Shown in pieces: positions 1 through 64,000 of a DNA stretch of 64,000 bases. A model generated the notes under the pieces. That model saw only the letters and a program-made list of their open reading frames with translations. It did not search any database and was not told where the DNA came from. Origin of the DNA: a virus. Positions within the stretch are counted from its first letter, which is position 1. Every line of letters begins with the position of its first letter. Position numbers and translations under genes: made by a program. The stretch lies in the IMG/VR virus record IMGVR_UViG_3300029892_000001. One strand, 5' to 3'.

Positions 1-795
1 ATGGCAAAGCCTGGAAAGGGTGGGGTTGATTTATGTAGGTCTGACGGATATCCTACAGGACACGTTTTTAGGTTCTTCCGTACGATCTACAAATGGAAGC
101 GCGACTTCCAGGGCCACTTAGTCTTCTGCTATGAAGGAGGGGAACGTCAGCGATACGAGGTGTTTCCCGACTACAAAGCCGGTAGAAAACGAGACCATGA
201 ATTCAACCCTGCGCCGGACGTGAAACGCCTGCTTAGTCTCATCCGCTGTACAGAACTACGACCCGTTGAGGCAGAAGCAGATGACGCTATTGCTGCGTTC
301 GTGAAGAGGAAGCCGAACGCGCTACACCTAGTATTGTCGTCAGACAAGGATTTATGGACGATTAGGGGCCCTAACGTCCAAATCGTTTCATTCCAGGAAA
401 TGCTTTCTGAGCAGGATATCCAAAAATCCTGCGCCAAACACTACGGTGTTGCGGCCCCAAAATCGATCACGTTAGCTAAAGCTCTCTTTGGCGATAAGAG
501 CGACGGACTTCCTGGAGTTCCTCGCTTGCTCAAAAAGCACGTCAGCGAGGTTTTGGAGCAAGCGTCCGACCCTGACGAGTTGTTTGCGATGCTAGACGCC
601 GTTCCTCAGAAGACAGCAGACAAGCTCCGCGAGTACGAGGAGCACATCAGGAAGATGTACAGCGTTGTCCAGCTTCGACCTGATGTAAGGATTCAGCGTC
701 GCGAGAGAGCCGGAGACGAGAGGGCGCTGCGGAAGTTCATCAACGAATTCGAGTGTTCGTCTCTGCAGCCTATGATCAAGCTGATGTGCGCCTGA
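1..795 (+). CDS. 5'-3' exonuclease / flap endonuclease (Pol I N-terminal-like); may be N-terminally incomplete at the window edge
   Basis: Motifs FPDYKAGR, EAEADDAIA, LSSDKDL and H3TH-like ALFGDKSDGLPGVPR. Confidence 0.88.
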   Translation: MAKPGKGGVDLCRSDGYPTGHVFRFFRTIYKWKRDFQGHLVFCYEGGERQRYEVFPDYKAGRKRDHEFNPAPDVKRLLSLIRCTELRPVEAEADDAIAAFVKRKPNALHLVLSSDKDLWTIRGPNVQIVSFQEMLSEQDIQKSCAKHYGVAAPKSITLAKALFGDKSDGLPGVPRLLKKHVSEVLEQASDPDELFAMLDAVPQKTADKLREYEEHIRKMYSVVQLRPDVRIQRRERAGDERALRKFINEFECSSLQPMIKLMCA

Positions 796-815
796 GCAAC
801 CTGTAAAGGGGGCTC

Positions 816-1160
816 ATGGCAAACGACGAAGGCTTTGGGAAGGTGTTCGCACTTGTCGAACACATGTGTGAAGAACTAGTCGACGACTCCGACACACTCC
901 AGATAGATGGAGCGCACGTAGGCGTCACTGGTGCAATCGAGATTACAGGACCTTCAACCGAGATTGCTAAGATCATTGGTTCGAAGCGAACCACGATCTC
1001 GGCCGTTGAGGTGATTGTGAACGCCGTGGCTGCAAAGCACGGGTTCCGCATACTTCTAAACGTAATAAATGACGAACGGCGTCGACAGCTTCAGGGTTCT
1101 CCTGGCGAACTCACCCTGGACTCTGAGGCATTTCGTGGCGTCCGTCAGGAGAATGAATAA
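816..1160 (+). CDS. Small KH-domain protein, KhpA/YlqC-like
   Basis: 114 aa; EIAKIIGSKRTTISAVEVIVNAVAAK resembles the KhpA KH core. Confidence 0.6.
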   Translation: MANDEGFGKVFALVEHMCEELVDDSDTLQIDGAHVGVTGAIEITGPSTEIAKIIGSKRTTISAVEVIVNAVAAKHGFRILLNVINDERRRQLQGSPGELTLDSEAFRGVRQENE

Positions 1161-1624
1161 TGGCTAAAAAGACAGCAAAGATGGCACCTAAGCAGAAGGT
1201 TGTCGTGGGGCTACAAAAGCTTCACGAGAATGCAGTACTTCCTGAAAGGGCCACCAAGGACTCTGCAGGATTTGACCTGTATGCTATCGAGGATGCCAAG
1301 ATCCTACCTGGGGGCCGGACGCTGATTCGAACTGGCGTCGCGATGGAGATCCCTCCAGGTTATGAGGGTCAAGTTCGCCCTCGAAGCGGTCTAGCACTCA
1401 AGCATGGTATCACAGTTCTCAACGCTCCTGGTACCATCGATGCTGACTATCGAGGGGAAGTGCAGGTAATTCTCTACAACACTGGTCCTGCTTACCAGGT
1501 GAAGGCAGGGGAAAAGATTGCCCAGCTTGTCATCTGTAGGTTACCTGATGTTGAGTTCCAGGTCAGCGAGTCCTTGTCCGAGACGGAGCGCGGATCCGGT
1601 GGATTCGGCAGTACAGGTAAGTAA
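1160..1624 (+). CDS. dut: dUTPase (trimeric)
   Basis: AGFDL, RPRSGLA, GTIDADYRGE, KIAQLV, RGSGGFGSTG motifs. Confidence 0.97.
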   Translation: MAKKTAKMAPKQKVVVGLQKLHENAVLPERATKDSAGFDLYAIEDAKILPGGRTLIRTGVAMEIPPGYEGQVRPRSGLALKHGITVLNAPGTIDADYRGEVQVILYNTGPAYQVKAGEKIAQLVICRLPDVEFQVSESLSETERGSGGFGSTGK

Positions 1625-3309
1625 TGTCGAACGAGGACGATGCTCTTTGCGTCCTGAACAACGTACTCTGGGTTCCGTCAGAATACGTAGAGCCGGAAGC
1701 TGAAGAAGAGTTCACATATCGCTTTGAAGAGGTGGAGTACCAACCGATGGTTGATCTCCCTACCCAATGCGCGAATTGTGATCTCTGGGGAAAGAAGTGG
1801 CGCCCAGGTCGAGTCACTTGTGAGTCAAAGGGGTATACACTCGATGACGTTTGCAAGCACTTCACTCACAAAAAGCTTCCTGTAACGAAGGAAATCGTTC
1901 TCCGTACTTACGCAAGGCGAGAAGATGGCTGGACAACGTTTGCTCGTGGAAACATGGGCAAGATTAACCGTGTGTTCGGCCACCTTGGGATCGACGATCA
2001 GCGCGTCGCCCCCAAATTAGGATTCAAGCTAAAGTGTCATCGTAAGCTCTACCCAGAACAGCAAGAAGTCGCTAATGTTTGGCTCAAGAAGGGATACGGA
2101 ATCATCCAGGCCCCCACCGGCTGGGGAAAGACTGTAGTATGGGCTTGGCTGGTTGCGAAGATGGGCTTTCGCGTTCTTCTTTTGGCGCAGGAAGTCCGAC
2201 ATTTGATGGTCGGATTTGAAGGACTCTATGAACACACAAACATAGCCGAGCTGGAAGAGCAGCACGGCGAGCATTTGGTGGGAATTCTCAACAAGGACTG
2301 GAAGTGGGGCACAGATAAGGAGGGGAATCCTGTCCGTAAGTTCGTCAGCCGGCCAGGTAAGTACTACCCTATCACGTTTGCTACCTTCCAGGCTTTGGCT
2401 TCGAAGAGGGGCAAAAAGCTCCGTAAGAAGCTATCCAACTACTTTGGTGTGGTGTGGTGTGAAGAAGCCCACCATGAATCTGCGCCCACATTCCACCAAG
2501 CGACAAGGGCCTTCAACTCATATTACCGAGGCGGCCAGACGGCGACTCCGTCTAGGAAAGACCAGACCCACGTCGCGATATTTGACACGCTTGGGCCAGT
2601 AACTGCACGGGGTCGAAAGGAGCAGATGACACCAATCGTCATCTATCATCCGACAAACATCCACGTGCCTGACCGGGTTTTCAAGGGCAGGTACATGCTC
2701 CCTGTACTAGTCAATTTCCTTGCCAGGAATGCCCATTATCAGGAGGCGTTGTACGAAGAAGTCCTGAAGGAGTGCGAAGAGGGACGTAAGATCCTTGTAG
2801 TCACGGAGCGCAGGAATCACGCGTTTAGACTTCAGCAGAAGCTAAAGCTGCAAGGATTCGGGTGCGAGTTGATGATCGGCGGTCAGGAGCTGAAAGAGCA
2901 AAACTGGTACGCAGAAGAGCTGCTAAGTGGCCGCATAAGCGTGATCATCGGAACCCAAGTGATCAATGAGAACGTCAACATCCCTCCGCTCGATTCAATC
3001 CATCAGCCTTTTCCTAACTTCGGTAAGGAAAGAGAAGAGCAGCGAGTAGGTCGTGTACGCCGTTACTTGTCTGGTGCCAACATCGAGTTTCTGAAGACCC
3101 ACAACATACAGTGGGAGAAGCCGCAACCAAGAGTTCACATATATACCTGGCACTCAAGCCACAGCATGGCTGGCTCGGCGGTGGGATTCAGGGACAAGCT
3201 GTACAAGAAGTGGGGCTTCGATTTTGCCCAAAGTACAGAGAGCCTTCCCAAGGAACGGCGACCTAAGACCATGAAAGAATGGCTTGATTCATTTAAGGAC
3301 GACGAATGA
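1624..3309 (+). CDS. Superfamily 2 DNA helicase
   Basis: Walker A APTGWGKT, motif II variant EEAHH, motif III TATP, motif VI-like QRVGRVRR. Confidence 0.85.
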   Translation: MSNEDDALCVLNNVLWVPSEYVEPEAEEEFTYRFEEVEYQPMVDLPTQCANCDLWGKKWRPGRVTCESKGYTLDDVCKHFTHKKLPVTKEIVLRTYARREDGWTTFARGNMGKINRVFGHLGIDDQRVAPKLGFKLKCHRKLYPEQQEVANVWLKKGYGIIQAPTGWGKTVVWAWLVAKMGFRVLLLAQEVRHLMVGFEGLYEHTNIAELEEQHGEHLVGILNKDWKWGTDKEGNPVRKFVSRPGKYYPITFATFQALASKRGKKLRKKLSNYFGVVWCEEAHHESAPTFHQATRAFNSYYRGGQTATPSRKDQTHVAIFDTLGPVTARGRKEQMTPIVIYHPTNIHVPDRVFKGRYMLPVLVNFLARNAHYQEALYEEVLKECEEGRKILVVTERRNHAFRLQQKLKLQGFGCELMIGGQELKEQNWYAEELLSGRISVIIGTQVINENVNIPPLDSIHQPFPNFGKEREEQRVGRVRRYLSGANIEFLKTHNIQWEKPQPRVHIYTWHSSHSMAGSAVGFRDKLYKKWGFDFAQSTESLPKERRPKTMKEWLDSFKDDE

Positions 3310-3779
3310 CGCGGGATGAAGAAAAGATCCGTGAAAAAATCCTAGAAGTGATCCGCTCTGAGGAAGGCGTAGCCCTCTACCAAGTAGAGCAAGTCACGAC
3401 TGATTTTCCCTTTACGAAAGTCGCGAAGATCCTATACACAATGGCTGACTCGGGGGAAATCGTGATGGAGCGCGGAGACATGGGTACCCACTATTTCTAT
3501 GAACCTCCAACACGACGTAGGTATAAAATCACGGTACGTCAGCAGTCGGACTCGAATCCCGGAGTCCAGACTTCATACGCTAAAACGGACAGCCTAGAAC
3601 GCGTACTCGAATTTGTAACGGCCGCTGTCTCTGCCGGAGCTTGGAGAGTAGAGATCCTCAACGATCCACGGGACCACGCGCCCTTAACGAACGCACAGGA
3701 CCTTGATAAGGCTAGTGACGATTGCTCCTGCCCTCCCGGCATGAAAGATTGCAAGCGGTGGTCTTGCCCTAGGATGTGA
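3306..3779 (+). CDS. Hypothetical protein, N-terminal winged-helix-like, C-terminal Cys cluster
   Basis: GTGA/ATGA-type overlaps with both neighbours; KILEVIR...ILYTMADSGEIVM pattern. Confidence 0.45.
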   Translation: MTRDEEKIREKILEVIRSEEGVALYQVEQVTTDFPFTKVAKILYTMADSGEIVMERGDMGTHYFYEPPTRRRYKITVRQQSDSNPGVQTSYAKTDSLERVLEFVTAAVSAGAWRVEILNDPRDHAPLTNAQDLDKASDDCSCPPGMKDCKRWSCPRM

Positions 3780-4579
3780 GTATGACAGAAGTCTTTTTCA
3801 GCATCGACATCGAAACTGATGGTCCGATTCCCATCAAGAATTCGATGCTTTCGTTCGCTTGCGTTGCGTTCTCTGAGGAGGGTTCGGTACTGGGAAGCTT
3901 CGAGCGCAACCTCACTCCCTTACCTGGAGCAGTGCAAGATGAAAGAACGATGACCGAGTTTTGGGCAAAAGAACCTGAGGCCTGGAACTACTGCACCACA
4001 AACACGGTAGACCCAGCGAGAGCGATGCAGGACTTTGTAGACTGGGTCAAGTCCATCCCTGGCGACCAACGCGTGGCAGTGTGCATGCCTTCAGGTTTCG
4101 ATTTCACCTTCATGTACGTGTACATGATGTACTTCGTAGGTGAGAGCCCGTTCAGCTTCTCGTGCATCGATATGAAGACATACGTCTCCGCCTCAAGAAA
4201 GCAGTCGTACCGCCACTCTGGCAAGAGATCGTGGCCGTCTCGGTGGTTCGATAGAGACCTGCCCCACACCCATAAAGCAATCGATGATGCTATAGAGCAA
4301 GGGCTGACGTTCCTCAAGATGCGAGCAGAGAACCTCTATGGACGTGAGGCAGTGTCCCGGGTGCGCGCCAACTTTTGGAATTCCCGTGGGGGCAAGCCTG
4401 GAACCGTCTTTTCATTCGACGACGGACGAGGACGCATCCAGATCGGAACAGAAATTCTGCCGTTTGCCAAGGCCTCGTTCGTAGGCCCAGAAGATCCTAA
4501 AGTGGGAATGCAGGTCTTCGTAAGTTTCACCAACAAAGGGGGCGTACGCGAGGTCCGTGTAAAGACGGAGTCTGCATGA
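3776..4579 (+). CDS. DEDDh 3'-5' exonuclease with C-terminal OB/cold-shock-like tail
   Basis: SIDIETDG (ExoI), FDFTF (ExoII), HKAIDDAIEQ (ExoIII). Confidence 0.8.
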   Translation: MSMTEVFFSIDIETDGPIPIKNSMLSFACVAFSEEGSVLGSFERNLTPLPGAVQDERTMTEFWAKEPEAWNYCTTNTVDPARAMQDFVDWVKSIPGDQRVAVCMPSGFDFTFMYVYMMYFVGESPFSFSCIDMKTYVSASRKQSYRHSGKRSWPSRWFDRDLPHTHKAIDDAIEQGLTFLKMRAENLYGREAVSRVRANFWNSRGGKPGTVFSFDDGRGRIQIGTEILPFAKASFVGPEDPKVGMQVFVSFTNKGGVREVRVKTESA

Positions 4580-5142
4580 GAACTGGAAAGCGTACGCAAG
4601 ACTTTCACTTCATCAAGACCACTAAGGACGCTCTGTACTACGCGGCCGAAATCCCCTCGACGGCTTGGGGGCCAATCCTGATAGATGAGCCCAGATTCAA
4701 GCTAGTCGTTTTTGACGACGACAACATATCCCCAAAGATTCAGGCTGAGTGGTTTGCTCGCCTGCGTTCAGGGGAGATGTTTTCAAAGCCCTATCTCATT
4801 TTAGTCTCGTCCGATGTCGATGACGACATGTCCATTAGTCAGGGCTATGACCTGATGAAACGAGCACTGGAGCAGGAGATCCGGGTTCAAATTACCGAAT
4901 CCTCCAGAATTCGGGAGGAAGAGGTCAATGACGAGACGGTGTTCATGCTGACCAATATTTATGACGAAGCCCCTCCCGAGAGGATCCAGAGTGTTAGGGA
5001 CTGGTGCCATCGTCACAAGACTTGCTTTAGGCTTCTGTGTGCAACGGGAGACCCTACTGTTTTGATCCGTAGGCTCAAGCTCAAATTCAACGCAGTCTTC
5101 TACCTAGATTCCAACGTAGTAAGTGAGAAGACCTTTGCCTGA
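4576..5142 (+). CDS. Hypothetical replication-associated protein
   Basis: Coupled ORF directly upstream of the DnaB-like gene; alpha/beta pattern, no intact Walker A. Confidence 0.5.
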   Translation: MRTGKRTQDFHFIKTTKDALYYAAEIPSTAWGPILIDEPRFKLVVFDDDNISPKIQAEWFARLRSGEMFSKPYLILVSSDVDDDMSISQGYDLMKRALEQEIRVQITESSRIREEEVNDETVFMLTNIYDEAPPERIQSVRDWCHRHKTCFRLLCATGDPTVLIRRLKLKFNAVFYLDSNVVSEKTFA

Positions 5143-5151
5143 GCGGAGCCT

Positions 5152-6483
5152 ATGAAGATCGTAAGACCCAAAGCAGAGACGAAAGCTATCCTTTCTTGTT
5201 TGCAGAGCCCCAACAAAGTCAAAGTTGAGCTGCTAGGGAGTCTGTCACCGGACCATTTTGGGTATCGTCCGATGCACGGCGCGTACCGCGTTATCGAATC
5301 GATGCTCGTAAAGTCGGCACTAGACCTTCCCTCCATGGAAACCTTCCTGGAGCACCCCGAGCTTGAACAAGATACGGCAGACCTCCTAAAGAGCCCTACT
5401 GTCAGTCCTGTCCAAAGGGTCGACGACGCAAAGAGGCTGTTTGAAACGCTGGAGCACTACCGAGTAATTCGTAGGTTTTATCGCTTCGGGCAGGACAGCC
5501 TAGGAATGCTCAAGCAGGAGAGAAAAGTCGACGTAGACAAGTTGATGGGCGACATGGAGACATGTCTTTCTGACATGCGCTCAGAGGCCGGAGAAGAGAA
5601 GCTATATCACGTCGGAAAAGGAACAGAGCCTGACGAGGCCGACGAACTAATGGAAGAGGTCTTCTCTAACGAGCCCGTCAAACTACTTCCAAGTACCTTT
5701 GGTAACTTCGACAAGGTTACCGGGGGATTCGGCACAACCGACTTGTTCATCCCTGCGAGCCACAAGAAAGGAGGGAAGTCCATTTTGACCCTGAACATGA
5801 CCAGCAACATGTACAGGCTCAATGACGTGGACGTCGTATACATCCCTCTGGAGATGAACAAGCAAGAAACGGCTGAACGTTTGATCTCCCATCTTTCTGG
5901 TGTGGAGCACACTAAGATCCGAACAAAAACCATGGGTTCCCTTGAGCTTACTGCTATGCAGAAGGCTTGGCGTAGGTTCAAGGCACACGGTCTAAAAAAC
6001 AACTGCCGATTCACTGTGTGGCCTGCCAGCCATGTGAGCATCTCTCAACTCCGGATTAAGCTAAAGCCGTTCAAGTACAAGGTTATCGTCATCGACTACA
6101 TCAACCTTCTGGATCATCCCCAGGGGGACAAGATGCAGGACTGGCAGAAGCTAAATGATCTCGCGCGTGATCTGAAGCTTCTGACGAAGGACCTCGGGGC
6201 TTTAATTATCGCACCCACACAGATGAACGAAGACGGCTCTTTGAGATACGCCCGAGGTCTAGCCGAACATGCCAACACCGTCTGGACTTGGAAATATGGA
6301 GAGGAAGAGCAGGGCACTCACATTATCACGATTGACCAGCCTGCTGTCCGAGGATGGGCTCCTTTCAAGTTCCAGCTCCTGGAGGACTTCTCCAGAATGA
6401 CAATTTCGGATCACCATGGAGGTGACCCAGACGTTGACCTGTCGACCAAAACCAAGGTCGATTCTATGAAGGGAATTAGATAG
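5152..6483 (+). CDS. Replicative DNA helicase, DnaB-like (SF4)
   Basis: N-terminal LSPDHF..PMHGAYRVI segment, Walker A-like SHKKGGKS, LEMN, VIDYINLL, APTQMN. Confidence 0.85.
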   Translation: MKIVRPKAETKAILSCLQSPNKVKVELLGSLSPDHFGYRPMHGAYRVIESMLVKSALDLPSMETFLEHPELEQDTADLLKSPTVSPVQRVDDAKRLFETLEHYRVIRRFYRFGQDSLGMLKQERKVDVDKLMGDMETCLSDMRSEAGEEKLYHVGKGTEPDEADELMEEVFSNEPVKLLPSTFGNFDKVTGGFGTTDLFIPASHKKGGKSILTLNMTSNMYRLNDVDVVYIPLEMNKQETAERLISHLSGVEHTKIRTKTMGSLELTAMQKAWRRFKAHGLKNNCRFTVWPASHVSISQLRIKLKPFKYKVIVIDYINLLDHPQGDKMQDWQKLNDLARDLKLLTKDLGALIIAPTQMNEDGSLRYARGLAEHANTVWTWKYGEEEQGTHIITIDQPAVRGWAPFKFQLLEDFSRMTISDHHGGDPDVDLSTKTKVDSMKGIR

Positions 6484-6487
6484 AGGT

Positions 6488-6706
6488 ATGCCTAAAGATT
6501 CGCATGTACAGCTCACTGGCAAGGTGACCGATGTTCATCCTGGTGGCCAGTTCCGCGTTACCATGCCAAATGGCGTCGAAGTGACTGCCAAGCTATGCGG
6601 AAAGATGCGGAAAAACAGAATCCGTGTTATTCTTGGAGATGACGTTGATGTTGCGTTGTCCCCTTATGACCTAACACACGGAATAATCACATTCCGCCAC
6701 AAGTAA
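6488..6706 (+). CDS. infA: Translation initiation factor IF-1
   Basis: 72 aa; GKMRKNRIRVILGDDVDVALSPYDLTHGIITFR is the IF-1 signature; SD GAGG. Confidence 0.97.
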   Translation: MPKDSHVQLTGKVTDVHPGGQFRVTMPNGVEVTAKLCGKMRKNRIRVILGDDVDVALSPYDLTHGIITFRHK

Positions 6707-6710
6707 CCAA

Positions 6711-6959
6711 ATGCGGCCCACCTACGCCCACTGTAACTCTTGCCACGCTAGAATTCAGCTTTTCTCGGACGAAAAACCGGAAAAGTGCCCCCGATGCTCA
6801 AAGCTATTGAGGTACGAAGAATTTGGGGCTTGCGAAAAATGCAAGGGTAAGGTGCCGCTAGGAGTCAAGAACTGCGTAGCTTGCCGCATGACTTCAGATC
6901 CTCAGTTCACTGGAGATCTCCCGGCGAATGGGCCCCACGTTCGAGGCGGAGTAAACTGA
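6711..6959 (+). CDS. Double zinc-ribbon protein
   Basis: Four CxxC pairs in 82 aa. Confidence 0.6.
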   Translation: MRPTYAHCNSCHARIQLFSDEKPEKCPRCSKLLRYEEFGACEKCKGKVPLGVKNCVACRMTSDPQFTGDLPANGPHVRGGVN

Positions 6960-7213
6960 TGAAAGTCCAGTGTTCCTGCGGGTTCAGTGGGTTATTTGCC
7001 GGGGGAGGGCGAATTCCAGCTCAATGCCCTAGGTGCAAGAGAAGCACGTTGACTCAGCCAGCACTAACGAGTGCATGCGCAAATTGCTCATTACACTACC
7101 CACTTTCTAGTACTGCATGTCCTTCATGCAAAGTAGAACGAATTACTCGTCAGCGTTCGAAAGAGAATGGGAGCGCTCCGCAGCCTGACTCTGTACCGCC
7201 CCCTAGGTCGTAA
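6959..7213 (+). CDS. Double zinc-ribbon protein
   Basis: ATG 6959 overlaps upstream TGA (TGATG); CSC, CPRC, CANC, CPSC. Confidence 0.6.
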   Translation: MKVQCSCGFSGLFAGGGRIPAQCPRCKRSTLTQPALTSACANCSLHYPLSSTACPSCKVERITRQRSKENGSAPQPDSVPPPRS

Positions 7214-7599
7214 TGCCCAATTTCATTTCGAAGTCTCAGCTTCTTCGAAAAAAGTACGAAGAGCGAAAACACGATGTAGTGCGAGCCTCGCCGACACCTG
7301 TCAGTGAGGTTTGTTCGTCTTGTTGGTATCGCGATCTTTGCATCTTCAGGACAATTATTCGTCAGCCTCCACGCTCGTGTTGTGTTTACGAGCTTTTTGG
7401 TGAGCGAGGCACAAACGAGACGACTGTCGAAGAGCTTGTAAAGTTCACATGCGACAATCGATGCGCTGCTCGTCAGCGCTGGGTGGGCGACCCTTGCCCT
7501 CACGATGAGCCGTATTGCGAAAACCACTGTCCCGTTTCTAGGTACATCCGAGGGATGGGACCCTCCCACCGTGAAGACGTTCCTTACGAGGGCTACTGA
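7213..7599 (+). CDS. Cys-rich hypothetical protein
   Basis: TAATG coupling; about 10 Cys in 128 aa. Confidence 0.55.
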   Translation: MPNFISKSQLLRKKYEERKHDVVRASPTPVSEVCSSCWYRDLCIFRTIIRQPPRSCCVYELFGERGTNETTVEELVKFTCDNRCAARQRWVGDPCPHDEPYCENHCPVSRYIRGMGPSHREDVPYEGY

Positions 7600-8066
7600 T
7601 GAAGCCTCCGACGTTCGCCTTACCCGTCAAGTACAGCTACAACATCATCCAGCCAAACTTGGCGATGGGCGGAGCGCTCCTGGATTCAAGTGCCGCCTTC
7701 GAGGAGTTTGATATCCTTGTCCTCTGTGCCGGGGAATGGCAGCCGCATGTGACCCTTCCAGATGAGGACCGCTCGAAGCGGGTAATTCGTATCCCCTACG
7801 ACGACAGCAATACAGCGTTGATACCCAGCGTTGTACGTGCTCTGCATGCGGCAGCCGACGAGTTGACGGCAGAGCACAAGGCAGGAAAAAGGATTCTCGT
7901 CACTTGTATGGCGGGACGCAATCGTAGTGGGCTCCTGACCGCCCTGATCTTGATGAAAAGGTTTGGCCTTCCTGCTGCTGAAGCTATTCAGCTAATCAAG
8001 GAACGCCGAGGAGACTTTGCACTCACGAACAATACGTTCACCTCATACCTCTTGAGTCTGAAATGA
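7599..8066 (+). CDS. Dual-specificity / tyrosine phosphatase
   Basis: CX5R loop LVTCMAGRNRS; general-acid loop YDD. Confidence 0.88.
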   Translation: MKPPTFALPVKYSYNIIQPNLAMGGALLDSSAAFEEFDILVLCAGEWQPHVTLPDEDRSKRVIRIPYDDSNTALIPSVVRALHAAADELTAEHKAGKRILVTCMAGRNRSGLLTALILMKRFGLPAAEAIQLIKERRGDFALTNNTFTSYLLSLK

Positions 8067-9139
8067 AAGTCACCTTAGAAGGATCCGCATTTCGCGATGC
8101 GATGAAGACCGTAGCGGTTCTCTTTAACGCCGAAGCAGAAGTCCTAGCTACGTCTGACCCGACAAGCGGCCGTCTCATCCTGGAGGCAGGCCGCAATGGA
8201 ATCTACTGCAAACAGGCTTTAGACGCGAATGTAGAAGAAGCGGGTCAGATCGTGCTGGCTTGCGCCCATTTTGCGCAGCTTTCGTTCTCTGACCAGGTTA
8301 CACTAGTGGCCGACGGGAAACACGTCTCATTTAAGTCTGGTCGATTCAAAGGGACGGTGGCAGGAAGCTCGGATGGGGAAGAAATTGAAGGTTCCCGACC
8401 AGAGAAGCCCTTCAAGGCTAAGGTGTGCGTTCCGACTGAAGTCTTCAAGGCGGCTGTTTCGCGTGTTGCGTTCGGGTCTGCCCTACCTGGAGCCCAAGCA
8501 GGCATCAGGATTCAAGCAGGGGAGCAACTTGTCATCTCCACAACGGATGGTTACCGTGCAACCCTCTTCAAAGAGGACCTTGCGGTGCCGCAGACCGAGT
8601 TCGACGTCCTGCTTCAGCCCGCATTCTTACACACTGTGCTAAGTCGCGTCCAAGACTTGGAAACCCGATTGGGGGTGTTCAAGGGTACATTTAGGCTCAA
8701 GACGGATGTGTTGGACATCTATCACCCAGCGATTCAATCTACACCAGACGATATCGATGAATGGATCTCAAAGGGTATTGATTACGACAAGAGAGCCTGC
8801 CTCATCAAAACAACCGCCGAGGACCTATCCAAGGCAATCCGAGAAGTTAGCTCTATTCATATGGGGGCGGTTGCATACGACACGTATATCGATCTTCTCA
8901 TCAAGGGCAACCGAGCACACTTTAGATGTGCAGCCGATCACGGATCGGCCCAAACCTCCCTCGGGCTCGTATCGGCGGATACTGACAAATTCTTGACCAA
9001 AATATCGTCCAGGTACGCCCTAGAAATGCTCAATCTAGCGAAGGCAGGCGATGTAGAAATTGGATTTTGGGACTCATTCTTGCTGATTTCTGGTGTTTCT
9101 GGTAAGTTCAAGGCTCTCATTCCCACTGTGGCGGCCTGA
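8063..9139 (+). CDS. DNA polymerase III beta (sliding clamp)-like protein
   Basis: 358 aa; STTDGYRATL matches the clamp ATDGHRL motif; alternating beta/alpha repeats. Confidence 0.75.
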   Translation: MKVTLEGSAFRDAMKTVAVLFNAEAEVLATSDPTSGRLILEAGRNGIYCKQALDANVEEAGQIVLACAHFAQLSFSDQVTLVADGKHVSFKSGRFKGTVAGSSDGEEIEGSRPEKPFKAKVCVPTEVFKAAVSRVAFGSALPGAQAGIRIQAGEQLVISTTDGYRATLFKEDLAVPQTEFDVLLQPAFLHTVLSRVQDLETRLGVFKGTFRLKTDVLDIYHPAIQSTPDDIDEWISKGIDYDKRACLIKTTAEDLSKAIREVSSIHMGAVAYDTYIDLLIKGNRAHFRCAADHGSAQTSLGLVSADTDKFLTKISSRYALEMLNLAKAGDVEIGFWDSFLLISGVSGKFKALIPTVAA

Positions 9140-9510
9140 TGTCCTCCAAGGAACCTGTAATTCCGTGGAATACCTTCCCCGAGGGGAAGATCGTTGCGCA
9201 CTCCGATACTGTTTGGGTTGTCCGAACCGGTGTCGTTGTGAACAGACCTAAGCGCCTCAAACGATTTGAGGACAGTTATGTGTCCCTAGCATCAGTTGAG
9301 GGAGAGGGAAATTCCGTCTTAGGGTACATCCTCCAACTAAAGCGAGATATCCAGAAAGTCTTTGCCCAGGACTCATACGTCTCGTTTCTTGCAGATGTGC
9401 CAGCCCACAAAGATCCGAAGATTCTGTTCAAGGACCAAAAGGTCTACCTGTATCGGTTCAACAGTACCAAGAACCCGAGTTACTGGTTCTTGTTTCGAAA
9501 CAGAGCCTGA
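9139..9510 (+). CDS. Hypothetical protein
   Basis: TGATG-coupled ORF, 123 aa. Confidence 0.55.
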   Translation: MSSKEPVIPWNTFPEGKIVAHSDTVWVVRTGVVVNRPKRLKRFEDSYVSLASVEGEGNSVLGYILQLKRDIQKVFAQDSYVSFLADVPAHKDPKILFKDQKVYLYRFNSTKNPSYWFLFRNRA

Positions 9511-9512
9511 TC

Positions 9513-10136
9513 ATGGCGTGGCCTATGATTTACCGCGTCCGCCATTTTGGCGGCGATCAGAACAATCCTGTCCTGAAGGAGTACCTTTGGGAAGACCTAC
9601 CCGCCTGCGTCAAAACGAGAAGGCGTCATGTCATTGCATCGATGCATAGAAACAACCTAGACGAAGAGATGGTCTGTTTCTACTCCGGGGTCCATACATA
9701 CCTCTCCACTATGCATTTCAAGTACTCTCCCTGGGAGGTTACCCGAGAGCATCTTGTGGCTGTAGTAAATGATGGCGGGGGAAGCGGGGGAAGCAACATT
9801 GTTTTCGCAGGAGCGCTGCTCAACATGAAGCTCGGACACAGCCCGCTTCCTGTGAAATTGTATGTGAAACAGCACCTTAAAGAGTGCAACTACGACAGGT
9901 CATGCCCCACATACGAGACATTCTGCACCGTCATTAGCCATGTCATCGAAGCGGAGGACAATCTAAAAGTCAACGGCAAGTACCCGTGGCAGCCCCATAC
10001 TTACGATCCTACGGATGCGTCCTATGAGCAGGTGCAAGACTTCTATAGCGACATGAGAAGGACAGAAGAAGAATTCCTATCCCAACCTGCCGAGGGAAGG
10101 GCTGAATGGATCCGGAATTTCCGTTGGAGGTGGTAA
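9513..10136 (+). CDS. Hypothetical protein
   Basis: 207-aa ORF in operon context. Confidence 0.55.
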   Translation: MAWPMIYRVRHFGGDQNNPVLKEYLWEDLPACVKTRRRHVIASMHRNNLDEEMVCFYSGVHTYLSTMHFKYSPWEVTREHLVAVVNDGGGSGGSNIVFAGALLNMKLGHSPLPVKLYVKQHLKECNYDRSCPTYETFCTVISHVIEAEDNLKVNGKYPWQPHTYDPTDASYEQVQDFYSDMRRTEEEFLSQPAEGRAEWIRNFRWRW

Positions 10137-10870
10137 TGCCCACGAAGTGCGTGATCGTAGACGTAGAAACAGTCCCCGACCAAAAGGTTTGCCTAGATGA
10201 AAAGGGGTTCGAATTTCCGCTTCCCGTGTTTCACCGAGTAGCGTGTATCTCATACGCAGTTCTCGGCAACTCGTTCGACCTGCAAAAACTTTGTGTTCTT
10301 GGGCTAAACGAGCACTCAGAAGCGGAGGCTCTGAAGAAGTTTGGAGCTGAGATCGACGACGACACTATGCTTGTGACTTGGTCAGGCCGTCGATTCGACA
10401 TTCCTGTGATCCTTTACCGTTCTCTCAAGTATGGAATCCCGTGTGCTTGGCATTTCCGACGGGATTTTGATAAGAGGTTCGGTCTCACAGGTCACGTCGA
10501 CCTTCAAGATCACATGATGTTCTTCGGTGCCGCAGATAAACTGAAGCTCGACCATGCGGCTGCTCTAATAGGCCTTCCAGGCAAACTCGATACCGTAGGA
10601 GCTGACGTCGCTGCACTTTGGGCCCGAAATCGATTCCAAGCAGTTGGGACATACTGCGTCACGGATGTTGTCCAGACGGTAGTGCTTTTCATCCGATGGG
10701 CGCATCTCAGGGGGTTAGCCACAGCAGAAGAAGTAAACGCGGCTCTGGATACAATTTCTGGTTTCTCTTCCGAGAGTTATCTTTCCACTAGTCCTGCCTC
10801 ACATGTGTCTGTCGCTGAAGGGATTCGTAAGGTGGTGAGAAACTGCGATTGGAATTCACTGAAGGTTTAG
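10136..10870 (+). CDS. Stand-alone PolB-type 3'-5' exonuclease
   Basis: VDVETVPD, SGRRFDIPVI, HVDLQD, YCVTDV; start moved to ATG 10136 (TAATG, GGAGG SD). Confidence 0.85.
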   Translation: MPTKCVIVDVETVPDQKVCLDEKGFEFPLPVFHRVACISYAVLGNSFDLQKLCVLGLNEHSEAEALKKFGAEIDDDTMLVTWSGRRFDIPVILYRSLKYGIPCAWHFRRDFDKRFGLTGHVDLQDHMMFFGAADKLKLDHAAALIGLPGKLDTVGADVAALWARNRFQAVGTYCVTDVVQTVVLFIRWAHLRGLATAEEVNAALDTISGFSSESYLSTSPASHVSVAEGIRKVVRNCDWNSLKV

Positions 10871-11410
10871 GTGAATGCGATCGCCACCAAGGAAGAGAAA
10901 TCAAAAATGACAATCTCTTGGGATCAGAATCAGCTCCCTGCTTTGTCCGCGTGGATTGAGGAAAAGCTTCCCTTAGTCGAAGGAGAAGTTGCTGTAGCGA
11001 CCATGGATATTCCCGAGAATTGCTTCGCTGGAAGCGTAGACCTCGAAGACAAGGAATTCATCGTCTTCACAAACCCTGATAGCCCGCTTACAGACATTAC
11101 AATGAATGTGTTCTTGGGCTACATTGTAGCTCTTGCCTATGACAAATCTGGATGGACAGGCCCTCCTTCCCATGAAATTTTGTTTGACTGCCACCGTCAG
11201 GTGTGTCAGGTTATGTTAGACTTCAATGAGGAGTTCTCTCGGGCTCTTGAAGACCATGTGGACATCCTCGAAGCGTGGCACCAAAATCATGATGCGACAG
11301 ACAGCGACTCAGCGACAACGGAACTAGACGCCGAAGATCTTGTTGATCAGATGGGCACCACCTTGTTCCTGGTGAACCCTGACGATAGTGACAAGTACGG
11401 TGTCAACTAG
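10871..11410 (+). CDS. Hypothetical acidic protein
   Basis: 179-aa ORF; start could be ATG 10907. Confidence 0.5.
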   Translation: MNAIATKEEKSKMTISWDQNQLPALSAWIEEKLPLVEGEVAVATMDIPENCFAGSVDLEDKEFIVFTNPDSPLTDITMNVFLGYIVALAYDKSGWTGPPSHEILFDCHRQVCQVMLDFNEEFSRALEDHVDILEAWHQNHDATDSDSATTELDAEDLVDQMGTTLFLVNPDDSDKYGVN

Positions 11411-11411
11411 C

Positions 11412-11482
11412 TGGGGGTTCGTCTAATGGCAGGACGGCGGATTTTGGTTCCGCCTGTGAGGGTTCGAATCCTTCACCCCCAA
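11412..11482 (+). tRNA. tRNA-Gln(UUG), no encoded CCA
   Basis: Acceptor TGGGGGT/ACCCCCA, anticodon arm GCGGA-TTTTGGT-TCCGC, T-loop TTCGAAT. Confidence 0.95.
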
Positions 11483-11485
11483 TAC

Positions 11486-11556
11486 TCGGGGATCGTCTAA
11501 TGGCAGGACAGCGGATTCTGGTTCCGCTGATGGAGGTTCGAATCCTTCTCCCCGAA
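11486..11556 (+). tRNA. tRNA-Gln(CUG), no encoded CCA
   Basis: Acceptor TCGGGGA/TCCCCGA, anticodon arm GCGGA-TTCTGGT-TCCGC, T-loop TTCGAAT. Confidence 0.95.
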
Positions 11557-11557
11557 T

Positions 11558-11588
11558 AGAAAAGCGTGAGATAGCTCACGCTTTTCTT
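11558..11588. terminator. Intrinsic terminator after the tRNA pair, possibly bidirectional
   Basis: AGAAAAGCGTGAG-ATAG-CTCACGCTTTTCT, 13-bp stem including the A/T tracts. Confidence 0.8.
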
Positions 11589-11611
11589 GCTTTGAAGGCT
11601 TAGGATTTAAG

Positions 11612-11857
11612 ATGGGCTATCACAAGCGCAGGATCAAAAAGGGTGTGTTCGGCGAGATCTCAAAGATCCGAGAGGAGCTTGAGGAGCTGGAGGACGCTGA
11701 ACACCAAGGTGTGGCCATAATGGCTATGTGTGAGCTTGCAGACCTGTATGGAGCTATTCGGGCTTACGCCAAAAGCAAGTACAAGCTAACGATGGAAGAC
11801 CTCCAAAAGATGGCCGATCGCACTGCAGAGGCTTTTCGCGATGGATCTAGACGCTAA
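11612..11857 (+). CDS. Minimal MazG-like nucleotide pyrophosphohydrolase
   Basis: KIREELEELEDA...CELADL (EExxE...ExxD) in 81 aa. Confidence 0.6.
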   Translation: MGYHKRRIKKGVFGEISKIREELEELEDAEHQGVAIMAMCELADLYGAIRAYAKSKYKLTMEDLQKMADRTAEAFRDGSRR

Positions 11858-12497
11858 AGACTTCTCGGAAGTGTCTCCCCTTGATTGGGAGAGAATTTCA
11901 AGGGCCTACGCCTTCTACTCCAAAAAAGGCTATAAGTACATGGAAGTCCCATGGGTAGTCCCGCGCCCCGTAGTGGAAGCAACTATGCCGTTGGGTGCTA
12001 GACCTATCGCAACTGATGTTGGAGAGGCAGTCCTCATCGGTTCCGCTGAACAGGGGTTCTTAGCCCGTCTCCAGGAACCGTATCGACGGTTTGAAAACGG
12101 CAGTCTCTACTTCTCTGTCTCTCCTTGCTTTCGCGGAGAGTCCAACTTGCGTCGAGGTGAGACGCAACTTACTTTCATGAAAGTAGAGTTGTTCGCGGCT
12201 GAGGCAGTCGGTGGCGGTTCATGGGCGCGTAGTGAATACGCAGAGATGTCGACGCTTCTCCTGCACGATGCCCAGCAGTTCATGATGTCAGAAGGAGCGT
12301 ACGTAACGACACAGGAGACGCCAGAGGGCGTTGACCTCTACTGCGCTGGGTTAGAAGTTGGTTCTTACGGAACCAGAACGTGGCAGCAGTTTAGGTGGGC
12401 GTATGGAACCGGTTTGGCAGAGCCGCGATTTAGTACTGCGCTTGCTGCTTATTCGTCTCGTCGAAGTCGTTTTTTAGTTCGCAGGGAAAAGCTATGA
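11841..12497 (+). CDS. Stand-alone class II aminoacyl-tRNA synthetase catalytic core
   Basis: Motif 1-like GYKYMEVPWVV, motif 2 PCFRGE...FMKVELF, EVGS, motif 3 GTGLAEPR; 218 aa. Confidence 0.7.
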   Translation: MDLDAKDFSEVSPLDWERISRAYAFYSKKGYKYMEVPWVVPRPVVEATMPLGARPIATDVGEAVLIGSAEQGFLARLQEPYRRFENGSLYFSVSPCFRGESNLRRGETQLTFMKVELFAAEAVGGGSWARSEYAEMSTLLLHDAQQFMMSEGAYVTTQETPEGVDLYCAGLEVGSYGTRTWQQFRWAYGTGLAEPRFSTALAAYSSRRSRFLVRREKL

Positions 12498-12563
12498 GGT
12501 TTCTTTGCAATCGCCTTTCTCCTATCACGTGCGCGCGGGTTGCGCCCGCACGAGGAGGAGAAC

Positions 12564-12749
12564 ATGGCAAACTACAAGAATCGGAAGCCGAAGCCCTTCA
12601 AGGGTCACTGTGGTATGTGTTGTCTGTTAGATTCTGACGGTCGTCGTAATGGACGCCTTCGTACTCTACAAGAGCTGCGATCCGAGGATGCTGAGGACTA
12701 CTACTGGGCATACGAACACGGTGAAACAGAGCCTGAGGATCGAGAATGA
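12564..12749 (+). CDS. Small hypothetical protein (61 aa)
   Basis: Strong SD GAGGAGGAG before ATG 12564. Confidence 0.6.
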   Translation: MANYKNRKPKPFKGHCGMCCLLDSDGRRNGRLRTLQELRSEDAEDYYWAYEHGETEPEDRE

Positions 12750-13045
12750 AGGTGGACGATATTCACTACCAAGAAGCGTTACGGCGCTATCAGGTAGAGG
12801 TCAGCAATTACGAAAGACAGGTCCGAGAATACAAAGAAAGGCTTCATACTCTCGGTAAGGATGACGTCCGCCCCTCTAAACCAATCCCTCCTATACCTCC
12901 GATGAAGCCTATTAAGCTTCAGGTGCCTGCTGAACAGGCGCCTGTTTTGGATGGGTATAATGAAGGCGTCGAGGCTGCTGCTGAGGCCCTAGAGCAAGTT
13001 GGTGAAAAAGAGCTTGCTGCCTGGGTTCGAAAGCAGAAGCGCTAA
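12746..13045 (+). CDS. Hypothetical protein
   Basis: ATGA overlap; coiled coil plus Pro-rich linker. Confidence 0.55.
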   Translation: MKVDDIHYQEALRRYQVEVSNYERQVREYKERLHTLGKDDVRPSKPIPPIPPMKPIKLQVPAEQAPVLDGYNEGVEAAAEALEQVGEKELAAWVRKQKR

Positions 13046-13056
13046 CCTGAGGTAAC

Positions 13057-13773
13057 ATGGTAGACCCGTTCTTTTCGGACTTAGCCCGTTTTGACCCGAT
13101 AAATCCGCCCAACGTCCGAGTTGTTAGGGTGTGCTGCATCTCTGACACGCACACCGAGGCACAGAACATCCCCGGAGGAATTCCTCCGTGTCACATCCTT
13201 ATCCATGCTGGTGACATTACCTACCGCGGTGAGACCGACAAGCTCCTAAAGTTCGATGACTGGGGAGCTAAGATTTCTCTTCCGAAAGAGAGAAAGATTT
13301 GCATTGCTGGTAACCATGACATCAGTTTTGAACGAGAGCCTGAGTTGGCTCGGGCGCACATTCAGCAATGGACGTATCTTCAAGATGAGGCTACGGAAGT
13401 ACTAGGGCTCAAGATCTACGGTTCTCCGTGGAGCACTGAGTTTTACCCAGAGTCGTGGGCGTTCAATCACCAGCGGGGTGCCGCTGCTGCGGCTCGCTGG
13501 GCTTCAATTCCGGAAGACACGGACATTCTTGTTGTTCATGGTCCTCCGTACGGTCATGGCGACCGAACGAGGGGTAAACATGTTGGTTGCGTTGACCTTG
13601 CCAATAGGCTAAAAGTGGTTCGTCCGCAGTTGACTGTATGCGGCCACATTCACGAAGACTATGGCGTATTCGCAGCTCCATGGGGTACCGTTGTAAACGC
13701 ATGTACGATGACCTCTGGGTATAGACCAAAGAGATCTCCAATCGTCATCGACATTCCTATCGTGGAAGACTAG
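13057..13773 (+). CDS. Calcineurin-like metallophosphoesterase
   Basis: SDTH, HAGD, GNHD, VHGPP, GHIHE motifs. Confidence 0.93.
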   Translation: MVDPFFSDLARFDPINPPNVRVVRVCCISDTHTEAQNIPGGIPPCHILIHAGDITYRGETDKLLKFDDWGAKISLPKERKICIAGNHDISFEREPELARAHIQQWTYLQDEATEVLGLKIYGSPWSTEFYPESWAFNHQRGAAAAARWASIPEDTDILVVHGPPYGHGDRTRGKHVGCVDLANRLKVVRPQLTVCGHIHEDYGVFAAPWGTVVNACTMTSGYRPKRSPIVIDIPIVED

Positions 13774-13819
13774 CAAAGAACGAGGGCCTGGTTATCTTCT
13801 GGTAACCCAGACCCTCTAT

Positions 13820-13906
13820 GGAGGGTTGACCGAGTGGTTTATGGTGGCGGTCTTGAAAACCGCTGAGCCTTCACGGGCTCCGGGGGTTCGAATCCCTCAC
13901 CCTCCG
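13820..13906 (+). tRNA. tRNA-Ser(UGA), long variable arm, no encoded CCA
   Basis: GGAGGGT/ACCCTCC acceptor, GCGGT-CTTGAAA-ACCGC anticodon arm, variable arm GAGCC-TTCACG-GGCTC. Confidence 0.95.
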
Positions 13907-13920
13907 TCGAAAGGAAGAAC

Positions 13921-14160
13921 ATGTTTGGGAGTGCATTACCCAAGGACGAGTTCCGCAGCCTTCTAAAGGAGAAGCTGGGCTACTCTGACAGTACTGGCGA
14001 AGTCGTAGACAGCGATCAGGTGTTATCCGTTGCTCGACTTCTGGGAACATCTGTGGGCACCGTAAAGAAGTGGGTACAGGGACGCGCCCGTCCGACTCCT
14101 CCTGAGGAGCTTAGGGCAGTTACAGTACTTCGAGCGCTGAAGACCTTCGAGAAGGCGTGA
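13921..14160 (+). CDS. XRE-like helix-turn-helix protein
   Basis: VARLLGTSVGTVKKWVQGRARP. Confidence 0.7.
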   Translation: MFGSALPKDEFRSLLKEKLGYSDSTGEVVDSDQVLSVARLLGTSVGTVKKWVQGRARPTPPEELRAVTVLRALKTFEKA

Positions 14161-14354
14161 TGAAGATCAGTCTCGACACAGCGGAAGCGATCGCCCAACG
14201 AGTTAACAAGAAACTGAAGGACTGGGACATTCCGATCTCAGTGAGGCCAGGTTTTGTCGTTATGGTCTCACTCGTCATTCGGGAGCTAAGAGCAGAAGCC
14301 AAGCGTCAGGCTAATAACCCAGCCGCCACCTCCCCAGAAACAACCAATGATTAA
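14157..14354 (+). CDS. Small hypothetical protein
   Basis: GTGA overlap with upstream gene. Confidence 0.45.
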   Translation: MMKISLDTAEAIAQRVNKKLKDWDIPISVRPGFVVMVSLVIRELRAEAKRQANNPAATSPETTND

Positions 14355-14595
14355 CGAAAGGCCTCCTTGGAGGCCTTTCGCATTTAACCCCCAGGAGATG
14401 ATAATGAAAAGTGCGTTGACACACCTAGAAGACCAATTCGAAAGCCTGCTTGACAGATATTGCTTGGCTGTCGAAAGTGGTCAGTTAGACCAGGCTGAGA
14501 AGGTCTCAGCCGAGGCAGAGGATTACCTCGAAGCCATCGGCGTGTTGAAGTTCAGCCGGTTCCTAGACGAATGGACCAGCACTGTTCGCGTTTAG
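14347..14595 (+). CDS. Small hypothetical protein
   Basis: Last + strand gene before the convergent junction. Confidence 0.45.
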   Translation: MINERPPWRPFAFNPQEMIMKSALTHLEDQFESLLDRYCLAVESGQLDQAEKVSAEAEDYLEAIGVLKFSRFLDEWTSTVRV

Positions 14596-15152
14596 TTGGA
14601 GCCTGGCTTTCCTACGACAGGAAACACCCCTTGGTGTTGAAGCCGGTCTGCAGCGGTTATCGACCCGGTTCGCTGCCACTTTTCGAACAGTGCGGCGACA
14701 TCTTGTTTGGTACGGAGTGATGTCATTTCTCGAACTTCGTCCAGTACACGGACGAAGTCACCAAAGCCATCTGATAGAGTGACGTACACCTGGCTAAGGC
14801 CATCCACTGATAGGGAGGCGGCGTTTCGATATGCGCCGCCTCCCATGTTTATTACGTACCTGCGAGTCACGCCTCTACGTCCAATGGCTTCCTCGAAAAA
14901 GCCGACGAGAATCAGCGCAGAATCTCCCATCTCCTTGAACCGTAGGAAGCGCTCTTTGGCGGAGCTAGCTCGGTGTGCTGCTTCGAGCTGAAAAACAAAC
15001 GGCTCTTGTGTTACGGGACGAGAGACTTGTCGCACGAGTAGGTCTACGAGGTAGAATTCGGTCCAGCTTTCTAACTGGAGACGAAGGCGTCCCAAGGCCT
15101 CACAAATGGCCTCATAAAAGAAAATCCGTGGGTCTTCTTTCTCAAATGCCAC
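14592..15152 (-). CDS. Conserved bacterial-type hypothetical helical protein
   Basis: YLVDLL, MGDSALILVGFF, YVINMGGGAY; recalled as resembling uncharacterised bacterial proteins (unverified). Confidence 0.6.
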   Translation of the reverse strand: MAFEKEDPRIFFYEAICEALGRLRLQLESWTEFYLVDLLVRQVSRPVTQEPFVFQLEAAHRASSAKERFLRFKEMGDSALILVGFFEEAIGRRGVTRRYVINMGGGAYRNAASLSVDGLSQVYVTLSDGFGDFVRVLDEVREMTSLRTKQDVAALFEKWQRTGSITAADRLQHQGVFPVVGKPGSN

Positions 15153-18100
15153 TTAGATCGAAGTCTAGCTCGTTACCATAGATCGCGTCCAGGGCTTTCT
15201 GGACATCAGGCATGATTCTATCGTACATCGGAAGCAGTTCAGGTCGCTTCTTTTTTAGGAAGAGCCTGAAGGCGTGTGCGGAGGTGACCTCGTGTGCGGT
15301 CGACCATTCCAACGCCTTTTCGAGGAGCAATTGAAGCCTCTTTCGCTCATTCCGATCAGGCGTTGCACCCGATGGTGCGGTAGATTTCTGCGGTGCCTTA
15401 GGCTGCTCTGCGCGCGCAGGCGCTGCTCCAGGAAGGAGACCCAAAAGGTCTGCCTTCTCCTTATCAGCCACTTCTAGTCGAGAGACGGCCTGGCTGATTT
15501 CCTCCGCTGTGAAGGAACCTAGATCGATAAGAGCACGAAGTCGCTGTACGCGTCTCGCATGCGTACGGTCTTTGGACAGAAGTTCGTGTAGACGGTCAGC
15601 CCGAACCTGTTCTTTCGTTTGAGCGGGTGGCGCCTGCTTTGTCTCTATCGACTTCTTAGCCTCATCTAGGGCCGCCCGCAGAGCGTTGAGACCGTCCGAG
15701 GCCTCTCCCTTTGTTGTGGGGCTTAGACTGACAGGCGGAAGGCTGTGTCCCATTGATTGAAGCTCGTGCGCCAACTCCTGTAGTTTCGCAATTTGCTTCT
15801 CGGTTGCGGGGTCGTCCCTCCACTGCCCCTTTGGACGCTTAGCAGAGGAGGCGGGAGGTCCACCCACAGGATCCTTCCCCTGTTGAACAAGACGAAGGTA
15901 AGCAGTGAGGTTTTTGATGTACTTCAGCGCAGCATTCTTAGCGGCGTCGCCAAGCTGCTCGTGGTTCTTTCGAAACGCCTCTGCCACCTGTCGGTAGGTC
16001 ATGTTTTCGAGGCCCGGCATGGCCTCATTTAGTGCGTTTATTTCATCTGGGGTAAGACCAGAATGTTTCACGACGAAGGTGTAGACGGCGGAACTTGTCT
16101 CCCGGTCCACGAGGGCAGCAGGAAGCCTCCCTCGTGTAGAAGGTGCCTTTCCTGGAGCCGGGGCTGGTTCTGCGGGCTGGGGGGCCGCCGCAGGCTCGGG
16201 CATGCGGAGAACTCGCCCTGACGAGAATGGTACGCCATCAGGCGACACAGGAACAAATTTCGCGTCTTCTGGAGAAAGTGAAACAGCTCCGCTTTCCGCC
16301 CGTAGATCGACGAGGCCTTGTTCCGCTGCTTGCAGTAGAGCGTTCTTCGCGTCTTCTGGTGCAATCTTTCCTTCTAGGCCGCGAACAACTTCAGACGAGT
16401 CGAATAGACGTTCGTCCTTCCCCTGTACTTTTTGTGCCTCTTCAAGCACTTTCTGAAGTGTCTCTTCATCCACTTCGCGTCGGATTGTCGGAGCGAGTCG
16501 AGCGGGAGCTTTTTCGACAGGCTTTTCACCCATCAGCTCCTCTATCGTCATTCCAACGTCATCTGTATCCTCAGCGTCAGGCGCAGCAGGCAACTCGATG
16601 TCAGGGATGTCGCTCTCTTGCAGCCCCTGTTCCTTGATGTAGTCAATCAGGTCATCTAGAAGGACTTCGAGGTGGCCCTGCCCAGAAAGTTGGGCCTTCA
16701 CCTTGTCCAATCCATTCTTCTGAACCGCTTCGAGAATTTCAGCAGCGTTCTGCTGCTCCTCTTCATCGAAATCGAACTCCTGGACCATCAGGTTCCAGAT
16801 GTTCCTCTTGAGCCGGTCTTTGGATTTGCTGCGAGGAGTGCTGTCCTCTTCAGTGACAACTTGGTCGGACTTCAGGAAGTCGACGGCCTCCTGTAGGTCT
16901 GGCGCGAAACGAGCGCCCTCTCCGCCTAGTTCATCAACAAGGTCTTCTGTGTGTTCTTCCAGGTCGGCCTTTGGCTCTGGCATTTCGTCAGAAATCTCGT
17001 CGGCGTCGAATTCCGGCGCCTGTTCCTCAACTCGACCCAGATTCGGGGTTCCATCCTCTGCAAAGAAAGACTCTCTACCACTGAGGGGCGGAACAGAGAT
17101 TCCACGGAAATCTGGAACTCCGTCGGAGCCAACCAATCCCTTTTCCTTGAAGAAGTCGACAAGAAGCTCAAACACGCCCTCTAACTGGGTGCCCTCAGTC
17201 TTCCCAACCAGCTTTTCGATGCCGGCCTTGCCCTCGTGAGCTTTCAACGCACGGATCGCATCCGCAAACAGATTCTTCTGTTGATCGTCTAGCTCGTATT
17301 CTGCCACAAATTCGTCGAAAATAGACTTACGTAGCTTTTTGCGCTGGGACTCCGGGGCGGGTGTCGACTTCTCTTGAAGGAGCTGTTGGACCTCTGGCTT
17401 CACTGCCTTTTCTGGAGTCTTCTCCACAGCAGGATGCTTGAACGGCATTCCAGTCAGGATGCTCAGGTCTGGAACGCCGGGCACGCCTGACTCGAATTTT
17501 TCTCGATTGCGCCCGATAAAAGTCAGCACCTTTTTGACGATGGGTAAGAACTTTGGGTTCTTCCGTAACAAGGCCTCCAGAAGTTCAGATGCGACCTTAG
17601 TGCCGCTCTCCATGCGAAGCTGAAGTGCGGACACGAGTTGCTGGGCAACGCGTGCTTCCGCTTCGTCCATATCCATGACATGAACCATCTGTCGGAAAGC
17701 AGTGGTCCGGTCATCCTGCGGAAGAAGCTCCTTCTGTTCTTGTTCTGGGACGGGGTCGACTTCATCTTGTTCGGTTGGGGTGCTCGGAGGAGCGCCCGGA
17801 CCAAATACGTCTGCCAAGCCCATGTCGTTCTGCATGTTGGCTAGGCCCTTGGTCCTGTTCAACTTTTCTAGGAAATGGCGCGTCACTTGGAAGAGGTAAG
17901 CAAGGCTGTAGGGCTTCGCTTCTCTCTTGTCTTCCTTTTCGAAGTGCTCCTGCATTTGGTCCAGGTCCATGCCGTGGAGCGCCAACTCGGACATTTGGTG
18001 GAGCAAATCAAGAACACGCTGTTGTGTTCCGGTGCGGGACTCAATGCCGCCGTCAGGTCCTGCCTCCTCTTGAAGCTGTCGCTGAATTCCGTCAATCAGC

Positions 18101-21100
18101 GGGCTCAAGTGTTCCTCTAGTGGGCGAGACCTATCATACTCTTCGAATGAAGGGAACTTGTATTGACCTGTGTACAGCGGTTTGAAATCCCAAGTGCCGT
18201 CTTCTTTCTGCAGGTCTTCGTGTAACGTCATGAAGTAAGACAGGCGCAAGGCGAGATTTAGCGCACCCTGAACCTTGGGGTTGCCCGTCTTCCTCAGGCT
18301 CTTGATGATCTTTGTGACCGGATCTCCGTTGTTGATGATCTGAATCATCGAGTGGAGCGCCTTCGCTTGCGTCTTGTTGCTTAGCGACGGCTGAGAGTTC
18401 AGGAGACTTTCAACTGCTGAATCGTCATCGGACAGGTCAACCTTTGGCTGCAACGATTCAACAGGCTTTGTGATTGTGGGCTTGAATAGCCCAGAAAGAT
18501 CCCAAACTCCAGGAGCCTGCTTCAAATCTGAAGCAAAATCTCGAAGGTACTCTACGACTGCGCGAAGGACTCTGTTCTGGTCAGGGAGCGTCTTAGCGGC
18601 TGAGAACTTGGGCTTGAAAGTTTTGATCGACTGACCTTCAGCGAAGTGCTTCCGAAGAGCCAGCATGAGACCCTTAAAGTTGTCCAGCCTCTTCTGATAG
18701 TCCTTTTTGGACTCCTCAGGGTCAATAGGAAGTGCAACCGAACGCAGTTCTTCGAACAAGGTTCTTTGAACCTCCGTCGGTGCTTTCTTTGCAGGTGATG
18801 TGAACCTGTCGCTATCTTCTTCCGTGGGCTTTTTCTTCGCCTCGTCGGTCGACGCCGGTTCCACGTCCTCTATGGCGTCAAGGGCCTCAGTAGCAACGAT
18901 ATTAGCCGCCTCGTCAAGCGAAATCAGCCCCTCGTCATACCTCTGGATGGCAGATTCTGCTTCTTCGGGTAGGCGTCCCTTGAAGTACTTTTTGCATCTG
19001 CGAATGAAGATCTCAGCAGAGATTTCGTCCTTCGTGTATTGCTCTGCAATCGTTTTCAGCGTTTTCGAAGCAGGTTTTGAGGCAGGGGTGCCTGCGTCTT
19101 CTTCAACAGGCGCCGTCTTCTTTGGTGTTGAGATGGCAGGCTGGGGAAGCTTCCTTGGCAGGGGCTGGTACGTATCCTCTTCGCCAGGCTGGAGCTTAGG
19201 CGGCTGATAGCCCTTACCCTTCTCTAGCTTTGGAACCTCGAACATGTTGTCGAGATTGAAACGACCATCACTACGCCTCAGCTCTTCGCGATCTGAGAGG
19301 AATTTGTAGACCTTTTGGAGTACCTGTAGTTCTTGCGCAGAATTATGACTCCTGAGGTGCTCCTCAAGCTTGTTCTGAAGCGGACGTAGTTTCTTCTCTA
19401 ACTCATCCTTCTTCGAGTCCAGTGCTGCTTGCTGTTTGGCAGTCAACTCCAAGAACTTTTCTTTTCTGGAGCGAAGGTCTTCGATCTTCTCTTTCAACTG
19501 ACGGAGCTGGGTACGAACTTCTTCGTCAGCAAGTTCGACAGCCTGCCTTCGAAGTTCCTTCAGCTCTTCACTTCGCTCCGTCAGTTCATTTGCTAGGTCT
19601 TCCCTGGCCTCTTCTAGATCCTCGTTGCTGGCGTTTCGTAGATAGGAGTACTCTTTGAGGGCGTCCTGCTCCACTGGGTCTTCTGTTGCCTCGATGTTCT
19701 TGGGCGACAGAAGCTGGAATAGAGTGCTTGTCTCCCACGACTTGAGGAGCCCGATGATCTTTCGAAGTACCTGAAAGTGAGTCTTCTTTTTCGCTAACTC
19801 CTCATTGTCGGCAACAACAGTCTCCCGCAGTTTCTCTCGTGTCCGAAGCGCATCACTGAGTTCTTCACTAAGGCGTTCGTGTTCAGCCCGGCTCTGGCTC
19901 CAGGCCTTTTTCAGCTCTTCAACCTCCGCACGCAGATCCTTGGTGCGAGAGTCGAGGAGCTTCGCACCTTTTTGCGTCAAGGTGTCGATATCCTTTTCTC
20001 GCTGCTGAATCAGTGCATGGATGTCTCCGCCCTTCTTGTGCGTCTTAACAAGCTCCTCCATCAGAGAACGAAGCATCGCTTCATCCACCCCGGAGAGGCT
20101 CGTCTTAATCTGGTCAAAAAGCGGTGTGCGCTTCTCTTCCGGTCGCTTTACTGCCGCAGGGGGTGCTTGGTACTCATCCCGCTCGATCGTAGACAGTTCA
20201 TCGCGAAGCGTTTGTTTTCCAAGTTGCTTGTCGTAGTACTGAACGAATTCCGGGAACTTCTCTTTGAAGAAGTCTTTCCTCGCCTCATAGACCGTATTGA
20301 ATTTTCCTGCGAACTTGTCTAGGGCTCTCTCGTAGACCTTGTTGACGACACCAGTTGCGGCCTGAGAAATGTTTCCCTGATCGTCGGCCTCGATGTTGAA
20401 CTCATCGATTGCAATCTCTTGCAGACGCGCCCCTGGCGAGTCCGCAGGGCGTAGACCATCTGGAAGGACTTCATACTGCTTATCTTCGGCGTCCTGATCG
20501 CGACGAAGTCGACCCGGAAGCGCCCACATCCAACGGAGGATGTTCTCCTCGTCTTGCTTGAGTCCTGACTTTCCAAGCAAGCCCACCAAAACCTGTTGGA
20601 ACGAACGAGTCTTATCCTCAGGGGCTTGCTTCAGGTACCCCAAGAACTTGTCGTGTTCAATTCCCTTTGCACCATCCTTCCCTACGAGGATGGCTTCAAA
20701 GGGACGAATCATCTTACGAAGAGAACGGTCTTCCTCTGCTTTTTCTCGAAGGATTTCCAGGAGAGTATCTGCTGCTTTTTGCCTCTTCGTCTTGATCTGA
20801 TTCATCTTGTTCGAATCAGATGGGTCAACGTTGAATGGCTCTCTGGCTGCAATCTCTTGAATCGTAAGGCGTTGTCCCCCCGGCTCCCCGACTCCAAGAA
20901 GACCCTGGAGAATGGCACGATCTTCGTCGGTTAACCTGGGGTCTTCTTCTACGAGGAGAATCTCACCGATGAGATCAAGTAGCTTTTCTACGTTTTCCTG
21001 AGAGATTGCTTCTTCAGCCTTTGTCAGGGGATCCGCACCTTCATCTTCCTGCATTTCAACCAAAGACAGCGATTCCCCCTCTTCATCAGTCCTGACGACT

Positions 21101-23583
21101 GGGCTCACTTGTCTCTTAGCCCTGATTGTCTGAGAGTAGGATACCTTGACTTCTTCGCCGCCATTGAGTGGCGAGAACTCGATGGTGCCTTTGGTTGGAT
21201 GGGCGCGATACTGGTCCTTTCCAATTCCCGTGGAATCTCCTCCAATACCAGGGGCCTCGACTAGGAGAGACTTACCCCTGTACGCCTCACTCAGCCAAAG
21301 AGTTCCACTGGAGTGTGCGAAGTAGAAGACATCTGGATCCTCTGCAACCTTCTTCTTCAGCTCCTTGTTCCAGGGATGGTCCTTACTACGAATGATTGCA
21401 AGCTTTTTGCCGGTCTTTGGGTCGGTGACAGAGACTTGGGCGTCTTTGTCCATCTCCTTGCCGAGTAGGATCTTGACACGAGGGCTCTTCCTCTTCTCCG
21501 CCTCGGTGGCAAACAGCTTACCGCTTGCTGAAGTGAAGACTTTGCCGTCAGGCCCTGTAACTTCAAGGTCTTCTAAGCGAATGCCGGGGACCTTCAGGTC
21601 TACTTCGCCTCCGTCCTCTGGAATTGTGACTGTAGTGGACCCTGACCTAGTCGTTTCGACTGTCTGTTCCTGTTGGTATTTGTCGAACACCTTCTTCAAG
21701 GCGTTCGTTACTCGGCGCTTGATGACCGGGTTTCCGTAGATTCTGAACTTCTTCGGATCTGGGGTGGTTTCCTTATTACGTCTCTCGCGATCGAATTCGA
21801 GAATCGCCCGCCGAAAAGCCTCCAGTGCCACAACTTGCAGATCAGCTAATCCAATCCCTGCTCGCTCAAAAACCGTTTTGATCCCTTCCCACCTCGGATC
21901 CCTTCCCTTTTTCTTCTCCCTCGCCTTCTTTGAAGCCCTTCCCTTTTTCTTCTCCCTCGCCTTCTTTGAAGCCCTTCCCTTTTTCTTCTCCCTCGCCTTC
22001 TTTGAAGGGTAGTATGTATCAGCATCAAGGATCCAAGAAATGAGGAGACCTGTGTAGTACTTTGAGAAATCAACTAGGTCTTCATCGAGCCGGTTTGCTT
22101 CTTGGCGGACACGCTTCAAATACTTTAGGGTGTTCAAGTCCAAAGATCTTGAACCGGCGCCCCCAAACTCTGGGAAGTCCTCATCCTTTGCGGACTCGGA
22201 CTGCATGTCATAAATGCGCTCTGCGAGCAGGCTCGCAAGGCTGTAGAAACGCGCAAGTTTAGGGGCTATTTCTGTTTGAACGTAATCGCGTGCAAGTTCA
22301 CGTGTGTCCTGGTCGTCGTTCTCTTCCCGCTTGGCAAGGAGCTGCTCGAACTCCATGAACTCTCGCGTAAGGTCGGGTACGCTCCTAAGTTCTTCCTCTT
22401 TTTGGGGTTCGCTCTTTTTGCTGCCGAGAATTTTATCTCGGGTACTTTCAATCTCATCCTCGATGATGGGAAGCAGGGTATCCCGAACAAATGCAGGGTC
22501 TGGGTTGTCCAGAAGGTGCATCCACAAATTCTCTGCACGAGACTTGAACGACTCTACAAGCTGGTACTCCTTCTCCTCACCCTCTTCTCCTTCTAGGGTG
22601 AGTGGCTTGCCCTTCTGCCCCTTAACATGGTATTCCACCACGTAAGTGGTCCCAGAAGCTGAGGGATCGCCCCAGGTTAGAACGCCGTTCACATAGTTGT
22701 ACGAGACCTCTCCAGGACCTACAGGTCGACGGAACTCAATCCGAACCTTCGTTCCTCCATTTGCCTCGTGAAATCGCAGTACCCCTACGTCGCTTTCGAC
22801 GTAGTATGTATTGGGTTGAAGATTGGCAGGGCTTTCTACTGGGGTAAACCTATCTCCTGTTTCCGCGCTTTCCACGTACACAGACGTCGAGTCGACAGGC
22901 CTCCGAAGATTAATCTCTAGTTTCTTGCCCGAGATAGTTCGCGTGACTTGAGTAGGGGCTCCCTGCAACACAACGTGCAGTTCTTTGCCGGTCTGTTCAT
23001 TCCTGACAGTGATTCCTTTTCTGAAATCTACATCTGTTCCGAGTTTTGCCTGCAGAGAATCGTTTACGGTGACCTTCTTGGACTCAGGTGTCCACTTAAA
23101 CCACCCCTCGTCCAAATGCCACAAACTATCTGCCGGAGTGGTTGTTACTCTGGGCTTCTTGCCAGAAGTCTCGTTATCCCCATCGTCTTCGTCCGCATCA
23201 TCGTCGAGGTCATCTTCATCCTCGTCATCGTCGCTCTCAATGCCTTCCTTCCACAAGTAGTTAATCTGAACACGTGCTCCAGCATCAGATGGATGGAAGA
23301 ACAGCGTTCCGTCCTCTGGGAGGAGAAAGTACTGACCTTGTTCTAGGGTTTGATTTTCGGACGCGACAAACTCCTTGTCGGTCCTCAGGTCCGTCACAGC
23401 GACGGAGTCCGGAAGAATATTGGTGTTCTGAAGATGTACTTCTCCACCATCCGGAATTACGACCTTCTCAAGCTCCTGCTGGGGTTCGTCAACCCCAAGT
23501 GCGTTCGGCCCCTCTAATGACAGAGAAGACTCATCCTCAGGAGAAGCCTTACGCATGATTCTTTTGGCAGTATTTAGGGCCAT
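15142..23583 (-). CDS. Giant (2813 aa) probable virion protein with split sigma70-like regions, beta-modules and helical repeats
   Basis: Uninterrupted 8.4-kb ORF in the late block; domain details in findings. Confidence 0.9.
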   Translation of the reverse strand: MALNTAKRIMRKASPEDESSLSLEGPNALGVDEPQQELEKVVIPDGGEVHLQNTNILPDSVAVTDLRTDKEFVASENQTLEQGQYFLLPEDGTLFFHPSDAGARVQINYLWKEGIESDDDEDEDDLDDDADEDDGDNETSGKKPRVTTTPADSLWHLDEGWFKWTPESKKVTVNDSLQAKLGTDVDFRKGITVRNEQTGKELHVVLQGAPTQVTRTISGKKLEINLRRPVDSTSVYVESAETGDRFTPVESPANLQPNTYYVESDVGVLRFHEANGGTKVRIEFRRPVGPGEVSYNYVNGVLTWGDPSASGTTYVVEYHVKGQKGKPLTLEGEEGEEKEYQLVESFKSRAENLWMHLLDNPDPAFVRDTLLPIIEDEIESTRDKILGSKKSEPQKEEELRSVPDLTREFMEFEQLLAKREENDDQDTRELARDYVQTEIAPKLARFYSLASLLAERIYDMQSESAKDEDFPEFGGAGSRSLDLNTLKYLKRVRQEANRLDEDLVDFSKYYTGLLISWILDADTYYPSKKAREKKKGRASKKAREKKKGRASKKAREKKKGRDPRWEGIKTVFERAGIGLADLQVVALEAFRRAILEFDRERRNKETTPDPKKFRIYGNPVIKRRVTNALKKVFDKYQQEQTVETTRSGSTTVTIPEDGGEVDLKVPGIRLEDLEVTGPDGKVFTSASGKLFATEAEKRKSPRVKILLGKEMDKDAQVSVTDPKTGKKLAIIRSKDHPWNKELKKKVAEDPDVFYFAHSSGTLWLSEAYRGKSLLVEAPGIGGDSTGIGKDQYRAHPTKGTIEFSPLNGGEEVKVSYSQTIRAKRQVSPVVRTDEEGESLSLVEMQEDEGADPLTKAEEAISQENVEKLLDLIGEILLVEEDPRLTDEDRAILQGLLGVGEPGGQRLTIQEIAAREPFNVDPSDSNKMNQIKTKRQKAADTLLEILREKAEEDRSLRKMIRPFEAILVGKDGAKGIEHDKFLGYLKQAPEDKTRSFQQVLVGLLGKSGLKQDEENILRWMWALPGRLRRDQDAEDKQYEVLPDGLRPADSPGARLQEIAIDEFNIEADDQGNISQAATGVVNKVYERALDKFAGKFNTVYEARKDFFKEKFPEFVQYYDKQLGKQTLRDELSTIERDEYQAPPAAVKRPEEKRTPLFDQIKTSLSGVDEAMLRSLMEELVKTHKKGGDIHALIQQREKDIDTLTQKGAKLLDSRTKDLRAEVEELKKAWSQSRAEHERLSEELSDALRTREKLRETVVADNEELAKKKTHFQVLRKIIGLLKSWETSTLFQLLSPKNIEATEDPVEQDALKEYSYLRNASNEDLEEAREDLANELTERSEELKELRRQAVELADEEVRTQLRQLKEKIEDLRSRKEKFLELTAKQQAALDSKKDELEKKLRPLQNKLEEHLRSHNSAQELQVLQKVYKFLSDREELRRSDGRFNLDNMFEVPKLEKGKGYQPPKLQPGEEDTYQPLPRKLPQPAISTPKKTAPVEEDAGTPASKPASKTLKTIAEQYTKDEISAEIFIRRCKKYFKGRLPEEAESAIQRYDEGLISLDEAANIVATEALDAIEDVEPASTDEAKKKPTEEDSDRFTSPAKKAPTEVQRTLFEELRSVALPIDPEESKKDYQKRLDNFKGLMLALRKHFAEGQSIKTFKPKFSAAKTLPDQNRVLRAVVEYLRDFASDLKQAPGVWDLSGLFKPTITKPVESLQPKVDLSDDDSAVESLLNSQPSLSNKTQAKALHSMIQIINNGDPVTKIIKSLRKTGNPKVQGALNLALRLSYFMTLHEDLQKEDGTWDFKPLYTGQYKFPSFEEYDRSRPLEEHLSPLIDGIQRQLQEEAGPDGGIESRTGTQQRVLDLLHQMSELALHGMDLDQMQEHFEKEDKREAKPYSLAYLFQVTRHFLEKLNRTKGLANMQNDMGLADVFGPGAPPSTPTEQDEVDPVPEQEQKELLPQDDRTTAFRQMVHVMDMDEAEARVAQQLVSALQLRMESGTKVASELLEALLRKNPKFLPIVKKVLTFIGRNREKFESGVPGVPDLSILTGMPFKHPAVEKTPEKAVKPEVQQLLQEKSTPAPESQRKKLRKSIFDEFVAEYELDDQQKNLFADAIRALKAHEGKAGIEKLVGKTEGTQLEGVFELLVDFFKEKGLVGSDGVPDFRGISVPPLSGRESFFAEDGTPNLGRVEEQAPEFDADEISDEMPEPKADLEEHTEDLVDELGGEGARFAPDLQEAVDFLKSDQVVTEEDSTPRSKSKDRLKRNIWNLMVQEFDFDEEEQQNAAEILEAVQKNGLDKVKAQLSGQGHLEVLLDDLIDYIKEQGLQESDIPDIELPAAPDAEDTDDVGMTIEELMGEKPVEKAPARLAPTIRREVDEETLQKVLEEAQKVQGKDERLFDSSEVVRGLEGKIAPEDAKNALLQAAEQGLVDLRAESGAVSLSPEDAKFVPVSPDGVPFSSGRVLRMPEPAAAPQPAEPAPAPGKAPSTRGRLPAALVDRETSSAVYTFVVKHSGLTPDEINALNEAMPGLENMTYRQVAEAFRKNHEQLGDAAKNAALKYIKNLTAYLRLVQQGKDPVGGPPASSAKRPKGQWRDDPATEKQIAKLQELAHELQSMGHSLPPVSLSPTTKGEASDGLNALRAALDEAKKSIETKQAPPAQTKEQVRADRLHELLSKDRTHARRVQRLRALIDLGSFTAEEISQAVSRLEVADKEKADLLGLLPGAAPARAEQPKAPQKSTAPSGATPDRNERKRLQLLLEKALEWSTAHEVTSAHAFRLFLKKKRPELLPMYDRIMPDVQKALDAIYGNELDFDLSGI
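21900..22007. repeat. Perfect tandem repeat, 3 x 36 nt, in frame in the giant ORF
   Basis: CCCTTCCCTTTTTCTTCTCCCTCGCCTTCTTTGAAG x3; encodes SKKAREKKKGR(A). Confidence 0.97.
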
Positions 23584-23605
23584 TACTAAGCCTCAGGTGT
23601 TAGTA

Positions 23606-24241
23606 TCACATGAGCGAGAGGTCTGGAGTTGAGCCACCCGTTGGGGTCTGCGGACCCTGGGGGTCCGCGGGAGAAGATGCGTTTTCTACTTCGTCCCCAA
23701 TGCCTGGTGCTTCCTTCTTTTTCTTTTTCGAGCCGACGTCTTTAGACGGTAGCTCATGTTCAACTGGCTTGGTCTTCTCTTCTTTGTGGGCTTTGCCAGC
23801 AAGGGTAGTGAGTGTTGTCGTAAGCTCCTGAAGCTCAGCGAGCTTTGATTTTTCACTCTGAAGCAAGTCTGCTAGACTTCCGAGTGCTGAACCCTTAATT
23901 CCAGGAAGGTCGTCTTCATCCGTCTGGAGGATCTTTGATAGTTCTTGGCCGGACTCTTCTAACTTCTCGGCTAACTTCTCCGCCAGAGAGTTCATTTCGC
24001 TGACGACTTCCTTGAAGGGGTGCTTCTTAGGCAGGGTTCGCATCAACGCAAGAAAGGAGTCTGCATTATCTTGCAGGACCAAAAGAGGGGTGTCCTTCGG
24101 TTTTACCTTTTGGAGAATCGGAGCTTCGATGCCCTCAGGAGGAGAGTTCGAAATAGCTTCGATAACACGAGCGATTCGAGGTTGCAACAGCAGCGGAGCG
24201 TTTACGTGCACAAACCGAAGCTTACGAAGTACCTCACTCAT
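23606..24241 (-). CDS. Hypothetical (probable internal head) protein
   Basis: 211-aa ORF co-oriented in the late block. Confidence 0.65.
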   Translation of the reverse strand: MSEVLRKLRFVHVNAPLLLQPRIARVIEAISNSPPEGIEAPILQKVKPKDTPLLVLQDNADSFLALMRTLPKKHPFKEVVSEMNSLAEKLAEKLEESGQELSKILQTDEDDLPGIKGSALGSLADLLQSEKSKLAELQELTTTLTTLAGKAHKEEKTKPVEHELPSKDVGSKKKKKEAPGIGDEVENASSPADPQGPQTPTGGSTPDLSLM

Positions 24242-24242
24242 A

Positions 24243-27038
24243 CTAACGACCTTTAGGAATGTCGCGAATTTGGGTAACCAGCGAGTCGTTCATCGACGGC
24301 GGCCCGCTGACTTGGTCCAAATAAGGGCCCGGAGGAAAATCTCGACCCTTCGACTTTCCGTTTTCTGGCCGATTGGGCATAGGGTTCACGAGGCTGTCTG
24401 CTGTTGTGTCAGAGGGTTCAGCAGAGATACCATTATTGTCGGTTTCTTTCAATAGAGAGTCGTGAAGAGGGGCAAGGACAACCTCAAACCCATTCAACGA
24501 GTCAGGGACCTCATCTCGCATCGCTTTCGGCATCGTTGAGTGTACGTAAAGGATGGGCTTTCCCTGTGGGGAGAGATCTCGACGTACAGTCTTAACCCTG
24601 GGGTCGCCGCGGAACATAGAGCGCAGCTTTTCAACTGCCTCTGTGATTTCTTCCTCCGCCGCACCCGATGGTGCAATCGGATTTTTGTGTGGGGCGTTTA
24701 GGAATTTGAACCCTGGCTGCTTCGTTTTCTTGTGAATATCCTCAATGATTTCTTGCTCTGCGAAATCGACCTGCTCTGGTTGGGGCTGGTCCTCCACAAC
24801 AAAAACTTTCTCTTGTTCTACAACCGGACCTTGGTCAACGGCGGGCGGCGGGCCGCTGACAGGAGCCGGGAGGGTTGGATGGTTATTGCCGCCCGGGAAC
24901 GGAAAAGGGAGAGCGCCTCCGGGGGGAGGCAATGCTGGTGGCGCCACATCTCCCGGAAAGCGTCCGAATGGCGGAGGCTCAAAGCCGGCAGGAGGTCCGC
25001 CGGGACCCTGGCCGGGTGCCTTTGGGATCTGGACGATGTAGTAGACGTCATCCTCACCGATAATATGCCCGAACGGACTCTCCGGAGGTAGGTTAGCGCC
25101 ACCAGGAGGGGGAGGGCAAGCATCCTTCGTAACAGGCTGGATGCGTGGGTGCCTTAGTTCGATCTCCTTGCCGGTGTCGAGGCGTCGTACCTTATATGTC
25201 GGAGCGCCTTGCTTCGGGCGCACCACCTCGACCATCTCGACCAGCGCTGAAGTGCCGGTGTCTGGGTCCCTCTCCATCCACCTGGCGCCGAGTTCAGGGA
25301 CCAATCCGATCGCCCCGTCAGCATATCGAATGATATCCTCGTCTACAGCGATCAGAAGATGGGCCCCTACCCTGAGACGATCCGCTAACCCTGCCACCCT
25401 AGTTCTAAGGGGGTGGTTCTTCGGGAGGTTGTTGGCGACATCCACCAGCTTTTCTGCCCCCTCCATCGACAGAGCATTGCCTGAAATATGTGTCGGTGGA
25501 TTCTTGACTGCAGGTAGATGAGTAAGGGCAAGCCTAAACGACGAGTAGCGGGATAAGGGAAGGTCCGAGAAGCGATAGACCCCAAAGTCCTTTTCAACCC
25601 CCTCATCAGCGTCTTCCATGATCTGGAAGATTTCAATCTTGTAGTCGAATTCGTCCCTCACCTCGGATAGGAAAAAGCTAATGTCCTCCTCCCGCTCAAA
25701 AGGGACATCATACGTGCAGTGCTTCGACTTACGCGCATTTTTCTTGCGTAAGAAATCCCTGAATTCTGGGTCACGCAAGGCATTCGAAGTGAAGGTAACC
25801 CGCATGACCGGTCCAGCGATTCTTAGGGTTGAGGCTTGCTTTGGCATTCTCTCACCTTCACCGATCGTTTCAAGAAGAATTTTGTCTGCTGCGACAGCAT
25901 ACTTTCCGCTCACTAGAACAGGTTCGTTAGCTACCATGTACACGCGGTATTTGAACTCTCCCCTCCTATTCGAGGTGGGGTACTGTTCTAGCATTTTTTC
26001 TAGCCGATCATCAATAACCTTCCCGAAGAAAAGCTCTCCTGACCGACGTTTTGCCTCGACAAACAACATCTTGACGAATGGGTCTGTCTCCGCGATGTTT
26101 TCAAGTTGGTTTAGGTACTCTTTGTCTGATAGGACGCGAATTCCCTCGATGAGGCTTGCTTCTTTAAGTCGAACGAAGCTTTTGCACTTCACGTAACTTC
26201 CCTGGCTCCACTGGAATGACGGGCACTTTTTCTGTTCGAATCGACAGAACGCAAATCTATCGGACAATTTTGTGTGCACTTCTGGAAGTCGTTTCTCCGG
26301 ACAATCGTCCTTTTCTACCTTCCAGTTCCCCTGAGCACCCATGTAGGCAGGGATGAGGCCTAGTTCTTCCACATAGTACTGCTTGATTCGATCTAGAGCA
26401 TCCGCCACTTTTTGCGCTGTGAAGTGAGCAGACCTCTTCTTGAGTAGGTCAGAAACACGTACCAAAACGCCATGAGGCGTTGCGGCAGTGCCCACCTTTA
26501 GCTGGTCGGATGCTGATTGGAGTGTGCTCTGAGTCTCATCGAAATATTGATTCCAGCGGCCCAAAATTGCTTCTCGCTCGGATGGCCAAAAATCATCGAT
26601 GTAGTTCCAGTAGCTTCGTACCTTCTCAATAAAGGCCTCTTTCGGCAGACGCTTGGAATTCGTTCGTATGGTCTGAACCGTGTCCGCTTCTACTTTCGAG
26701 TACTTTGTGTAGGCCTTCTTCAGGTCGTCCAGTGTTTCATCAAGAATCTCATTAATCTCAAACGGTTCAAGATTTGGGTCTTGAACTGTTGTAACGATTC
26801 CGCTGCGAACCTTATCCAGCAGGTCCAACTGTCCGTCAATTTTGGGAGGAAGCGACAGCTCCTTGACCTCTATGAAGAATTTCTTAGCATCCTCAAGGTC
26901 ATCTTGGAAAGCTACAGCCAAGGGAACTAGGTTCACTAAATGTTGCGCGATTCCGCGCTTCATCAAGTTTTCCCACTCCGCCTCCGACACCTCCAAGAAA
27001 GCTTGGGCGATGTCCTTACGATTGTCGTTACCGGGCAT
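24243..27038 (-). CDS. Large hypothetical (probable virion) protein with SH3-like and Pro/Gly-rich segments
   Basis: 931-aa ORF. Confidence 0.75.
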   Translation of the reverse strand: MPGNDNRKDIAQAFLEVSEAEWENLMKRGIAQHLVNLVPLAVAFQDDLEDAKKFFIEVKELSLPPKIDGQLDLLDKVRSGIVTTVQDPNLEPFEINEILDETLDDLKKAYTKYSKVEADTVQTIRTNSKRLPKEAFIEKVRSYWNYIDDFWPSEREAILGRWNQYFDETQSTLQSASDQLKVGTAATPHGVLVRVSDLLKKRSAHFTAQKVADALDRIKQYYVEELGLIPAYMGAQGNWKVEKDDCPEKRLPEVHTKLSDRFAFCRFEQKKCPSFQWSQGSYVKCKSFVRLKEASLIEGIRVLSDKEYLNQLENIAETDPFVKMLFVEAKRRSGELFFGKVIDDRLEKMLEQYPTSNRRGEFKYRVYMVANEPVLVSGKYAVAADKILLETIGEGERMPKQASTLRIAGPVMRVTFTSNALRDPEFRDFLRKKNARKSKHCTYDVPFEREEDISFFLSEVRDEFDYKIEIFQIMEDADEGVEKDFGVYRFSDLPLSRYSSFRLALTHLPAVKNPPTHISGNALSMEGAEKLVDVANNLPKNHPLRTRVAGLADRLRVGAHLLIAVDEDIIRYADGAIGLVPELGARWMERDPDTGTSALVEMVEVVRPKQGAPTYKVRRLDTGKEIELRHPRIQPVTKDACPPPPGGANLPPESPFGHIIGEDDVYYIVQIPKAPGQGPGGPPAGFEPPPFGRFPGDVAPPALPPPGGALPFPFPGGNNHPTLPAPVSGPPPAVDQGPVVEQEKVFVVEDQPQPEQVDFAEQEIIEDIHKKTKQPGFKFLNAPHKNPIAPSGAAEEEITEAVEKLRSMFRGDPRVKTVRRDLSPQGKPILYVHSTMPKAMRDEVPDSLNGFEVVLAPLHDSLLKETDNNGISAEPSDTTADSLVNPMPNRPENGKSKGRDFPPGPYLDQVSGPPSMNDSLVTQIRDIPKGR

Positions 27039-28026
27039 TGTAAGTAGATTCTACGAGATGTAAGTAGGCCGCGTCCAGAGAACGCGACGAGACAAGAGCG
27101 ACAACAGGGTCATCTAATTTTACGGCTACACTCGACCCGCCATCAACCAAGGTCTGAATATCGCGAGCCAATAGATCAGCATACTTCGTAGCGACATCAG
27201 CGACGTCTAGATCCCCGGTATTGCTCGCTCTGTTCGCAAGAACAGTGAACCCTCGCCGAATCCTTTGCAGGTGGGCCACTTTTTGCTCAGGTGACAGATG
27301 TTCGGCCGTCCGACGAAGAATTGAGTCAGCAATGCCCCTGGTGTCTAACACAAGATCAATATGCTCGTGAAGACAGTCGTTGATGTGTTTCTCTAGTTCC
27401 GAACCTCGCGTCCCGCGAAGCAGCTCAACATCTGGACCCATTTCTTTGATGATTTCAGATGAGATCTGCTCTCGAAGCTGTCGTACTTCAGGTCTCATAT
27501 AGAGCTTCATTCTGGAGAACACTTTCCGCATCCGACGGCGAAACTCTTCCCAGTCTTGCTCTCCAGCAATTCTAAGTAGCTCCTTAGCTTCTTCCCCGTG
27601 CCCGGCTTCAGCAAGCTCTTTTGCGATGCTTTGAATCATAATAGCTTGGGTCCCTCCAGCGGGTATTCCTACATAAGGCATGTTCCCGTTGCTAATTCCT
27701 GAAGTACCCCCGTTTTCCTTAGACCTTTGCTGGTCCCTGACTTTCTCTCGTAGTTCCGAAACGCGTTTCTTTTGGCCCTTAGGCCAAAGCTCGCATATGA
27801 TTTGCGTAGCGTTTGGATCCTTGACTAGCTTCTTGTACTGGATTCCATTTTCGTTTAGGTCGTCGAAGAAGGCCTTAGGGGATTGCTCCTTATCCCGACG
27901 AAACTTGAGTACAATAACGTGCGTTCCAGTCAGCGGATCTGGGATAGAGCGCATGTCAATGTACCGAAGGTGGTGAGCCTTCAGCAACTTGACTGCGATT
28001 CCTCTGACATCTACGGAAGCCGGCAC
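27028..28026 (-). CDS. Hypothetical (probable internal head) protein
   Basis: 332 aa; carries the IAKELAEAGHGEEAKELLRIA motif. Confidence 0.7.
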   Translation of the reverse strand: MPASVDVRGIAVKLLKAHHLRYIDMRSIPDPLTGTHVIVLKFRRDKEQSPKAFFDDLNENGIQYKKLVKDPNATQIICELWPKGQKKRVSELREKVRDQQRSKENGGTSGISNGNMPYVGIPAGGTQAIMIQSIAKELAEAGHGEEAKELLRIAGEQDWEEFRRRMRKVFSRMKLYMRPEVRQLREQISSEIIKEMGPDVELLRGTRGSELEKHINDCLHEHIDLVLDTRGIADSILRRTAEHLSPEQKVAHLQRIRRGFTVLANRASNTGDLDVADVATKYADLLARDIQTLVDGGSSVAVKLDDPVVALVSSRSLDAAYLHLVESTYNAR

Positions 28027-28029
28027 GAT

Positions 28030-28419
28030 TCACCTGCGACGACGGGTGCGATTAAACAAAGCAGCTAGGCGTTGAAGGCGTTCTTCATCATCCTCAATCT
28101 GCTTAATCTCCTCGATTTCAATGTGGACCTCTTGCTCCTTCTCGCGCGCAGCTTGAATCGCAGCTTCGGCTTCCTCGTGGACCTTTCGAAGGTCCTCCTG
28201 GAGCTTCTTTTCCTTTTCTGCCATTACAGGGTCAGGAGTTGCAGGCCTCTTTCGTTGCCCTAAAAAGAAAACAATACCGCCGATGAGAGCAGCGCCACCC
28301 AAAATGTAAGCCCAGCATTTCTTCGCGAGATCCGGCTTAAAGACAAAGAGCAGCAGAAGTCCTACAACTACTAGAGAGGCAATCACTATTAGGTAAAGCT
28401 GTTCCATTTGGGGCCTCAA
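28030..28419 (-). CDS. Membrane protein (two hydrophobic segments plus coiled coil); holin- or spanin-like candidate
   Basis: LYLIVIASLVVVGLLLLFVF and YILGGAALIGGIVFFLG followed by a charged coiled coil. Confidence 0.5.
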   Translation of the reverse strand: MRPQMEQLYLIVIASLVVVGLLLLFVFKPDLAKKCWAYILGGAALIGGIVFFLGQRKRPATPDPVMAEKEKKLQEDLRKVHEEAEAAIQAAREKEQEVHIEIEEIKQIEDDEERLQRLAALFNRTRRRR

Positions 28420-28838
28420 ATTAAGATTGGCTCATACGAGGGTAGAACCTTCAGGCTTTCCTCGAACACTCCCTCAACCCAACTTTGCAGAATCACATCC
28501 GACCCTGCTCCTGTAACAGAGACAGTGACCTCATGATACACGAGACCGTCGCCCAAAGACACCGCAGGAAACACGTGCCAGAGCAACTCTCCAGGCCCCA
28601 CCGTCTCGTCAAACAATGAAGTCGTGAATGTTCCTGTCAGCAGAGGATCGTCGCTTACCCCCAAACTCAGAACGTGATTCAACTGAACGCGAACTGAGTC
28701 AGTTAAGGAGGTGTTCCGGAAGAACATCTTTGGCTGCAGAATGGGCGCCACAGGGAGATTGGTCTCAAGAACGAAAGACCTTGAATCGGCTGGAGCTGTC
28801 AATCGAATTGGGTATAGCTGACGTACCGGTGCAAGCAT
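28416..28838 (-). CDS. Hypothetical beta-rich structural protein
   Basis: 140 aa, coupled to neighbours. Confidence 0.55.
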   Translation of the reverse strand: MLAPVRQLYPIRLTAPADSRSFVLETNLPVAPILQPKMFFRNTSLTDSVRVQLNHVLSLGVSDDPLLTGTFTTSLFDETVGPGELLWHVFPAVSLGDGLVYHEVTVSVTGAGSDVILQSWVEGVFEESLKVLPSYEPILI

Positions 28839-29104
28839 CAGAAGCTCCTTGAGAGGCGCTCGACACGAGAGGCCAGCGCAATAAAGTGAGCGGCTTTTCT
28901 GCCTTCAGAAAGAAATGCATACGGAAGGATGTCCTTCTTTCTGCACAGGCGTTCAAAGTGAGACTTCGCCTTTTTCCATTGGTCTCTCATTGACTTCGAC
29001 TCGTAGATATCGTCTGCGAAGTGCTTCACTACGTATCGCCATACCTCCAGTGCTCCTGGGTTGATGGCGGAAGGAGGGTTCTTATATGATGGGGCTCTCT
29101 TCAT
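28838..29104 (-). CDS. Small hypothetical protein; domain shared with 31589-32416
   Basis: PGALEVW...DQWKKA...C...PY. Confidence 0.6.
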   Translation of the reverse strand: MKRAPSYKNPPSAINPGALEVWRYVVKHFADDIYESKSMRDQWKKAKSHFERLCRKKDILPYAFLSEGRKAAHFIALASRVERLSRSF

Positions 29105-29541
29105 ATCTCCTCCTCCATACGTCGTCTGCTTCTGAGTTCTCCATTTGCATTCGACACTGTGTCTAATTGCTGCTGCAGTGGGATGAACGGAATCTCAGCT
29201 TGTGTGACAGGAATTGTTTTCTTCAGGACCCCGGCTCCCTGCTGAGATATAGGAGCCTCTACTTCAACTGAAATCTTCATATCTCGATTGAACGGAGGGT
29301 GAAGAAATTGGAAGATGAAATCCCCATCTGCGCCTTCTCCGTTACCGAACCTTCGATCGAACTCGATTGTTCTAACTACTTGGTTTCGGTAGAGAAGCTT
29401 ACATGTCCCTGACTTTACGTGGCCGGGGAAACCCAACTCAAGTTGGGGGTCCATGACGTAGACCACCACAAGAACCGTGTCACCGTCTTCGATGTACTCG
29501 GCTTTTCCGTCAAGAATCAGTTGTTTAGGTTCGACGGCCAA
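29101..29541 (-). CDS. Hypothetical beta-rich structural protein
   Basis: 146-aa ORF. Confidence 0.55.
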   Translation of the reverse strand: MAVEPKQLILDGKAEYIEDGDTVLVVVYVMDPQLELGFPGHVKSGTCKLLYRNQVVRTIEFDRRFGNGEGADGDFIFQFLHPPFNRDMKISVEVEAPISQQGAGVLKKTIPVTQAEIPFIPLQQQLDTVSNANGELRSRRRMEEEI

Positions 29542-29544
29542 AGT

Positions 29545-29955
29545 TTATGTCGCCAGAGTTGGCGCCTTGAATGTAGTACCCTGAGACCCTACTGTGATGT
29601 TGCGACTGCGGTAAATGATTGTGTCGGGGCGACTGACGATCAACGTGACTCGCTCAACATTCGTGCCAGCGGCAGCATCGTAAGAGTACGTGATCGTTAG
29701 CTCGTACAGCTCAAACTCTGCAGGGCTCAAATCTATCGGAGCAGAGTAAAGAAATGAGCTTCCGGGGACCAAGGCCAAATTGACTTCTCCAAGGGTACCC
29801 ATGGTCAAATCTTTAACCATGGCTCCTGTGTTGGGGTCCACACGGAAGAATTCGCAAAGGGGACCTGCGTCCGGAGTGACAAGAGAACCGTTGGTTCTTT
29901 TCGTTACCACACTCACTGCGGAGAAGCCTTGGTCTTTGTACGCGATAATAGTCAC
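29545..29955 (-). CDS. Ig-like / BppU-N-like structural protein
   Basis: Beta-strand pattern similar to the N-terminus of 60891-62027. Confidence 0.45.
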   Translation of the reverse strand: MTIIAYKDQGFSAVSVVTKRTNGSLVTPDAGPLCEFFRVDPNTGAMVKDLTMGTLGEVNLALVPGSSFLYSAPIDLSPAEFELYELTITYSYDAAAGTNVERVTLIVSRPDTIIYRSRNITVGSQGTTFKAPTLAT

Positions 29956-31589
29956 GAGCCAACCTCCTCCAGCGTAAGGGGCAGCTCATCCTGGTCGATG
30001 CTCCTATTAAAGCCCCGCTCAATCCGTGTATGCTGCTCCATAGCTTCGATGTCTGCATTCACAGATTCAATGGCATCTTCAATTCCTGCTCTATTCTTCA
30101 CGACGCGGGGGATGCTGGCAGGACGGGGGAAGTACAGCGCTGCTCCAGTTTTAGTGCGAACGATCTCCGGAACTTGGCCCATAATTCCAGCAAAGTCCTT
30201 CTTGTGGTCCTTCAGGATTTCCACAAGATGGTCGCGGAACGTGTTCCCTTCTGCGTCCTTCTGGTCGTCTGACGGGGCGTTGGCCCACAGAATCATCATC
30301 CTGTACTTGTCGTCGAAATCAACAAACCCAGAGAACCTAGACTTTCGGATGAGTTCCAATGAAATCTTCGAGATATGTTTACCGATGTGTTCGTCTTCCC
30401 GAATCTCAACGGAAGGAAACGCATCATCGATTTGATCAGGGGTGAAGGGCAGTTTTACGAGCCTGACAATAGGACCGCCTTCCTTGCTAGGCTGCGAGAT
30501 TTCATTGAGAAGTTTGCTCTCTGCCTCAAACTGTTCGAGGCTACGCGCTCCTCTCAGCAATCCACGAGTCCCGTTAGTGCGGTCCGCTAACAAATCAGCA
30601 ACCTTCTCTAGTAGGTCCTTGCGCTGACTGCTTAGGGTGACTTTGTTACCCGACCATACGGACGAAATCTGTCCCTTCGCCTTTTCTTCCACTCTCGCAA
30701 CCAATTCTTGTGCCTCGCTAAGGCTGTCGTCAGGGAAGACAACCTTGACTTGGATTGATGACGGCGAAGAAATGAGGGTGGAAATATACTCATACTTGGA
30801 GTTGTCCTCCAGTCGCCATTTAGGCCGTGCAGACACAACTGCGTTGGACAACGGCATTACGTCTTTCTCCGCAACGGCATACCAGCGCTCGCTATCAACC
30901 GCTTCGCCTTGAAGGTGATAGATCGTAATGACCGGACCTTCGGCGGAGGTACCGACAGACTTGTTGATAAGAGCTGCTACTTCATCGTAGCGCTTGTCCA
31001 AGAACTCGTTACGACCCTTTCCTGCACGGGAATCATCGCCGCCAACAGAGTAGGCCTGGCCCTCGGTTTCAAGCTTCTTGATGGAAGCAATGAGTTGCTC
31101 AACCAGAGCTGTTAGCTCCGCTCCTGTGTGCTTCGAGACAGCACGGCCTAGATTGTCCTGCACATGCCCGTCGTCGTGCATTCGAAGCTCGTAGAATCTC
31201 TCTCGTAGTCGGCGCAAAGGCCGATCTAGCGCACGTGCTTCGCCTCCGTCAAAATTCTTTGAGTCATTTCTAAATGACCCTCCAGTAACACTCTTAACCC
31301 ATTCATAGCGTCTTTTGAAGTTGGGTAGCTTGAACCCTCGAACTTCTAAGTCCTGGTAGATCTGTTCAAGAATCTTGACGGGCTGCTCTGCAGCGGAGAC
31401 GTTCTCTGACTTTAAGTTGTCATGGGCGAACAAAATCGAAAGTACAGAACTAAGGTCCTTGTCGAAAAGCGTAGGATCCCCAACAAGGTTGGCAACAGTT
31501 GCTAGACGAATGTTTGGATTCGTCAGAATCTCATAGGCGAGTTTCTGGAGGAAAATCGCACGCTGCTCTAATAGAGTCTTAGCAGACAT
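29952..31589 (-). CDS. Hypothetical (probable virion) protein, about 545 aa
   Basis: Start moved to ATG 31589 (TAATG coupling). Confidence 0.7.
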   Translation of the reverse strand: MSAKTLLEQRAIFLQKLAYEILTNPNIRLATVANLVGDPTLFDKDLSSVLSILFAHDNLKSENVSAAEQPVKILEQIYQDLEVRGFKLPNFKRRYEWVKSVTGGSFRNDSKNFDGGEARALDRPLRRLRERFYELRMHDDGHVQDNLGRAVSKHTGAELTALVEQLIASIKKLETEGQAYSVGGDDSRAGKGRNEFLDKRYDEVAALINKSVGTSAEGPVITIYHLQGEAVDSERWYAVAEKDVMPLSNAVVSARPKWRLEDNSKYEYISTLISSPSSIQVKVVFPDDSLSEAQELVARVEEKAKGQISSVWSGNKVTLSSQRKDLLEKVADLLADRTNGTRGLLRGARSLEQFEAESKLLNEISQPSKEGGPIVRLVKLPFTPDQIDDAFPSVEIREDEHIGKHISKISLELIRKSRFSGFVDFDDKYRMMILWANAPSDDQKDAEGNTFRDHLVEILKDHKKDFAGIMGQVPEIVRTKTGAALYFPRPASIPRVVKNRAGIEDAIESVNADIEAMEQHTRIERGFNRSIDQDELPLTLEEVGS

Positions 31590-32416
31590 TAGATTCCCTT
31601 GGGAGTCTTGGGACGAATTGAATTCCATGGACCAACATCATATCCATCCCGTACCAGTTGGTCGTAAAGCTTCTTGAGAAGCCTAGAAGCCGGTCGAGAC
31701 ATTGTGTAGCCATCATAGCAGAGGCTATTGTGCATCTCGTGAAGAGAGCGCTTCAGAGAATTCTGCGCATGCATTGACGATGATGCGGCAGGACTCTTGT
31801 ACGCGGGAACGCCATCTCGGGCGCATTCCTTCAGCCAAAACTTATGCGCCAGTGCCCATTGGTCTGCAAGGCCCTTTGGCTTGAAGATCACTTTCCTGCG
31901 TTTGGGGTCTCGCAAAACACGATTCCAGCACTTGGCGGCCTCTGGACTGGCCCCGTCCGGAGGATTTCCGACCTTAGGCCGGGTCCCCTTCGCTGCCCTC
32001 GCGAGCCTCAGCCTGGTTACTAGTGGCATAGCCGCAGCTTCTGCCATTACTTCTTTGATCTGCGCGGTCTCTGCTTGTAATGACAATGGCGCAAGGGGTC
32101 TATTAAGAAAGCCTTTCTCCTTCAGCCATGAAGTCCCTTCTTCTAAGTCATTGGGATTCCAAGCCGCTGCCAACGCCTCTTGCAGGTGGTCCAGTCGAAC
32201 CTTGTTCTGGACGTACACCTTTGCCATGTTCTTCATCTGATTCGGGTCCTCGACTCCCATGAGTCGAAGCCTCCCGAGGAACTGCGCATAGTAGTCCTCC
32301 GGAAGAATACCCAATAGCTTTAGCCAGGCGTCCTCTTCCTCTGCGATCTTCCACAGAAGGTCCTTAGGGGCGTACAGGACCGCCTTTTTCTGCTGATCTA
32401 GAGGAAGGACTTCCAT
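31589..32416 (-). CDS. Hypothetical protein
   Basis: 275 aa; TGATG coupling. Confidence 0.65.
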   Translation of the reverse strand: MEVLPLDQQKKAVLYAPKDLLWKIAEEEDAWLKLLGILPEDYYAQFLGRLRLMGVEDPNQMKNMAKVYVQNKVRLDHLQEALAAAWNPNDLEEGTSWLKEKGFLNRPLAPLSLQAETAQIKEVMAEAAAMPLVTRLRLARAAKGTRPKVGNPPDGASPEAAKCWNRVLRDPKRRKVIFKPKGLADQWALAHKFWLKECARDGVPAYKSPAASSSMHAQNSLKRSLHEMHNSLCYDGYTMSRPASRLLKKLYDQLVRDGYDVGPWNSIRPKTPKGI

Positions 32417-32943
32417 CAGACAAACTCACGAAGCAATGCGATTTCAGCCCGAGCATCATTTACCATTTGGACCGCCTTGACCAACTCTGGATTAGGAGTC
32501 TTCTTGTGATCCGCAACTGCTTGCACAGAAGCCATTACTAGCTGCGTGGCGATGCTCTTTGCGTTCTTAATGCGGGCGCGACGCAGGCTCTTTTCTACGG
32601 CAACGATTGTTTTAAGTGTCCTGGCCTTTGTGTACTCTGTCGAGGCAGACTTGGCCCCATCTTGAGCCTGCGCCATCTGCGTGAGCATGCTAGCTACGTT
32701 CTGCGCAATCTGACCCCAGGCATCCGGTGGGATGGCCTTGATGACCTGCATAAGCTTTGGCCCCAACCGAGAAAGGGCTGGACCAAGACCTCGGACTAGA
32801 GCCATTAGGGCAGGATGTGCCGTTTTCTCTACGTCAGCCTTTACGAGTTGACGTAGACGCTTAGCAGCCGTGAGTAGCCGCTTTTCTTCTGAGTTTAGGT
32901 TTGCCATTGCTTCCGTACCCACTTTCCGTTGTGTTTCTCCCAA
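32416..32943 (-). CDS. Hypothetical basic helical (probable internal head) protein
   Basis: 175 aa; start could be ATG 32907. Confidence 0.6.
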   Translation of the reverse strand: MGETQRKVGTEAMANLNSEEKRLLTAAKRLRQLVKADVEKTAHPALMALVRGLGPALSRLGPKLMQVIKAIPPDAWGQIAQNVASMLTQMAQAQDGAKSASTEYTKARTLKTIVAVEKSLRRARIKNAKSIATQLVMASVQAVADHKKTPNPELVKAVQMVNDARAEIALLREFV

Positions 32944-32963
32944 AATGATGCTTCAACGCGATC

Positions 32964-34397
32964 TCAAATTCTTTCGTGAAGCGGCAACTTGCGAGTAAAC
33001 TTAGGCTCCTCAACAATAACCTGGGTTTGGGGAGATTTCACATACGTAACAATGTGTTCATCAGTGCCCTCGAACCCCGGGCCCAGGGCCTCTTTATCCT
33101 CTGGCTCTTCCTCTTCTTCAGACTTAGAGGAGTCGAAATCCAAGAACTTTGAAAGTCGATTAGAAATGTTTGTGAGGCCTCGATCTCGGGCAACAGCGCT
33201 CACAAAACGCAGTGTCGTGGCAGCCGACTTTGGCATGTAGACGACAACTGGACGATAGAAGAGTTGAAATTCGTCAGGACCAGCGCCAATAACTTGGTTG
33301 ATTTCCAGTTCTTGGTCTGCATTCTTAGTTACCAACATCACCGTCTTGCCTTCCAACTCATCGAAACGGCGTGCCTGTTTTGGCTCTTTAAGACGGAGCC
33401 GCATGCTCCCTTCCCTGTTTCCAATTCCAACGACGTGAATTGGGATTTGGATCTCCCCAAACTGGAGATATGGCTTTGGTACGCTGCCCCCTTCTCGAAG
33501 CGAACCTTCTGTGAGAGGGATTGGGAACTTACGTGTTTTGCCTAAATTGAGTGTAAGATGGTCTACGTTCCATGCGAGAGATTTGGGTACGGAACGAGGA
33601 GACGGGTCGTGGTTATACGACAACGTCAAATGTGGCTTATAGTTCTTGAGAGCAAATGTGGTGTCGACTTTCCCTGGAAAGTAGTGCTCACACATCTCTA
33701 CCACCAGATCGTGGTAATCTTTGAGGCCCTCGCTCAGAATCTTGGCAACGTGTGGATACGTTCCGTCCTCTTGCTGGTTGGGGAATACGGTACCACCGTC
33801 AATCATTACGTCGAAACTTCCCACAATGTCAGCAGCTTCTGCTGCGATAGGCAATATCTTTTCGACGTCTTCGGGAGAGAGCTTAGGGAAAAAGCAGACT
33901 GTGATATGAGGATCGTACGGAAGGTCCTCAGAAATTGGCAACTGTTCTACGATATTTGCCGGCACGGGAACGCCTATGATGCCACTCTCTTCGAAGTCCG
34001 CAATAATAGGCTTCTGGTCTTGTGCTGAGAAGGCAAACGTCATTACGAACGGGGAGTCCAAGTATCGCTCTGTCGTTGCGCCTTTTGGAAGTTCTGTCAT
34101 ACCAGAAAGTAGACCAATGAATTCATCCGTACCGACCTTGAACCGAACCATAGAGCCGATTTTGGCTGCAGCAGTACGCTGAATGTGACCGATTTCCGAA
34201 GGTCCTTGGTCTCGATCATGCGACCAAGTGAATTCGATTCGGAGGGTTCCTCCTGAGGCCTTTACGTTCAAAACTGTTCCGTCAAAAGACTGAGAATCGA
34301 GAGCCATAGTTGTCTCTCGATTTCGATACTTCGTCAGAACTCGTTCAGCAGACTTGGGGTCTGTAACCTTGTCTGCAGATAAAAACCGGAAGCCCAT
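32964..34397 (-). CDS. Multidomain protein with central 2H phosphoesterase (2'-5' RNA ligase / Acb1-like) domain
   Basis: Two HxT motifs: DPHITVCF and KPHLTLSY. Confidence 0.8.
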   Translation of the reverse strand: MGFRFLSADKVTDPKSAERVLTKYRNRETTMALDSQSFDGTVLNVKASGGTLRIEFTWSHDRDQGPSEIGHIQRTAAAKIGSMVRFKVGTDEFIGLLSGMTELPKGATTERYLDSPFVMTFAFSAQDQKPIIADFEESGIIGVPVPANIVEQLPISEDLPYDPHITVCFFPKLSPEDVEKILPIAAEAADIVGSFDVMIDGGTVFPNQQEDGTYPHVAKILSEGLKDYHDLVVEMCEHYFPGKVDTTFALKNYKPHLTLSYNHDPSPRSVPKSLAWNVDHLTLNLGKTRKFPIPLTEGSLREGGSVPKPYLQFGEIQIPIHVVGIGNREGSMRLRLKEPKQARRFDELEGKTVMLVTKNADQELEINQVIGAGPDEFQLFYRPVVVYMPKSAATTLRFVSAVARDRGLTNISNRLSKFLDFDSSKSEEEEEPEDKEALGPGFEGTDEHIVTYVKSPQTQVIVEEPKFTRKLPLHERI

Positions 34398-34400
34398 AAA

Positions 34401-35063
34401 TCACCTGTTAAGGGCCTGGTCTGCAATCCGGTCTAGGCCATCCATCCATCGACGGCACATTCCTGCGTTAGACACGTAGAAGGTCTGTCTGTCAAGGGTG
34501 TACGCACAGATGCCATCAATGGAGAACTCCTCCATGAGTGTCCGACCATCATTGGTAACTATGGGCTCTCTAGTCAGCCCGTGATTCTCAAGTTTTGCCC
34601 ACGTCAGAGGCTTCGGAAGCGAGACGTTAACACCACTTTTGCGTACTGCTTCAGGGTCGGAGGGCTTGATAGAAAACTGGTAGCACTGCTTGCTTCTCAG
34701 ATATTCCATCAGGCGTACTGTGGCGTGTGCGTCCAGGCCTGTCGGGGGTTTGGTTTTGAGCAACGTGCATAGCCCTCCCATACACACGAGATGCTTGGAC
34801 TTGGAAACGGGGCTCGTTGGCTTCGGTTGCGTAGCTGGAGGGGTTGACATCACCTTTTCTCTGAAGGCGTACCCCTCTGATTCTAAAGCCTTCCGAATAC
34901 GCATCATCAATCGAAAAGCTCTGTCTCGCTTTGTGTAGTCGCTACTTTCAACAAAGTGAACTAGCAATTCATCATATGCATTCTCAACGTCCTTGGAGTA
35001 CTTGCGCTTAACCTTCTTTTTTGGCGCGGCAAGGACCATGAGGCGTTCAACAATTTCATGCAT
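34401..35063 (-). CDS. Hypothetical protein, about 220 aa
   Basis: Start moved to ATG 35063 (MHEIVERL), overlapping the upstream stop. Confidence 0.6.
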   Translation of the reverse strand: MHEIVERLMVLAAPKKKVKRKYSKDVENAYDELLVHFVESSDYTKRDRAFRLMMRIRKALESEGYAFREKVMSTPPATQPKPTSPVSKSKHLVCMGGLCTLLKTKPPTGLDAHATVRLMEYLRSKQCYQFSIKPSDPEAVRKSGVNVSLPKPLTWAKLENHGLTREPIVTNDGRTLMEEFSIDGICAYTLDRQTFYVSNAGMCRRWMDGLDRIADQALNR

Positions 35064-35415
35064 GCTCGCCTCCCATTCGAGACAGATTTCTACGGAGCCT
35101 TTGCAGGTAAGAGACGGCCTGAGCACAACGATCGGCCTTTTCGGCAGAAGCAATCTTGTTTGCCGAGAACATCTCGTTAACTGCATCACTAGATTCTATC
35201 GCAGCGAAAATCTCTTCGTAAACTCGATGAATCACTGCTACATCATCAGTATGGCCTGTTGCAGCCGCTAAGAACTCTGCGCCCGCTACTGCGGCAGAAG
35301 CAATTAGCGACCTCGGTGAGGTCTGTTCAATGTCTTCAACCAAATTCCGAAGCTGTTCGAGGCGATCCAGATTATGGGCCACCTTCAAGAACCGCTTCTC
35401 AAGGTCAGGTCTCAT
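35056..35415 (-). CDS. Small hypothetical (probable internal head) protein
   Basis: Start ATG 35415 (MRPDLEKRFLKVA). Confidence 0.6.
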   Translation of the reverse strand: MRPDLEKRFLKVAHNLDRLEQLRNLVEDIEQTSPRSLIASAAVAGAEFLAAATGHTDDVAVIHRVYEEIFAAIESSDAVNEMFSANKIASAEKADRCAQAVSYLQRLRRNLSRMGGEHA

Positions 35416-35674
35416 TTTTAGCTCCAAGGTTCGAGACAAGCCTCTCGTGACGTTCAAGAACGTAACTAAGGCGCTGAGCCTGCTTACGATTCTCTCGAAT
35501 AGCACGCGCTAGTAGATCGACGTCACGTGTCTCAAGACCCTTTTTCATCTCTTCTGCGGTGGCATTCCACGCGTTTGAGAACTGAGCCATATTCTTTACG
35601 AGATCTTCATAGTAGCGGAAGACTTTCATTGCCTCTGCCACCCGAAGAATCCTTGTCTTTAGCTCCGGACGCAT
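35405..35674 (-). CDS. Small hypothetical (probable internal head) protein
   Basis: MRPELKTRILRVA; N-terminus matches the next gene. Confidence 0.6.
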   Translation of the reverse strand: MRPELKTRILRVAEAMKVFRYYEDLVKNMAQFSNAWNATAEEMKKGLETRDVDLLARAIRENRKQAQRLSYVLERHERLVSNLGAKNET

Positions 35675-35706
35675 CGTGCACAGGCTCCTTCAGGGCATAA
35701 ATACGA

Positions 35707-35741
35707 AGCGGGAGTGTAGAGACGAACTCCACACTCCCGCT
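35707..35741 (-). terminator. Hairpin downstream of the major capsid gene (terminator or stabiliser)
   Basis: AGCGGGAGTGTAGAG-ACGAA-CTCCACACTCCCGCT; the single mismatch is G-U on the - strand; weak U-tract. Confidence 0.6.
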
Positions 35742-35773
35742 GCGGGTTGAGGAATTTACTTCCTCAAGTGAGA

Positions 35774-36904
35774 TTAGACGCGGACGCCACGGTTGACGGC
35801 ACGACCATTCACGATTACCTGGCCCTGGATCTGCTCCATGAACCAGCCACGAGCCGGGCGGCCCATGTTGTACTGGTCAATGGCACGAGAGTCCAGCTCC
35901 TTGCGCTGCGTGATGGTTCCGAGCGTCACGGGGGAGGCCGTCACGTAAACCTCACCAGGCTGAAGAACCTGCAAGGTTTCGTAGCGGTAACCATCCGTGA
36001 TGATCTCCATTCCAAGCATGGAGCCAAGGCGACCCTCAAGGATCAACTCATGCTTGTGGACCTGATCCCACCAAGCCACGAAGTCGGCGTCGGCGATGAT
36101 GTCATCCCAGATATCCCAGGCGATTACCATCGTTGCAGCCGGCGTACCCCAGCGGTTAACCTGAGTACGAAGCGTGGTAAGAACAGATGGGTTGAATGTC
36201 GTGAAGAGCACCAAGTCGTTGAACGTGGTTGCTGCGCGGTTCAAAAGAGCGCGGGTGATGAGGTCTTCACGACGAAGGATTGCCTCTAGACCATCCTGGA
36301 ACTTCTCGTCGAGAATGTCCGTTGAGGCCTGCTCGATTTCCTTGTCCTCGATAAGGATGTGTGCCGCAAGGTAGAACTCGGGCGGGTATACCCAAGGCTG
36401 ACGAATGCGCTGCTCCTGGACCTTGACGTCAGTCGTGATCTGGAACGCAACAACGTCCTTACGACGAACCTTGACTCGGCCGGTCTGACCCTTTGCAAGG
36501 GGCATAACCGAAAGGAGTCGACGAGAGAAGCCTTCACGGCCCAACGTCTCCCAGATCTCCTCCGAGATGACCTCTCCGAGAACCTGGAACTTGGATCCAG
36601 ACTTGTCGTAGTAGGCCTCACGAAGGTGGGCAAGACGCTGCATCGACTCTTCAGCCGAAGCATGGCGCTGGGTTACAACATTCTCCCGAGCCTGATGCAG
36701 AACGTTGCCGATAACCTGCATAAGCTCGCGCTTCGAAGAAGCGTTTAGCTCACCATTGCGACCAAATGCGGGTCCAGCAGAAAGCTGAGTACGGCCGCCA
36801 GCCAGACGAACACCACCTCGAAGACCATCCTCAGAGGTTGCGGGAACGTCCGGAGCCTGCCGCATTACCTTCACACCGGGACCAGAAGCGTACGGGTTTG
36901 CCAT
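35774..36904 (-). CDS. Major capsid protein (HK97-fold type)
   Basis: 376 aa from ATG 36904; follows protease-scaffold-decoration; DGLEAILRREDL, G.LG...GMEIITDG, QPGEVYV patterns. Confidence 0.85.
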   Translation of the reverse strand: MANPYASGPGVKVMRQAPDVPATSEDGLRGGVRLAGGRTQLSAGPAFGRNGELNASSKRELMQVIGNVLHQARENVVTQRHASAEESMQRLAHLREAYYDKSGSKFQVLGEVISEEIWETLGREGFSRRLLSVMPLAKGQTGRVKVRRKDVVAFQITTDVKVQEQRIRQPWVYPPEFYLAAHILIEDKEIEQASTDILDEKFQDGLEAILRREDLITRALLNRAATTFNDLVLFTTFNPSVLTTLRTQVNRWGTPAATMVIAWDIWDDIIADADFVAWWDQVHKHELILEGRLGSMLGMEIITDGYRYETLQVLQPGEVYVTASPVTLGTITQRKELDSRAIDQYNMGRPARGWFMEQIQGQVIVNGRAVNRGVRV

Positions 36905-37116
36905 TGTTATTCTCACTTCAGAGAAAAGGGGTTGGTTGTTGGAAACTCTCTACTTCAGTCTTTTTCGAGCTTGGTTTGGAAGGAGAGCCCTGTCTCCTAA
37001 AGGCAATCTCATACTAGCTTCTTGAGTCCCGGCATGTATTCCGGGTAAGACTTTCTCGAACATGAATCACATAAGAGAATGACTTTAAGAAGTCTTTCTC
37101 CGTGGTCGAAGAAAAA

Positions 37117-37413
37117 TCATCTGAACCGTCGAATTCTATTCTCCGTTAACCCGGGAATTGCCTCCAGGAAAGCCTGTCCGACTACATGTAGTGCAGCATT
37201 GTGAGAGGGACGAAGCTCTGGAACGACGGCTATATCTGCTTCCGAGGTCCCATCGGAATAGGAGACGGTAGCCGTGACAGACAGTTCTTCTGCATCAACG
37301 GTCGTTGTTGCTGACAAGCTTTGTTGCTGAATCCCAACTGATGGGTAATTGAGCTGGTCAAAGCCATTGACTGCTGGTGGATGCTGAACATTGGCAGGGA
37401 CTGTGATTGTCAT
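37117..37413 (-). CDS. Small hypothetical protein between decoration and capsid genes
   Basis: 98-aa ORF from ATG 37413; no clear SD. Confidence 0.4.
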   Translation of the reverse strand: MTITVPANVQHPPAVNGFDQLNYPSVGIQQQSLSATTTVDAEELSVTATVSYSDGTSEADIAVVPELRPSHNAALHVVGQAFLEAIPGLTENRIRRFR

Positions 37414-37425
37414 GCATAGAAAATA

Positions 37426-37460
37426 CAAAAGGCCGAGTTGATTTCCAACTCGGCCTTTTG
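37426..37460. terminator. Bidirectional-type intrinsic terminator
   Basis: CAAAAGGCCGAGTTG-ATTTC-CAACTCGGCCTTTTG, perfect 15-bp stem. Confidence 0.85.
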
Positions 37461-37487
37461 GTTTTGCGGGTTGGTTACCGCTTAGGT

Positions 37488-38195
37488 TCAGGAGAGACCG
37501 GAGAACTTCACTCCAAGACGACCATCTGCCACAGACGGGACCTGGGAAACGATGCCGATGGCCACGCCACCAGCAGCCGTCGTCACTTGGCCGCCTGCAC
37601 CAGAGTTCACGACATTGCCTACTGCGTAGGCCTGCGTTGTGTCGTACATCGTGGTAAAGATCTCACCCTCCATGCAACCAACGCCAACGGTGCTGAAGTA
37701 GTCCTGAGCGCGGTTGTTGATGGAACGCTCGTGCCAAGTGGCAAGAGCCTCATCAAGAGTTGGGGTGTAGCGATAGGTAACTGTCACGGTCTGTCCTGCT
37801 TCAGCAGCGTTGAACGTGATGGTACCGTCCGCGTTGTTCATCTGGAACTGACCAGCCGCGGGGGCGCCGCCTACCTCGGTAAGAACACCGGTAGTAGACG
37901 CGACTGCTCGCGTATCGTTAGCCGTCAGGTTGTTCTGACGAAGAGAGACTGTGCCGCCGCCTGCGGGAACGGTCAGACTCTCAACGACAGTCTGGGTAAC
38001 GTACTTGAGCGCATCAGTGATTGCGAAACCAGCGACACGGTCAGTAGCAGCACCCGCAGAAGGCTGCACCGCAAGGGTGCCGTCACCTGCGTCGACATAC
38101 ATAAGTAGCTGGCCTTCCTCGGTGATTGTGGCACCGGGGGCAACCGCTCGCTCACGGATGTCATTGAAATAGGAACGTGTAAGATCGAATGCCAT
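37488..38195 (-). CDS. Capsid decoration/cement-like protein with inserted beta-module
   Basis: 235 aa, Gly/Ala/Thr-rich, between scaffold and capsid genes; SD GGAG. Confidence 0.65.
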   Translation of the reverse strand: MAFDLTRSYFNDIRERAVAPGATITEEGQLLMYVDAGDGTLAVQPSAGAATDRVAGFAITDALKYVTQTVVESLTVPAGGGTVSLRQNNLTANDTRAVASTTGVLTEVGGAPAAGQFQMNNADGTITFNAAEAGQTVTVTYRYTPTLDEALATWHERSINNRAQDYFSTVGVGCMEGEIFTTMYDTTQAYAVGNVVNSGAGGQVTTAAGGVAIGIVSQVPSVADGRLGVKFSGLS

Positions 38196-38217
38196 GTTTT
38201 ACTCTCCCTCTTAGAGG

Positions 38218-39183
38218 TTATCGACTATGCATCCGCCGACGGAAGCCCAACGCCTCGCGGAGATGACTCTTGTCGTCGGACTCTTCCGAGTACGACGCAG
38301 AGCGAGTCTCCAGAGGAATGTTGTGCATGTGGCTAGAAGCAGACCTGGCGGAGGGAATTTCCTCGGACTCCGCAACAACGGGAGTGCGATGAGAAAGGCC
38401 CTTGATCTGCTCTTCCAGCTCCGCGAGAGCCTCCGGCTGGAGGTCCATCCACTTGAAGGCCTGCTTGAAGCAGTTCTCGAAGTGTTCGGGAGCCTTTGCC
38501 TGATAAGCAGCCTCAATGATTGCGACAGCCTGACGGTCAGTTACACCAGCCTCAATCATTCGGTTGAACAGCTCTGACTTGAGCACGTTCTCCGAAATGA
38601 AGTTCTTGGTCTGAGCAACTACGACCAGGTTAAGCATATTGAGTGCGTCGTCGCGGAGAGCTGCCTTGGCCTTGCGAAGCTCGGCCTTGGCCTTGTCTGC
38701 CGCAGCAGCCTCGATGCGCTGGAACGCATCACTTCCTGCAACTGCTGCGACGTATGGACGGGCGCGAACGCCAGCCAATACCTCAGCAAAGTCGAAGGAC
38801 TTAGCTGCCTCACGAACACCCTCGGCATACTTCTCAGTGATGAAAAGCTTCGCGATCTTCTGCGGCTCCTCCTGGTCTTCGAGACGAATCTCGGCAACCG
38901 GGCGACCACCAGCAAGAACCACCCAGTGGGGGTTCTCGGTCTGCTCTCCGTAGAGAAGCAGATCAACTGCTGCGGTCTTGGGAACCATCGTGGGATCGAC
39001 CACCGGGCACGCCATCTTGTCCGGAACCGCACTAGCAGGAGGTGCGGTGACGGGGGCGGCGGTGCGCTGCTCATCGGAAGACTTTTGTTCAGACTGCTTG
39101 CTCTCAGAAGCTGTCACGGCCTGGCGTGCCGCGAGGCGCTTCTGGCGAGCTGCTCTTAAGGCTGCTGCATCGTGCTTTGCCAT
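38218..39183 (-). CDS. Capsid scaffolding protein (candidate)
   Basis: 321 aa from ATG 39183; helical Ala/Glu/Lys-rich; position between protease and capsid genes. Confidence 0.6.
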   Translation of the reverse strand: MAKHDAAALRAARQKRLAARQAVTASESKQSEQKSSDEQRTAAPVTAPPASAVPDKMACPVVDPTMVPKTAAVDLLLYGEQTENPHWVVLAGGRPVAEIRLEDQEEPQKIAKLFITEKYAEGVREAAKSFDFAEVLAGVRARPYVAAVAGSDAFQRIEAAAADKAKAELRKAKAALRDDALNMLNLVVVAQTKNFISENVLKSELFNRMIEAGVTDRQAVAIIEAAYQAKAPEHFENCFKQAFKWMDLQPEALAELEEQIKGLSHRTPVVAESEEIPSARSASSHMHNIPLETRSASYSEESDDKSHLREALGFRRRMHSR

Positions 39184-39254
39184 TTTGGTTTTACCTTTCG
39201 GTTGGGCCCAAGAGCAAGGGGTGAGGGAGATGAACACCAGCGTTCAAATCCGGG

Positions 39255-40373
39255 TCACAAGGACTTGCTTCGTAAATATGCGAGTAAGACGATTCGTTTA
39301 GCTACGCGACGTAGTCTTTTTTGAGCCTGGAACTTGGCAGCCGTTTTTCTCGGCTGCAAAGACGATTCAAGTACAGAATAGAAGTACTTGAGCTTCTCTA
39401 TAATTGGCTGAGAAGTCTCAAAAAGCGATTTCAGCTCGTGGAACACCAAATCGATCGCTTCCAGCTTGGACTTGGTTCTCTGCGAGAGAAGCATCATTTT
39501 CTGAATTGCAGGAGATTGGCTGGCCTTTAGCCCTGCCTGATCCGGGGACAACCCTTCTTCTCGCAGTTGGCGAAGCGCCTGCTTAAATCTCTCTCGAACG
39601 AGTTCGGAAAGTTGCTTTGCAAGCTTCTCGTGTTTTTCCCTCAGATTTCCCAACTGGATATCTGTCTGCTTGCCCCACGTGTTGAACCCCATCAAGCCTT
39701 CCGACAAGGCTTGGTCTATATGGCTCATCACTTGCTGGTAATTGTTTGCATTAATTCTGGAGGAGAGAGGGCCAACCCTACGCAGAATTTCTTCAGCTTG
39801 ATCAAGAGACGCCAGCACATTGGGGAGGACCTGTTCTAGTTCCTTCGCCGCCTCCTGTTTTGCAGGATCGTCAGAAGACTTCAATTCATCAAGAGCAACT
39901 TCACTCCGAGTTCTGGCAAACTTGATCTTCTTCAAGAGAAGACTTGTTTGAGTTTGGACATGGCGAAGCGCCTGAGGTGAAGCCAGTCGAGTGGATGCTG
40001 ATACCGCTTCCTGTCCAAAAGCTCCCTGCCAACTGAAGGATACTCTTTGGTACCTACCATCGAAGAAATCATCATCCCACTCGGGATGTAAGCCGTATTT
40101 GGGAGCAAGTTTTTCTGCCTGTGCGATAAGCCAGGAGGCAACCTTTGGATTTGGGTGCAGAATCTCCAAGAAAGGCTCGGGTTCTTCGTGGCTTCCCATC
40201 GTTGACGAAGCAATGATAGGAGCTTCGGTATGTCCTTCTCTCGCAGCTCTTGGCACGCGATGGCCGTGGATAGGCGTTACTCCGATCCTTTTAGCCAGAG
40301 CATCTGCTAACCTAGAAGCGGCCTCATCAGCTTCCTTGAACACCAGAGACGCTGTCTTTTGAGAAAGGGACAT
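39255..40373 (-). CDS. Coiled-coil hypothetical head protein
   Basis: 372 aa, heptad-rich. Confidence 0.6.
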   Translation of the reverse strand: MSLSQKTASLVFKEADEAASRLADALAKRIGVTPIHGHRVPRAAREGHTEAPIIASSTMGSHEEPEPFLEILHPNPKVASWLIAQAEKLAPKYGLHPEWDDDFFDGRYQRVSFSWQGAFGQEAVSASTRLASPQALRHVQTQTSLLLKKIKFARTRSEVALDELKSSDDPAKQEAAKELEQVLPNVLASLDQAEEILRRVGPLSSRINANNYQQVMSHIDQALSEGLMGFNTWGKQTDIQLGNLREKHEKLAKQLSELVRERFKQALRQLREEGLSPDQAGLKASQSPAIQKMMLLSQRTKSKLEAIDLVFHELKSLFETSQPIIEKLKYFYSVLESSLQPRKTAAKFQAQKRLRRVAKRIVLLAYLRSKSL

Positions 40374-40401
40374 CTGAGTTATCGGTCAGAGAGGTCGGTG
40401 A

Positions 40402-41133
40402 TCATGTCCACTGCTTAACCCATCGATCATGAGCAGTATGATCGGCAGGATCAGCAACAGAAGAGGTTTCGATGAAGTTCACTCGGTAACAGCGTTCATA
40501 GACGAGGTGCCCCTCAAGAATTCGTCCCTTCCCCCTTCCGTACTCTTGGTGACGGCAAGCAATCTTGCCGTTCGGGGAGACTGCTCCGCACCCCGGATAG
40601 CTGCACTGCGTGTAACTTACGAGCGCTCCCATTGAGAATCCGGTGCGATCTCGACGTAGAATCGAATTAGCTAGGTCACGGTCCTTGGTCCTGTCCCAGC
40701 CCGCAAGCACTACGATTTTGTAGCGACCGTCTGCGGTCTTCTGCAATGAAGCATCAAAGTGAACGCCCTTCGCTTTTCGCGGATCACGATTGTCGTGATC
40801 CATATGCGTCGGCTTTCCGATGAAAGTTTGGTACACGAGGCGACCCAGCTCTGGATTGAAGGAGGTCACCTCGTCATACGGAAACTCATCGAGATTACGA
40901 TTGGGACACCCGACAGTAACGATCGGGATTTCATTGATAATGTAGTCGCGGATGTCTGCCGAAATTTGGTATTGCTCTGCAGCCATCGGCAACCAAGAGA
41001 TGTCAAGGCTGCGGGTCTTGTTGAGGATGTTCTCAGACGCAACACGAAGCTTACCGGTTACGTCTCGATGGGTCTCACAAGAAACCCCCTCAAAGACACG
41101 AGTGTCAAAGGTAGCATCTCCAAGCTTCAGCAT
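40402..41133 (-). CDS. Prohead protease
   Basis: KPTHMDH, TGFSMG (catalytic Ser), FIETSSVADPA; internal Cys ribbon; directly after the portal gene. Confidence 0.8.
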   Translation of the reverse strand: MLKLGDATFDTRVFEGVSCETHRDVTGKLRVASENILNKTRSLDISWLPMAAEQYQISADIRDYIINEIPIVTVGCPNRNLDEFPYDEVTSFNPELGRLVYQTFIGKPTHMDHDNRDPRKAKGVHFDASLQKTADGRYKIVVLAGWDRTKDRDLANSILRRDRTGFSMGALVSYTQCSYPGCGAVSPNGKIACRHQEYGRGKGRILEGHLVYERCYRVNFIETSSVADPADHTAHDRWVKQWT

Positions 41134-43493
41134 TATTCACCCTCGACCATCTTCTTGTCGTGAACAAAACCAGTGAGTAGGTTTCGGTCTGACACAAATC
41201 GTTTCTCACCAGAGATACTCTGCTTTAGGTCGTTTGACATTTCTGGAGCAGAACTTTCCTTGAAGAAGGAGTTCCGGTATTCTTGGTCTCGCTTGGCATC
41301 TTCGAGTGATGCCTGAATCTCCCTTGAGTTCACGCAAGCCAACACTGCTTTTAGTTCAGCCCCAAGCAGTCTTGGGTTCCCTCTCAGTGAGGCTTGAAGT
41401 TCCCGCTGGATATCCATTGCTACAGTTCTACTGATATCAGCGTTACGGATAACACCGATTCGCGTCAGGATATATCTCAAAACCTGATCTCTTCTGTTGT
41501 TCCCGGTGTTTAGGATGCGTCTAGTCTCAGCTTTTGTGAGATTCCTGGTTAGTCGTTGGCCAAGATTGTCTAGTAGACGACGAGTGGCCAATTCAGCCAT
41601 ATCTACATGAACACCCATAAACTCTGCCTTCTTATTCCAGATGGGCAGAGAACGAAGAAGATCAATAGCCTTTCGGTCCTCGGTATAATGCCTGGCTGCT
41701 GCTCCGCGGAATGATGCTCCGATTTGGGGAAGCTGAAGAGCACCTCCGCCTCCAGGTCCGCCAGCACCGGCACCAGCACCCCCAGCGCCACCCATATCCC
41801 CGAGGCCTCCACCACCGGCCCCCATGTCCCCTCCCATTCCACCAAGACCGCCACCCATATCACCAAGACCGCCGCCACCTAGGCCTCCTAGATCTCCTCC
41901 GAGACCGCCGAGATCTCCTCCGAGGCCGCCACCCATATCGCCAAGACCTCCACCCATTCCTCCGCCTGCCGCATCGGGGGCGATTTGAGTGATCTTCTTT
42001 TTCTGGGCAGCTAGTTGACGAGTGGTCTCTAGATCGTCATCGAATTGTTCCATCTCGGATTCGAGATCGAAGCCCGCAGCGCTAGTCCACGTGCGCTTTG
42101 TGATCGGAATGCCCTTTTCTTCCATCATCTGGAGAATTTCAAGGTAGTCGCGGTCTGCAACAGGCCGTAGAGACTTCTCCCAAGCAAGAGTAGGCAAAAT
42201 GTAGCGCTTTTCACTCTCATCCTGAGCAATGCGAATTCGGTGGTCTAGCTCAGCCTTCTTCCTATGAACGAACCCGTGACGGCGAGCCAAGGGCTTCAAC
42301 AGCTTTTCGTAGATTAGAGCATGCTCAAAGAACTTACGGTGCGCCTTCACCTTCTCCAAGAAGACGCTCATTAGCTGCTCTAACGTGTTGTACGTTGCTT
42401 CTCCGGTGAGGAACGCTTCGCTAACTCCGAGTGCATTCAACTTACCTTGAAGCAAGAACTGCCATTCATCAGAGATTTTGACGATATCCTGGGGTGATGA
42501 GCCGCCTACTTCATTGGCTGTCACACCAGTACGAGTAACCACGATAGCTCCTACCGGGTCTTCATCTGCTTGCATGAACAGAGCAGAAAGATCGTCTAGC
42601 TCCTCTTTAGAAGGTTCCCAGACGTCATCAAGACCCGCCGTTATATGTCGGATCCTAGATGCACGCCTACGACTGGCAGCAATTGTGGCGTTTACGAGAG
42701 CTTTTTCATACGCCACAAACATGATGATGCGCGTATACGCACTGGCACCGATAACGTCATAAGGGGCAGTTCTACGAGGAATGTAGAACGTGTTTTCCGG
42801 AGGCAGAGGAATCTCCTGACCCGCTCGGATCATCGAAACAAGCTCACGAACTTCCCTTTGTGCTTCAACGTCCCGTTCATCTTGAGAGTGAGCCCAGTTC
42901 CGCATATCCGGTGTGGGAATGATGTCAAGCTTAGGCTGGAAGCCTGGCATAGGAATTGGGGTAACACGAATCCAGTCAGGATCGTGAATGATCATCCGCT
43001 CCCAAATCCCACGGCTCTCGTCCATTAGCAGGTGACCTATAACCTTTCCCATCGAAAGGAATTCCGCCGAAATCTCTGGCATGTGGGCGGTCAGATTGAT
43101 TGCATTTAGGGCGTCTTGATACACCTGTGCAATCTGCCGGTCTTCGATACCGATGAGCTGGAAATCGGACCACGGGAGTTCTGAGTAAAGGTCGATAGCA
43201 GGGCCGGCAACCGGGTCTTGTAGCTTGATTCGACGCCAGATTCTATTCAGTCGACGTGGGTCGACCGGCATGAATTGCTCGATAATCGAGCCTTCTGATA
43301 GGTCGTCGTAGACAGGATTAAATCTGTTGTGAGTGTTGCGTCCTCCTGGACTACCAAAGCCAAATCCGCCCGAACTACCGCCAAATCCGAAGCCGCTTGA
43401 GCCCCCGAAGCCACCAAAGCCACCTGGGCCTAGGGCCTTTTTGCGAAGACTGGCGGTACGCATTCGGCCGAAGTTGAACTTAATGGATGACAT
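41133..43493 (-). CDS. Portal protein with Gly-rich low-complexity segments
   Basis: 786 aa; DPVAGPAIDLYSELPWSDF; position between TerL and protease genes. Confidence 0.8.
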   Translation of the reverse strand: MSSIKFNFGRMRTASLRKKALGPGGFGGFGGSSGFGFGGSSGGFGFGSPGGRNTHNRFNPVYDDLSEGSIIEQFMPVDPRRLNRIWRRIKLQDPVAGPAIDLYSELPWSDFQLIGIEDRQIAQVYQDALNAINLTAHMPEISAEFLSMGKVIGHLLMDESRGIWERMIIHDPDWIRVTPIPMPGFQPKLDIIPTPDMRNWAHSQDERDVEAQREVRELVSMIRAGQEIPLPPENTFYIPRRTAPYDVIGASAYTRIIMFVAYEKALVNATIAASRRRASRIRHITAGLDDVWEPSKEELDDLSALFMQADEDPVGAIVVTRTGVTANEVGGSSPQDIVKISDEWQFLLQGKLNALGVSEAFLTGEATYNTLEQLMSVFLEKVKAHRKFFEHALIYEKLLKPLARRHGFVHRKKAELDHRIRIAQDESEKRYILPTLAWEKSLRPVADRDYLEILQMMEEKGIPITKRTWTSAAGFDLESEMEQFDDDLETTRQLAAQKKKITQIAPDAAGGGMGGGLGDMGGGLGGDLGGLGGDLGGLGGGGLGDMGGGLGGMGGDMGAGGGGLGDMGGAGGAGAGAGGPGGGGALQLPQIGASFRGAAARHYTEDRKAIDLLRSLPIWNKKAEFMGVHVDMAELATRRLLDNLGQRLTRNLTKAETRRILNTGNNRRDQVLRYILTRIGVIRNADISRTVAMDIQRELQASLRGNPRLLGAELKAVLACVNSREIQASLEDAKRDQEYRNSFFKESSAPEMSNDLKQSISGEKRFVSDRNLLTGFVHDKKMVEGE

Positions 43494-43616
43494 TACTTAC
43501 CGAGAAGCTTTCTGAGGACCTAGAGCCGCAAAAGTTGGTCCGAGATCCAGTGTGTTCATTTTACGGATGAACCCTTTGTGTCGTCCTGATTTCTAGGGAA
43601 GGCTCATGATTTTTGC

Positions 43617-43964
43617 TTACATCTTGATGTAAACGCGCATGGGATCTCTACGATCAATGTGGTCAAGCTTGTACTTACGAGTTCCGTTCTCGTACAAGTT
43701 GCGCATAAGCCTTTCTAAAAATCGGGGGAATTCGACGATGCTCATTCCATGAACAAAGAAGGACGCCATGCTCTTTTTGGCGTCCACATCGAGCCGCGGC
43801 TCCCTAACACCCATGTCATTCAAGACATCGTTGAAGATCTTGAATTGAAGGTTTCTCTCATCGTGATTCATACCACGAGCAAGACGCATAATAGCCCGAG
43901 CTTCAGACTTATGGCCTGCCTTCCACAAATCTGCGATGAGTGCTTTGGCTTCTTTGCGGTCCAT
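43617..43964 (-). CDS. Small hypothetical protein
   Basis: N-terminal LIADLWKAGHKSEARAIMRLA motif. Confidence 0.6.
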   Translation of the reverse strand: MDRKEAKALIADLWKAGHKSEARAIMRLARGMNHDERNLQFKIFNDVLNDMGVREPRLDVDAKKSMASFFVHGMSIVEFPRFLERLMRNLYENGTRKYKLDHIDRRDPMRVYIKM

Positions 43965-43967
43965 AAC

Positions 43968-44327
43968 TCAAACCGGAATGCAAACGTGGCAATTCGGGCA
44001 ATAGCGGGCCTCGTCGGATTCAGCTAGACGAACAAACTGCATTCCATGGCTGCATCGCGGACAGCCGCCTGCACTGCGAATAGCAGGATTCGCAGAGCGA
44101 CCCATCGGGCTCGTCGAGTTCGCCGTTCGAATGTTCGAACTTGACATGCCGTAATCTGCAAGGATGATATCCAACGCCAGAGGCGTGTCAGCATCTTCCA
44201 CTTCATTCTGAATGTCGGCCAGCTTCAGCTTTGTACGAATGCGTCGTAACTCTTCGTTTGTAAGCGCAGTCTTGATTTGGTAGCGCTTATGAGCGTCACG
44301 AATGAATTTCTCAACAGGGGTGCCCAT
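43968..44327 (-). CDS. Small protein with C-terminal zinc ribbon
   Basis: Start ATG 44327 with SD TAAGGAG; CPRC...CPNC. Confidence 0.65.
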   Translation of the reverse strand: MGTPVEKFIRDAHKRYQIKTALTNEELRRIRTKLKLADIQNEVEDADTPLALDIILADYGMSSSNIRTANSTSPMGRSANPAIRSAGGCPRCSHGMQFVRLAESDEARYCPNCHVCIPV

Positions 44328-44337
44328 GTTTCTCTCC

Positions 44338-46380
44338 TTATCGCCGCCCGTAGAAAGAGGTCTTTCCCCGAACTGCGCCAATGCTGGTTCGGGCTCTATT
44401 GCCTCGGTAAGAGCCGAGACCCATTGATTTAAGTGCTAACGAGCCTACCCGAGATGTTTGACCTGATGCGGTGCTCTGTACCTTCACAAGGAAATCTTTT
44501 TGGTTTTCGACCATGTACCATGATGCAAGGACGGTGGCCCTGAATAGGTCGTCATCTCCTGCTTCTGGCTTGATGATCTTCTTTCCTACTTCGCGGACAG
44601 TAGCGAACTGTACGGCCATATGGGTGTACGGAGCCTGCCGTACCTGGTCAATGTCTGTGACGTCCAGGTCTGTAAGTTCTTTGTGCTCCCATTTAGGCAT
44701 CTTGACGTTTCCGCCGTATACCAGATTCCTCAAATTCTTGAAGTCCTGTTCTTTTGGAGAGTACTTCTCTGCACGAACCTTCATCTCTCGGAGTTCTTGG
44801 ATCTGACCTGTGGACTGCCAGCGATCGTACAAAACAGCCTTCACATGAAGGCCCTTGTTACGGTCGCATAGAGTCTTCACGAGCTGAAGCATTGTGGGAA
44901 AATGCACTGGGATGATTTCCCCAGTCTCAAGAATCTTTTCTGGCTTTGCTTCAATGATTGCGTCTACTACTAGGTTGAATCGACTGCCGTCTTCTCCTGC
45001 TGCAGGCTCTAGATGATAGATGCCAATGGCAAATGAGTTCTGCGTCTCACCGCAGTCAACAGCGACACAGCGCGGGATCATTCGTGTTCGGCTGTCGCTG
45101 ATGGTGCCGATGATGTCCGCAGCAACGTACCGATTTCGTTCCGGATCGACTTTGTCCTTGATGAACTTGACCCTCCACGAAATCAGCGGCTTGCTGTTCG
45201 TCTGCATGTCAGCAATTGCCCGCGCAGATTCAATAAAAGGGCTGTCAGCAAGCGGAGGGATGGCTCCAAAATCACGCCAAAACTTGACGGGGTTGTTCTG
45301 CTCCTCGGTCTCAAGACTCTCGCGAGTAATGAGAGGACTTGCCTCCCAGGAAGCCAAGTGAAAGCAGACCTTACGCTTGTCCCGCTCTCCCTCTTTCAGG
45401 AGAGCCATCATCCGGTCGTACTGCGAACTAGGCGAGCTGATGTTCGCCATGATGCCCGGCATTGTTCGATACTCGCCCTGTTTCCAAAGCCTGTCGCTAG
45501 CTGACCGGACCGTTCGTAGTGAGTTGGAGAGTGCAGCGTACGTCTCTTCGGCGTTTGCACGCACCGCCTCTTTGTTCGCGTTGAACCATCCTAATTCGTC
45601 GATGGCCGCGATGACTCGCGTTGAGCCACGCAATGACTTCATGTCTGCTGCGGCGTAGCTGCATCCCAATTGCTTGTTTCCAAACCAAATGTAGCTATCC
45701 ATGACTTTGACTAGGGTTCCCTTGTCAAAGCCTTTATCACGTTCGACCTGCCGAAGTTTTGAGATGTAGTCTTTGTACCACGGGCTCTGTGCTAGAGCCT
45801 CTTTGAAGGCTTGCCATAGAGTTCGTTTAATCTGTCCAGCCGTGACGGCCACGAACGTAACTTCAAAGAACGCATTTGCCATCAACCCGTAGAACCGTGC
45901 GGGATTCTTCAGTTCTAAAAATCGATGAATGTAATAAGGAACAAGAACACCCCCGGTCAGCGCGGTCTTTCCTGAGCGCTGTCCAAGACATGATACAAGC
46001 TCCCATGGAAGCTTGTCGAATAGTTGACACTTGTTCTTTTCACATTGAGGACAGACGCCGTGCTCCAGAAGTACAACTTTAGACCTAAACGTGCCTACAG
46101 ACGCATCTACTGGTACATTGTCTAGAAATTCCTGGTCGCTACAGTCGGGGCAATACTCACAAAAAAGTCGAACGGCCTGCTCAGCCTGCTTTGCCCACAA
46201 CGAATTCATGTTCATGAATTCCGGGCCAACTGCAAAGTCAATTACGTTCTTCGCAAACCTGACGTCGAGGTCAACGTCGAAGACAGAAGGATCCAATCCC
46301 GTGCTGATGACTTGATCAACAAGGCTCTGCAGGTCTAAAAGGTGACCATTGTCATCACTGAATCTACTTTGCCTGGCCAT
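44338..46380 (-). CDS. terL: Terminase large subunit
   Basis: Walker A GQRSGKT, Walker B AAIDELG, nuclease VAVDCG...DRWQS...DDDL. Confidence 0.92.
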   Translation of the reverse strand: MARQSRFSDDNGHLLDLQSLVDQVISTGLDPSVFDVDLDVRFAKNVIDFAVGPEFMNMNSLWAKQAEQAVRLFCEYCPDCSDQEFLDNVPVDASVGTFRSKVVLLEHGVCPQCEKNKCQLFDKLPWELVSCLGQRSGKTALTGGVLVPYYIHRFLELKNPARFYGLMANAFFEVTFVAVTAGQIKRTLWQAFKEALAQSPWYKDYISKLRQVERDKGFDKGTLVKVMDSYIWFGNKQLGCSYAAADMKSLRGSTRVIAAIDELGWFNANKEAVRANAEETYAALSNSLRTVRSASDRLWKQGEYRTMPGIMANISSPSSQYDRMMALLKEGERDKRKVCFHLASWEASPLITRESLETEEQNNPVKFWRDFGAIPPLADSPFIESARAIADMQTNSKPLISWRVKFIKDKVDPERNRYVAADIIGTISDSRTRMIPRCVAVDCGETQNSFAIGIYHLEPAAGEDGSRFNLVVDAIIEAKPEKILETGEIIPVHFPTMLQLVKTLCDRNKGLHVKAVLYDRWQSTGQIQELREMKVRAEKYSPKEQDFKNLRNLVYGGNVKMPKWEHKELTDLDVTDIDQVRQAPYTHMAVQFATVREVGKKIIKPEAGDDDLFRATVLASWYMVENQKDFLVKVQSTASGQTSRVGSLALKSMGLGSYRGNRARTSIGAVRGKTSFYGRR

Positions 46381-46702
46381 TCAACAACTTCGAAATCTTT
46401 CTCACTGCCTTTGTCTCGGCCGTATTGCGCAGCAGATCACTCAGATGCTGACCGTGTCCGGGAGAGAGTTGGTACCGCGACTTGTTTTTGTCCTGTCTGG
46501 GTCCAGCGGGGTAAGACCCGTCATCGCAAGAACCTGCACTCATGTCTGCACAGGCTTCTGTTTCTTCGTACTCCAGAAGAAGTCGGTCCGCCTCTGCATC
46601 ATCCATGAAAGCAAGACGTTCCCAGCGCTTCACACGATCAATAATTCGTGCGACTCGAATGAGCCGTCTCTGGAGTTCAGGATTTGAAATCTGGGTGGTC
46701 AT
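46364..46702 (-). CDS. Small hypothetical protein
   Basis: PELQRRLIRVA motif; overlaps both neighbours. Confidence 0.55.
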   Translation of the reverse strand: MTTQISNPELQRRLIRVARIIDRVKRWERLAFMDDAEADRLLLEYEETEACADMSAGSCDDGSYPAGPRQDKNKSRYQLSPGHGQHLSDLLRNTAETKAVRKISKLLNGQAK

Positions 46703-47325
46703 TGAACTGTCTTCTCGCGGGCTTCTGCCAGACGAGCCTCTCGTTCTTGTTTCTTGACTCCGAAGTGAGTGTCGAGAGATTCTTTTGCTTCAGGAAGCAA
46801 CGCTTGAATTCGATCGGAGAGGCGCTTGAAAATCTCAGTAGAAATCCCTTTGGCATCCCTAGGCTGAATATCCAGCTTCAGCATTTCTTGCTGGAGATTG
46901 TTCATTTCCTCGGTACAGGCTCGGACGAGACTTAGCAAGAAGGGGTTAAACGACTTTTCGATGATCTCATCGACGACATCCTGTGGCTTCTGGAGGGCCA
47001 TCAGTTCTGCTAGAGCAATTCTGTATTCCGCCATAAGCCTCTGGTATGACTGAAGCATCATAGCGGAACCGTCACCTTGATCGATCGCGAGCTTAGTTTT
47101 GGCGCATTGGTCCTCAAGGTCGTCAACAATTTCCTGGAGGCGCTCGAAATGCGATCGTGGTGACTGAATAAAATTCTCAACGTAGTATCGGACGTCGTCG
47201 TAGTCCAATCCAAATTGAATGCCTATTTGCTCAGGTGTTTGACCTGCCTTGTAGGCATCCTCAATCATCTCCCTTTGTTCGGGCGAAAGATGCTTGAATG
47301 GGTTGTTCGCCTGAGGCAGAGTCAT
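46699..47325 (-). CDS. Terminase small subunit candidate (HTH plus coiled coil)
   Basis: LSPEQREMI...TPEQIGIQFGLDYDDVRYYV HTH; lies just upstream of terL. Confidence 0.5.
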   Translation of the reverse strand: MTLPQANNPFKHLSPEQREMIEDAYKAGQTPEQIGIQFGLDYDDVRYYVENFIQSPRSHFERLQEIVDDLEDQCAKTKLAIDQGDGSAMMLQSYQRLMAEYRIALAELMALQKPQDVVDEIIEKSFNPFLLSLVRACTEEMNNLQQEMLKLDIQPRDAKGISTEIFKRLSDRIQALLPEAKESLDTHFGVKKQEREARLAEAREKTVQ

Positions 47326-47564
47326 TTATCCTCTAGCTCTTCATCAGCCTCAGCCAGCCCCTGTGTTCGGTCCAACTCATGCTTTTGGTGCTTTTTCTGC
47401 TTAAGAGCTGGACCGCCCATTGTCTCGGTCAGAATACCGGGGTAATGGTGGGGAGAAACCGAGATTTCTTCGTTCAGAAGGTTCTGAACGTCCTTCAGTC
47501 GAATAGCTAAACGAAGAAGACGGCTGACCTGGTTGGTCACTCGTCGCCGACCGTCCCGCTCCAT
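47322..47564 (-). CDS. Small hypothetical protein
   Basis: 80 aa; SRLLRLAIRL motif. Confidence 0.45.
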   Translation of the reverse strand: MERDGRRRVTNQVSRLLRLAIRLKDVQNLLNEEISVSPHHYPGILTETMGGPALKQKKHQKHELDRTQGLAEADEELEDK

Positions 47565-48361
47565 CCGGTGTCCTTCGACATCGACTCTTCATCCCGATTC
47601 ATACGCTTCGTAAGCTTGCGCGCGAAATCCGGATTTCCAACAGCGCGGGCCCAGTAATCTTCAAGGAGGCTCTTGTCGTCACCAACAGCAGAGGTGGAAC
47701 GCTCTACAACGTTGAAGACTGACTCCTTCGGAACGGTGTAGCTCTTTCCGTTTGCAGAAACGGTGACCTCAGTCTCTCGAAGAGAGGTGATCTTTCCTAC
47801 CATGGGCATCGTACCATCGTAGAAACGAACGGTGTCACCGTCAGTGAGCATGGGTGCTGCCTGTCGGACCCGGGAGAACGTCGCGTGCTTACGGCTTGCG
47901 CGCTCCATACGAGCCTGGACGATGTCAGCGATGTTCTCATCCGTACGGCGGATTAGGTGCTTCTGCACACCGTTGTCGACCACCTGCCAAATATGGCCGG
48001 TTGCCTCGTCGAAATAACCATTTCCAGCTACACGACGCATGACCGTTGCATCGGTAACAGGGCGGGTATCAACATTCATGGTCAGACACACGCTAATTGC
48101 GCTATCTGCCTCATGAAGTTGGGCGGTCTGGGTCTGTGCCACAACCTTGTTGTGGAAAGTTGCAGATACAAAGCGCTCAAGCTGAGAAAGCGTCGGAGGT
48201 GTTCCTACATGACGCTCAAATGCGATGAGGACGTTGCACTTTAGAGGATCGATTGGACGCATGTCCACGATCTGCATATCCGACCGCGGGGGAAGGTTTT
48301 GCTCTGCGACCTTTTCTCCGAGGCGGTCGAGAAGCTTTCCATGAATGCCAAGAGTACGCAT
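47537..48361 (-). CDS. Hypothetical protein, about 274 aa
   Basis: Start moved to ATG 48361 with SD AGGAG. Confidence 0.65.
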   Translation of the reverse strand: MRTLGIHGKLLDRLGEKVAEQNLPPRSDMQIVDMRPIDPLKCNVLIAFERHVGTPPTLSQLERFVSATFHNKVVAQTQTAQLHEADSAISVCLTMNVDTRPVTDATVMRRVAGNGYFDEATGHIWQVVDNGVQKHLIRRTDENIADIVQARMERASRKHATFSRVRQAAPMLTDGDTVRFYDGTMPMVGKITSLRETEVTVSANGKSYTVPKESVFNVVERSTSAVGDDKSLLEDYWARAVGNPDFARKLTKRMNRDEESMSKDTGWSGTVGDE

Positions 48362-48445
48362 TTCTTTTTCTCTCCTAGGAGGGCGTTGACTGCCCGTTGG
48401 AACCAATGCACGTGTAGATAAGTGGGTTTGCCCCTTCTCTAAAAC

Positions 48446-49300
48446 TCAAATAGTGTCGATGGCTTCTTGAACCTCTTCCAAGATGTTCTGGAGGTCTATG
48501 GTGGCAGTGCCATATCGACTCTCCATTTCCGCTAATACTGGTGCGAGAACGTCTGAGAATTTGCTGAGCCATTCGGGGCGGGAGCCGGTGCGCCTAACTA
48601 AAGCCTTGCTTCTGGTCTTGACGCGCTGTGTTGTGGAATAGATTTCCTCCGCATCCAGATTTAGAAGGCGTTTAAGGGCATCTCCTAGCACTTGCCTGTT
48701 CATCCCAAGGGCCTGTTCCAGGCCTCCCAAGGTAGAATAACGCTTAACTGCCCATTCGGTGATTGTTTTGATATCTGTGCGGCATTCCATCTCGGCCGCT
48801 ACAAACTGGTGAGGGTGGTTGTCCGCGCATTTTTGTGAGCAGTAGCAGATTTTCTGCTTCTTTTTGGCCATTCGAAATTCGACAGAGGTTTTCTTGTGCT
48901 TGCCAGTCAGGGGCATTTCACAGGCATAACATACGTCCATGTCGGGCAACGTAGTGAATTTGGGTTCGATGTCGGTATGATTTGAAACCCGAAGCGTTCC
49001 ATTCCTCATGGCGGTCGTGGCGCGAGCTAGGTCCCTGGAGACCCGTGACGCCGGCACGTTTTTCAACATGCTGATGTCGATCGCCTTCAGCAGTTCCACG
49101 TCTTGCTTTGCCATGTAGACAAGGATGCAATTATTGACGTTGGGGTACGTCGTATGGAAGACGCACTCATTCAGGCTGCAGTCGACGATGATAGGTTCAC
49201 CGTGAACGTGGCACCTGATAGCGTTCTCAGCAGAACGACCTCCGGGGATCACACGCAGGTGAGGCTTCTTAGAGTCGGTTTTGGGCATGGTGATGGTCAT
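48446..49300 (-). CDS. Cys-rich protein with HTH-like segments; possible transcription regulator
   Basis: C..H, CxxxxC, CYAC, CSQKC clusters; first gene of the leftward block. Confidence 0.5.
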   Translation of the reverse strand: MTITMPKTDSKKPHLRVIPGGRSAENAIRCHVHGEPIIVDCSLNECVFHTTYPNVNNCILVYMAKQDVELLKAIDISMLKNVPASRVSRDLARATTAMRNGTLRVSNHTDIEPKFTTLPDMDVCYACEMPLTGKHKKTSVEFRMAKKKQKICYCSQKCADNHPHQFVAAEMECRTDIKTITEWAVKRYSTLGGLEQALGMNRQVLGDALKRLLNLDAEEIYSTTQRVKTRSKALVRRTGSRPEWLSKFSDVLAPVLAEMESRYGTATIDLQNILEEVQEAIDTI

Positions 49301-49681
49301 TATAGCCTTAGGTTAGTAACATAACAGCCTGAGAACGACGAAGATCGTTGTCGTTCCGCGGACTTGTACGATTTTACAGAAGGAAGTCTCCAGTTCCTGA
49401 TCTCAAACTGTAAACCATTAATCACTTCGTTCTTCCTGGTTGGGCCTTCGGCCCCGGGGTACTCTTAAAGGAGTATTTACTAATCATTAGACGCTGGCCT
49501 CGAAGCGGGGTGCGGGGGATCTCAGCACTAGAGAACTGGTTATTCTCCTGACTCACTAGCTCTTTCTACTAGAGACTCTCCACAGCTGCTTCCCCGCCTA
49601 GAAAAATGACCGTCGAATCAGAGTTTGTTCGAGCTGCAATGTAATGTAGCTAGGTGGCTTGAACAAGGAGAGCACTCGTAT

Positions 49682-49966
49682 ATGGGTAGAAAGAAAGTGA
49701 AGCCCTCGGTGTACCTCACCGAGCAAAGTACCTCGCAGCTCAGGGAAGTCGTGGCGTATCTTGAAGACCGTGTCTCTGAGATGGAGATCGATGAGGAATT
49801 CATGGAAGAAAGTGGAGAGAACTTGCTTCCCTTGCTTAGGGGCTTGGTTTCTTTCCTCAAGGAAGAGCATCTAGAAGAAGACGAGAGTGACGTAGAGGTC
49901 TATGACGACGAAGTCGTGGACGACGACTACCCGGAGGATGATGAAGATGGAGAACTCGAATTTTGA
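49682..49966 (+). CDS. Small acidic hypothetical protein
   Basis: ATG 49682; Asp/Glu-rich tail. Confidence 0.55.
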   Translation: MGRKKVKPSVYLTEQSTSQLREVVAYLEDRVSEMEIDEEFMEESGENLLPLLRGLVSFLKEEHLEEDESDVEVYDDEVVDDDYPEDDEDGELEF

Positions 49967-50588
49967 TGAGACTGAGGGTGTTGAGGAGTCTCGTGCACTC
50001 CGCTTGGAATTAGAGGTTGACCAGGAAAACCTAGTCAATTTGCTAAAGGCCCTTACGGAAGCAGGAGTGGATTTCAAGCTAAAGAAGGTTGAGGAAGTTC
50101 AGGAGCCCCGGGAGCAACAGCCGCAGCCCTATGTGTATATCCCAACTCCTTTTTGGAGTACTCCGTACGTCGCTCCGTACCAATTCTATACGATTCCTAA
50201 CTCTGAATGGCCTAATGGTCCGTCTTCGGTCACAGTAGGTGAGGGATCTACCACAGGAGGAACGACTACCGATAAGGTAACGATCGCCCCAGAGGGCGTG
50301 CGAGTGCCGTGGAGTTACACCTGTGGAGACATTGGAGGGCAAAGCCCCGAGGACGTGGAACTATCGCTCTTGAAGTTCCAGACATTTTCTGAGGATTTGC
50401 TCTATGGAATTGGCCTCCCTACTGACGAGGCTGAGGAAATTGCTTTGCGCCTACGTGATGCCAAGGAGCTACAAGGCACCGGCCTGTCGGCGAAGGAAGA
50501 GGAAGACCTCATTGTGAGCCGAGCAAAGCGTCGTAATAAGGGCTGGAAACAAAACAAGAGCGAGAAGCGAGCCAAGAAAGTCGCTTAA
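49947..50588 (+). CDS. Hypothetical protein
   Basis: GGAGG SD 9 nt before ATG 49947. Confidence 0.55.
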   Translation: MENSNFDETEGVEESRALRLELEVDQENLVNLLKALTEAGVDFKLKKVEEVQEPREQQPQPYVYIPTPFWSTPYVAPYQFYTIPNSEWPNGPSSVTVGEGSTTGGTTTDKVTIAPEGVRVPWSYTCGDIGGQSPEDVELSLLKFQTFSEDLLYGIGLPTDEAEEIALRLRDAKELQGTGLSAKEEEDLIVSRAKRRNKGWKQNKSEKRAKKVA

Positions 50589-50614
50589 CTCGAACCCTGC
50601 TGATGATAGGAAAC

Positions 50615-50647
50615 GAACGGCCATCTAAAAGGTGGCCGTTCTCTTTT
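50615..50647 (+). terminator. Intrinsic terminator
   Basis: GAACGGCCATC-TAAAA-GGTGGCCGTTC followed by TCTTTT. Confidence 0.7.
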
Positions 50648-50660
50648 GAAGGAGTCTGAG

Positions 50661-51620
50661 ATGATTACGAACCTTGAGGGGCTTACTACGTACTTGGTCG
50701 CCTGGATGCAAGACCAGGCAAAGCAGTCTGGCACGAAGAATGGCTGCGTTGGGCTTTCCGGAGGAATCGACAGCGCTGTAGTGTTCGCTTTGTGCTGTCG
50801 GGCTTTTCCGAAGACGGTGGCTGTTATGATGCCCTGCCATAGCCGTCCTGAGTCTTTGGAGAGAGCAAGAGAGGTGGTTCGTTCGCAGTCTGTTCGCGGA
50901 ACCATTCATTGCTTCACCGTCGACCTCGCGTACGCGTTCAGCGCGATTGTCGATCAGCTTGCGCATCAGGAGGGTGCCTTCCGCAAGCTCCTGGGCCTTC
51001 ATGACATGGAAGATCCCGACCACAAGAAATTCTGCGAAGGCTCGCTCAGATCTTGTTTGCGTACTCCGGTGTTGGACTACGTCAGCAAGTGCCACGACGC
51101 TCTCATCTACGGAACTGGAAACCGGGATGAGGATGAGATCTTCCGGTACTACAACAAGCGTGGGGATGGAGCTGTGGACAACAACCCCATCGTAGGGCTT
51201 CACAAGTCGGAAGTTCGACAGCTTGCCGCGTACCTGGGCCTTCCCCAGTCCGTCATCGACGCGACGCCCACAGCAGATTTGTGGGGTTCCGGGGCCGAGC
51301 AGACGGACGAGGGTGAGCTTGGGATCACTTACGAAGAGATCGAATGGGTTACTCGTATGAACTATAAGCTAAACATCCTTTATGAACGCGGTAATTTCGA
51401 GTCGGATCCTGACGGTTACCTTCGTGCATGGGAGTGGGCTGAAGACGGCGAAACACGTCTTAGTGGGATGGATGGCTTCAGGAAGCGTTACGACGGCAAA
51501 TTCACTGAACGTCAATTCGAAATCATCGAGAAAGCCTTCCACATGGAAAAGGCTTCTAGGCACAAGGTGCTACCACCGCCAGGACCCACGCGCGACGAGA
51601 TCAACTTCTTCGTCCTCTAA
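50661..51620 (+). CDS. nadE: NH3-dependent NAD+ synthetase
   Basis: VGLSGGIDSA PP-loop, GTGNRDE, YYNKRGDGAVD, PTADLW, DEGELG, HK; start ATG 50661 with SD GGAG. Confidence 0.93.
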   Translation: MITNLEGLTTYLVAWMQDQAKQSGTKNGCVGLSGGIDSAVVFALCCRAFPKTVAVMMPCHSRPESLERAREVVRSQSVRGTIHCFTVDLAYAFSAIVDQLAHQEGAFRKLLGLHDMEDPDHKKFCEGSLRSCLRTPVLDYVSKCHDALIYGTGNRDEDEIFRYYNKRGDGAVDNNPIVGLHKSEVRQLAAYLGLPQSVIDATPTADLWGSGAEQTDEGELGITYEEIEWVTRMNYKLNILYERGNFESDPDGYLRAWEWAEDGETRLSGMDGFRKRYDGKFTERQFEIIEKAFHMEKASRHKVLPPPGPTRDEINFFVL

Positions 51621-51621
51621 C

Positions 51622-51660
51622 TGAAAAGGCCTGGTTGGGATCGCCAACCAGGCCTTTTCA
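51622..51660. terminator. Bidirectional intrinsic terminator between convergent nadE and hsp20
   Basis: TGAAAAGGCCTGGTTGG-GATCG-CCAACCAGGCCTTTTCA, perfect 17-bp stem. Confidence 0.9.
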
Positions 51661-52014
51661 GTTCGGCTTGACTAGTATTTTTCGTGTCCCTGGCGGTTCC
51701 TGTTTCGGCAGTGTGAGAGTCAGGATGCCGTCAGTGAGAGACGCCTCGATGGCGTCTGTGTTGATCGTATCCGGCAACCGGTAGGCTCGCTTAACCTTTC
51801 GAGTACGAGGGCCGTTTTTCCTCTCTGCATTGATCAAAAGCATGCCTTTTTGTACGTCAATGGTGACGTCTTCGGCCCTCATCCCAGGCATCTCTACTTC
51901 AATAGTGAACGACGACTCGTTGTCTGTAACGTAGTCGTCGTTCACCGGTGTATCGAAGACTGGGCGGTTAAACAAGTTCCGAGAAATCCACGGGTCCCAT
52001 AGCGCAAGTGACAT
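51658..52014 (-). CDS. Small heat-shock protein (Hsp20/alpha-crystallin)
   Basis: EMPGMRAEDVTI, RAYRLP..I, ASLTDGILTLTLPK; start ATG 52014 with SD GGAGG. Confidence 0.92.
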   Translation of the reverse strand: MSLALWDPWISRNLFNRPVFDTPVNDDYVTDNESSFTIEVEMPGMRAEDVTIDVQKGMLLINAERKNGPRTRKVKRAYRLPDTINTDAIEASLTDGILTLTLPKQEPPGTRKILVKPN

Positions 52015-52062
52015 GTTTCCTCCGCAGCTCGGGTGTTGCAAAAGCCGAGCGTTAGTGGCTCC

Positions 52063-52091
52063 ACACTAAACATCGTGTAAAACGACGTCAA
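52063..52091 (-). promoter_or_regulatory. Sigma70-type promoter for hsp20
   Basis: - strand TTGACG-17 nt-TAGTGT, about 50 nt upstream of the ATG. Confidence 0.7.
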
Positions 52092-52165
52092 GGGCTGAAA
52101 GTTAGTGAGCTGAAGAAAAACGTTATCTAAATGACGTAATCCCTAGCCCCACGGAGTTACTATCA

Positions 52166-52618
52166 ATGTCTATCGAAATCGTTTCTTCGCCCCGTAGTGG
52201 CGTCACAATATCATTGGCGAGCCACCACTTGTTCGCTGGCCACAGGTTTAGCATCACCTTCGACGCAATTCAGCAGAACTCTGTTGCTGAAGAATCTCTT
52301 GCTCGTGAAGTGCAGCGTGAGCAGTACCGAGGATTGCTACGTCCTAACGGTACAAGTTACAACGATTACGCAACTCGTGTACTCGTGAAAGAACTTGAGA
52401 AACGACAGGCGGAGCAGCGTCGCCTGGAGTGGCAGACTAGAGGCGCGACTCCCATGAAAGAACCAACTACGGTTGGTTGGCAAAAGGTTAGGTCGGCACT
52501 CAAGAAGTCTTTGGATGCAAAAATCGACGCTTTTGCTGAGCGAGTCTATTCATTTCTGTCCGACGTCGCTTCTTCGGAACAGGCTCCTAAAGAGGAGACG
52601 TCGGATCATGCTCGATGA
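52166..52618 (+). CDS. Hypothetical protein
   Basis: 150 aa; SD GGAG. Confidence 0.55.
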   Translation: MSIEIVSSPRSGVTISLASHHLFAGHRFSITFDAIQQNSVAEESLAREVQREQYRGLLRPNGTSYNDYATRVLVKELEKRQAEQRRLEWQTRGATPMKEPTTVGWQKVRSALKKSLDAKIDAFAERVYSFLSDVASSEQAPKEETSDHAR

Positions 52619-52725
52619 GTTGAACCCGACGCCACTTAGCTGATGCGATACGAATTGGAGAGCGGATCGCGTCAGTGCTAGACTGACATAGTCTTCCAGA
52701 GTTTTTCTTTTATTTGGCTGCAGTG

Positions 52726-53064
52726 ATGGCGGACGACGCGCCTGTATATGATTTCATTTGTCTCTGTTGCGGAGGACGCAATGGAGAGCGGAAGCCTTCG
52801 TGCTCGTTCCTTAGGTATGTTGAGGAAGAGGGCGATACGGACTCTGACGAGTTTCGTCTAAAGCTTGCTGAGTGGCTCTCTAGCGACGACTACAAGGGCT
52901 CTCTGCTTGTTCCAGCCGATCACCCCTTATCGGAGGATTACAGGAAACGAATTATCGAGATGACCGAGTCGTTTAGGCGCTCGCGAACCGGAATCCTGCT
53001 GTTTGGGCTGCCTGGGATCGAACTCCCTGCCCACACAGTCAATCTGTCGCAGTTCTTGAACTGA
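52726..53064 (+). CDS. Hypothetical protein with Cys cluster
   Basis: CLCC...C near the N-terminus. Confidence 0.45.
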   Translation: MADDAPVYDFICLCCGGRNGERKPSCSFLRYVEEEGDTDSDEFRLKLAEWLSSDDYKGSLLVPADHPLSEDYRKRIIEMTESFRRSRTGILLFGLPGIELPAHTVNLSQFLN

Positions 53065-53091
53065 AACCCGAAAATAATAGGTCATCCATTC

Positions 53092-54711
53092 ATGCCTGTA
53101 ATCGTTGTCAAGAATATTTCACAACAGAGCATTAGCCCTGGTGTCCCTCTCGGCATCCTAAGGCCCGGAAAAACACTCGTGAGGTCTATCAACGTTCGGG
53201 AGTTAGAGGCACTTTCTGACTCATTGAACAAGCTTCAGGAGAAACAGTTAATTCATTGGACTGTTCGTCAGAATCCAGAGGATGTTGGTGACACTGCCGA
53301 CTTTGCCATTGCTGCGTACAGCGCCACAAAAACGTTTGCCCGGATGGACATCTGGGTAGATGCCGTGAGGGGTTCGGACACCAATGACGGCCACTCGCCA
53401 AATGAGCCGCTCGCGACACTAATCGAAGCCGAAAGTAGAATTCCAGATTTCGTTGCACACCCTGTGGTCGTCCACGTAGCCCCTCACGCTGGGGCTGGCT
53501 ACGCTCCTCCGCATTTCCGGCCCAGAGTGCTGCGTAGTACAATTGACATCGTTGCTGATTCTGGCGGGACAAACAACGACGGTTTGAATGTTCTGTTCGG
53601 GCCCTCGACTGCGCAGACAGGTACGCTCCACACGAAGTGCGTAGCACCTGCAGGGTTGGGCGTCGATACGTATCGAGGCAAGACGATTGAGGTCTTGTCG
53701 GGCTTAGCGGCCACGTACCGTCGTACTATCAAAACAAACACAGACACCGACATCATCCCTGCTTGTTTGTGGGAGGGATCTACGATCGCTCCAGGCGACA
53801 GCTTTCGGATTGTTGAGCCCGTTACACAAATCAATCTCGATCAGACACCCCACCTAAACTACTGGGAAATAGAGGGCAGTCGAGGAGACGACGTGACCTA
53901 TGGGTTCAACGGGGATAGTAGAACCCGCCCAGGAATTCAGTTTGTCAATTTCAAGTTCGTTCATAGCGGAGCCACAAAGCATATCCATTGCGGACGCAAT
54001 ACTCGGATATTCGGGTGCGAATTTGCTGCACCCGTAATTCTTACCGGCGGAAGCGTAGCGGTGGCGATCGATCAGATTTCCGGACCTCCACAAAATCAGA
54101 TCTATGAAGAGCTGGCAAATGTTGGTACCCGCCTTGCTGGAGTGCACCCTAAAGCTTGGGTCGGCTGGGGTCTTAGCGCGCAGGGCCTCACGATAAGCCT
54201 GACAAATAGTGTTTGGTTCTACGCGTTGGTCGCTTCTAGCATGTCGATATTTGACTCTGACGTAGAATTCCGGGGTGGAAATATCCACACTGGAGGTATC
54301 ACTGTTTTCGGCACGTTGAAGTCGTCCGTTGCTCGCATTGATGGCAAGCAGTACCTCCCAGACTTACAGTTGTACGTTCACAACGAGACAGGCGACGCGA
54401 TTCGAGCACTGGGGGTAGGTGCTCGCGTTTATCTAGTGGAGGCGTATGTTACGTCTACTACAGGTACTGGCGTACGCCTGGAAAAAGGCGCTCACGCGCA
54501 ACTATTTCAGGGTGTGAGTATTACTGCTGTGACCGGTGTAAAGGCAACAGAGGGATCTAGCGTTCAGGTTCGGTCTGCGGTAGGAATCAGTGCGTCTGGA
54601 AACCAGTTAGAGATTGGACCAGTCCCAACAGTAGCGGCTCTCGTTGACATCCCTAACAACGGGGATGCAATCGTAGCGTCAGATAACTCGATAATTCAAC
54701 GCACCACCTAA
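53092..54711 (+). CDS. Virion appendage / receptor-binding-like protein (N-terminal anchor, DUF1565-like motif, beta-helix-like C-terminus)
   Basis: VDAVRGSDTNDG...PLATL; paralogue of 55871-57499. Confidence 0.65.
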   Translation: MPVIVVKNISQQSISPGVPLGILRPGKTLVRSINVRELEALSDSLNKLQEKQLIHWTVRQNPEDVGDTADFAIAAYSATKTFARMDIWVDAVRGSDTNDGHSPNEPLATLIEAESRIPDFVAHPVVVHVAPHAGAGYAPPHFRPRVLRSTIDIVADSGGTNNDGLNVLFGPSTAQTGTLHTKCVAPAGLGVDTYRGKTIEVLSGLAATYRRTIKTNTDTDIIPACLWEGSTIAPGDSFRIVEPVTQINLDQTPHLNYWEIEGSRGDDVTYGFNGDSRTRPGIQFVNFKFVHSGATKHIHCGRNTRIFGCEFAAPVILTGGSVAVAIDQISGPPQNQIYEELANVGTRLAGVHPKAWVGWGLSAQGLTISLTNSVWFYALVASSMSIFDSDVEFRGGNIHTGGITVFGTLKSSVARIDGKQYLPDLQLYVHNETGDAIRALGVGARVYLVEAYVTSTTGTGVRLEKGAHAQLFQGVSITAVTGVKATEGSSVQVRSAVGISASGNQLEIGPVPTVAALVDIPNNGDAIVASDNSIIQRTT

Positions 54712-54727
54712 GCCGGAACAGAAGTAC

Positions 54728-55180
54728 ATGCCCAAGATGAAGCTACCTCTCAGAGTGGTCCCTGAGCCTTGGTCCGTGCTTTATGTGCAGCCCATGGAAG
54801 GAGCCTTGAAGAAGCAAGGACGTAAGTGCGCCAATTGCTTTATGTGGGCACGAGCCGAGGAAAGGTGTGCTATCCTGCCGAAAGATCTTAGCGTTCCTGG
54901 GAACGCTGTGTGCGGATATCACGTCACTGGACGCCCACTACGCTCACTTCAGGAACTTCCAAATCACGGTACTATTCAAGAAGTATCGCCCGAAACATCT
55001 GGTTTTGAGACGGACATCCCCTCTGAGGGGACAATGTGTGGGAACTGTGCCCACTTCACCCCGTCGAAAGCGAACTCCGATACCGGCTTTTGTGCTGTTG
55101 TCGCGAAACAGAACGATAACACACCAGTATACCGAGCTAAGGTTCAGTTCTACGGGTGTTGTACTCGTTGGGAAGGGTAA
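54728..55180 (+). CDS. Tandem HiPIP-like Cys4 domain protein
   Basis: CANC...C...CGYH and CGNC...C...GCCTRW. Confidence 0.55.
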   Translation: MPKMKLPLRVVPEPWSVLYVQPMEGALKKQGRKCANCFMWARAEERCAILPKDLSVPGNAVCGYHVTGRPLRSLQELPNHGTIQEVSPETSGFETDIPSEGTMCGNCAHFTPSKANSDTGFCAVVAKQNDNTPVYRAKVQFYGCCTRWEG

Positions 55181-55181
55181 A

Positions 55182-55869
55182 ATGGAAAACGTAATTGTGG
55201 AGATCCGTGCTGGAGAGGGCGGAGACGATGCGAAGGCCTTGGTTCATGAGCAGTTTGGAATTTACGCCAAGCTGATGGACCGGAGGGGACTTTGAGTGTA
55301 CCCTCATTGAGGAACGCCCTGGATTTCTGAGTTTTCAGGCGAGTGGAAAGGGAGCAAAGAAGACATTTGAGTTGGAGGCGGGAGGCCATCGTTGGCAACG
55401 AATCCCGCCGAACGAGAAGCGCGGACGAGTCCAAACTTCAACGGTAACCGTAGCTGTGCTAGAGGAGCCCTCAGAGACTACACTCCACATCGAGGAGCGG
55501 GACATTGAGTGGACAACCTGCCGAGGTTCTGGCGCTGGCGGACAGCACAGAAATCGAACGGAATCGGCAGTTCAGATGACGCACATCCCTACTGGCGTAC
55601 GTGTTCGAGTTGAGAACGAGCGCAGTCAGCACCAGAACCGGGATTTAGCGTATCGTTTGCTTCGGGCTCGCATCCACGAGATGCAAGTCGCGAAGAAGGC
55701 ACAGGAGCGCGGCGCAAAGCGTCGTGAGCAGATCGGCTCTGGAATGAGAGGCGATAAGATCAGAACTATTCGTCAGCAAGACGGACAAGTAACTGATCAT
55801 CGTACGGACCGCAAAATAAGGTACAAGGACTATATCAGAGGTAATTGGGATGGTCTCTTGCCCACCTAA
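55182..55869 (+). CDS. Class I peptide release factor homologue (RF1-like, lacks domain 1), expressed by +1 frameshift at 55290-55295; about 228 aa
   Basis: ORF1 MENVIVEIRAGEGGDDA...RRGL-stop; +1 frame continues ECTLIEE...GGHRWQRIPPNEKRGRVQTS...GAGGQH...IRT. Confidence 0.88.
55282..55296 (+). promoter_or_regulatory. prfB-type programmed +1 frameshift cassette
   Basis: GGAGG-GGA-CTT-TGA-G: internal SD, 3-nt spacer, slippery CTT, in-frame TGA. Confidence 0.85.
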
Positions 55870-55870
55870 A

Positions 55871-57499
55871 TTAGATCACCCACATGACTTGAGACCCATC
55901 AGAATGGGTTACGTGGTCACCATCCTCTACAAAATCATCATCAGTAGCAATAAGCGGTGTCTTGGTACCGATTTGCCATTGAACTGCGCCGACAGTGGTA
56001 ACTTGATATCCAGGTACTTCTGCAATCCAAACCCTGGCTCCCTGTGTTACCTTCACGGCAGTACCGGTTCCAGAATCTAAGGTGAGCAAACCACCTCCGC
56101 TAGTAATAACAACTTTTGCGCCACGTCTTACATACAGCGCGGTAGTATTAGCTAGTGAAACAATGCTACAGTTGATGTGCAAAGTCGCTAGAGTTCCATA
56201 TACGTAGACTACAGGATCGAGAGATCCTTCAATATTGCTAGTGTTAGCATCTCCTAAAAACTGCGTGTGTCTGTCCACATAGACGTTACAAGAACCATTC
56301 TGTATCTCGCCATATATCTTCATTCCGCTAGTTATTCGAAATGCGGTTAAATATGCCCTATGGCAACCCCAGAATACCACTAGCTCTGCATCGAGTCCGT
56401 GCATATTCAAACCTTGTAGACTGTTGAAGTGTAGCTGGTACAGTGTACAATACATCCCCCAAGCAGCCCATGCTATGCCTGTCTTAGCACCTAGATCCAG
56501 TGCCGCTCGCGCAGCTATACCGTCGATGTGCAATGTGGTATCACATCCTATCTGCAAATGTGATGTTCCTTGCGAGCCTGCAAACGCTGCGATTGTGGCT
56601 GTTCCAATAATCTCTATTCCAAACATGATCAGATTGCCTGCAAACGATGCACGCATATTGTCAGTAGCTCGAAGTTTTAAGTTTACCAATACCAGACCAT
56701 GCGTAGATTGCCTAAAGCCTGAGTTGATATAACCAGATCCCGCGTATCCACAACCCTCGGATATAGTCCAGTGCGAAGGAGTCGGATCAGCTGCTGGACC
56801 AGTTGGCGCATTGATTATAACCGTCGATTCTGTGATGCGATACTTACTCCCTGGCGGTACCAACGTGGAAAATGCAACCTGCGGGGTAATTGCAGTACCG
56901 ACATTTGTTCTTAGTATTCGACGCTCCGTCGCTAGCGGACCATCAAGGATTTCCAACGTCTTCCCACGAAGCGCATCATCTGCACCAGGCGCAATATCAA
57001 CAGTCAGGAACAAATTGTGATTTGAGGTAATAGTGCCAGACGCTAGTACGTTGTATCCTTCACCAATAACATATATGTTAGCATGACAGATTCTTCCACG
57101 GAACGTAGGTGGATCATAGCCTGATCCTGGATGTGGCCTAACATGGATGAATACTGGATGGTCTACATAGAAGGGGACCCTCTTTTCAACTTCCACCAAA
57201 GAAGCAAGTGGAGCATCTTTTGATCCTGAATTTTCGTCTGAACCAGTGGATGCATCGACATATAGGTGAACATCACCATAGGTTCTGGCCGCAGGTGCAG
57301 TTTGTGAGTCAGAGTTTGACAGAACTTCTACCGATATACTGCCTAGACTCTCTAGTCGTACCAGGCGCTCTCGTGTTTTTTCTAATTCATCACTTGTTAA
57401 CTCTAAAACTTTTGATTGTCCTGGTTTAAGTGCCCCTATAACCGATCCAATTGATATGGTATTTTTTGTTGTGTTTGATATAGCTATTGTAGGCATCAT
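55871..57499 (-). CDS. Virion appendage / receptor-binding-like protein, low GC
   Basis: VDASTGSDENSG...PLASL; paralogue of 53092-54711. Confidence 0.65.
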   Translation of the reverse strand: MMPTIAISNTTKNTISIGSVIGALKPGQSKVLELTSDELEKTRERLVRLESLGSISVEVLSNSDSQTAPAARTYGDVHLYVDASTGSDENSGSKDAPLASLVEVEKRVPFYVDHPVFIHVRPHPGSGYDPPTFRGRICHANIYVIGEGYNVLASGTITSNHNLFLTVDIAPGADDALRGKTLEILDGPLATERRILRTNVGTAITPQVAFSTLVPPGSKYRITESTVIINAPTGPAADPTPSHWTISEGCGYAGSGYINSGFRQSTHGLVLVNLKLRATDNMRASFAGNLIMFGIEIIGTATIAAFAGSQGTSHLQIGCDTTLHIDGIAARAALDLGAKTGIAWAAWGMYCTLYQLHFNSLQGLNMHGLDAELVVFWGCHRAYLTAFRITSGMKIYGEIQNGSCNVYVDRHTQFLGDANTSNIEGSLDPVVYVYGTLATLHINCSIVSLANTTALYVRRGAKVVITSGGGLLTLDSGTGTAVKVTQGARVWIAEVPGYQVTTVGAVQWQIGTKTPLIATDDDFVEDGDHVTHSDGSQVMWVI

Positions 57500-58191
57500 T
57501 CATCCCATAGGTTCGGGAAATAATACTCTTCATTCCACTCTTCGGCTTTATTGTTCAGCGGGTCTAGGAAGTTGATAAGATCTACCGCCTGAGCTTCGAG
57601 ACTTCTTGACTTGTCTCTCATCTGATATGCACCAGTTTCGTACTTAACTGGACCTACTGCCACAATTTCCCTCTCTAATGCGTACCCAGGGGCGTAGTAC
57701 TTCTTAGGGAACTTTAGGTGTTTCACCAAATCGTCTGGGTTCCCAAAGAACCTGTTTTCAGAAATCTTGGCTTTTACCAAGGCCAAGTTGCTGTTCTTTG
57801 GGACTACACTGAAGAACCCGCTGTAGACGAGAGACCTGGGATTAACGGTCCAACTGCTAAGACCGCGGTCATCTGGATTCAGAGTACCCGGAGGTAGTTT
57901 GAGGCTCGTTTTGGACGACTTCAGCTTTCTTCCGATGATGCTTTCAAGCTTTTTGGGAGTTGTTGCATCAATGAATCGCCACGCCCATTCGTGTGGGCTG
58001 GGATCGATGAGGTGCTTGTACTTTCCGTGTTCGAGGAGATACAGTATTCCCTCAACACGATCGGTTAGTGCTTCCTTGTCGTTGTCGAGGATGTATTTCC
58101 GCAGAGCGTTCTTCAGCTCTCGTTCCGTCGACTTGTTCGGCTTCACGACCTTAGATTTGAAGCCCATTTCTGCAAGGAGGCGAAACTTCAT
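57496..58191 (-). CDS. Putative ADP-ribosyltransferase-fold protein (R-S-E type)
   Basis: AWRF, GLSSWT, LEREIV in the expected order. Confidence 0.5.
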   Translation of the reverse strand: MKFRLLAEMGFKSKVVKPNKSTERELKNALRKYILDNDKEALTDRVEGILYLLEHGKYKHLIDPSPHEWAWRFIDATTPKKLESIIGRKLKSSKTSLKLPPGTLNPDDRGLSSWTVNPRSLVYSGFFSVVPKNSNLALVKAKISENRFFGNPDDLVKHLKFPKKYYAPGYALEREIVAVGPVKYETGAYQMRDKSRSLEAQAVDLINFLDPLNNKAEEWNEEYYFPNLWDE

Positions 58192-58195
58192 TGGG

Positions 58196-58774
58196 TTACC
58201 TTACGCAGTGCTTAGGAATCCATGCTTCTTCAGTGTAGTGGGCAATTCCAGCAGCATCGCGTTGGTGGACACTCTCTAGCTCTGAATAGAGGTCTTCCCA
58301 GTTTTGCTTCTTTTGCTTATTCCACCAGTTCTTCCATTGTGCAGCAGTGAGCTGGATGACGTCTCGTCCTAGGTGGGTTCTACTGAGAATGCAGATGCGA
58401 CCAATCATTTGATTGATGCTTTCGGCGTGAACAGACTGCCCTCTATTTCTGACCATAAATCGCTCAAGCACGATATAGTCAGGATTAAGCCTAGCTAATA
58501 GCTCAATGTATTCATTGATGAACTCTGCATCCGTGTTTACGTCAGGCATTGTCTTTAGCCAACCATAATCCTGCACACCATTTTCCCAGAAAGCCCAAGC
58601 GAAATTGGTCTTCCCCGGATCCATGGCGAGGATTGTTAGTCTTTCTTTGGCTCTGGGTGGACCAGCTCTTCTAGTTGCTGTAGCGTCTTGTCTTCTGTGA
58701 GGAAGTGCTCGTTTTGTGCTGTGAGTTCCGCTAAGCGGATCATCGACTGCTTCAGCTCTTTCTTTTGCTTCCAT
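58196..58774 (-). CDS. RuvC-like Holliday junction resolvase (true start uncertain)
   Basis: TILAMDPG, YIVLERF, HQRDAAGIA. Confidence 0.75.
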   Translation of the reverse strand: MEAKERAEAVDDPLSGTHSTKRALPHRRQDATATRRAGPPRAKERLTILAMDPGKTNFAWAFWENGVQDYGWLKTMPDVNTDAEFINEYIELLARLNPDYIVLERFMVRNRGQSVHAESINQMIGRICILSRTHLGRDVIQLTAAQWKNWWNKQKKQNWEDLYSELESVHQRDAAGIAHYTEEAWIPKHCVR

Positions 58775-59058
58775 GAGTCTATTGCCATTTTCATTGCGTT
58801 ATTAGCTTGCCTGAGCCGCTCTAGGATCAGCTTGTACCGGTCAAATGCTGTCGATAATGCGGATTTGCTTTGCTGCGCTGATTCTACCACCCAATTGCGA
58901 TACTTCTCTTCCATCCGCACACGGGCCTGAAGTTCCTTGAGCTTATTCAGGAAAATTTCATGAATGATCTTTGTTACGTCAATTTCGCTCCTCGACGTCC
59001 CTTGTCGTACGTCAAGAACGAAAGAGCCGTCTTGATGTTGTCGCAGTTCAATTTCCAC
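58636..59058 (-). CDS. Coiled-coil hypothetical protein
   Basis: 140 aa. Confidence 0.6.
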   Translation of the reverse strand: MEIELRQHQDGSFVLDVRQGTSRSEIDVTKIIHEIFLNKLKELQARVRMEEKYRNWVVESAQQSKSALSTAFDRYKLILERLRQANNAMKMAIDSWKQKKELKQSMIRLAELTAQNEHFLTEDKTLQQLEELVHPEPKKD

Positions 59059-59077
59059 TCCATACCCCTACTCAATC

Positions 59078-59473
59078 TCAGTAGTTGCGCATTTGATCCG
59101 GGGTAAGTCTTACTCCAGTGTCTTCTACGATGAGTAATTTTCGGAAGATTAGGTCACCGAGAGCATCCTTGACAAACTGGTCAAGCTTCTTGACTGTTTC
59201 GGCCGGGATTTCTACCTTATCAAAGCCGATTATGAGAGTGTTGCCATGCGACGGCATCGTACGATACGTGCTTCCAAAATGACCGTTGGATCGATGTCCA
59301 ACACGTCGCAGTTGGTCTGAGAAGCTAATGAACCCAACATTCGACGCCCCAAACATTTTTGTCCCTAGAACCAGGATAGCCCGGTCTGGGGCAGCAAGGG
59401 GGACTGCGGTAGCGGGGTTATCGTCCGGGGGGATTCCGGTGGGGTCAGCTCTTGTGAATTCAACGTTCGCCAT
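59078..59473 (-). CDS. Hypothetical protein
   Basis: 131 aa; SD GAGG. Confidence 0.55.
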   Translation of the reverse strand: MANVEFTRADPTGIPPDDNPATAVPLAAPDRAILVLGTKMFGASNVGFISFSDQLRRVGHRSNGHFGSTYRTMPSHGNTLIIGFDKVEIPAETVKKLDQFVKDALGDLIFRKLLIVEDTGVRLTPDQMRNY

Positions 59474-59672
59474 GTTTGTCCTCGTATTCCTGCGGTGTCA
59501 GAACTGGAGAGGGCCAGTTTAGGTTTAGTGCTCGGATTTCTTCCTTTTCCTCTAAATCCATAGCTTGCCACAGGAGATCCATTTTCTCTAATAGACCTTG
59601 CTCTTGATGGCGGACCTCTCGCAGCTCCTCCATCATTCGGAGGTATCGCTGTACATTTGTCCTCATCGTCAA
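59460..59672 (-). CDS. Small hypothetical protein
   Basis: 70 aa, coupled to neighbours. Confidence 0.45.
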   Translation of the reverse strand: MTMRTNVQRYLRMMEELREVRHQEQGLLEKMDLLWQAMDLEEKEEIRALNLNWPSPVLTPQEYEDKHGER

Positions 59673-60799
59673 ACCTCTCGCTTAGGGGTGCTTACATCTG
59701 GTTGGCCAGGAACTGTAACGGACGGGCCGTCAGACGTGGGCGTTTCGGCACGATTTCCTGGCTTCCTAAGGTGGTTTGCATTGCTTTTGAGCAAGAACTC
59801 TTGGTCCTCTTGGTCGGTCTGAATAGATTTGACGAATTCTGGTAGCTTTTTCTCGACAGTTTTCCCTAACGGGACGATGTAGTATCCCTCCTGAGAGTGA
59901 ATCAGACGAGCAGTCAGGTCCCAGGAGGTTAGGATTCCGTGGGGCTTGTTGTCGGACACTTCTGTGATCTTCCACCTCGTACCGTCAAGTGTGTTGTACA
60001 TCCAATCTTCTGCCGAGACATTCTTCAATGTGTTGTCGAGCCAGAACGTCTGTCCACTGAAGCTCTGGTAGATCCCCAATTCTTCCAGCGTCAAACTTTC
60101 ACGGACACGAGGTAGATTCACTCTAACTTCTGTGTTAGCGATCAGTCGATATGCCATCCGAATAGAAACAAGCTTTGGAAGGGGTGCTGATGGAGAGACT
60201 CTCTTCATCTCGATCCTAAACAGCAACTTCTGCTGTCCAAGCCGCACTCGAAGTGACTCGTCCGTGAGGGTGATGAAGTCCGTTTCTGATGGTGATCTAA
60301 GATAGTACGAGATAGATGTTCCTGCAGGTTGGTAGTCCTTGATATCCAACAGATCTAAGACTCCAATGTTGGACTTCAGATGGACTTCGAAATCTACGGT
60401 ACCGAAAACGGCAGACTTGACAAGAGACCAGAAAATGGGTCTGGTAGGGTGGTTGTAGTCAGGTGTGACGTTTGCGGCTGCTACGTTGGGATATGTGACG
60501 TCAAAGACCTCAGTTTTGGTGCCTCTTTTGTTGTAGCCTCCGACAATGCCTGTCCCAAAACACACAGGGCAAATTCCGGCAGGATCTGTTTCGATCTCGA
60601 AGCACGAACACCTTCGTCCGGTCTTGATCCTCTGAAAATACTCGAAATAGATCGGATCTACGTTAGAGGCATTTTGGCTCTTCCGAGCAATGATCGGAAT
60701 CAGGTCTTCTCTTGCGTGACGCTGCGGCAGATCACCCAGAATGTCGGTGTTAGCCGTCACTCTATCGTCATCTGTAGGTCTGTATCCCTTCGCACTCAC
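59669..60799 (-). CDS. Head-completion / neck-type protein with zinc finger (candidate)
   Basis: RRCSC...CPVCFGTGIVGGY; C-terminal DGTRWKITEVS...W beta domain. Confidence 0.5.
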   Translation of the reverse strand: MSAKGYRPTDDDRVTANTDILGDLPQRHAREDLIPIIARKSQNASNVDPIYFEYFQRIKTGRRCSCFEIETDPAGICPVCFGTGIVGGYNKRGTKTEVFDVTYPNVAAANVTPDYNHPTRPIFWSLVKSAVFGTVDFEVHLKSNIGVLDLLDIKDYQPAGTSISYYLRSPSETDFITLTDESLRVRLGQQKLLFRIEMKRVSPSAPLPKLVSIRMAYRLIANTEVRVNLPRVRESLTLEELGIYQSFSGQTFWLDNTLKNVSAEDWMYNTLDGTRWKITEVSDNKPHGILTSWDLTARLIHSQEGYYIVPLGKTVEKKLPEFVKSIQTDQEDQEFLLKSNANHLRKPGNRAETPTSDGPSVTVPGQPDVSTPKREV

Positions 60800-60890
60800 A
60801 AGAAAATCCTGAGTAGAGATAGCCTGATATTTGCACCTAGTTATTTGCTTCCAGGCCTTCTAAAAGATAAGTCTTCGGGTTGTCATCACT

Positions 60891-62027
60891 ATGGCAATTT
60901 CACCTCAAAAGGTTGTTCGTGGAACGCCTGTTGTTTTTGAACAGCTCTTCGTTGAAGAGGATGGAACACCTATCGTTCCGCTTGACCCTGTTGCTTATCC
61001 TTCGGTGTCCATTGTCTCTCCTGCGGAGGAGATAATTCAGTCCGGCGTCGCACTCAACGCTGGTTCGGGGCGCTGGCGATTCACCTGGTTTGTTCCTGCG
61101 GACGCCGACATGATGGGTCCAGACAATCCTTGGCGAATTGATTGGCTTGTCGTAACGAACGGCGGGCGGCAAATCGAGAGGCAATCGAACTTCATCATCA
61201 TTGATAACATCGAGGCGTCTCCGGATGAGCGTACATATACGAACCTAACCTACGTGGGGAACTCCGAACGCGCTCTGATCAAGTTCAAGAACGCACAAGA
61301 GATAGTCCAGGTTCAGCTAATTGATTCTGCCAACGTTCAGACGAATCTGACGCCTGCCGTACAGACCGTTCAGTCTGATGGGTTCTACACGTATTACGTG
61401 GACACACCTCCGCTTACAGCGACTGGCTGCTATCTCGTCGTATGGAATACGAGACAGACGGCAATATCACCATCGGTGACAATGATTCAACAGATTCGTG
61501 TTCCTGACATGATTTTTTGGTGGATTCAGCCTTCTCTTCGGATGCTAATCGATAAGGTGCAGAAGAAAATCGGACATGTTCAGGCGTATTCCGATTCGGA
61601 CCTATACGAATACCTGCTTCGTGGCGCTGACTACGTAAATGCAGTGAACCCAATCACGAATTGGACGCTGGTCAACTGGCCAAATGCCTTTGGCATGACC
61701 AATTTCCTCCTTATGGCGGCGGCTTGGTGGGGGCTCAACGCTCAGTATCTGAGTGAAGGTGAACTAGCATTCAACTTTAGTGGGCAAACTGTAACGTTGG
61801 ACGTGGACCGGACCGGCGCTTATGAGAGCGCGATGAGTCGTCTCAAGGAGTACTTAGACAATCAGCTCCAACAGACTAAACGCAATATGCTACGTAGGGT
61901 GAGCGTGGGTGCCGTTGCAACGCGACCTTATGACTTTGGACTGCAGAGTCTCGTGGCTCGTGTACAAACAGTAAATGGTGGTCAGAATCAAGTTCTCCCC
62001 CTATTCAGTCGACTCGGTTTGCTCTAA
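60891..62027 (+). CDS. Head-tail adaptor-like protein with N-terminal Ig-like domains (candidate)
   Basis: LRMLIDK...YSDSDLYEYL...FNFSGQTVTLD pattern. Confidence 0.5.
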   Translation: MAISPQKVVRGTPVVFEQLFVEEDGTPIVPLDPVAYPSVSIVSPAEEIIQSGVALNAGSGRWRFTWFVPADADMMGPDNPWRIDWLVVTNGGRQIERQSNFIIIDNIEASPDERTYTNLTYVGNSERALIKFKNAQEIVQVQLIDSANVQTNLTPAVQTVQSDGFYTYYVDTPPLTATGCYLVVWNTRQTAISPSVTMIQQIRVPDMIFWWIQPSLRMLIDKVQKKIGHVQAYSDSDLYEYLLRGADYVNAVNPITNWTLVNWPNAFGMTNFLLMAAAWWGLNAQYLSEGELAFNFSGQTVTLDVDRTGAYESAMSRLKEYLDNQLQQTKRNMLRRVSVGAVATRPYDFGLQSLVARVQTVNGGQNQVLPLFSRLGLL

Positions 62028-62117
62028 TTTCTGGCTTGATGAGCTAAAATTAGTCTTCGGCGAGCACTGGTTATCTACTGTGGTGGGCGGAGAAGCCCGC
62101 TATAAAGGAGAAAATCA

Positions 62118-62492
62118 ATGCCCACCGTGTCCGTGACGAATCGAACCGCAAGTCGTCTGCCTGTAGGTTCATATGTCGGCATCCTTGAGCCAAATGAGGT
62201 GCGTCAGCTTGATCTCACCGCCAATGAATTGGAGCTGACACGTCCGGCCCTTTTGGCTTTAGCAAGTGCTGGCCACCTTGCGTTTGCCGTAAATCCTTCA
62301 GCCACAAATGATGACAATCAGGCCGAAGTTGTCACAGGCGGTGCGAAGGTGCTTGCTGGTACTGGCAGCCCGGAAAGTGCCGTTGTAGGCAGCGTGGGCG
62401 ACCTATATGTCAGGAGAGACGGCGGAGCCGGAACGACCTTGTACGTTAAGGAATCCGGCAATAACACCAATACCGGTTGGGTTGCCAAGTAA
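62118..62492 (+). CDS. Short virion appendage protein (shared anchor plus fibre-tip motif)
   Basis: C-terminal GTGSPESAVVGSVGDLYVRRDGGAGTTLYVKESG..NTGWVAK, typical of phage fibre proteins. Confidence 0.7.
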   Translation: MPTVSVTNRTASRLPVGSYVGILEPNEVRQLDLTANELELTRPALLALASAGHLAFAVNPSATNDDNQAEVVTGGAKVLAGTGSPESAVVGSVGDLYVRRDGGAGTTLYVKESGNNTNTGWVAK

Positions 62493-62517
62493 GGCTCAAG
62501 GCCGGAAGGAGAATCTA

Positions 62518-63054
62518 ATGTTTAGGTATGACATCAAGAACCCTAATGGGAGCTTGGTGTTCGTTCGTGGAGTTCGCGTCAAGCCCTATGCGAAGTTCAG
62601 TGCGAACCTGGATCCCTCTACTGCTCGTGAACTAACTCGGTATGGCGTTCATCTAAAGCAGACTGGCAGAATTGAAACAGTCCCCGAGCTGGCTCTTCCA
62701 GAGCCCCTCAAGGAGACCGAATTTCAGGAACCTGAAGTACCTGATGTTAGTCGGAACGCGCTGCAACATCTCAACGAAGAGAATTCTTCTAGCCAGACTG
62801 GCAGCGCTGTTTCTGTTGTGGACGAGGAGTCTCTAGATTTGTCTCAGCAACAAGAGGCTGAACAGCATCCCGTTGTGGATGCTCCTATTGACGAAGAATC
62901 AGCAGCAATGGAAGCCGATTCCATGGAGGCTGTGACTCCGGATGACCTAGAGTTGACTTCTGATGCTGCTGAAGAGCCTCATGAGGAGTTTCCTGCTGAG
63001 ACTTCATCCACGGAACGGCACGGCGTTAGGCGTCGCAAGCGGAATCGTCGCTAA
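62518..63054 (+). CDS. Hypothetical protein with long acidic tail and basic C-terminus
   Basis: Start ATG 62518 with SD AAGGAG. Confidence 0.6.
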   Translation: MFRYDIKNPNGSLVFVRGVRVKPYAKFSANLDPSTARELTRYGVHLKQTGRIETVPELALPEPLKETEFQEPEVPDVSRNALQHLNEENSSSQTGSAVSVVDEESLDLSQQQEAEQHPVVDAPIDEESAAMEADSMEAVTPDDLELTSDAAEEPHEEFPAETSSTERHGVRRRKRNRR

Positions 63055-63066
63055 TTTTGGAGACTT

Positions 63067-64000
63067 ATGCCTATTGTTCGCAGAGTTAAGTTCAACTCCT
63101 ACGCAGGACCACGAATCACAGGCACAGAGAACTTCACGCTACCTGACAATGCAGGACACTGGGAGCGTGTTCTTTGGCTTACTTCTACAGTAGAGTCTGG
63201 AGGTAAGTTCGGTGCCATTACGATGTATGATGGCACCGCTGTCACTGCCGGTTTACACCAGGCTATTGCCGTCTATCCTAAAGAGTTGGCTGATGAGGAT
63301 TTCAACGCTGCCGATGACCAGGGGAGCTTTTGGAAGCTCCTGAGACTGATTGAGTTGGTTCCCGACTTTCCTGAACTTCAAGATCTATTTTCGAAGCTCA
63401 AGGACCGTGGTTGGTACTTGGGCCGGGACGGCGCTCTTCGTTACTTGGCTGATGGCTGCGTTCAAGTAAAAGGCAAAACTAAGAAAGTAAGCGCCGGAGA
63501 TTTGGTTTTCGGGTATGAAATCCGCGAGGAATTTACTCCGAGGCAAGGCAACGTCCCGTCGTCCGGTCCTGCTTGGGAATCCTCTAAGGATTGGGCGCTC
63601 GCATTCCATCGGATATTCGCTAACCCAAAATCATTTCGTGCTCAGGTAGAATTTGGTGCTCAGCATTTTGAGCATGTTGCTCGTCACAAGAACATTTCAG
63701 CGCGAGGGCGTTCGCTGCCTATTGAGGAATGGCTATACAATGGCCATTTAGGTGGGTTTCAGGCCCCCACACCTGCGTATGACCTGGCTCTTGCTGTATT
63801 TTGGAGCCATTCAGTGAATGGACCTTCCGTCGCGTACAAGATATTAGCCCAGGCTCTGAGATCTGCACACCCCAGGGAAAAGCCTGACCAATTTGCGTCT
63901 ACGCTTCTCCGTCTTCTGGGTACGAAAAAATACGGGCGTTGGCATTTCTCGGAAAAAAGTGGTCGGTGGCACCGAACAAGGCTTAACGCAAAAAGAGTCT
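63067..64000 (+). CDS. Lysozyme-like / endolysin candidate, runs off the window (not in the ORF track)
   Basis: Open from ATG 63067 to the window end; VESGGKFGAITMYDGTAVTAGLHQ resembles E...D-G...G-x-x-Q lysozyme-fold motifs. Confidence 0.55.
   Translation, partial: MPIVRRVKFNSYAGPRITGTENFTLPDNAGHWERVLWLTSTVESGGKFGAITMYDGTAVTAGLHQAIAVYPKELADEDFNAADDQGSFWKLLRLIELVPDFPELQDLFSKLKDRGWYLGRDGALRYLADGCVQVKGKTKKVSAGDLVFGYEIREEFTPRQGNVPSSGPAWESSKDWALAFHRIFANPKSFRAQVEFGAQHFEHVARHKNISARGRSLPIEEWLYNGHLGGFQAPTPAYDLALAVFWSHSVNGPSVAYKILAQALRSAHPREKPDQFASTLLRLLGTKKYGRWHFSEKSGRWHRTRLNAKRV

Follow-up and report, generated by a model that had tools for sequence, protein, structure and literature searches.

The window analysed here is a stretch of 64,000 nucleotides of viral DNA that contains the largest gene in the 392-kb genome of an uncultivated phage. 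This gene is a real ORF on the minus strand and encodes a giant protein of 2813 amino acids. It is the penultimate gene at the end of a late operon that carries the terminase, portal, protease and capsid genes, in agreement with its placement in a late head block by the preliminary description. The gene and its relevant neighbours are as follows.

15142..23583, minus strand: giant ORF (P0001), 2813 aa
35774..46380, minus strand: upstream genes of the same operon, identified with PHROGs at E 5e-60 to 5e-116
44338-46380, minus strand: large terminase, upstream in the same operon (PHROGs)
41133-43493, minus strand: portal, upstream in the same operon (PHROGs)
40402-41133, minus strand: prohead protease, upstream in the same operon (PHROGs)
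37488..38195, minus strand: 235-aa virion structural protein (phrog_16710) adjoining the major head protein, with a beta-module motif in common with the giant
35774-36916, minus strand: major head protein, upstream in the same operon (PHROGs)

The synteny at the end of this operon is conserved in relatives down to 43% identity. In addition, the N-terminal region of the giant carries a conserved basic-x-A-(S/A)-acidic motif, which here reads RIMRKAS. The corresponding pattern MR.A[SP] occurs four times in the ORFs of the genome, and three of these occurrences are within the first 25 residues of the portal, the major head protein and the giant, which bears out the earlier remark that a motif of this type is shared with neighbouring virion genes. 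A beta module located at aa 56-110 of the giant is related to a second one at aa 763-817 (hhalign 93%, E 3.6e-7), and a beta module is also common to the giant and the virion structural protein beside the capsid gene. The operon position, the conserved synteny and this common beta module lend modest support to an association of the giant with the virion.

The giant can be divided into the following parts, wherein all coordinates are again for the minus strand.

22594..23583, minus strand: N-terminal region (aa 1-330), with an acidic stretch of low complexity and beta modules
21649..22152, minus strand: helical domain resembling sigma domain 2 (aa 478-645), with helices at aa 483-518, 564-575, 579-596 and 619-644
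21900..22007, minus strand: perfect 36-bp tandem repeat in three copies, encoding KKAREKKKGRAS three times, within the insertion of the preceding domain
21109..21648, minus strand: beta-sandwich domain (aa 646-825) in the place of sigma domain 3
21010..21108, minus strand: acidic linker predicted to be disordered (aa 826-858; pLDDT <50), resembling region 3.2
20689..21009, minus strand: first copy of a domain resembling sigma domain 4 (aa 859-965), with LTDEDRAIL, TIQEIA and a long basic helix
20284..20661, minus strand: second copy of this domain (aa 975-1100), with DEENILRW, RLQEIA and VYERAL.KF
19084..20283, minus strand: charged, apparently helical or coiled-coil region of lower conservation (aa ~1101-1500), as read from the sequence
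15145..19083, minus strand: C-terminal half (aa ~1501-2813), degenerate and apparently helical repeat units

The domain resembling sigma domain 2 is interrupted by an insertion at aa 519-563, and its residues 597-618 form a conserved loop of 22 residues. The insertion is 45-80 residues long, and the KKAREKKKGRAS repeat within it is missing from every homologue. Both domains resembling sigma domain 4 have basic recognition helices. In the first copy the 'turn' of the helix-turn-helix is an 11-residue loop, and in the second there is a long insertion between helices. The C-terminal half, which has no family assignment, ends in a conserved tail, LDFDLS. Scans of the whole protein for Pfam and PHROG domains revealed nothing relevant and no enzymatic domain. 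The giant protein carries a precomputed Pfam label, PF27067.

There are more than 20 full-length homologues of the giant, ranging from 2071 to 2814 aa, and every one comes from an uncultivated huge phage; the family is restricted to such phages, with genomes of ~400 kb. Searches of 50,697 phage records by megablast and tblastn returned no match, and thus no cultured relative among them. A further 20 full-length homologues retain the segments resembling sigma, with 29-77% identity across that region, and these segments form the best conserved part of the giant (identity 0.63-0.68, versus 0.37-0.47 elsewhere). None of the 16 family members recovered from 1.84 billion protein representatives lacks the module.

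The preliminary description had proposed that a split sigma70 is encoded at 20311-22130 of the window, which corresponds to aa 485-1091, and all the peptide strings that it quoted are present at the residues given. The motif likeness that it claimed is not borne out against E. coli sigma70, since the ungapped matches score no better than in shuffled sequence (0.22-0.62 of 500 composition-preserving shuffles reach the observed score). The Pfam check that it recommended is likewise negative. No sigma family, Sigma70_r2 (PF04542) included, matches the giant or aa 470-650 at E<=10, or any of 13 homologues at E<=1. Profiles for region 4 (PF04545, PF08281) have no match inside the giant ORF, the weak matches being located in other genes, and Pfam and PHROG scans of three sub-segments of the giant and of the 13 homologues also produced nothing relevant. 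Profile searches fared similarly, wherein that of PDB chains returned no sigma factor and chance matches only, and that of the 1.84 billion representatives found no sigma factor.

One profile comparison does give a match. When a 622-column profile of the family was aligned by hhalign with a sigma profile, the sole match was between aa 841-913 and RpoS 234-293 (P 0.0027). It covers regions 3.2, 4.1 and 4.2 in the register originally proposed and includes the C-terminal part of the acidic linker. As controls, 29 column-shuffled sigma profiles gave P 0.14 at best, the reversed profile reached 0.23, and alignments with other slices of the giant were at 0.07-0.7. Nothing was obtained for domain 2 (P 0.06-0.29). 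A first alignment against six E. coli sigma sequences gave a probability of 1.4%, which rose only with a broader sigma profile, and a search for FliA homologues to deepen that profile retrieved only sequences more than 81% identical. In the register of the preliminary description, the beta'-binding residues Q406/E407 of sigma70 region 2.2 are V/V in the giant, and the W433/W434 pair of region 2.3, which acts in -10 melting, is P/V.

Predicted structures do point towards sigma factors. The model of domain 2 (pLDDT 82.3) was compared with 48,161 PDB representatives, and the 18 best matches are all sigma-2-type domains. They correspond to domain 2 of sigma factors, the exceptions being AR9 gp226 and a scaffold based on domain 2 of sigmaA, and they span whole domains (for the SigE N-terminal domain, 80/80 residues); all Foldseek E-values are 0.5 or greater. 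Sigma factors also rank first in four further fold libraries. In the models, the sigma domain 2 fold extends over aa 494-641, and sigma-4 domains are matched by aa 849-961 and 974-1100 of a 631-residue model. For this larger model, the PDB and Swiss-Prot lists from Foldseek are full of beta-sandwich matches and are uninformative about the helical parts. The stretches aa 486-493 and 502-518, which had been assigned to regions 1.2 and 2.1, are on the long first helix, which in the model overlays the helix that comes before region 2.2. ESM features assign the first segment to Sigma70_r2 (0.94) and the second to Sigma70_r4 (0.87), and the ESM atlas features give no sigma signal, or anything else, on a control segment (aa 2385-2813). 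In a predicted complex of the domain resembling sigma domain 2 with E. coli beta' 225-345 (the clamp helices), both chains folded poorly, so that the model speaks neither for nor against binding. AlphaFold and ESM both rely on the recognition of learned patterns, and so neither is wholly independent of the other or of the original reading.

The module is supported as sigma-like by its predicted fold, by language-model features and by the weak hhalign match, but not by standard family profiles or by the PDB-profile and 1.84-billion searches. The segments do occur in sigma order as had been claimed, wherein domain 2 is followed by the linker resembling region 3.2 and then by domain 4, and a beta-sandwich replaces domain 3. 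The claim of two region-4 copies is borne out by their mutual relationship (E 1.3e-5) and by the sigma-4 fold in the model, though not by the region-4 family profiles. Their sequences indicate that the two copies are true duplicates.

The same phage encodes a separate sigma factor of 450 aa, which is the only match for Sigma70_r2 in a six-frame scan of the genome. An 18-nt motif resembling a promoter, GAACCCTGCCGATAnTAa, precedes about 20 non-structural operons. There are 0 copies of it in the loci fetched from relatives, which represent a small part of those genomes. The genome has no Pfam match to RNA polymerase beta or beta' and no xADFDGD motif. It also has no match to a T7-type RNA polymerase, for which the T7-type control was uninformative.

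Group 3 and 4 members of the sigma70 family (FliA/sigma28, ECF sigmas, T4 gp55) share with the giant the predicted four-helix fold of domain 2, the acidic linker, the helix-turn-helix of domain 4 and the order of these elements in the chain. The giant differs from this family in that it lacks a profile match, embeds the module in a 2813-aa protein, has a beta-sandwich for domain 3, duplicates domain 4 and carries a 45-80-residue insertion in domain 2. In addition, key residues for polymerase and DNA contact are not evidently conserved. Sigma-like structure in the absence of sequence similarity has been described for phiKZ gp68 and AR9 gp226 (PMC13282480). These are promoter-specificity subunits of the non-virion RNA polymerases of jumbo phages, and they are free subunits of ~460-520 aa that act with phage-encoded beta/beta', for which no counterpart genes turned up in this genome.

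Virion modules are known to encode very large multidomain proteins, among them the polyvalent proteins (Iyer et al. 2017, PMC5512222), the N4 virion RNA polymerase and gp66 of crAss-like phages. The giant resembles this type in its size, its several domains and its place in the virion module. Those proteins are thought or have been shown to enter with the DNA and to start transcription or counter defence. They carry enzymes (polymerase, ADP-ribosyltransferase, peptidase or nuclease), none of which was found in this giant, whose transcription-related part instead resembles a specificity factor. T4 Alt and other packaged takeover proteins are carried in the head and act on host transcription before phage expression, which is the logic proposed here. 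Unlike T4 Alt, a polymerase-modifying enzyme, the giant would act by stoichiometric binding, and packaging is putative in its case. Phage SU10 was considered as a precedent for a virion sigma factor and was rejected, since the particle proteomics table lists its sigma with a single peptide, among middle-gene products. The word 'sigma' is absent from the polyvalent-protein survey (PMC5512222), and we found no description in the literature of a sigma-like part within a giant virion-type protein.

These observations cause us to favour, tentatively, an interpretation of aa 478-1100 as a highly diverged sigma70-type module within a protein that may be carried in the particle and, after entry, engage DNA and/or host RNA polymerase. 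According to the models, the module would consist of a four-helix fold resembling sigma domain 2 and bearing an insertion, a beta-sandwich that replaces domain 3, an acidic disordered linker resembling region 3.2, and a helix-turn-helix domain resembling sigma domain 4 that is duplicated in tandem. Perhaps the giant travels in the particle, as do other giant phage proteins that are ejected, and on entry the module engages DNA and/or the host core RNA polymerase, with an effect on the first round of transcription. For the giant we only infer packaging, ejection, RNA polymerase binding and promoter recognition. A more specific version, in which the giant is packed in the capsid and ejected with the DNA so that its sigma-2/sigma-4 module serves as an injected specificity subunit directing host core RNA polymerase to phage-specific promoters (possibly the GAACCCTGCCGATAnTAa class) before any phage protein is made, seems to us rather doubtful.

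One other possibility, unlikely in our estimation but deserving attention, is that the sigma-like folds are real but have been exapted, such that the module only binds DNA or anchors the genome in an internal head protein, for example by holding a genome end or organising the packaged DNA, and makes no contact with polymerase. This would suit the apparent lack of conservation of the beta'-binding and -10-melting residues in the proposed register, the two tandem helix-turn-helix domains with their basic recognition helices, the head-operon location and the possession by the phage of its own sigma factor for transcription. Plain DNA binding would not necessitate the sigma order and the acidic linker resembling region 3.2, which are nevertheless kept across the family, and we know of no role for sigma domain 2 without polymerase involvement outside sigma-type specificity factors, among which we include gp226 and gp68. 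To a similar degree it is improbable that there is no evolutionary link to sigma at all, and that a pattern-matching bias common to the original reading, ESM and AlphaFold has put sigma labels on unspecific helical bundles and helix-turn-helix-like units belonging to a structural giant (a scaffold, inner body or spacer). Such a bias does not readily explain why sigma-2-type domains take all of the first 18 places among 48,161 PDB representatives, why the two domains expected are matched by two distinct segments and in the right order, why the sole hhalign match is in the predicted register and better than all controls, or why no sigma signal came from the control segment at the C-terminus.

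Two further explanations concern the protein as a whole. Co-transcription with late genes would also suit a sigma-like giant that is made late, is not packaged and acts inside the infected cell, where it might sequester host core polymerase or tether late transcription to assembling heads. We consider this quite improbable given the beta module in common with a virion structural protein, the N-terminal motif in common with the portal and major head protein, a gene position at the head-operon end that is fixed in relatives as distant as 43% identity, and a size and beads-on-a-string build like those of known ejected proteins (PMC5512222). A role as a tail tape measure or tail-lumen protein is the least credible, and we give it very little weight. 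The giant is long, apparently helical and partly coiled-coil, and in phage PaBG the tail genes come after the major head protein. However, none of the neighbours of the giant resembles a PaBG tail protein, and the one baseplate gene that was recognised lies 60-70 kb away on the opposite strand, as does the gene for a 1480-aa protein with a wall-peptidase domain; the tail reading drawn from PaBG gene order was rejected on these grounds. Globular beta and sigma-like domains would also be unusual in a tape measure.

There are three known ways for a phage to start transcription: the use of host sigma70 promoters, the injection of a whole polymerase (N4, phiKZ and crAss-like phages) and the injection of polymerase-modifying enzymes (T4 Alt). 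The presence of a diverged sigma-like module in a head-operon giant suggests that a module for promoter recognition may enter the cell together with the DNA of this phage. If true, a sigma-like specificity module within such a protein would constitute a fourth route, by which a huge phage that lacks a polymerase could have its own promoter code in force from the very first second of infection. If instead the module is only a DNA-binding relic, it would indicate that sigma domains can become too diverged for profiles to detect and can be incorporated into structural giants, a point relevant to the number of 'orphan' giant phage proteins in which known folds are concealed.

The giant protein (P0001), at 2813 residues, is encoded on the minus strand of the window at 15142-23583, and no other gene of the genome comes near it in size. 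The genome record (G000:C1) is 392,328 bp long and includes the window as G000:C1:256452-320451, minus strand. A profile search in which all 1.84 billion cluster representatives were read recovered 16 proteins of the family, and none beyond these reached E 0.001. Of the 16, fourteen are full-length giants (2071-2814 residues), and shorter records of 443 and 1490 amino acids make up the rest. A word-indexed search gave 12 full-length relatives that exhibit 35-74% identity over the region discussed below, and 50,697 phage records contain no relative from a cultured phage. The protein collection carries a precomputed Pfam label, PF27067.1, on P0001 and one relative, P0012.

The preliminary description had placed a split sigma70 factor, with a region 2, a region 3.2 and two copies of region 4, at 20311-22130. 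This span corresponds to residues 485-1091, and every amino acid string quoted from it is present in the translated ORF at the residues named. We divide the protein as follows.

Parts of the giant protein, with the source of each assignment
aa 1-330: beta modules and an acidic stretch (read from sequence)
aa 331-477: conserved stretch (conservation profile)
aa 478-645: sigma-2-like domain, with an insertion between its first helix and the remainder
aa 646-825: beta-sandwich, at the place of sigma domain 3 (AlphaFold2 model)
aa 826-858: acidic disordered linker (AlphaFold2 model)
aa 859-965: sigma-4-like copy 1 (structure alignment to PDB representatives)
aa 975-1100: sigma-4-like copy 2 (structure alignment to PDB representatives)
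aa about 1101-1500: charged, coiled-coil-like region (read from sequence)
aa about 1501-2813: degenerate repeats, without family match (family scans)

Family profiles do not detect the sigma-like parts. Sigma Pfam families, including Sigma70_r2 and r4, match neither the giant nor any of the three segments proposed, with the threshold as loose as E<=10, and at E<=1 they match none of 13 homologues. When the whole genome is scanned in six frames with Sigma70_r2, Sigma70_r4 and Sigma70_r4_2, nothing is found inside the giant ORF, and the same scans recover a bona fide 450-residue sigma factor elsewhere in the genome as a positive control. Likewise, the family profile gives only chance matches in the whole set of PDB sequences, hundreds of them sigma chains. 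In 500 shuffles of the giant's own sequence, the best match reaches the scores of the proposed ungapped matches to E. coli sigma70 in a fraction of 0.22-0.62. Thus, on motif evidence alone, the proposed likeness is not above chance.

A comparison of profiles by hhalign used a 622-column family profile and a broader sigma profile, made from five E. coli sigma factors, two more FliA proteins and the 450-residue phage sigma with seven relatives. The single match joins aa 841-913 to RpoS 234-293, with a probability of 11%, and runs from the end of region 3.2 through region 4.1 to the first helix of region 4.2, in exactly the register originally proposed.

Profile comparisons by hhalign
Real family profile against sigma profile: score 32.6, P 0.0027
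Control, best of 29 column-shuffled sigma profiles: score 19.7, P 0.14
Control, reversed sigma profile: score 18.3, P 0.23
Control, four other slices of the giant: score 12.4-20.8, P 0.07-0.7

The controls are clean, and the signal for aa 841-913, though weak, is specific. There is no signal for domain 2 (P 0.06-0.29), for which the short alignments returned fall in the proposed register (FD...FR).

The structural evidence comes from an AlphaFold2 model of aa 470-1100 (13-sequence alignment, mean pLDDT 72.5), which was aligned without prefilter to each of 48,161 PDB representatives. Among these, model residues 505-631 (aa 974-1100) match SigW domain 4 and UPF0122. Four other searches likewise place sigma factors first: Foldseek against the PDB, AlphaFold DB clusters (with probabilities of up to 0.91), an ESM Atlas shape search, and viral predicted structures, where the named best matches are phage sigma factors. 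In all four, the E-values are non-significant at 0.5 or more. A separate signal comes from protein-language-model features, for which the nearest neighbours of aa 475-650 are Sigma70_r2 clusters (0.94; 77 of 100 matches) and those of aa 860-1100 are phage Sigma70_r4 clusters (0.87), and aa 2385-2813, an internal negative control, give no usable match. The sigma-like module is apparent in fold and features but not in family profiles or motif scores. We consider it probable that aa 478-1100 carries sigma-type folds, and are somewhat less confident that these share descent with sigma factors.

No other part of the giant is as well conserved as this module (identity 0.63-0.68; the N-terminal, coiled-coil and C-terminal parts have 0.37-0.47). 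Within it, hhalign shows a relationship between the two domain-4-like copies (81%, E 1.3e-5). Profile comparison also relates the beta-sandwich to the giant's N-terminal module (93%, E 3.6e-7) and, weakly (50%, E 1.7e-4), to a 235-residue virion structural protein whose gene adjoins that for the major head protein. A perfect 36-bp tandem repeat in three copies (21900-22007, coding KKAREKKKGRAS three times) lies in the insertion of the sigma-2-like domain. No homologue has this repeat, which is therefore a recent in-frame expansion. The extreme C-terminus (...LDFDLSxL, 15145-15200) is kept across the family, although conservation is lowest in the 400 residues preceding it.

The giant is encoded by the penultimate gene of a co-oriented block, whose first members are the genes for large terminase, portal, prohead protease and major head protein. 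A relative at 43% identity retains the gene order, including a 186-residue gene after the giant. No similarity to the tail genes that phage PaBG has at this position is detectable in the genes that separate the capsid gene from the giant. The genes for a baseplate wedge subunit (G000:C1:226993-228393) and a 1480-residue protein with an M23-type wall-peptidase/endolysin domain (G000:C1:233494-237936) mark a baseplate region at a distance of 60-70 kb, on the opposite strand. Thus, 'late head block' is a fair description of the locus, in which a minority of neighbours have an assignment. The shared N-terminal motif noted earlier holds in the loose form MR.A[SP], which has four occurrences in 121,690 residues. 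Three of these fall in the first 25 residues of a protein.

N-terminal MR.A[SP] motifs
23538-23562: giant
36850-36870: major head protein
43450-43470: portal

Homologues of the giant retain a basic-x-A-(S/A)-acidic pattern here, and the motif may serve in targeting or as a protease site. The same operon encodes a 477-residue protein (32964-34397, minus strand) with a 2H phosphoesterase/2'-5' RNA ligase-like domain (PF02834, PF13563), conserved in the relative's locus. Directly upstream of the large terminase, a 208-residue ORF (46699-47325, minus strand) gives the genome's best Sigma70_r4 match, sub-threshold at E 0.0028. This ORF probably encodes a small terminase subunit whose helix-turn-helix gives rise to the match.

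The phage probably depends on host RNA polymerase. Its whole genome has no beta/beta' Pfam match and no xADFDGD motif, and no match to a T7-type polymerase, for which the control search was uninformative. The 450-residue sigma (sub-locus L003:1069-2421, minus strand; G000:C1:246993-248345) matches Sigma70_r2 only; its chain, like those of seven IMG/VR relatives, stops shortly after region 4.1, such that the region 4.2 helix-turn-helix is truncated. About 20 sites of an 18-nucleotide promoter-like motif, GAACCCTGCCGATAnTAa, are found at G000:C1 0.9-145 kb and 340-382 kb, 28-107 nucleotides upstream of co-oriented minus-strand ORFs. None is in the window (1-64000), and no -35-like partner is present at the usual spacing. 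This motif is a putative phage-specific promoter class, for which the 450-residue sigma and the giant's module are candidate specificity factors. A canonical role as a sigma factor is disfavoured by several points: the contact residues of regions 2.2 and 2.3 are apparently lost in the proposed register, copy 1 has a long loop where the turn of the helix-turn-helix would be, and the phage has a separate sigma of its own.

In structure, the module's closest precedents are phiKZ gp68 and AR9 gp226, whose likeness to sigma factors is structural only (PMC13282480, PMC9209446). However, these are free subunits of phage-encoded polymerases, whereas the giant's module is part of a 2813-residue protein. 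Giant ejected proteins are the nearest architectural precedents, and none is described with a sigma module. The word 'sigma' is absent from a survey of polyvalent proteins (PMC5512222), and two jumbo-phage reviews mention sigma factors only as free-standing proteins.

The original observation is thus confirmed in part, and of its interpretation the structural portion is supported: a sigma-type module, so diverged that family profiles miss it, is fixed inside a giant head-operon protein. By analogy with the N4 virion polymerase, crAss-like gp66, T4 Alt and 'polyvalent proteins' (Iyer et al., PMC5512222), the giant, given its operon position, would likely be carried in the particle and then released into the cell. 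Its sigma-like module would then engage DNA, core polymerase or both as soon as infection begins.

Follow-up and report, generated by a model that had tools for sequence, protein, structure and literature searches.

A predicted prfB-type +1 frameshift site in a short RF1-type release factor family carried mostly by huge phages

A release factor gene at positions 55182 to 55869 of the viral record IMGVR_UViG_3300029892_000001 is closed by an in-frame TGA after 37 codons and continues in the +1 frame, which raises the question of whether this gene is broken or is expressed by a programmed frameshift of the kind described for bacterial prfB. We analyzed one strand of a 64,000-nucleotide stretch of the record, referred to here as the window. 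The complete IMG/VR record (392,328 bp, judged 100% complete) is a phage, with matches to a major head protein (phrog_2522), a portal protein (phrog_16240), and a large terminase (phrog_17415) all within the window, and the split gene is the only release factor gene of the genome. A first-pass annotation made from the sequence had read ORF1, an internal GGAGG, a CTT-TGA-G junction, and an open +1 frame at this locus, and the sequence bears out that reading (Table 1).

Table 1. Coordinates of the split release factor gene and its predicted frameshift site in the window
Feature	Position	Strand	Evidence or remark
Whole gene, RF1-type class-I release factor without domain 1, 228 aa, in two frames	55182..55869	+	PCRF (100-194) plus RF-1; TIGR00019 prfA 225 bits versus prfB 149; PDB RF1 E 1.7e-49
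Possible, weak ribosome-binding site GGGAAGGG ahead of ATG 55182	55170..55177	+	Read from sequence; GGAGG-like there in most homologues
ORF1 in frame 0, 37 codons (RF domain 2, first strand and long helix), with gating stop TGA	55182..55295	+	N-part HMM 69 bits, frame 0
Internal Shine-Dalgarno-like GGAGGGG	55282..55288	+	GGAGG core 55282-55286, end exactly 3 nt before CTT
Slippery CTT-T, predicted re-pairing of peptidyl-tRNA-Leu from CUU to UUU	55290..55293	+	CTTT invariant in 75/75 split loci
Gating stop TGA (55293-55295), then G (55296)	55293..55296	+	Read from sequence
ORF2, +1 frame: 191 codons (remaining domain 2, domains 3 and 4) plus TAA 55867-55869	55294..55869	+	C-part HMM 311 bits, +1 frame
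Tripeptide PPN in place of RF1 PxT	55405..55413	+	Usual His seven residues later is Gln; relatives mostly PPT, also PPN, SPT, SPL
Catalytic GGQ motif	55537..55545	+	Invariant across family alignment

The ATG at 55182 to 55184 lies one base beyond the TAA (55178 to 55180) of the upstream gene, and the ORF1 protein, MENVIVEIRAGEGG...MDRRGL, takes its last codon from CTT at 55290 to 55292. A TGA at 55273 to 55275 closes the +1 frame, which from 55276 onward stays open to the terminal TAA. The upstream ORF (54728 to 55180) encodes a Cys-rich protein that matches HiPIP weakly, and no domain 1 is encoded there. The factor gene and this Cys-rich neighbor are enclosed by a pair of convergent paralogues of ∼540 aa (53092 to 54711 on the plus strand and 55871 to 57499 on the minus strand; 29% identity, E 3e-47), neither of which had a match in Pfam or PHROG.

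The joined +1 product (P0001, 228 aa) covers Pfam PCRF positions 100 to 194 and the entire RF-1 domain. It scored highest against the prfA family, lower against prfB, and lowest against prfH (97 bits), with every score under the cutoff of its model. The prfA model (TIGR00019, cutoff of 423 bits) matched over profile positions 112 to 342 only, and at 225 bits the product is not a full four-domain RF1. It is not an RF2 either, since the bit scores favor prfA, the tripeptide is PPN, and domain 1 is absent. Nor does it belong to the PrfH/RtcB rescue pair, because its PrfH score lies below the cutoff of 167 bits and no rtcB gene or other conserved neighbor accompanies it; clustering the ORFs of 90 family loci for conserved partner genes returned only the factor itself and antisense shadows. 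The product is colinear with Thermotoga maritima RF1 residues 87 to 316 without a gap over the junction (E 1.7e-49), and in the family alignment the conceptual joined product shows no indel at the junction, including against natural contiguous relatives. Among RF1-type features, the factor has the GGQ, and its tripeptide is PPN, where most relatives have PPT. The Pfam span, the prfA score, and the RF1 alignment all bear out the first-pass description of an RF1-like factor without domain 1.

We used an AlphaFold2 (AF2) model of a natural contiguous relative of the window's product (P0003; pLDDT of 88) to place the junction in the fold. The model superposed on ribosome-bound RF1 with a TM score of 0.90, on RF2 with ∼0.85, and on PrfH with 0.64. 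The part equivalent to ORF1 forms a strand (residues 2 to 10) and a helix (residues 15 to 34), and the junction falls in the loop between this helix and the next strand (residues 38 to 45). In this model the strand and the helix supplied by ORF1 are integral parts of domain 2, so that a product begun within ORF2 would be predicted to miss both.

We searched 5.8 billion proteins for relatives and judged them from the 120 best matches. The close matches were of two kinds, contiguous proteins of 219 to 236 aa and proteins of 190 to 220 aa that begin with a stretch of out-of-frame junk ending in G-G-x-F-D/E, an ending that is the +1 reading of GGNGG-NNC-TTT-GAN. By this classification the 120 best matches comprised 55 contiguous proteins, 46 split genes, and 19 proteins called from farther downstream. 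IMG/VR contained 364 contigs with a relative. Among the best 80 of these, the contig was 100 kb or longer for 49 relatives and 200 kb or longer for 24. In reference genomes, the short family was found in Myxococcota and Bradymonadia assemblies and on the Archangium gephyra chromosome, with the lower matches being ordinary RF1 genes; split copies were present in 4 of 301 sampled genomes of Archangium's phylum. The A. gephyra locus (L081, chromosome positions 3539004 to 3547682) has a GT4 glycosyltransferase and a beta-propeller protein as neighbors, and its 8.7-kb surroundings contain no recognizable phage genes and no clear prophage genes.

We then searched separate N-part and C-part hidden Markov models (HMMs) against the three forward frames of 161 loci. 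The two parts were split between frames 0 and +1 at the same position in 75 loci, namely, 65 of the 80 viral contigs, nine bacterial-genome loci (mostly Myxococcota), and the window. These 75 loci share roughly 50 to 85% protein identity and are all split at one same codon, with CTT directly before the frame-0 stop in every one, an agreement well beyond what chance would give. The gating stop is TGA in 57 (76%), TAG in 15 (20%), and TAA in 3 (4%), unlike the stops of the prfB motif in 8,164 genomes, which are TGA in 98.6% and TAA in 1.4% and never TAG (PMC12421855). The first-pass annotation had named TGA as the sensed stop, which holds for the 57 TGA loci, the window among them, but not for the TAG and TAA loci elsewhere in the family. 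The base after the gating stop is C in 52 loci, G in 19 (the window among them), A in 4, and T in none.

We scored the Shine-Dalgarno (SD)-like element on the 71 unique split genes. GGAGG stood exactly 3 nt upstream of CTT in 37, and a further 15 had a 4-mer of GGAGG within 2 to 4 nt; an SD-like 4-mer was present in 55 of the 71, and a recognizable SD-like element was absent in 12. At the homologous codons, GGAGG was found in 38 of the 71 split genes versus none of 15 unsplit short-family members and none of 68 bacterial RF1 genes. Codon 34 is CGG in 51 and codon 35 is AGG in 40 of the 71 split genes, and where unsplit members have this Arg-Arg pair, it is encoded by other codons. By this comparison the GGAGG element is specific to split genes. 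The 60 nt after the site gave no sign of a stimulatory RNA structure, with no excess folding across the 71 genes (mean z score, −0.14). The conservation across homologues that the first-pass annotation had named as its check is found for the CTT-stop in all split loci and for GGAGG in about half of the split genes and in no unsplit one. The elements of the prfB-style +1 cassette that it had proposed are also there: CUU and an in-frame stop, GGAGG 3 nt upstream, and a +1 product colinear with RF1. Because the site has been conserved through the divergence of 75 relatives, the cassette at 55282 to 55296 is probably a real recoding site and not an error.

In the phylogenetic tree, the short family formed one group against bacterial RF1 (support of 100), and all split genes fell in a single 82-row clade (SH-aLRT support of 89), which shows a single origin of the split. 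The basal short-family lineages are contiguous or carry an in-frame TGA. Three contiguous genes (L014, L015, and L018) are nested among the split genes with support of 95 to 97, and their nested position indicates later losses of the split. Where split relatives read CGGAGGGGTCTTTGAC, the contiguous relative P0003 has CGGA-GGGTCTTTGAC, which is shorter by one G and retains CTTTGA as a fossil. As a one-G deletion of the split site, P0003 means that the joined protein exists naturally as predicted. The junction of basal unsplit members reads GGN TTT GAR, which a single inserted C would turn into GGT CTT TGA G. Residue 37 of P0001 aligns near RF2 residue 160 (query residues 6 to 214 versus 1gqe residues 130 to 344), and the prfB frameshift is at codon 26, in domain 1 (PMC12421855). 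The two sites are therefore not homologous, as the first-pass annotation had held. It had left open whether the cassette evolved independently or was relocated; an independent origin is favored over relocation from prfB, since all split genes are in one clade inside the short family and the basal junctions are one C away.

From these results we consider it likely that 55182 to 55869 encodes a 228-aa RF1-type factor made by a prfB-type programmed +1 frameshift gated by termination at UGA. The mechanism that we infer, comprising the slip itself, its dependence on release factor activity, and the factor's codon specificity, would run as follows. A ribosome translating ORF1 would have CUU in the P site and UGA in the A site, with the GGAGG 3 nt upstream paired with the anti-SD sequence of 16S rRNA, whose use by the host we assume. 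If the UGA is read by a release factor, the 37-residue peptide would be released. If it is unread, the peptidyl-tRNA-Leu would slip from CUU to UUU, and +1 translation would give the full factor, ...MDRRGL-ECTLIEER.... Slow termination at the gating stop would give more full factor. In the window's phage the gate would be UGA, the codon read by host RF2, and the phage factor probably does not read UGA, to judge from its RF1-like decoding loop, so that RF2 would cross-regulate synthesis of the factor, and the factor would not regulate itself.

The first-pass annotation had suggested that the phage makes this factor only when host RF2 activity at UGA falls. By analogy with prfB, whose cassette responds to RF2 (PMC12421855), we also infer that the factor would be made in response to falling host RF2. 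However, this logic is incomplete, since an RF1-type factor induced by weak UGA termination could not relieve that weakness. The PPN/Gln loop may have a different codon specificity. The changeable stop codon, together with a twin arrangement in one 12.7-Mb myxobacterial genome (L194, G260:C1:1576000-1585500), would show RF2 sensing to be only one version of gating in the family. The myxobacterial genome has two short-factor copies 4.1 kb apart that are 95% identical and have the same decoding loops, and the gate of one reads CTT TAG C and that of its twin CTT TGA G. The data fit a sensor with a switchable input, whether or not the product itself reads UGA. We tentatively suggest, with less than even confidence, that the cassette defines a tunable family of termination-capacity sensors, in which a huge phage or a myxobacterium, through its choice of UGA, UAG, or UAA as the gate, sets which release factor activity controls an RF3-independent spare factor. 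The UGA versions would then be the first natural cross-class regulation over the virus-host boundary, and the twin TAG- and TGA-gated copies would form an OR gate.

The gating stop bears on whether the device could instead be truly autoregulatory, with a short factor of broadened or omnipotent specificity that also reads UGA, so that every gate is recognized by its own product as in prfB. We found no link across the family between the gating stop and either the decoding tripeptide or GC content, and the TAG gating state requires at least 11 changes on the tree. That the gate switches among TGA, TAG, and TAA this often, without a matching change in the decoding loop, would suit autoregulation, as would the myxobacterial twins, which pair the same loops with TAG and TGA gates in one genome. 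The loop itself varies in the family (PPN, SPT, SPL, and PPS, with the His often replaced by Gln), which would also be in keeping with broadened reading. However, in most members the standard P-x-T (PPT) is kept, along with an RF1-like Gln at four residues' distance ahead of it; the family's scores place it with prfA and not prfB, and the fold superposes better on RF1 than on RF2. A factor that reads purines at both stop positions 2 and 3 is, moreover, expected from tripeptide-swap work to hit UGG too. Autoregulation in this sense is therefore unlikely, and we continue with a UGA-gated factor under cross-regulation as the preferred reading.

A frameshift at a fixed ratio, which would keep the factor yield low and constant or would also put the 37-residue peptide to use, would sense nothing. 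Every stop type is tolerated at the site, 12 of the 71 split genes do without an SD-like element, and contiguous relatives are common (55 of the 120 best protein matches), as might be expected of a merely attenuating site. A slow sense codon would suffice for such a site, though, and yet a stop is kept in the A site in 75 of 75 loci; the avoidance of T and preference for C after the stop point to a tuned termination strength, and the same cassette in prfB responds to RF2. We regard a constant-ratio frameshift as quite improbable.

The alternative that the locus makes two separate products, the 37-residue peptide and a shortened factor started within ORF2, is very improbable. A TTG at 55372 does open a 165-aa ORF, and gene callers give such models, but the shortened factor would miss ∼63 residues, which in domain 2 form the long helix and the first three strands. 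ORF1 is no less conserved in sequence than the rest, and with the +1 frame closed upstream of 55276, these residues could not come from a start in that frame.

We compared assembled contigs at the site. Two, possibly from the source samples, with word depths of 38 and 26, are identical to the window there, and the contigs of an independent sample, a rock metagenome, have a hole at 55112 to 55310 that covers it. A broken gene or assembly error, in the form of a one-base indel in the G run at 55282 to 55288, has a negligible chance of being correct: the site does follow a run of four G's, the contiguous P0003 differs by one G, and the agreement in the window rests on assembled contigs, but 75 independent assemblies with varied upstream sequence, many without a G run, have the split at the same codon and always at CTT-stop, both parts stay conserved as protein, and the two contigs with word depths of 38 and 26 agree at the site.

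The predicted cassette is like that of prfB in its slippery CUU-U, A-site stop, SD-like element exactly 3 nt upstream, and release factor gene as carrier. It also shares with the prfB arrangement (SD-like element, 3 nt, CUU UGA C) a non-T base after the stop and the absence of downstream RNA structure. Unlike prfB, the phage-family gene is RF1 type and not RF2, lacks domain 1, has the site at codons 37 and 38 in domain 2, and is carried mostly by huge phages, and in its TGA-gated form the short factor probably does not read its own gating codon. Bacterial RF1 (prfA) is the best match in sequence and fold, and the window's factor retains the GGQ, the Gln preceding the tripeptide, and a loop that is RF1-like and unchanged in length. 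The factor differs from RF1 in having 228 aa instead of ∼360, no domain 1, the PPN tripeptide, and Gln in place of the loop His, and also in the predicted frameshift: among the 12,753 genomes of a 2025 survey, there was no evidence that prfA undergoes programmed frameshifting (PMC12421855). PrfH (RF-H, paired with RtcB) is likewise a factor of about 200 aa with no domain 1, but the similarity is weak (97 bits versus 167; TM of 0.64), there is no rtcB neighbor, and the window's factor keeps an RF1-like decoding loop.

Huge phages have been reported with RF1 and RF2 (Al-Shayeb 2020, PMC7162821), and as a phage-borne class-I factor, the window's product resembles the release factors of huge and recoded phages. 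Neither that paper nor the Borges 2021 preprint (10.1101/2021.08.26.457843) mentions a frameshift in release factors, and in the literature searched we found no published description of one in phage or RF1-type release factors. The CUU-stop entries in RECODE are all prfB (PMC10885494). The CUU-stop device has been published so far only for bacterial RF2, and here it is predicted in an RF1-type family carried mostly by huge phages. The short family would be a second, independently evolved use of the textbook prfB recoding signal, carried mainly by phages of 100 to 600 kb and with a gating stop free to change. It offers a natural experiment on what the cassette requires and on how easily it is gained and lost, by the insertion and the deletion of one base, respectively, and it suggests that large phages monitor and top up the termination capacity of their hosts. 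Gene callers mis-model split genes of this kind; the window's own protein stands in the database as a 137-aa fragment.

Some relatives carry in-frame stops. L007:4001-4682 and L009:4001-4682 are sister genes inside the split clade with both parts in one frame and an in-frame stop at the frameshift-stop codon (CTA TGA C in L007 and TAT TAG A in L009), and their flanks read well in the standard code. Their close relative P0087 has Trp at this codon. The stops in L007 and L009 may be gated by read-through or a suppressor. Four basal release factor genes (L044, L053, L070, and L089, the last filed under a Methanobacterium MAG) have one or two in-frame TGAs at other positions, which could be TGA=Trp coding or read-through gating.

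Stop usage was also compared with the gate. In the flanks of L001 to L093, by crude gene calls, genes ended in TGA in 52% and TAG in 24% at TGA-gated loci and in 40% and 37%, respectively, at TAG-gated loci, a weak tie between the gating stop and the locally commonest stop (P = 0.04, from the crude gene calls and ignoring kinship). The earlier remark that genes here often end in TGA fits the complete genome as well: of its ORFs with 150 aa or more, 276 (55%) close with TGA, 116 with TAG, and 109 with TAA. We considered stop codon reassignment in this genome and rejected it, since it is well covered by long ORFs when read in the standard code, and stops flanked by long open stretches show no enrichment of TAG; unlike recoded phages, the genome looks standard coded overall. 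Outside the window, at 105653 to 105726 of the genome (G000), is a 74-nt tRNA with the anticodon CUA, of the amber-suppressor type. Such a UAG suppressor conflicts with an RF1-type factor encoded by the same genome, unless the two act at different times or the factor no longer reads UAG. The genome encodes 44 tRNAs and a transfer-messenger RNA (tmRNA) in all, and its tRNA-Leu with the anticodon AAG is cognate to the slippery CUU.
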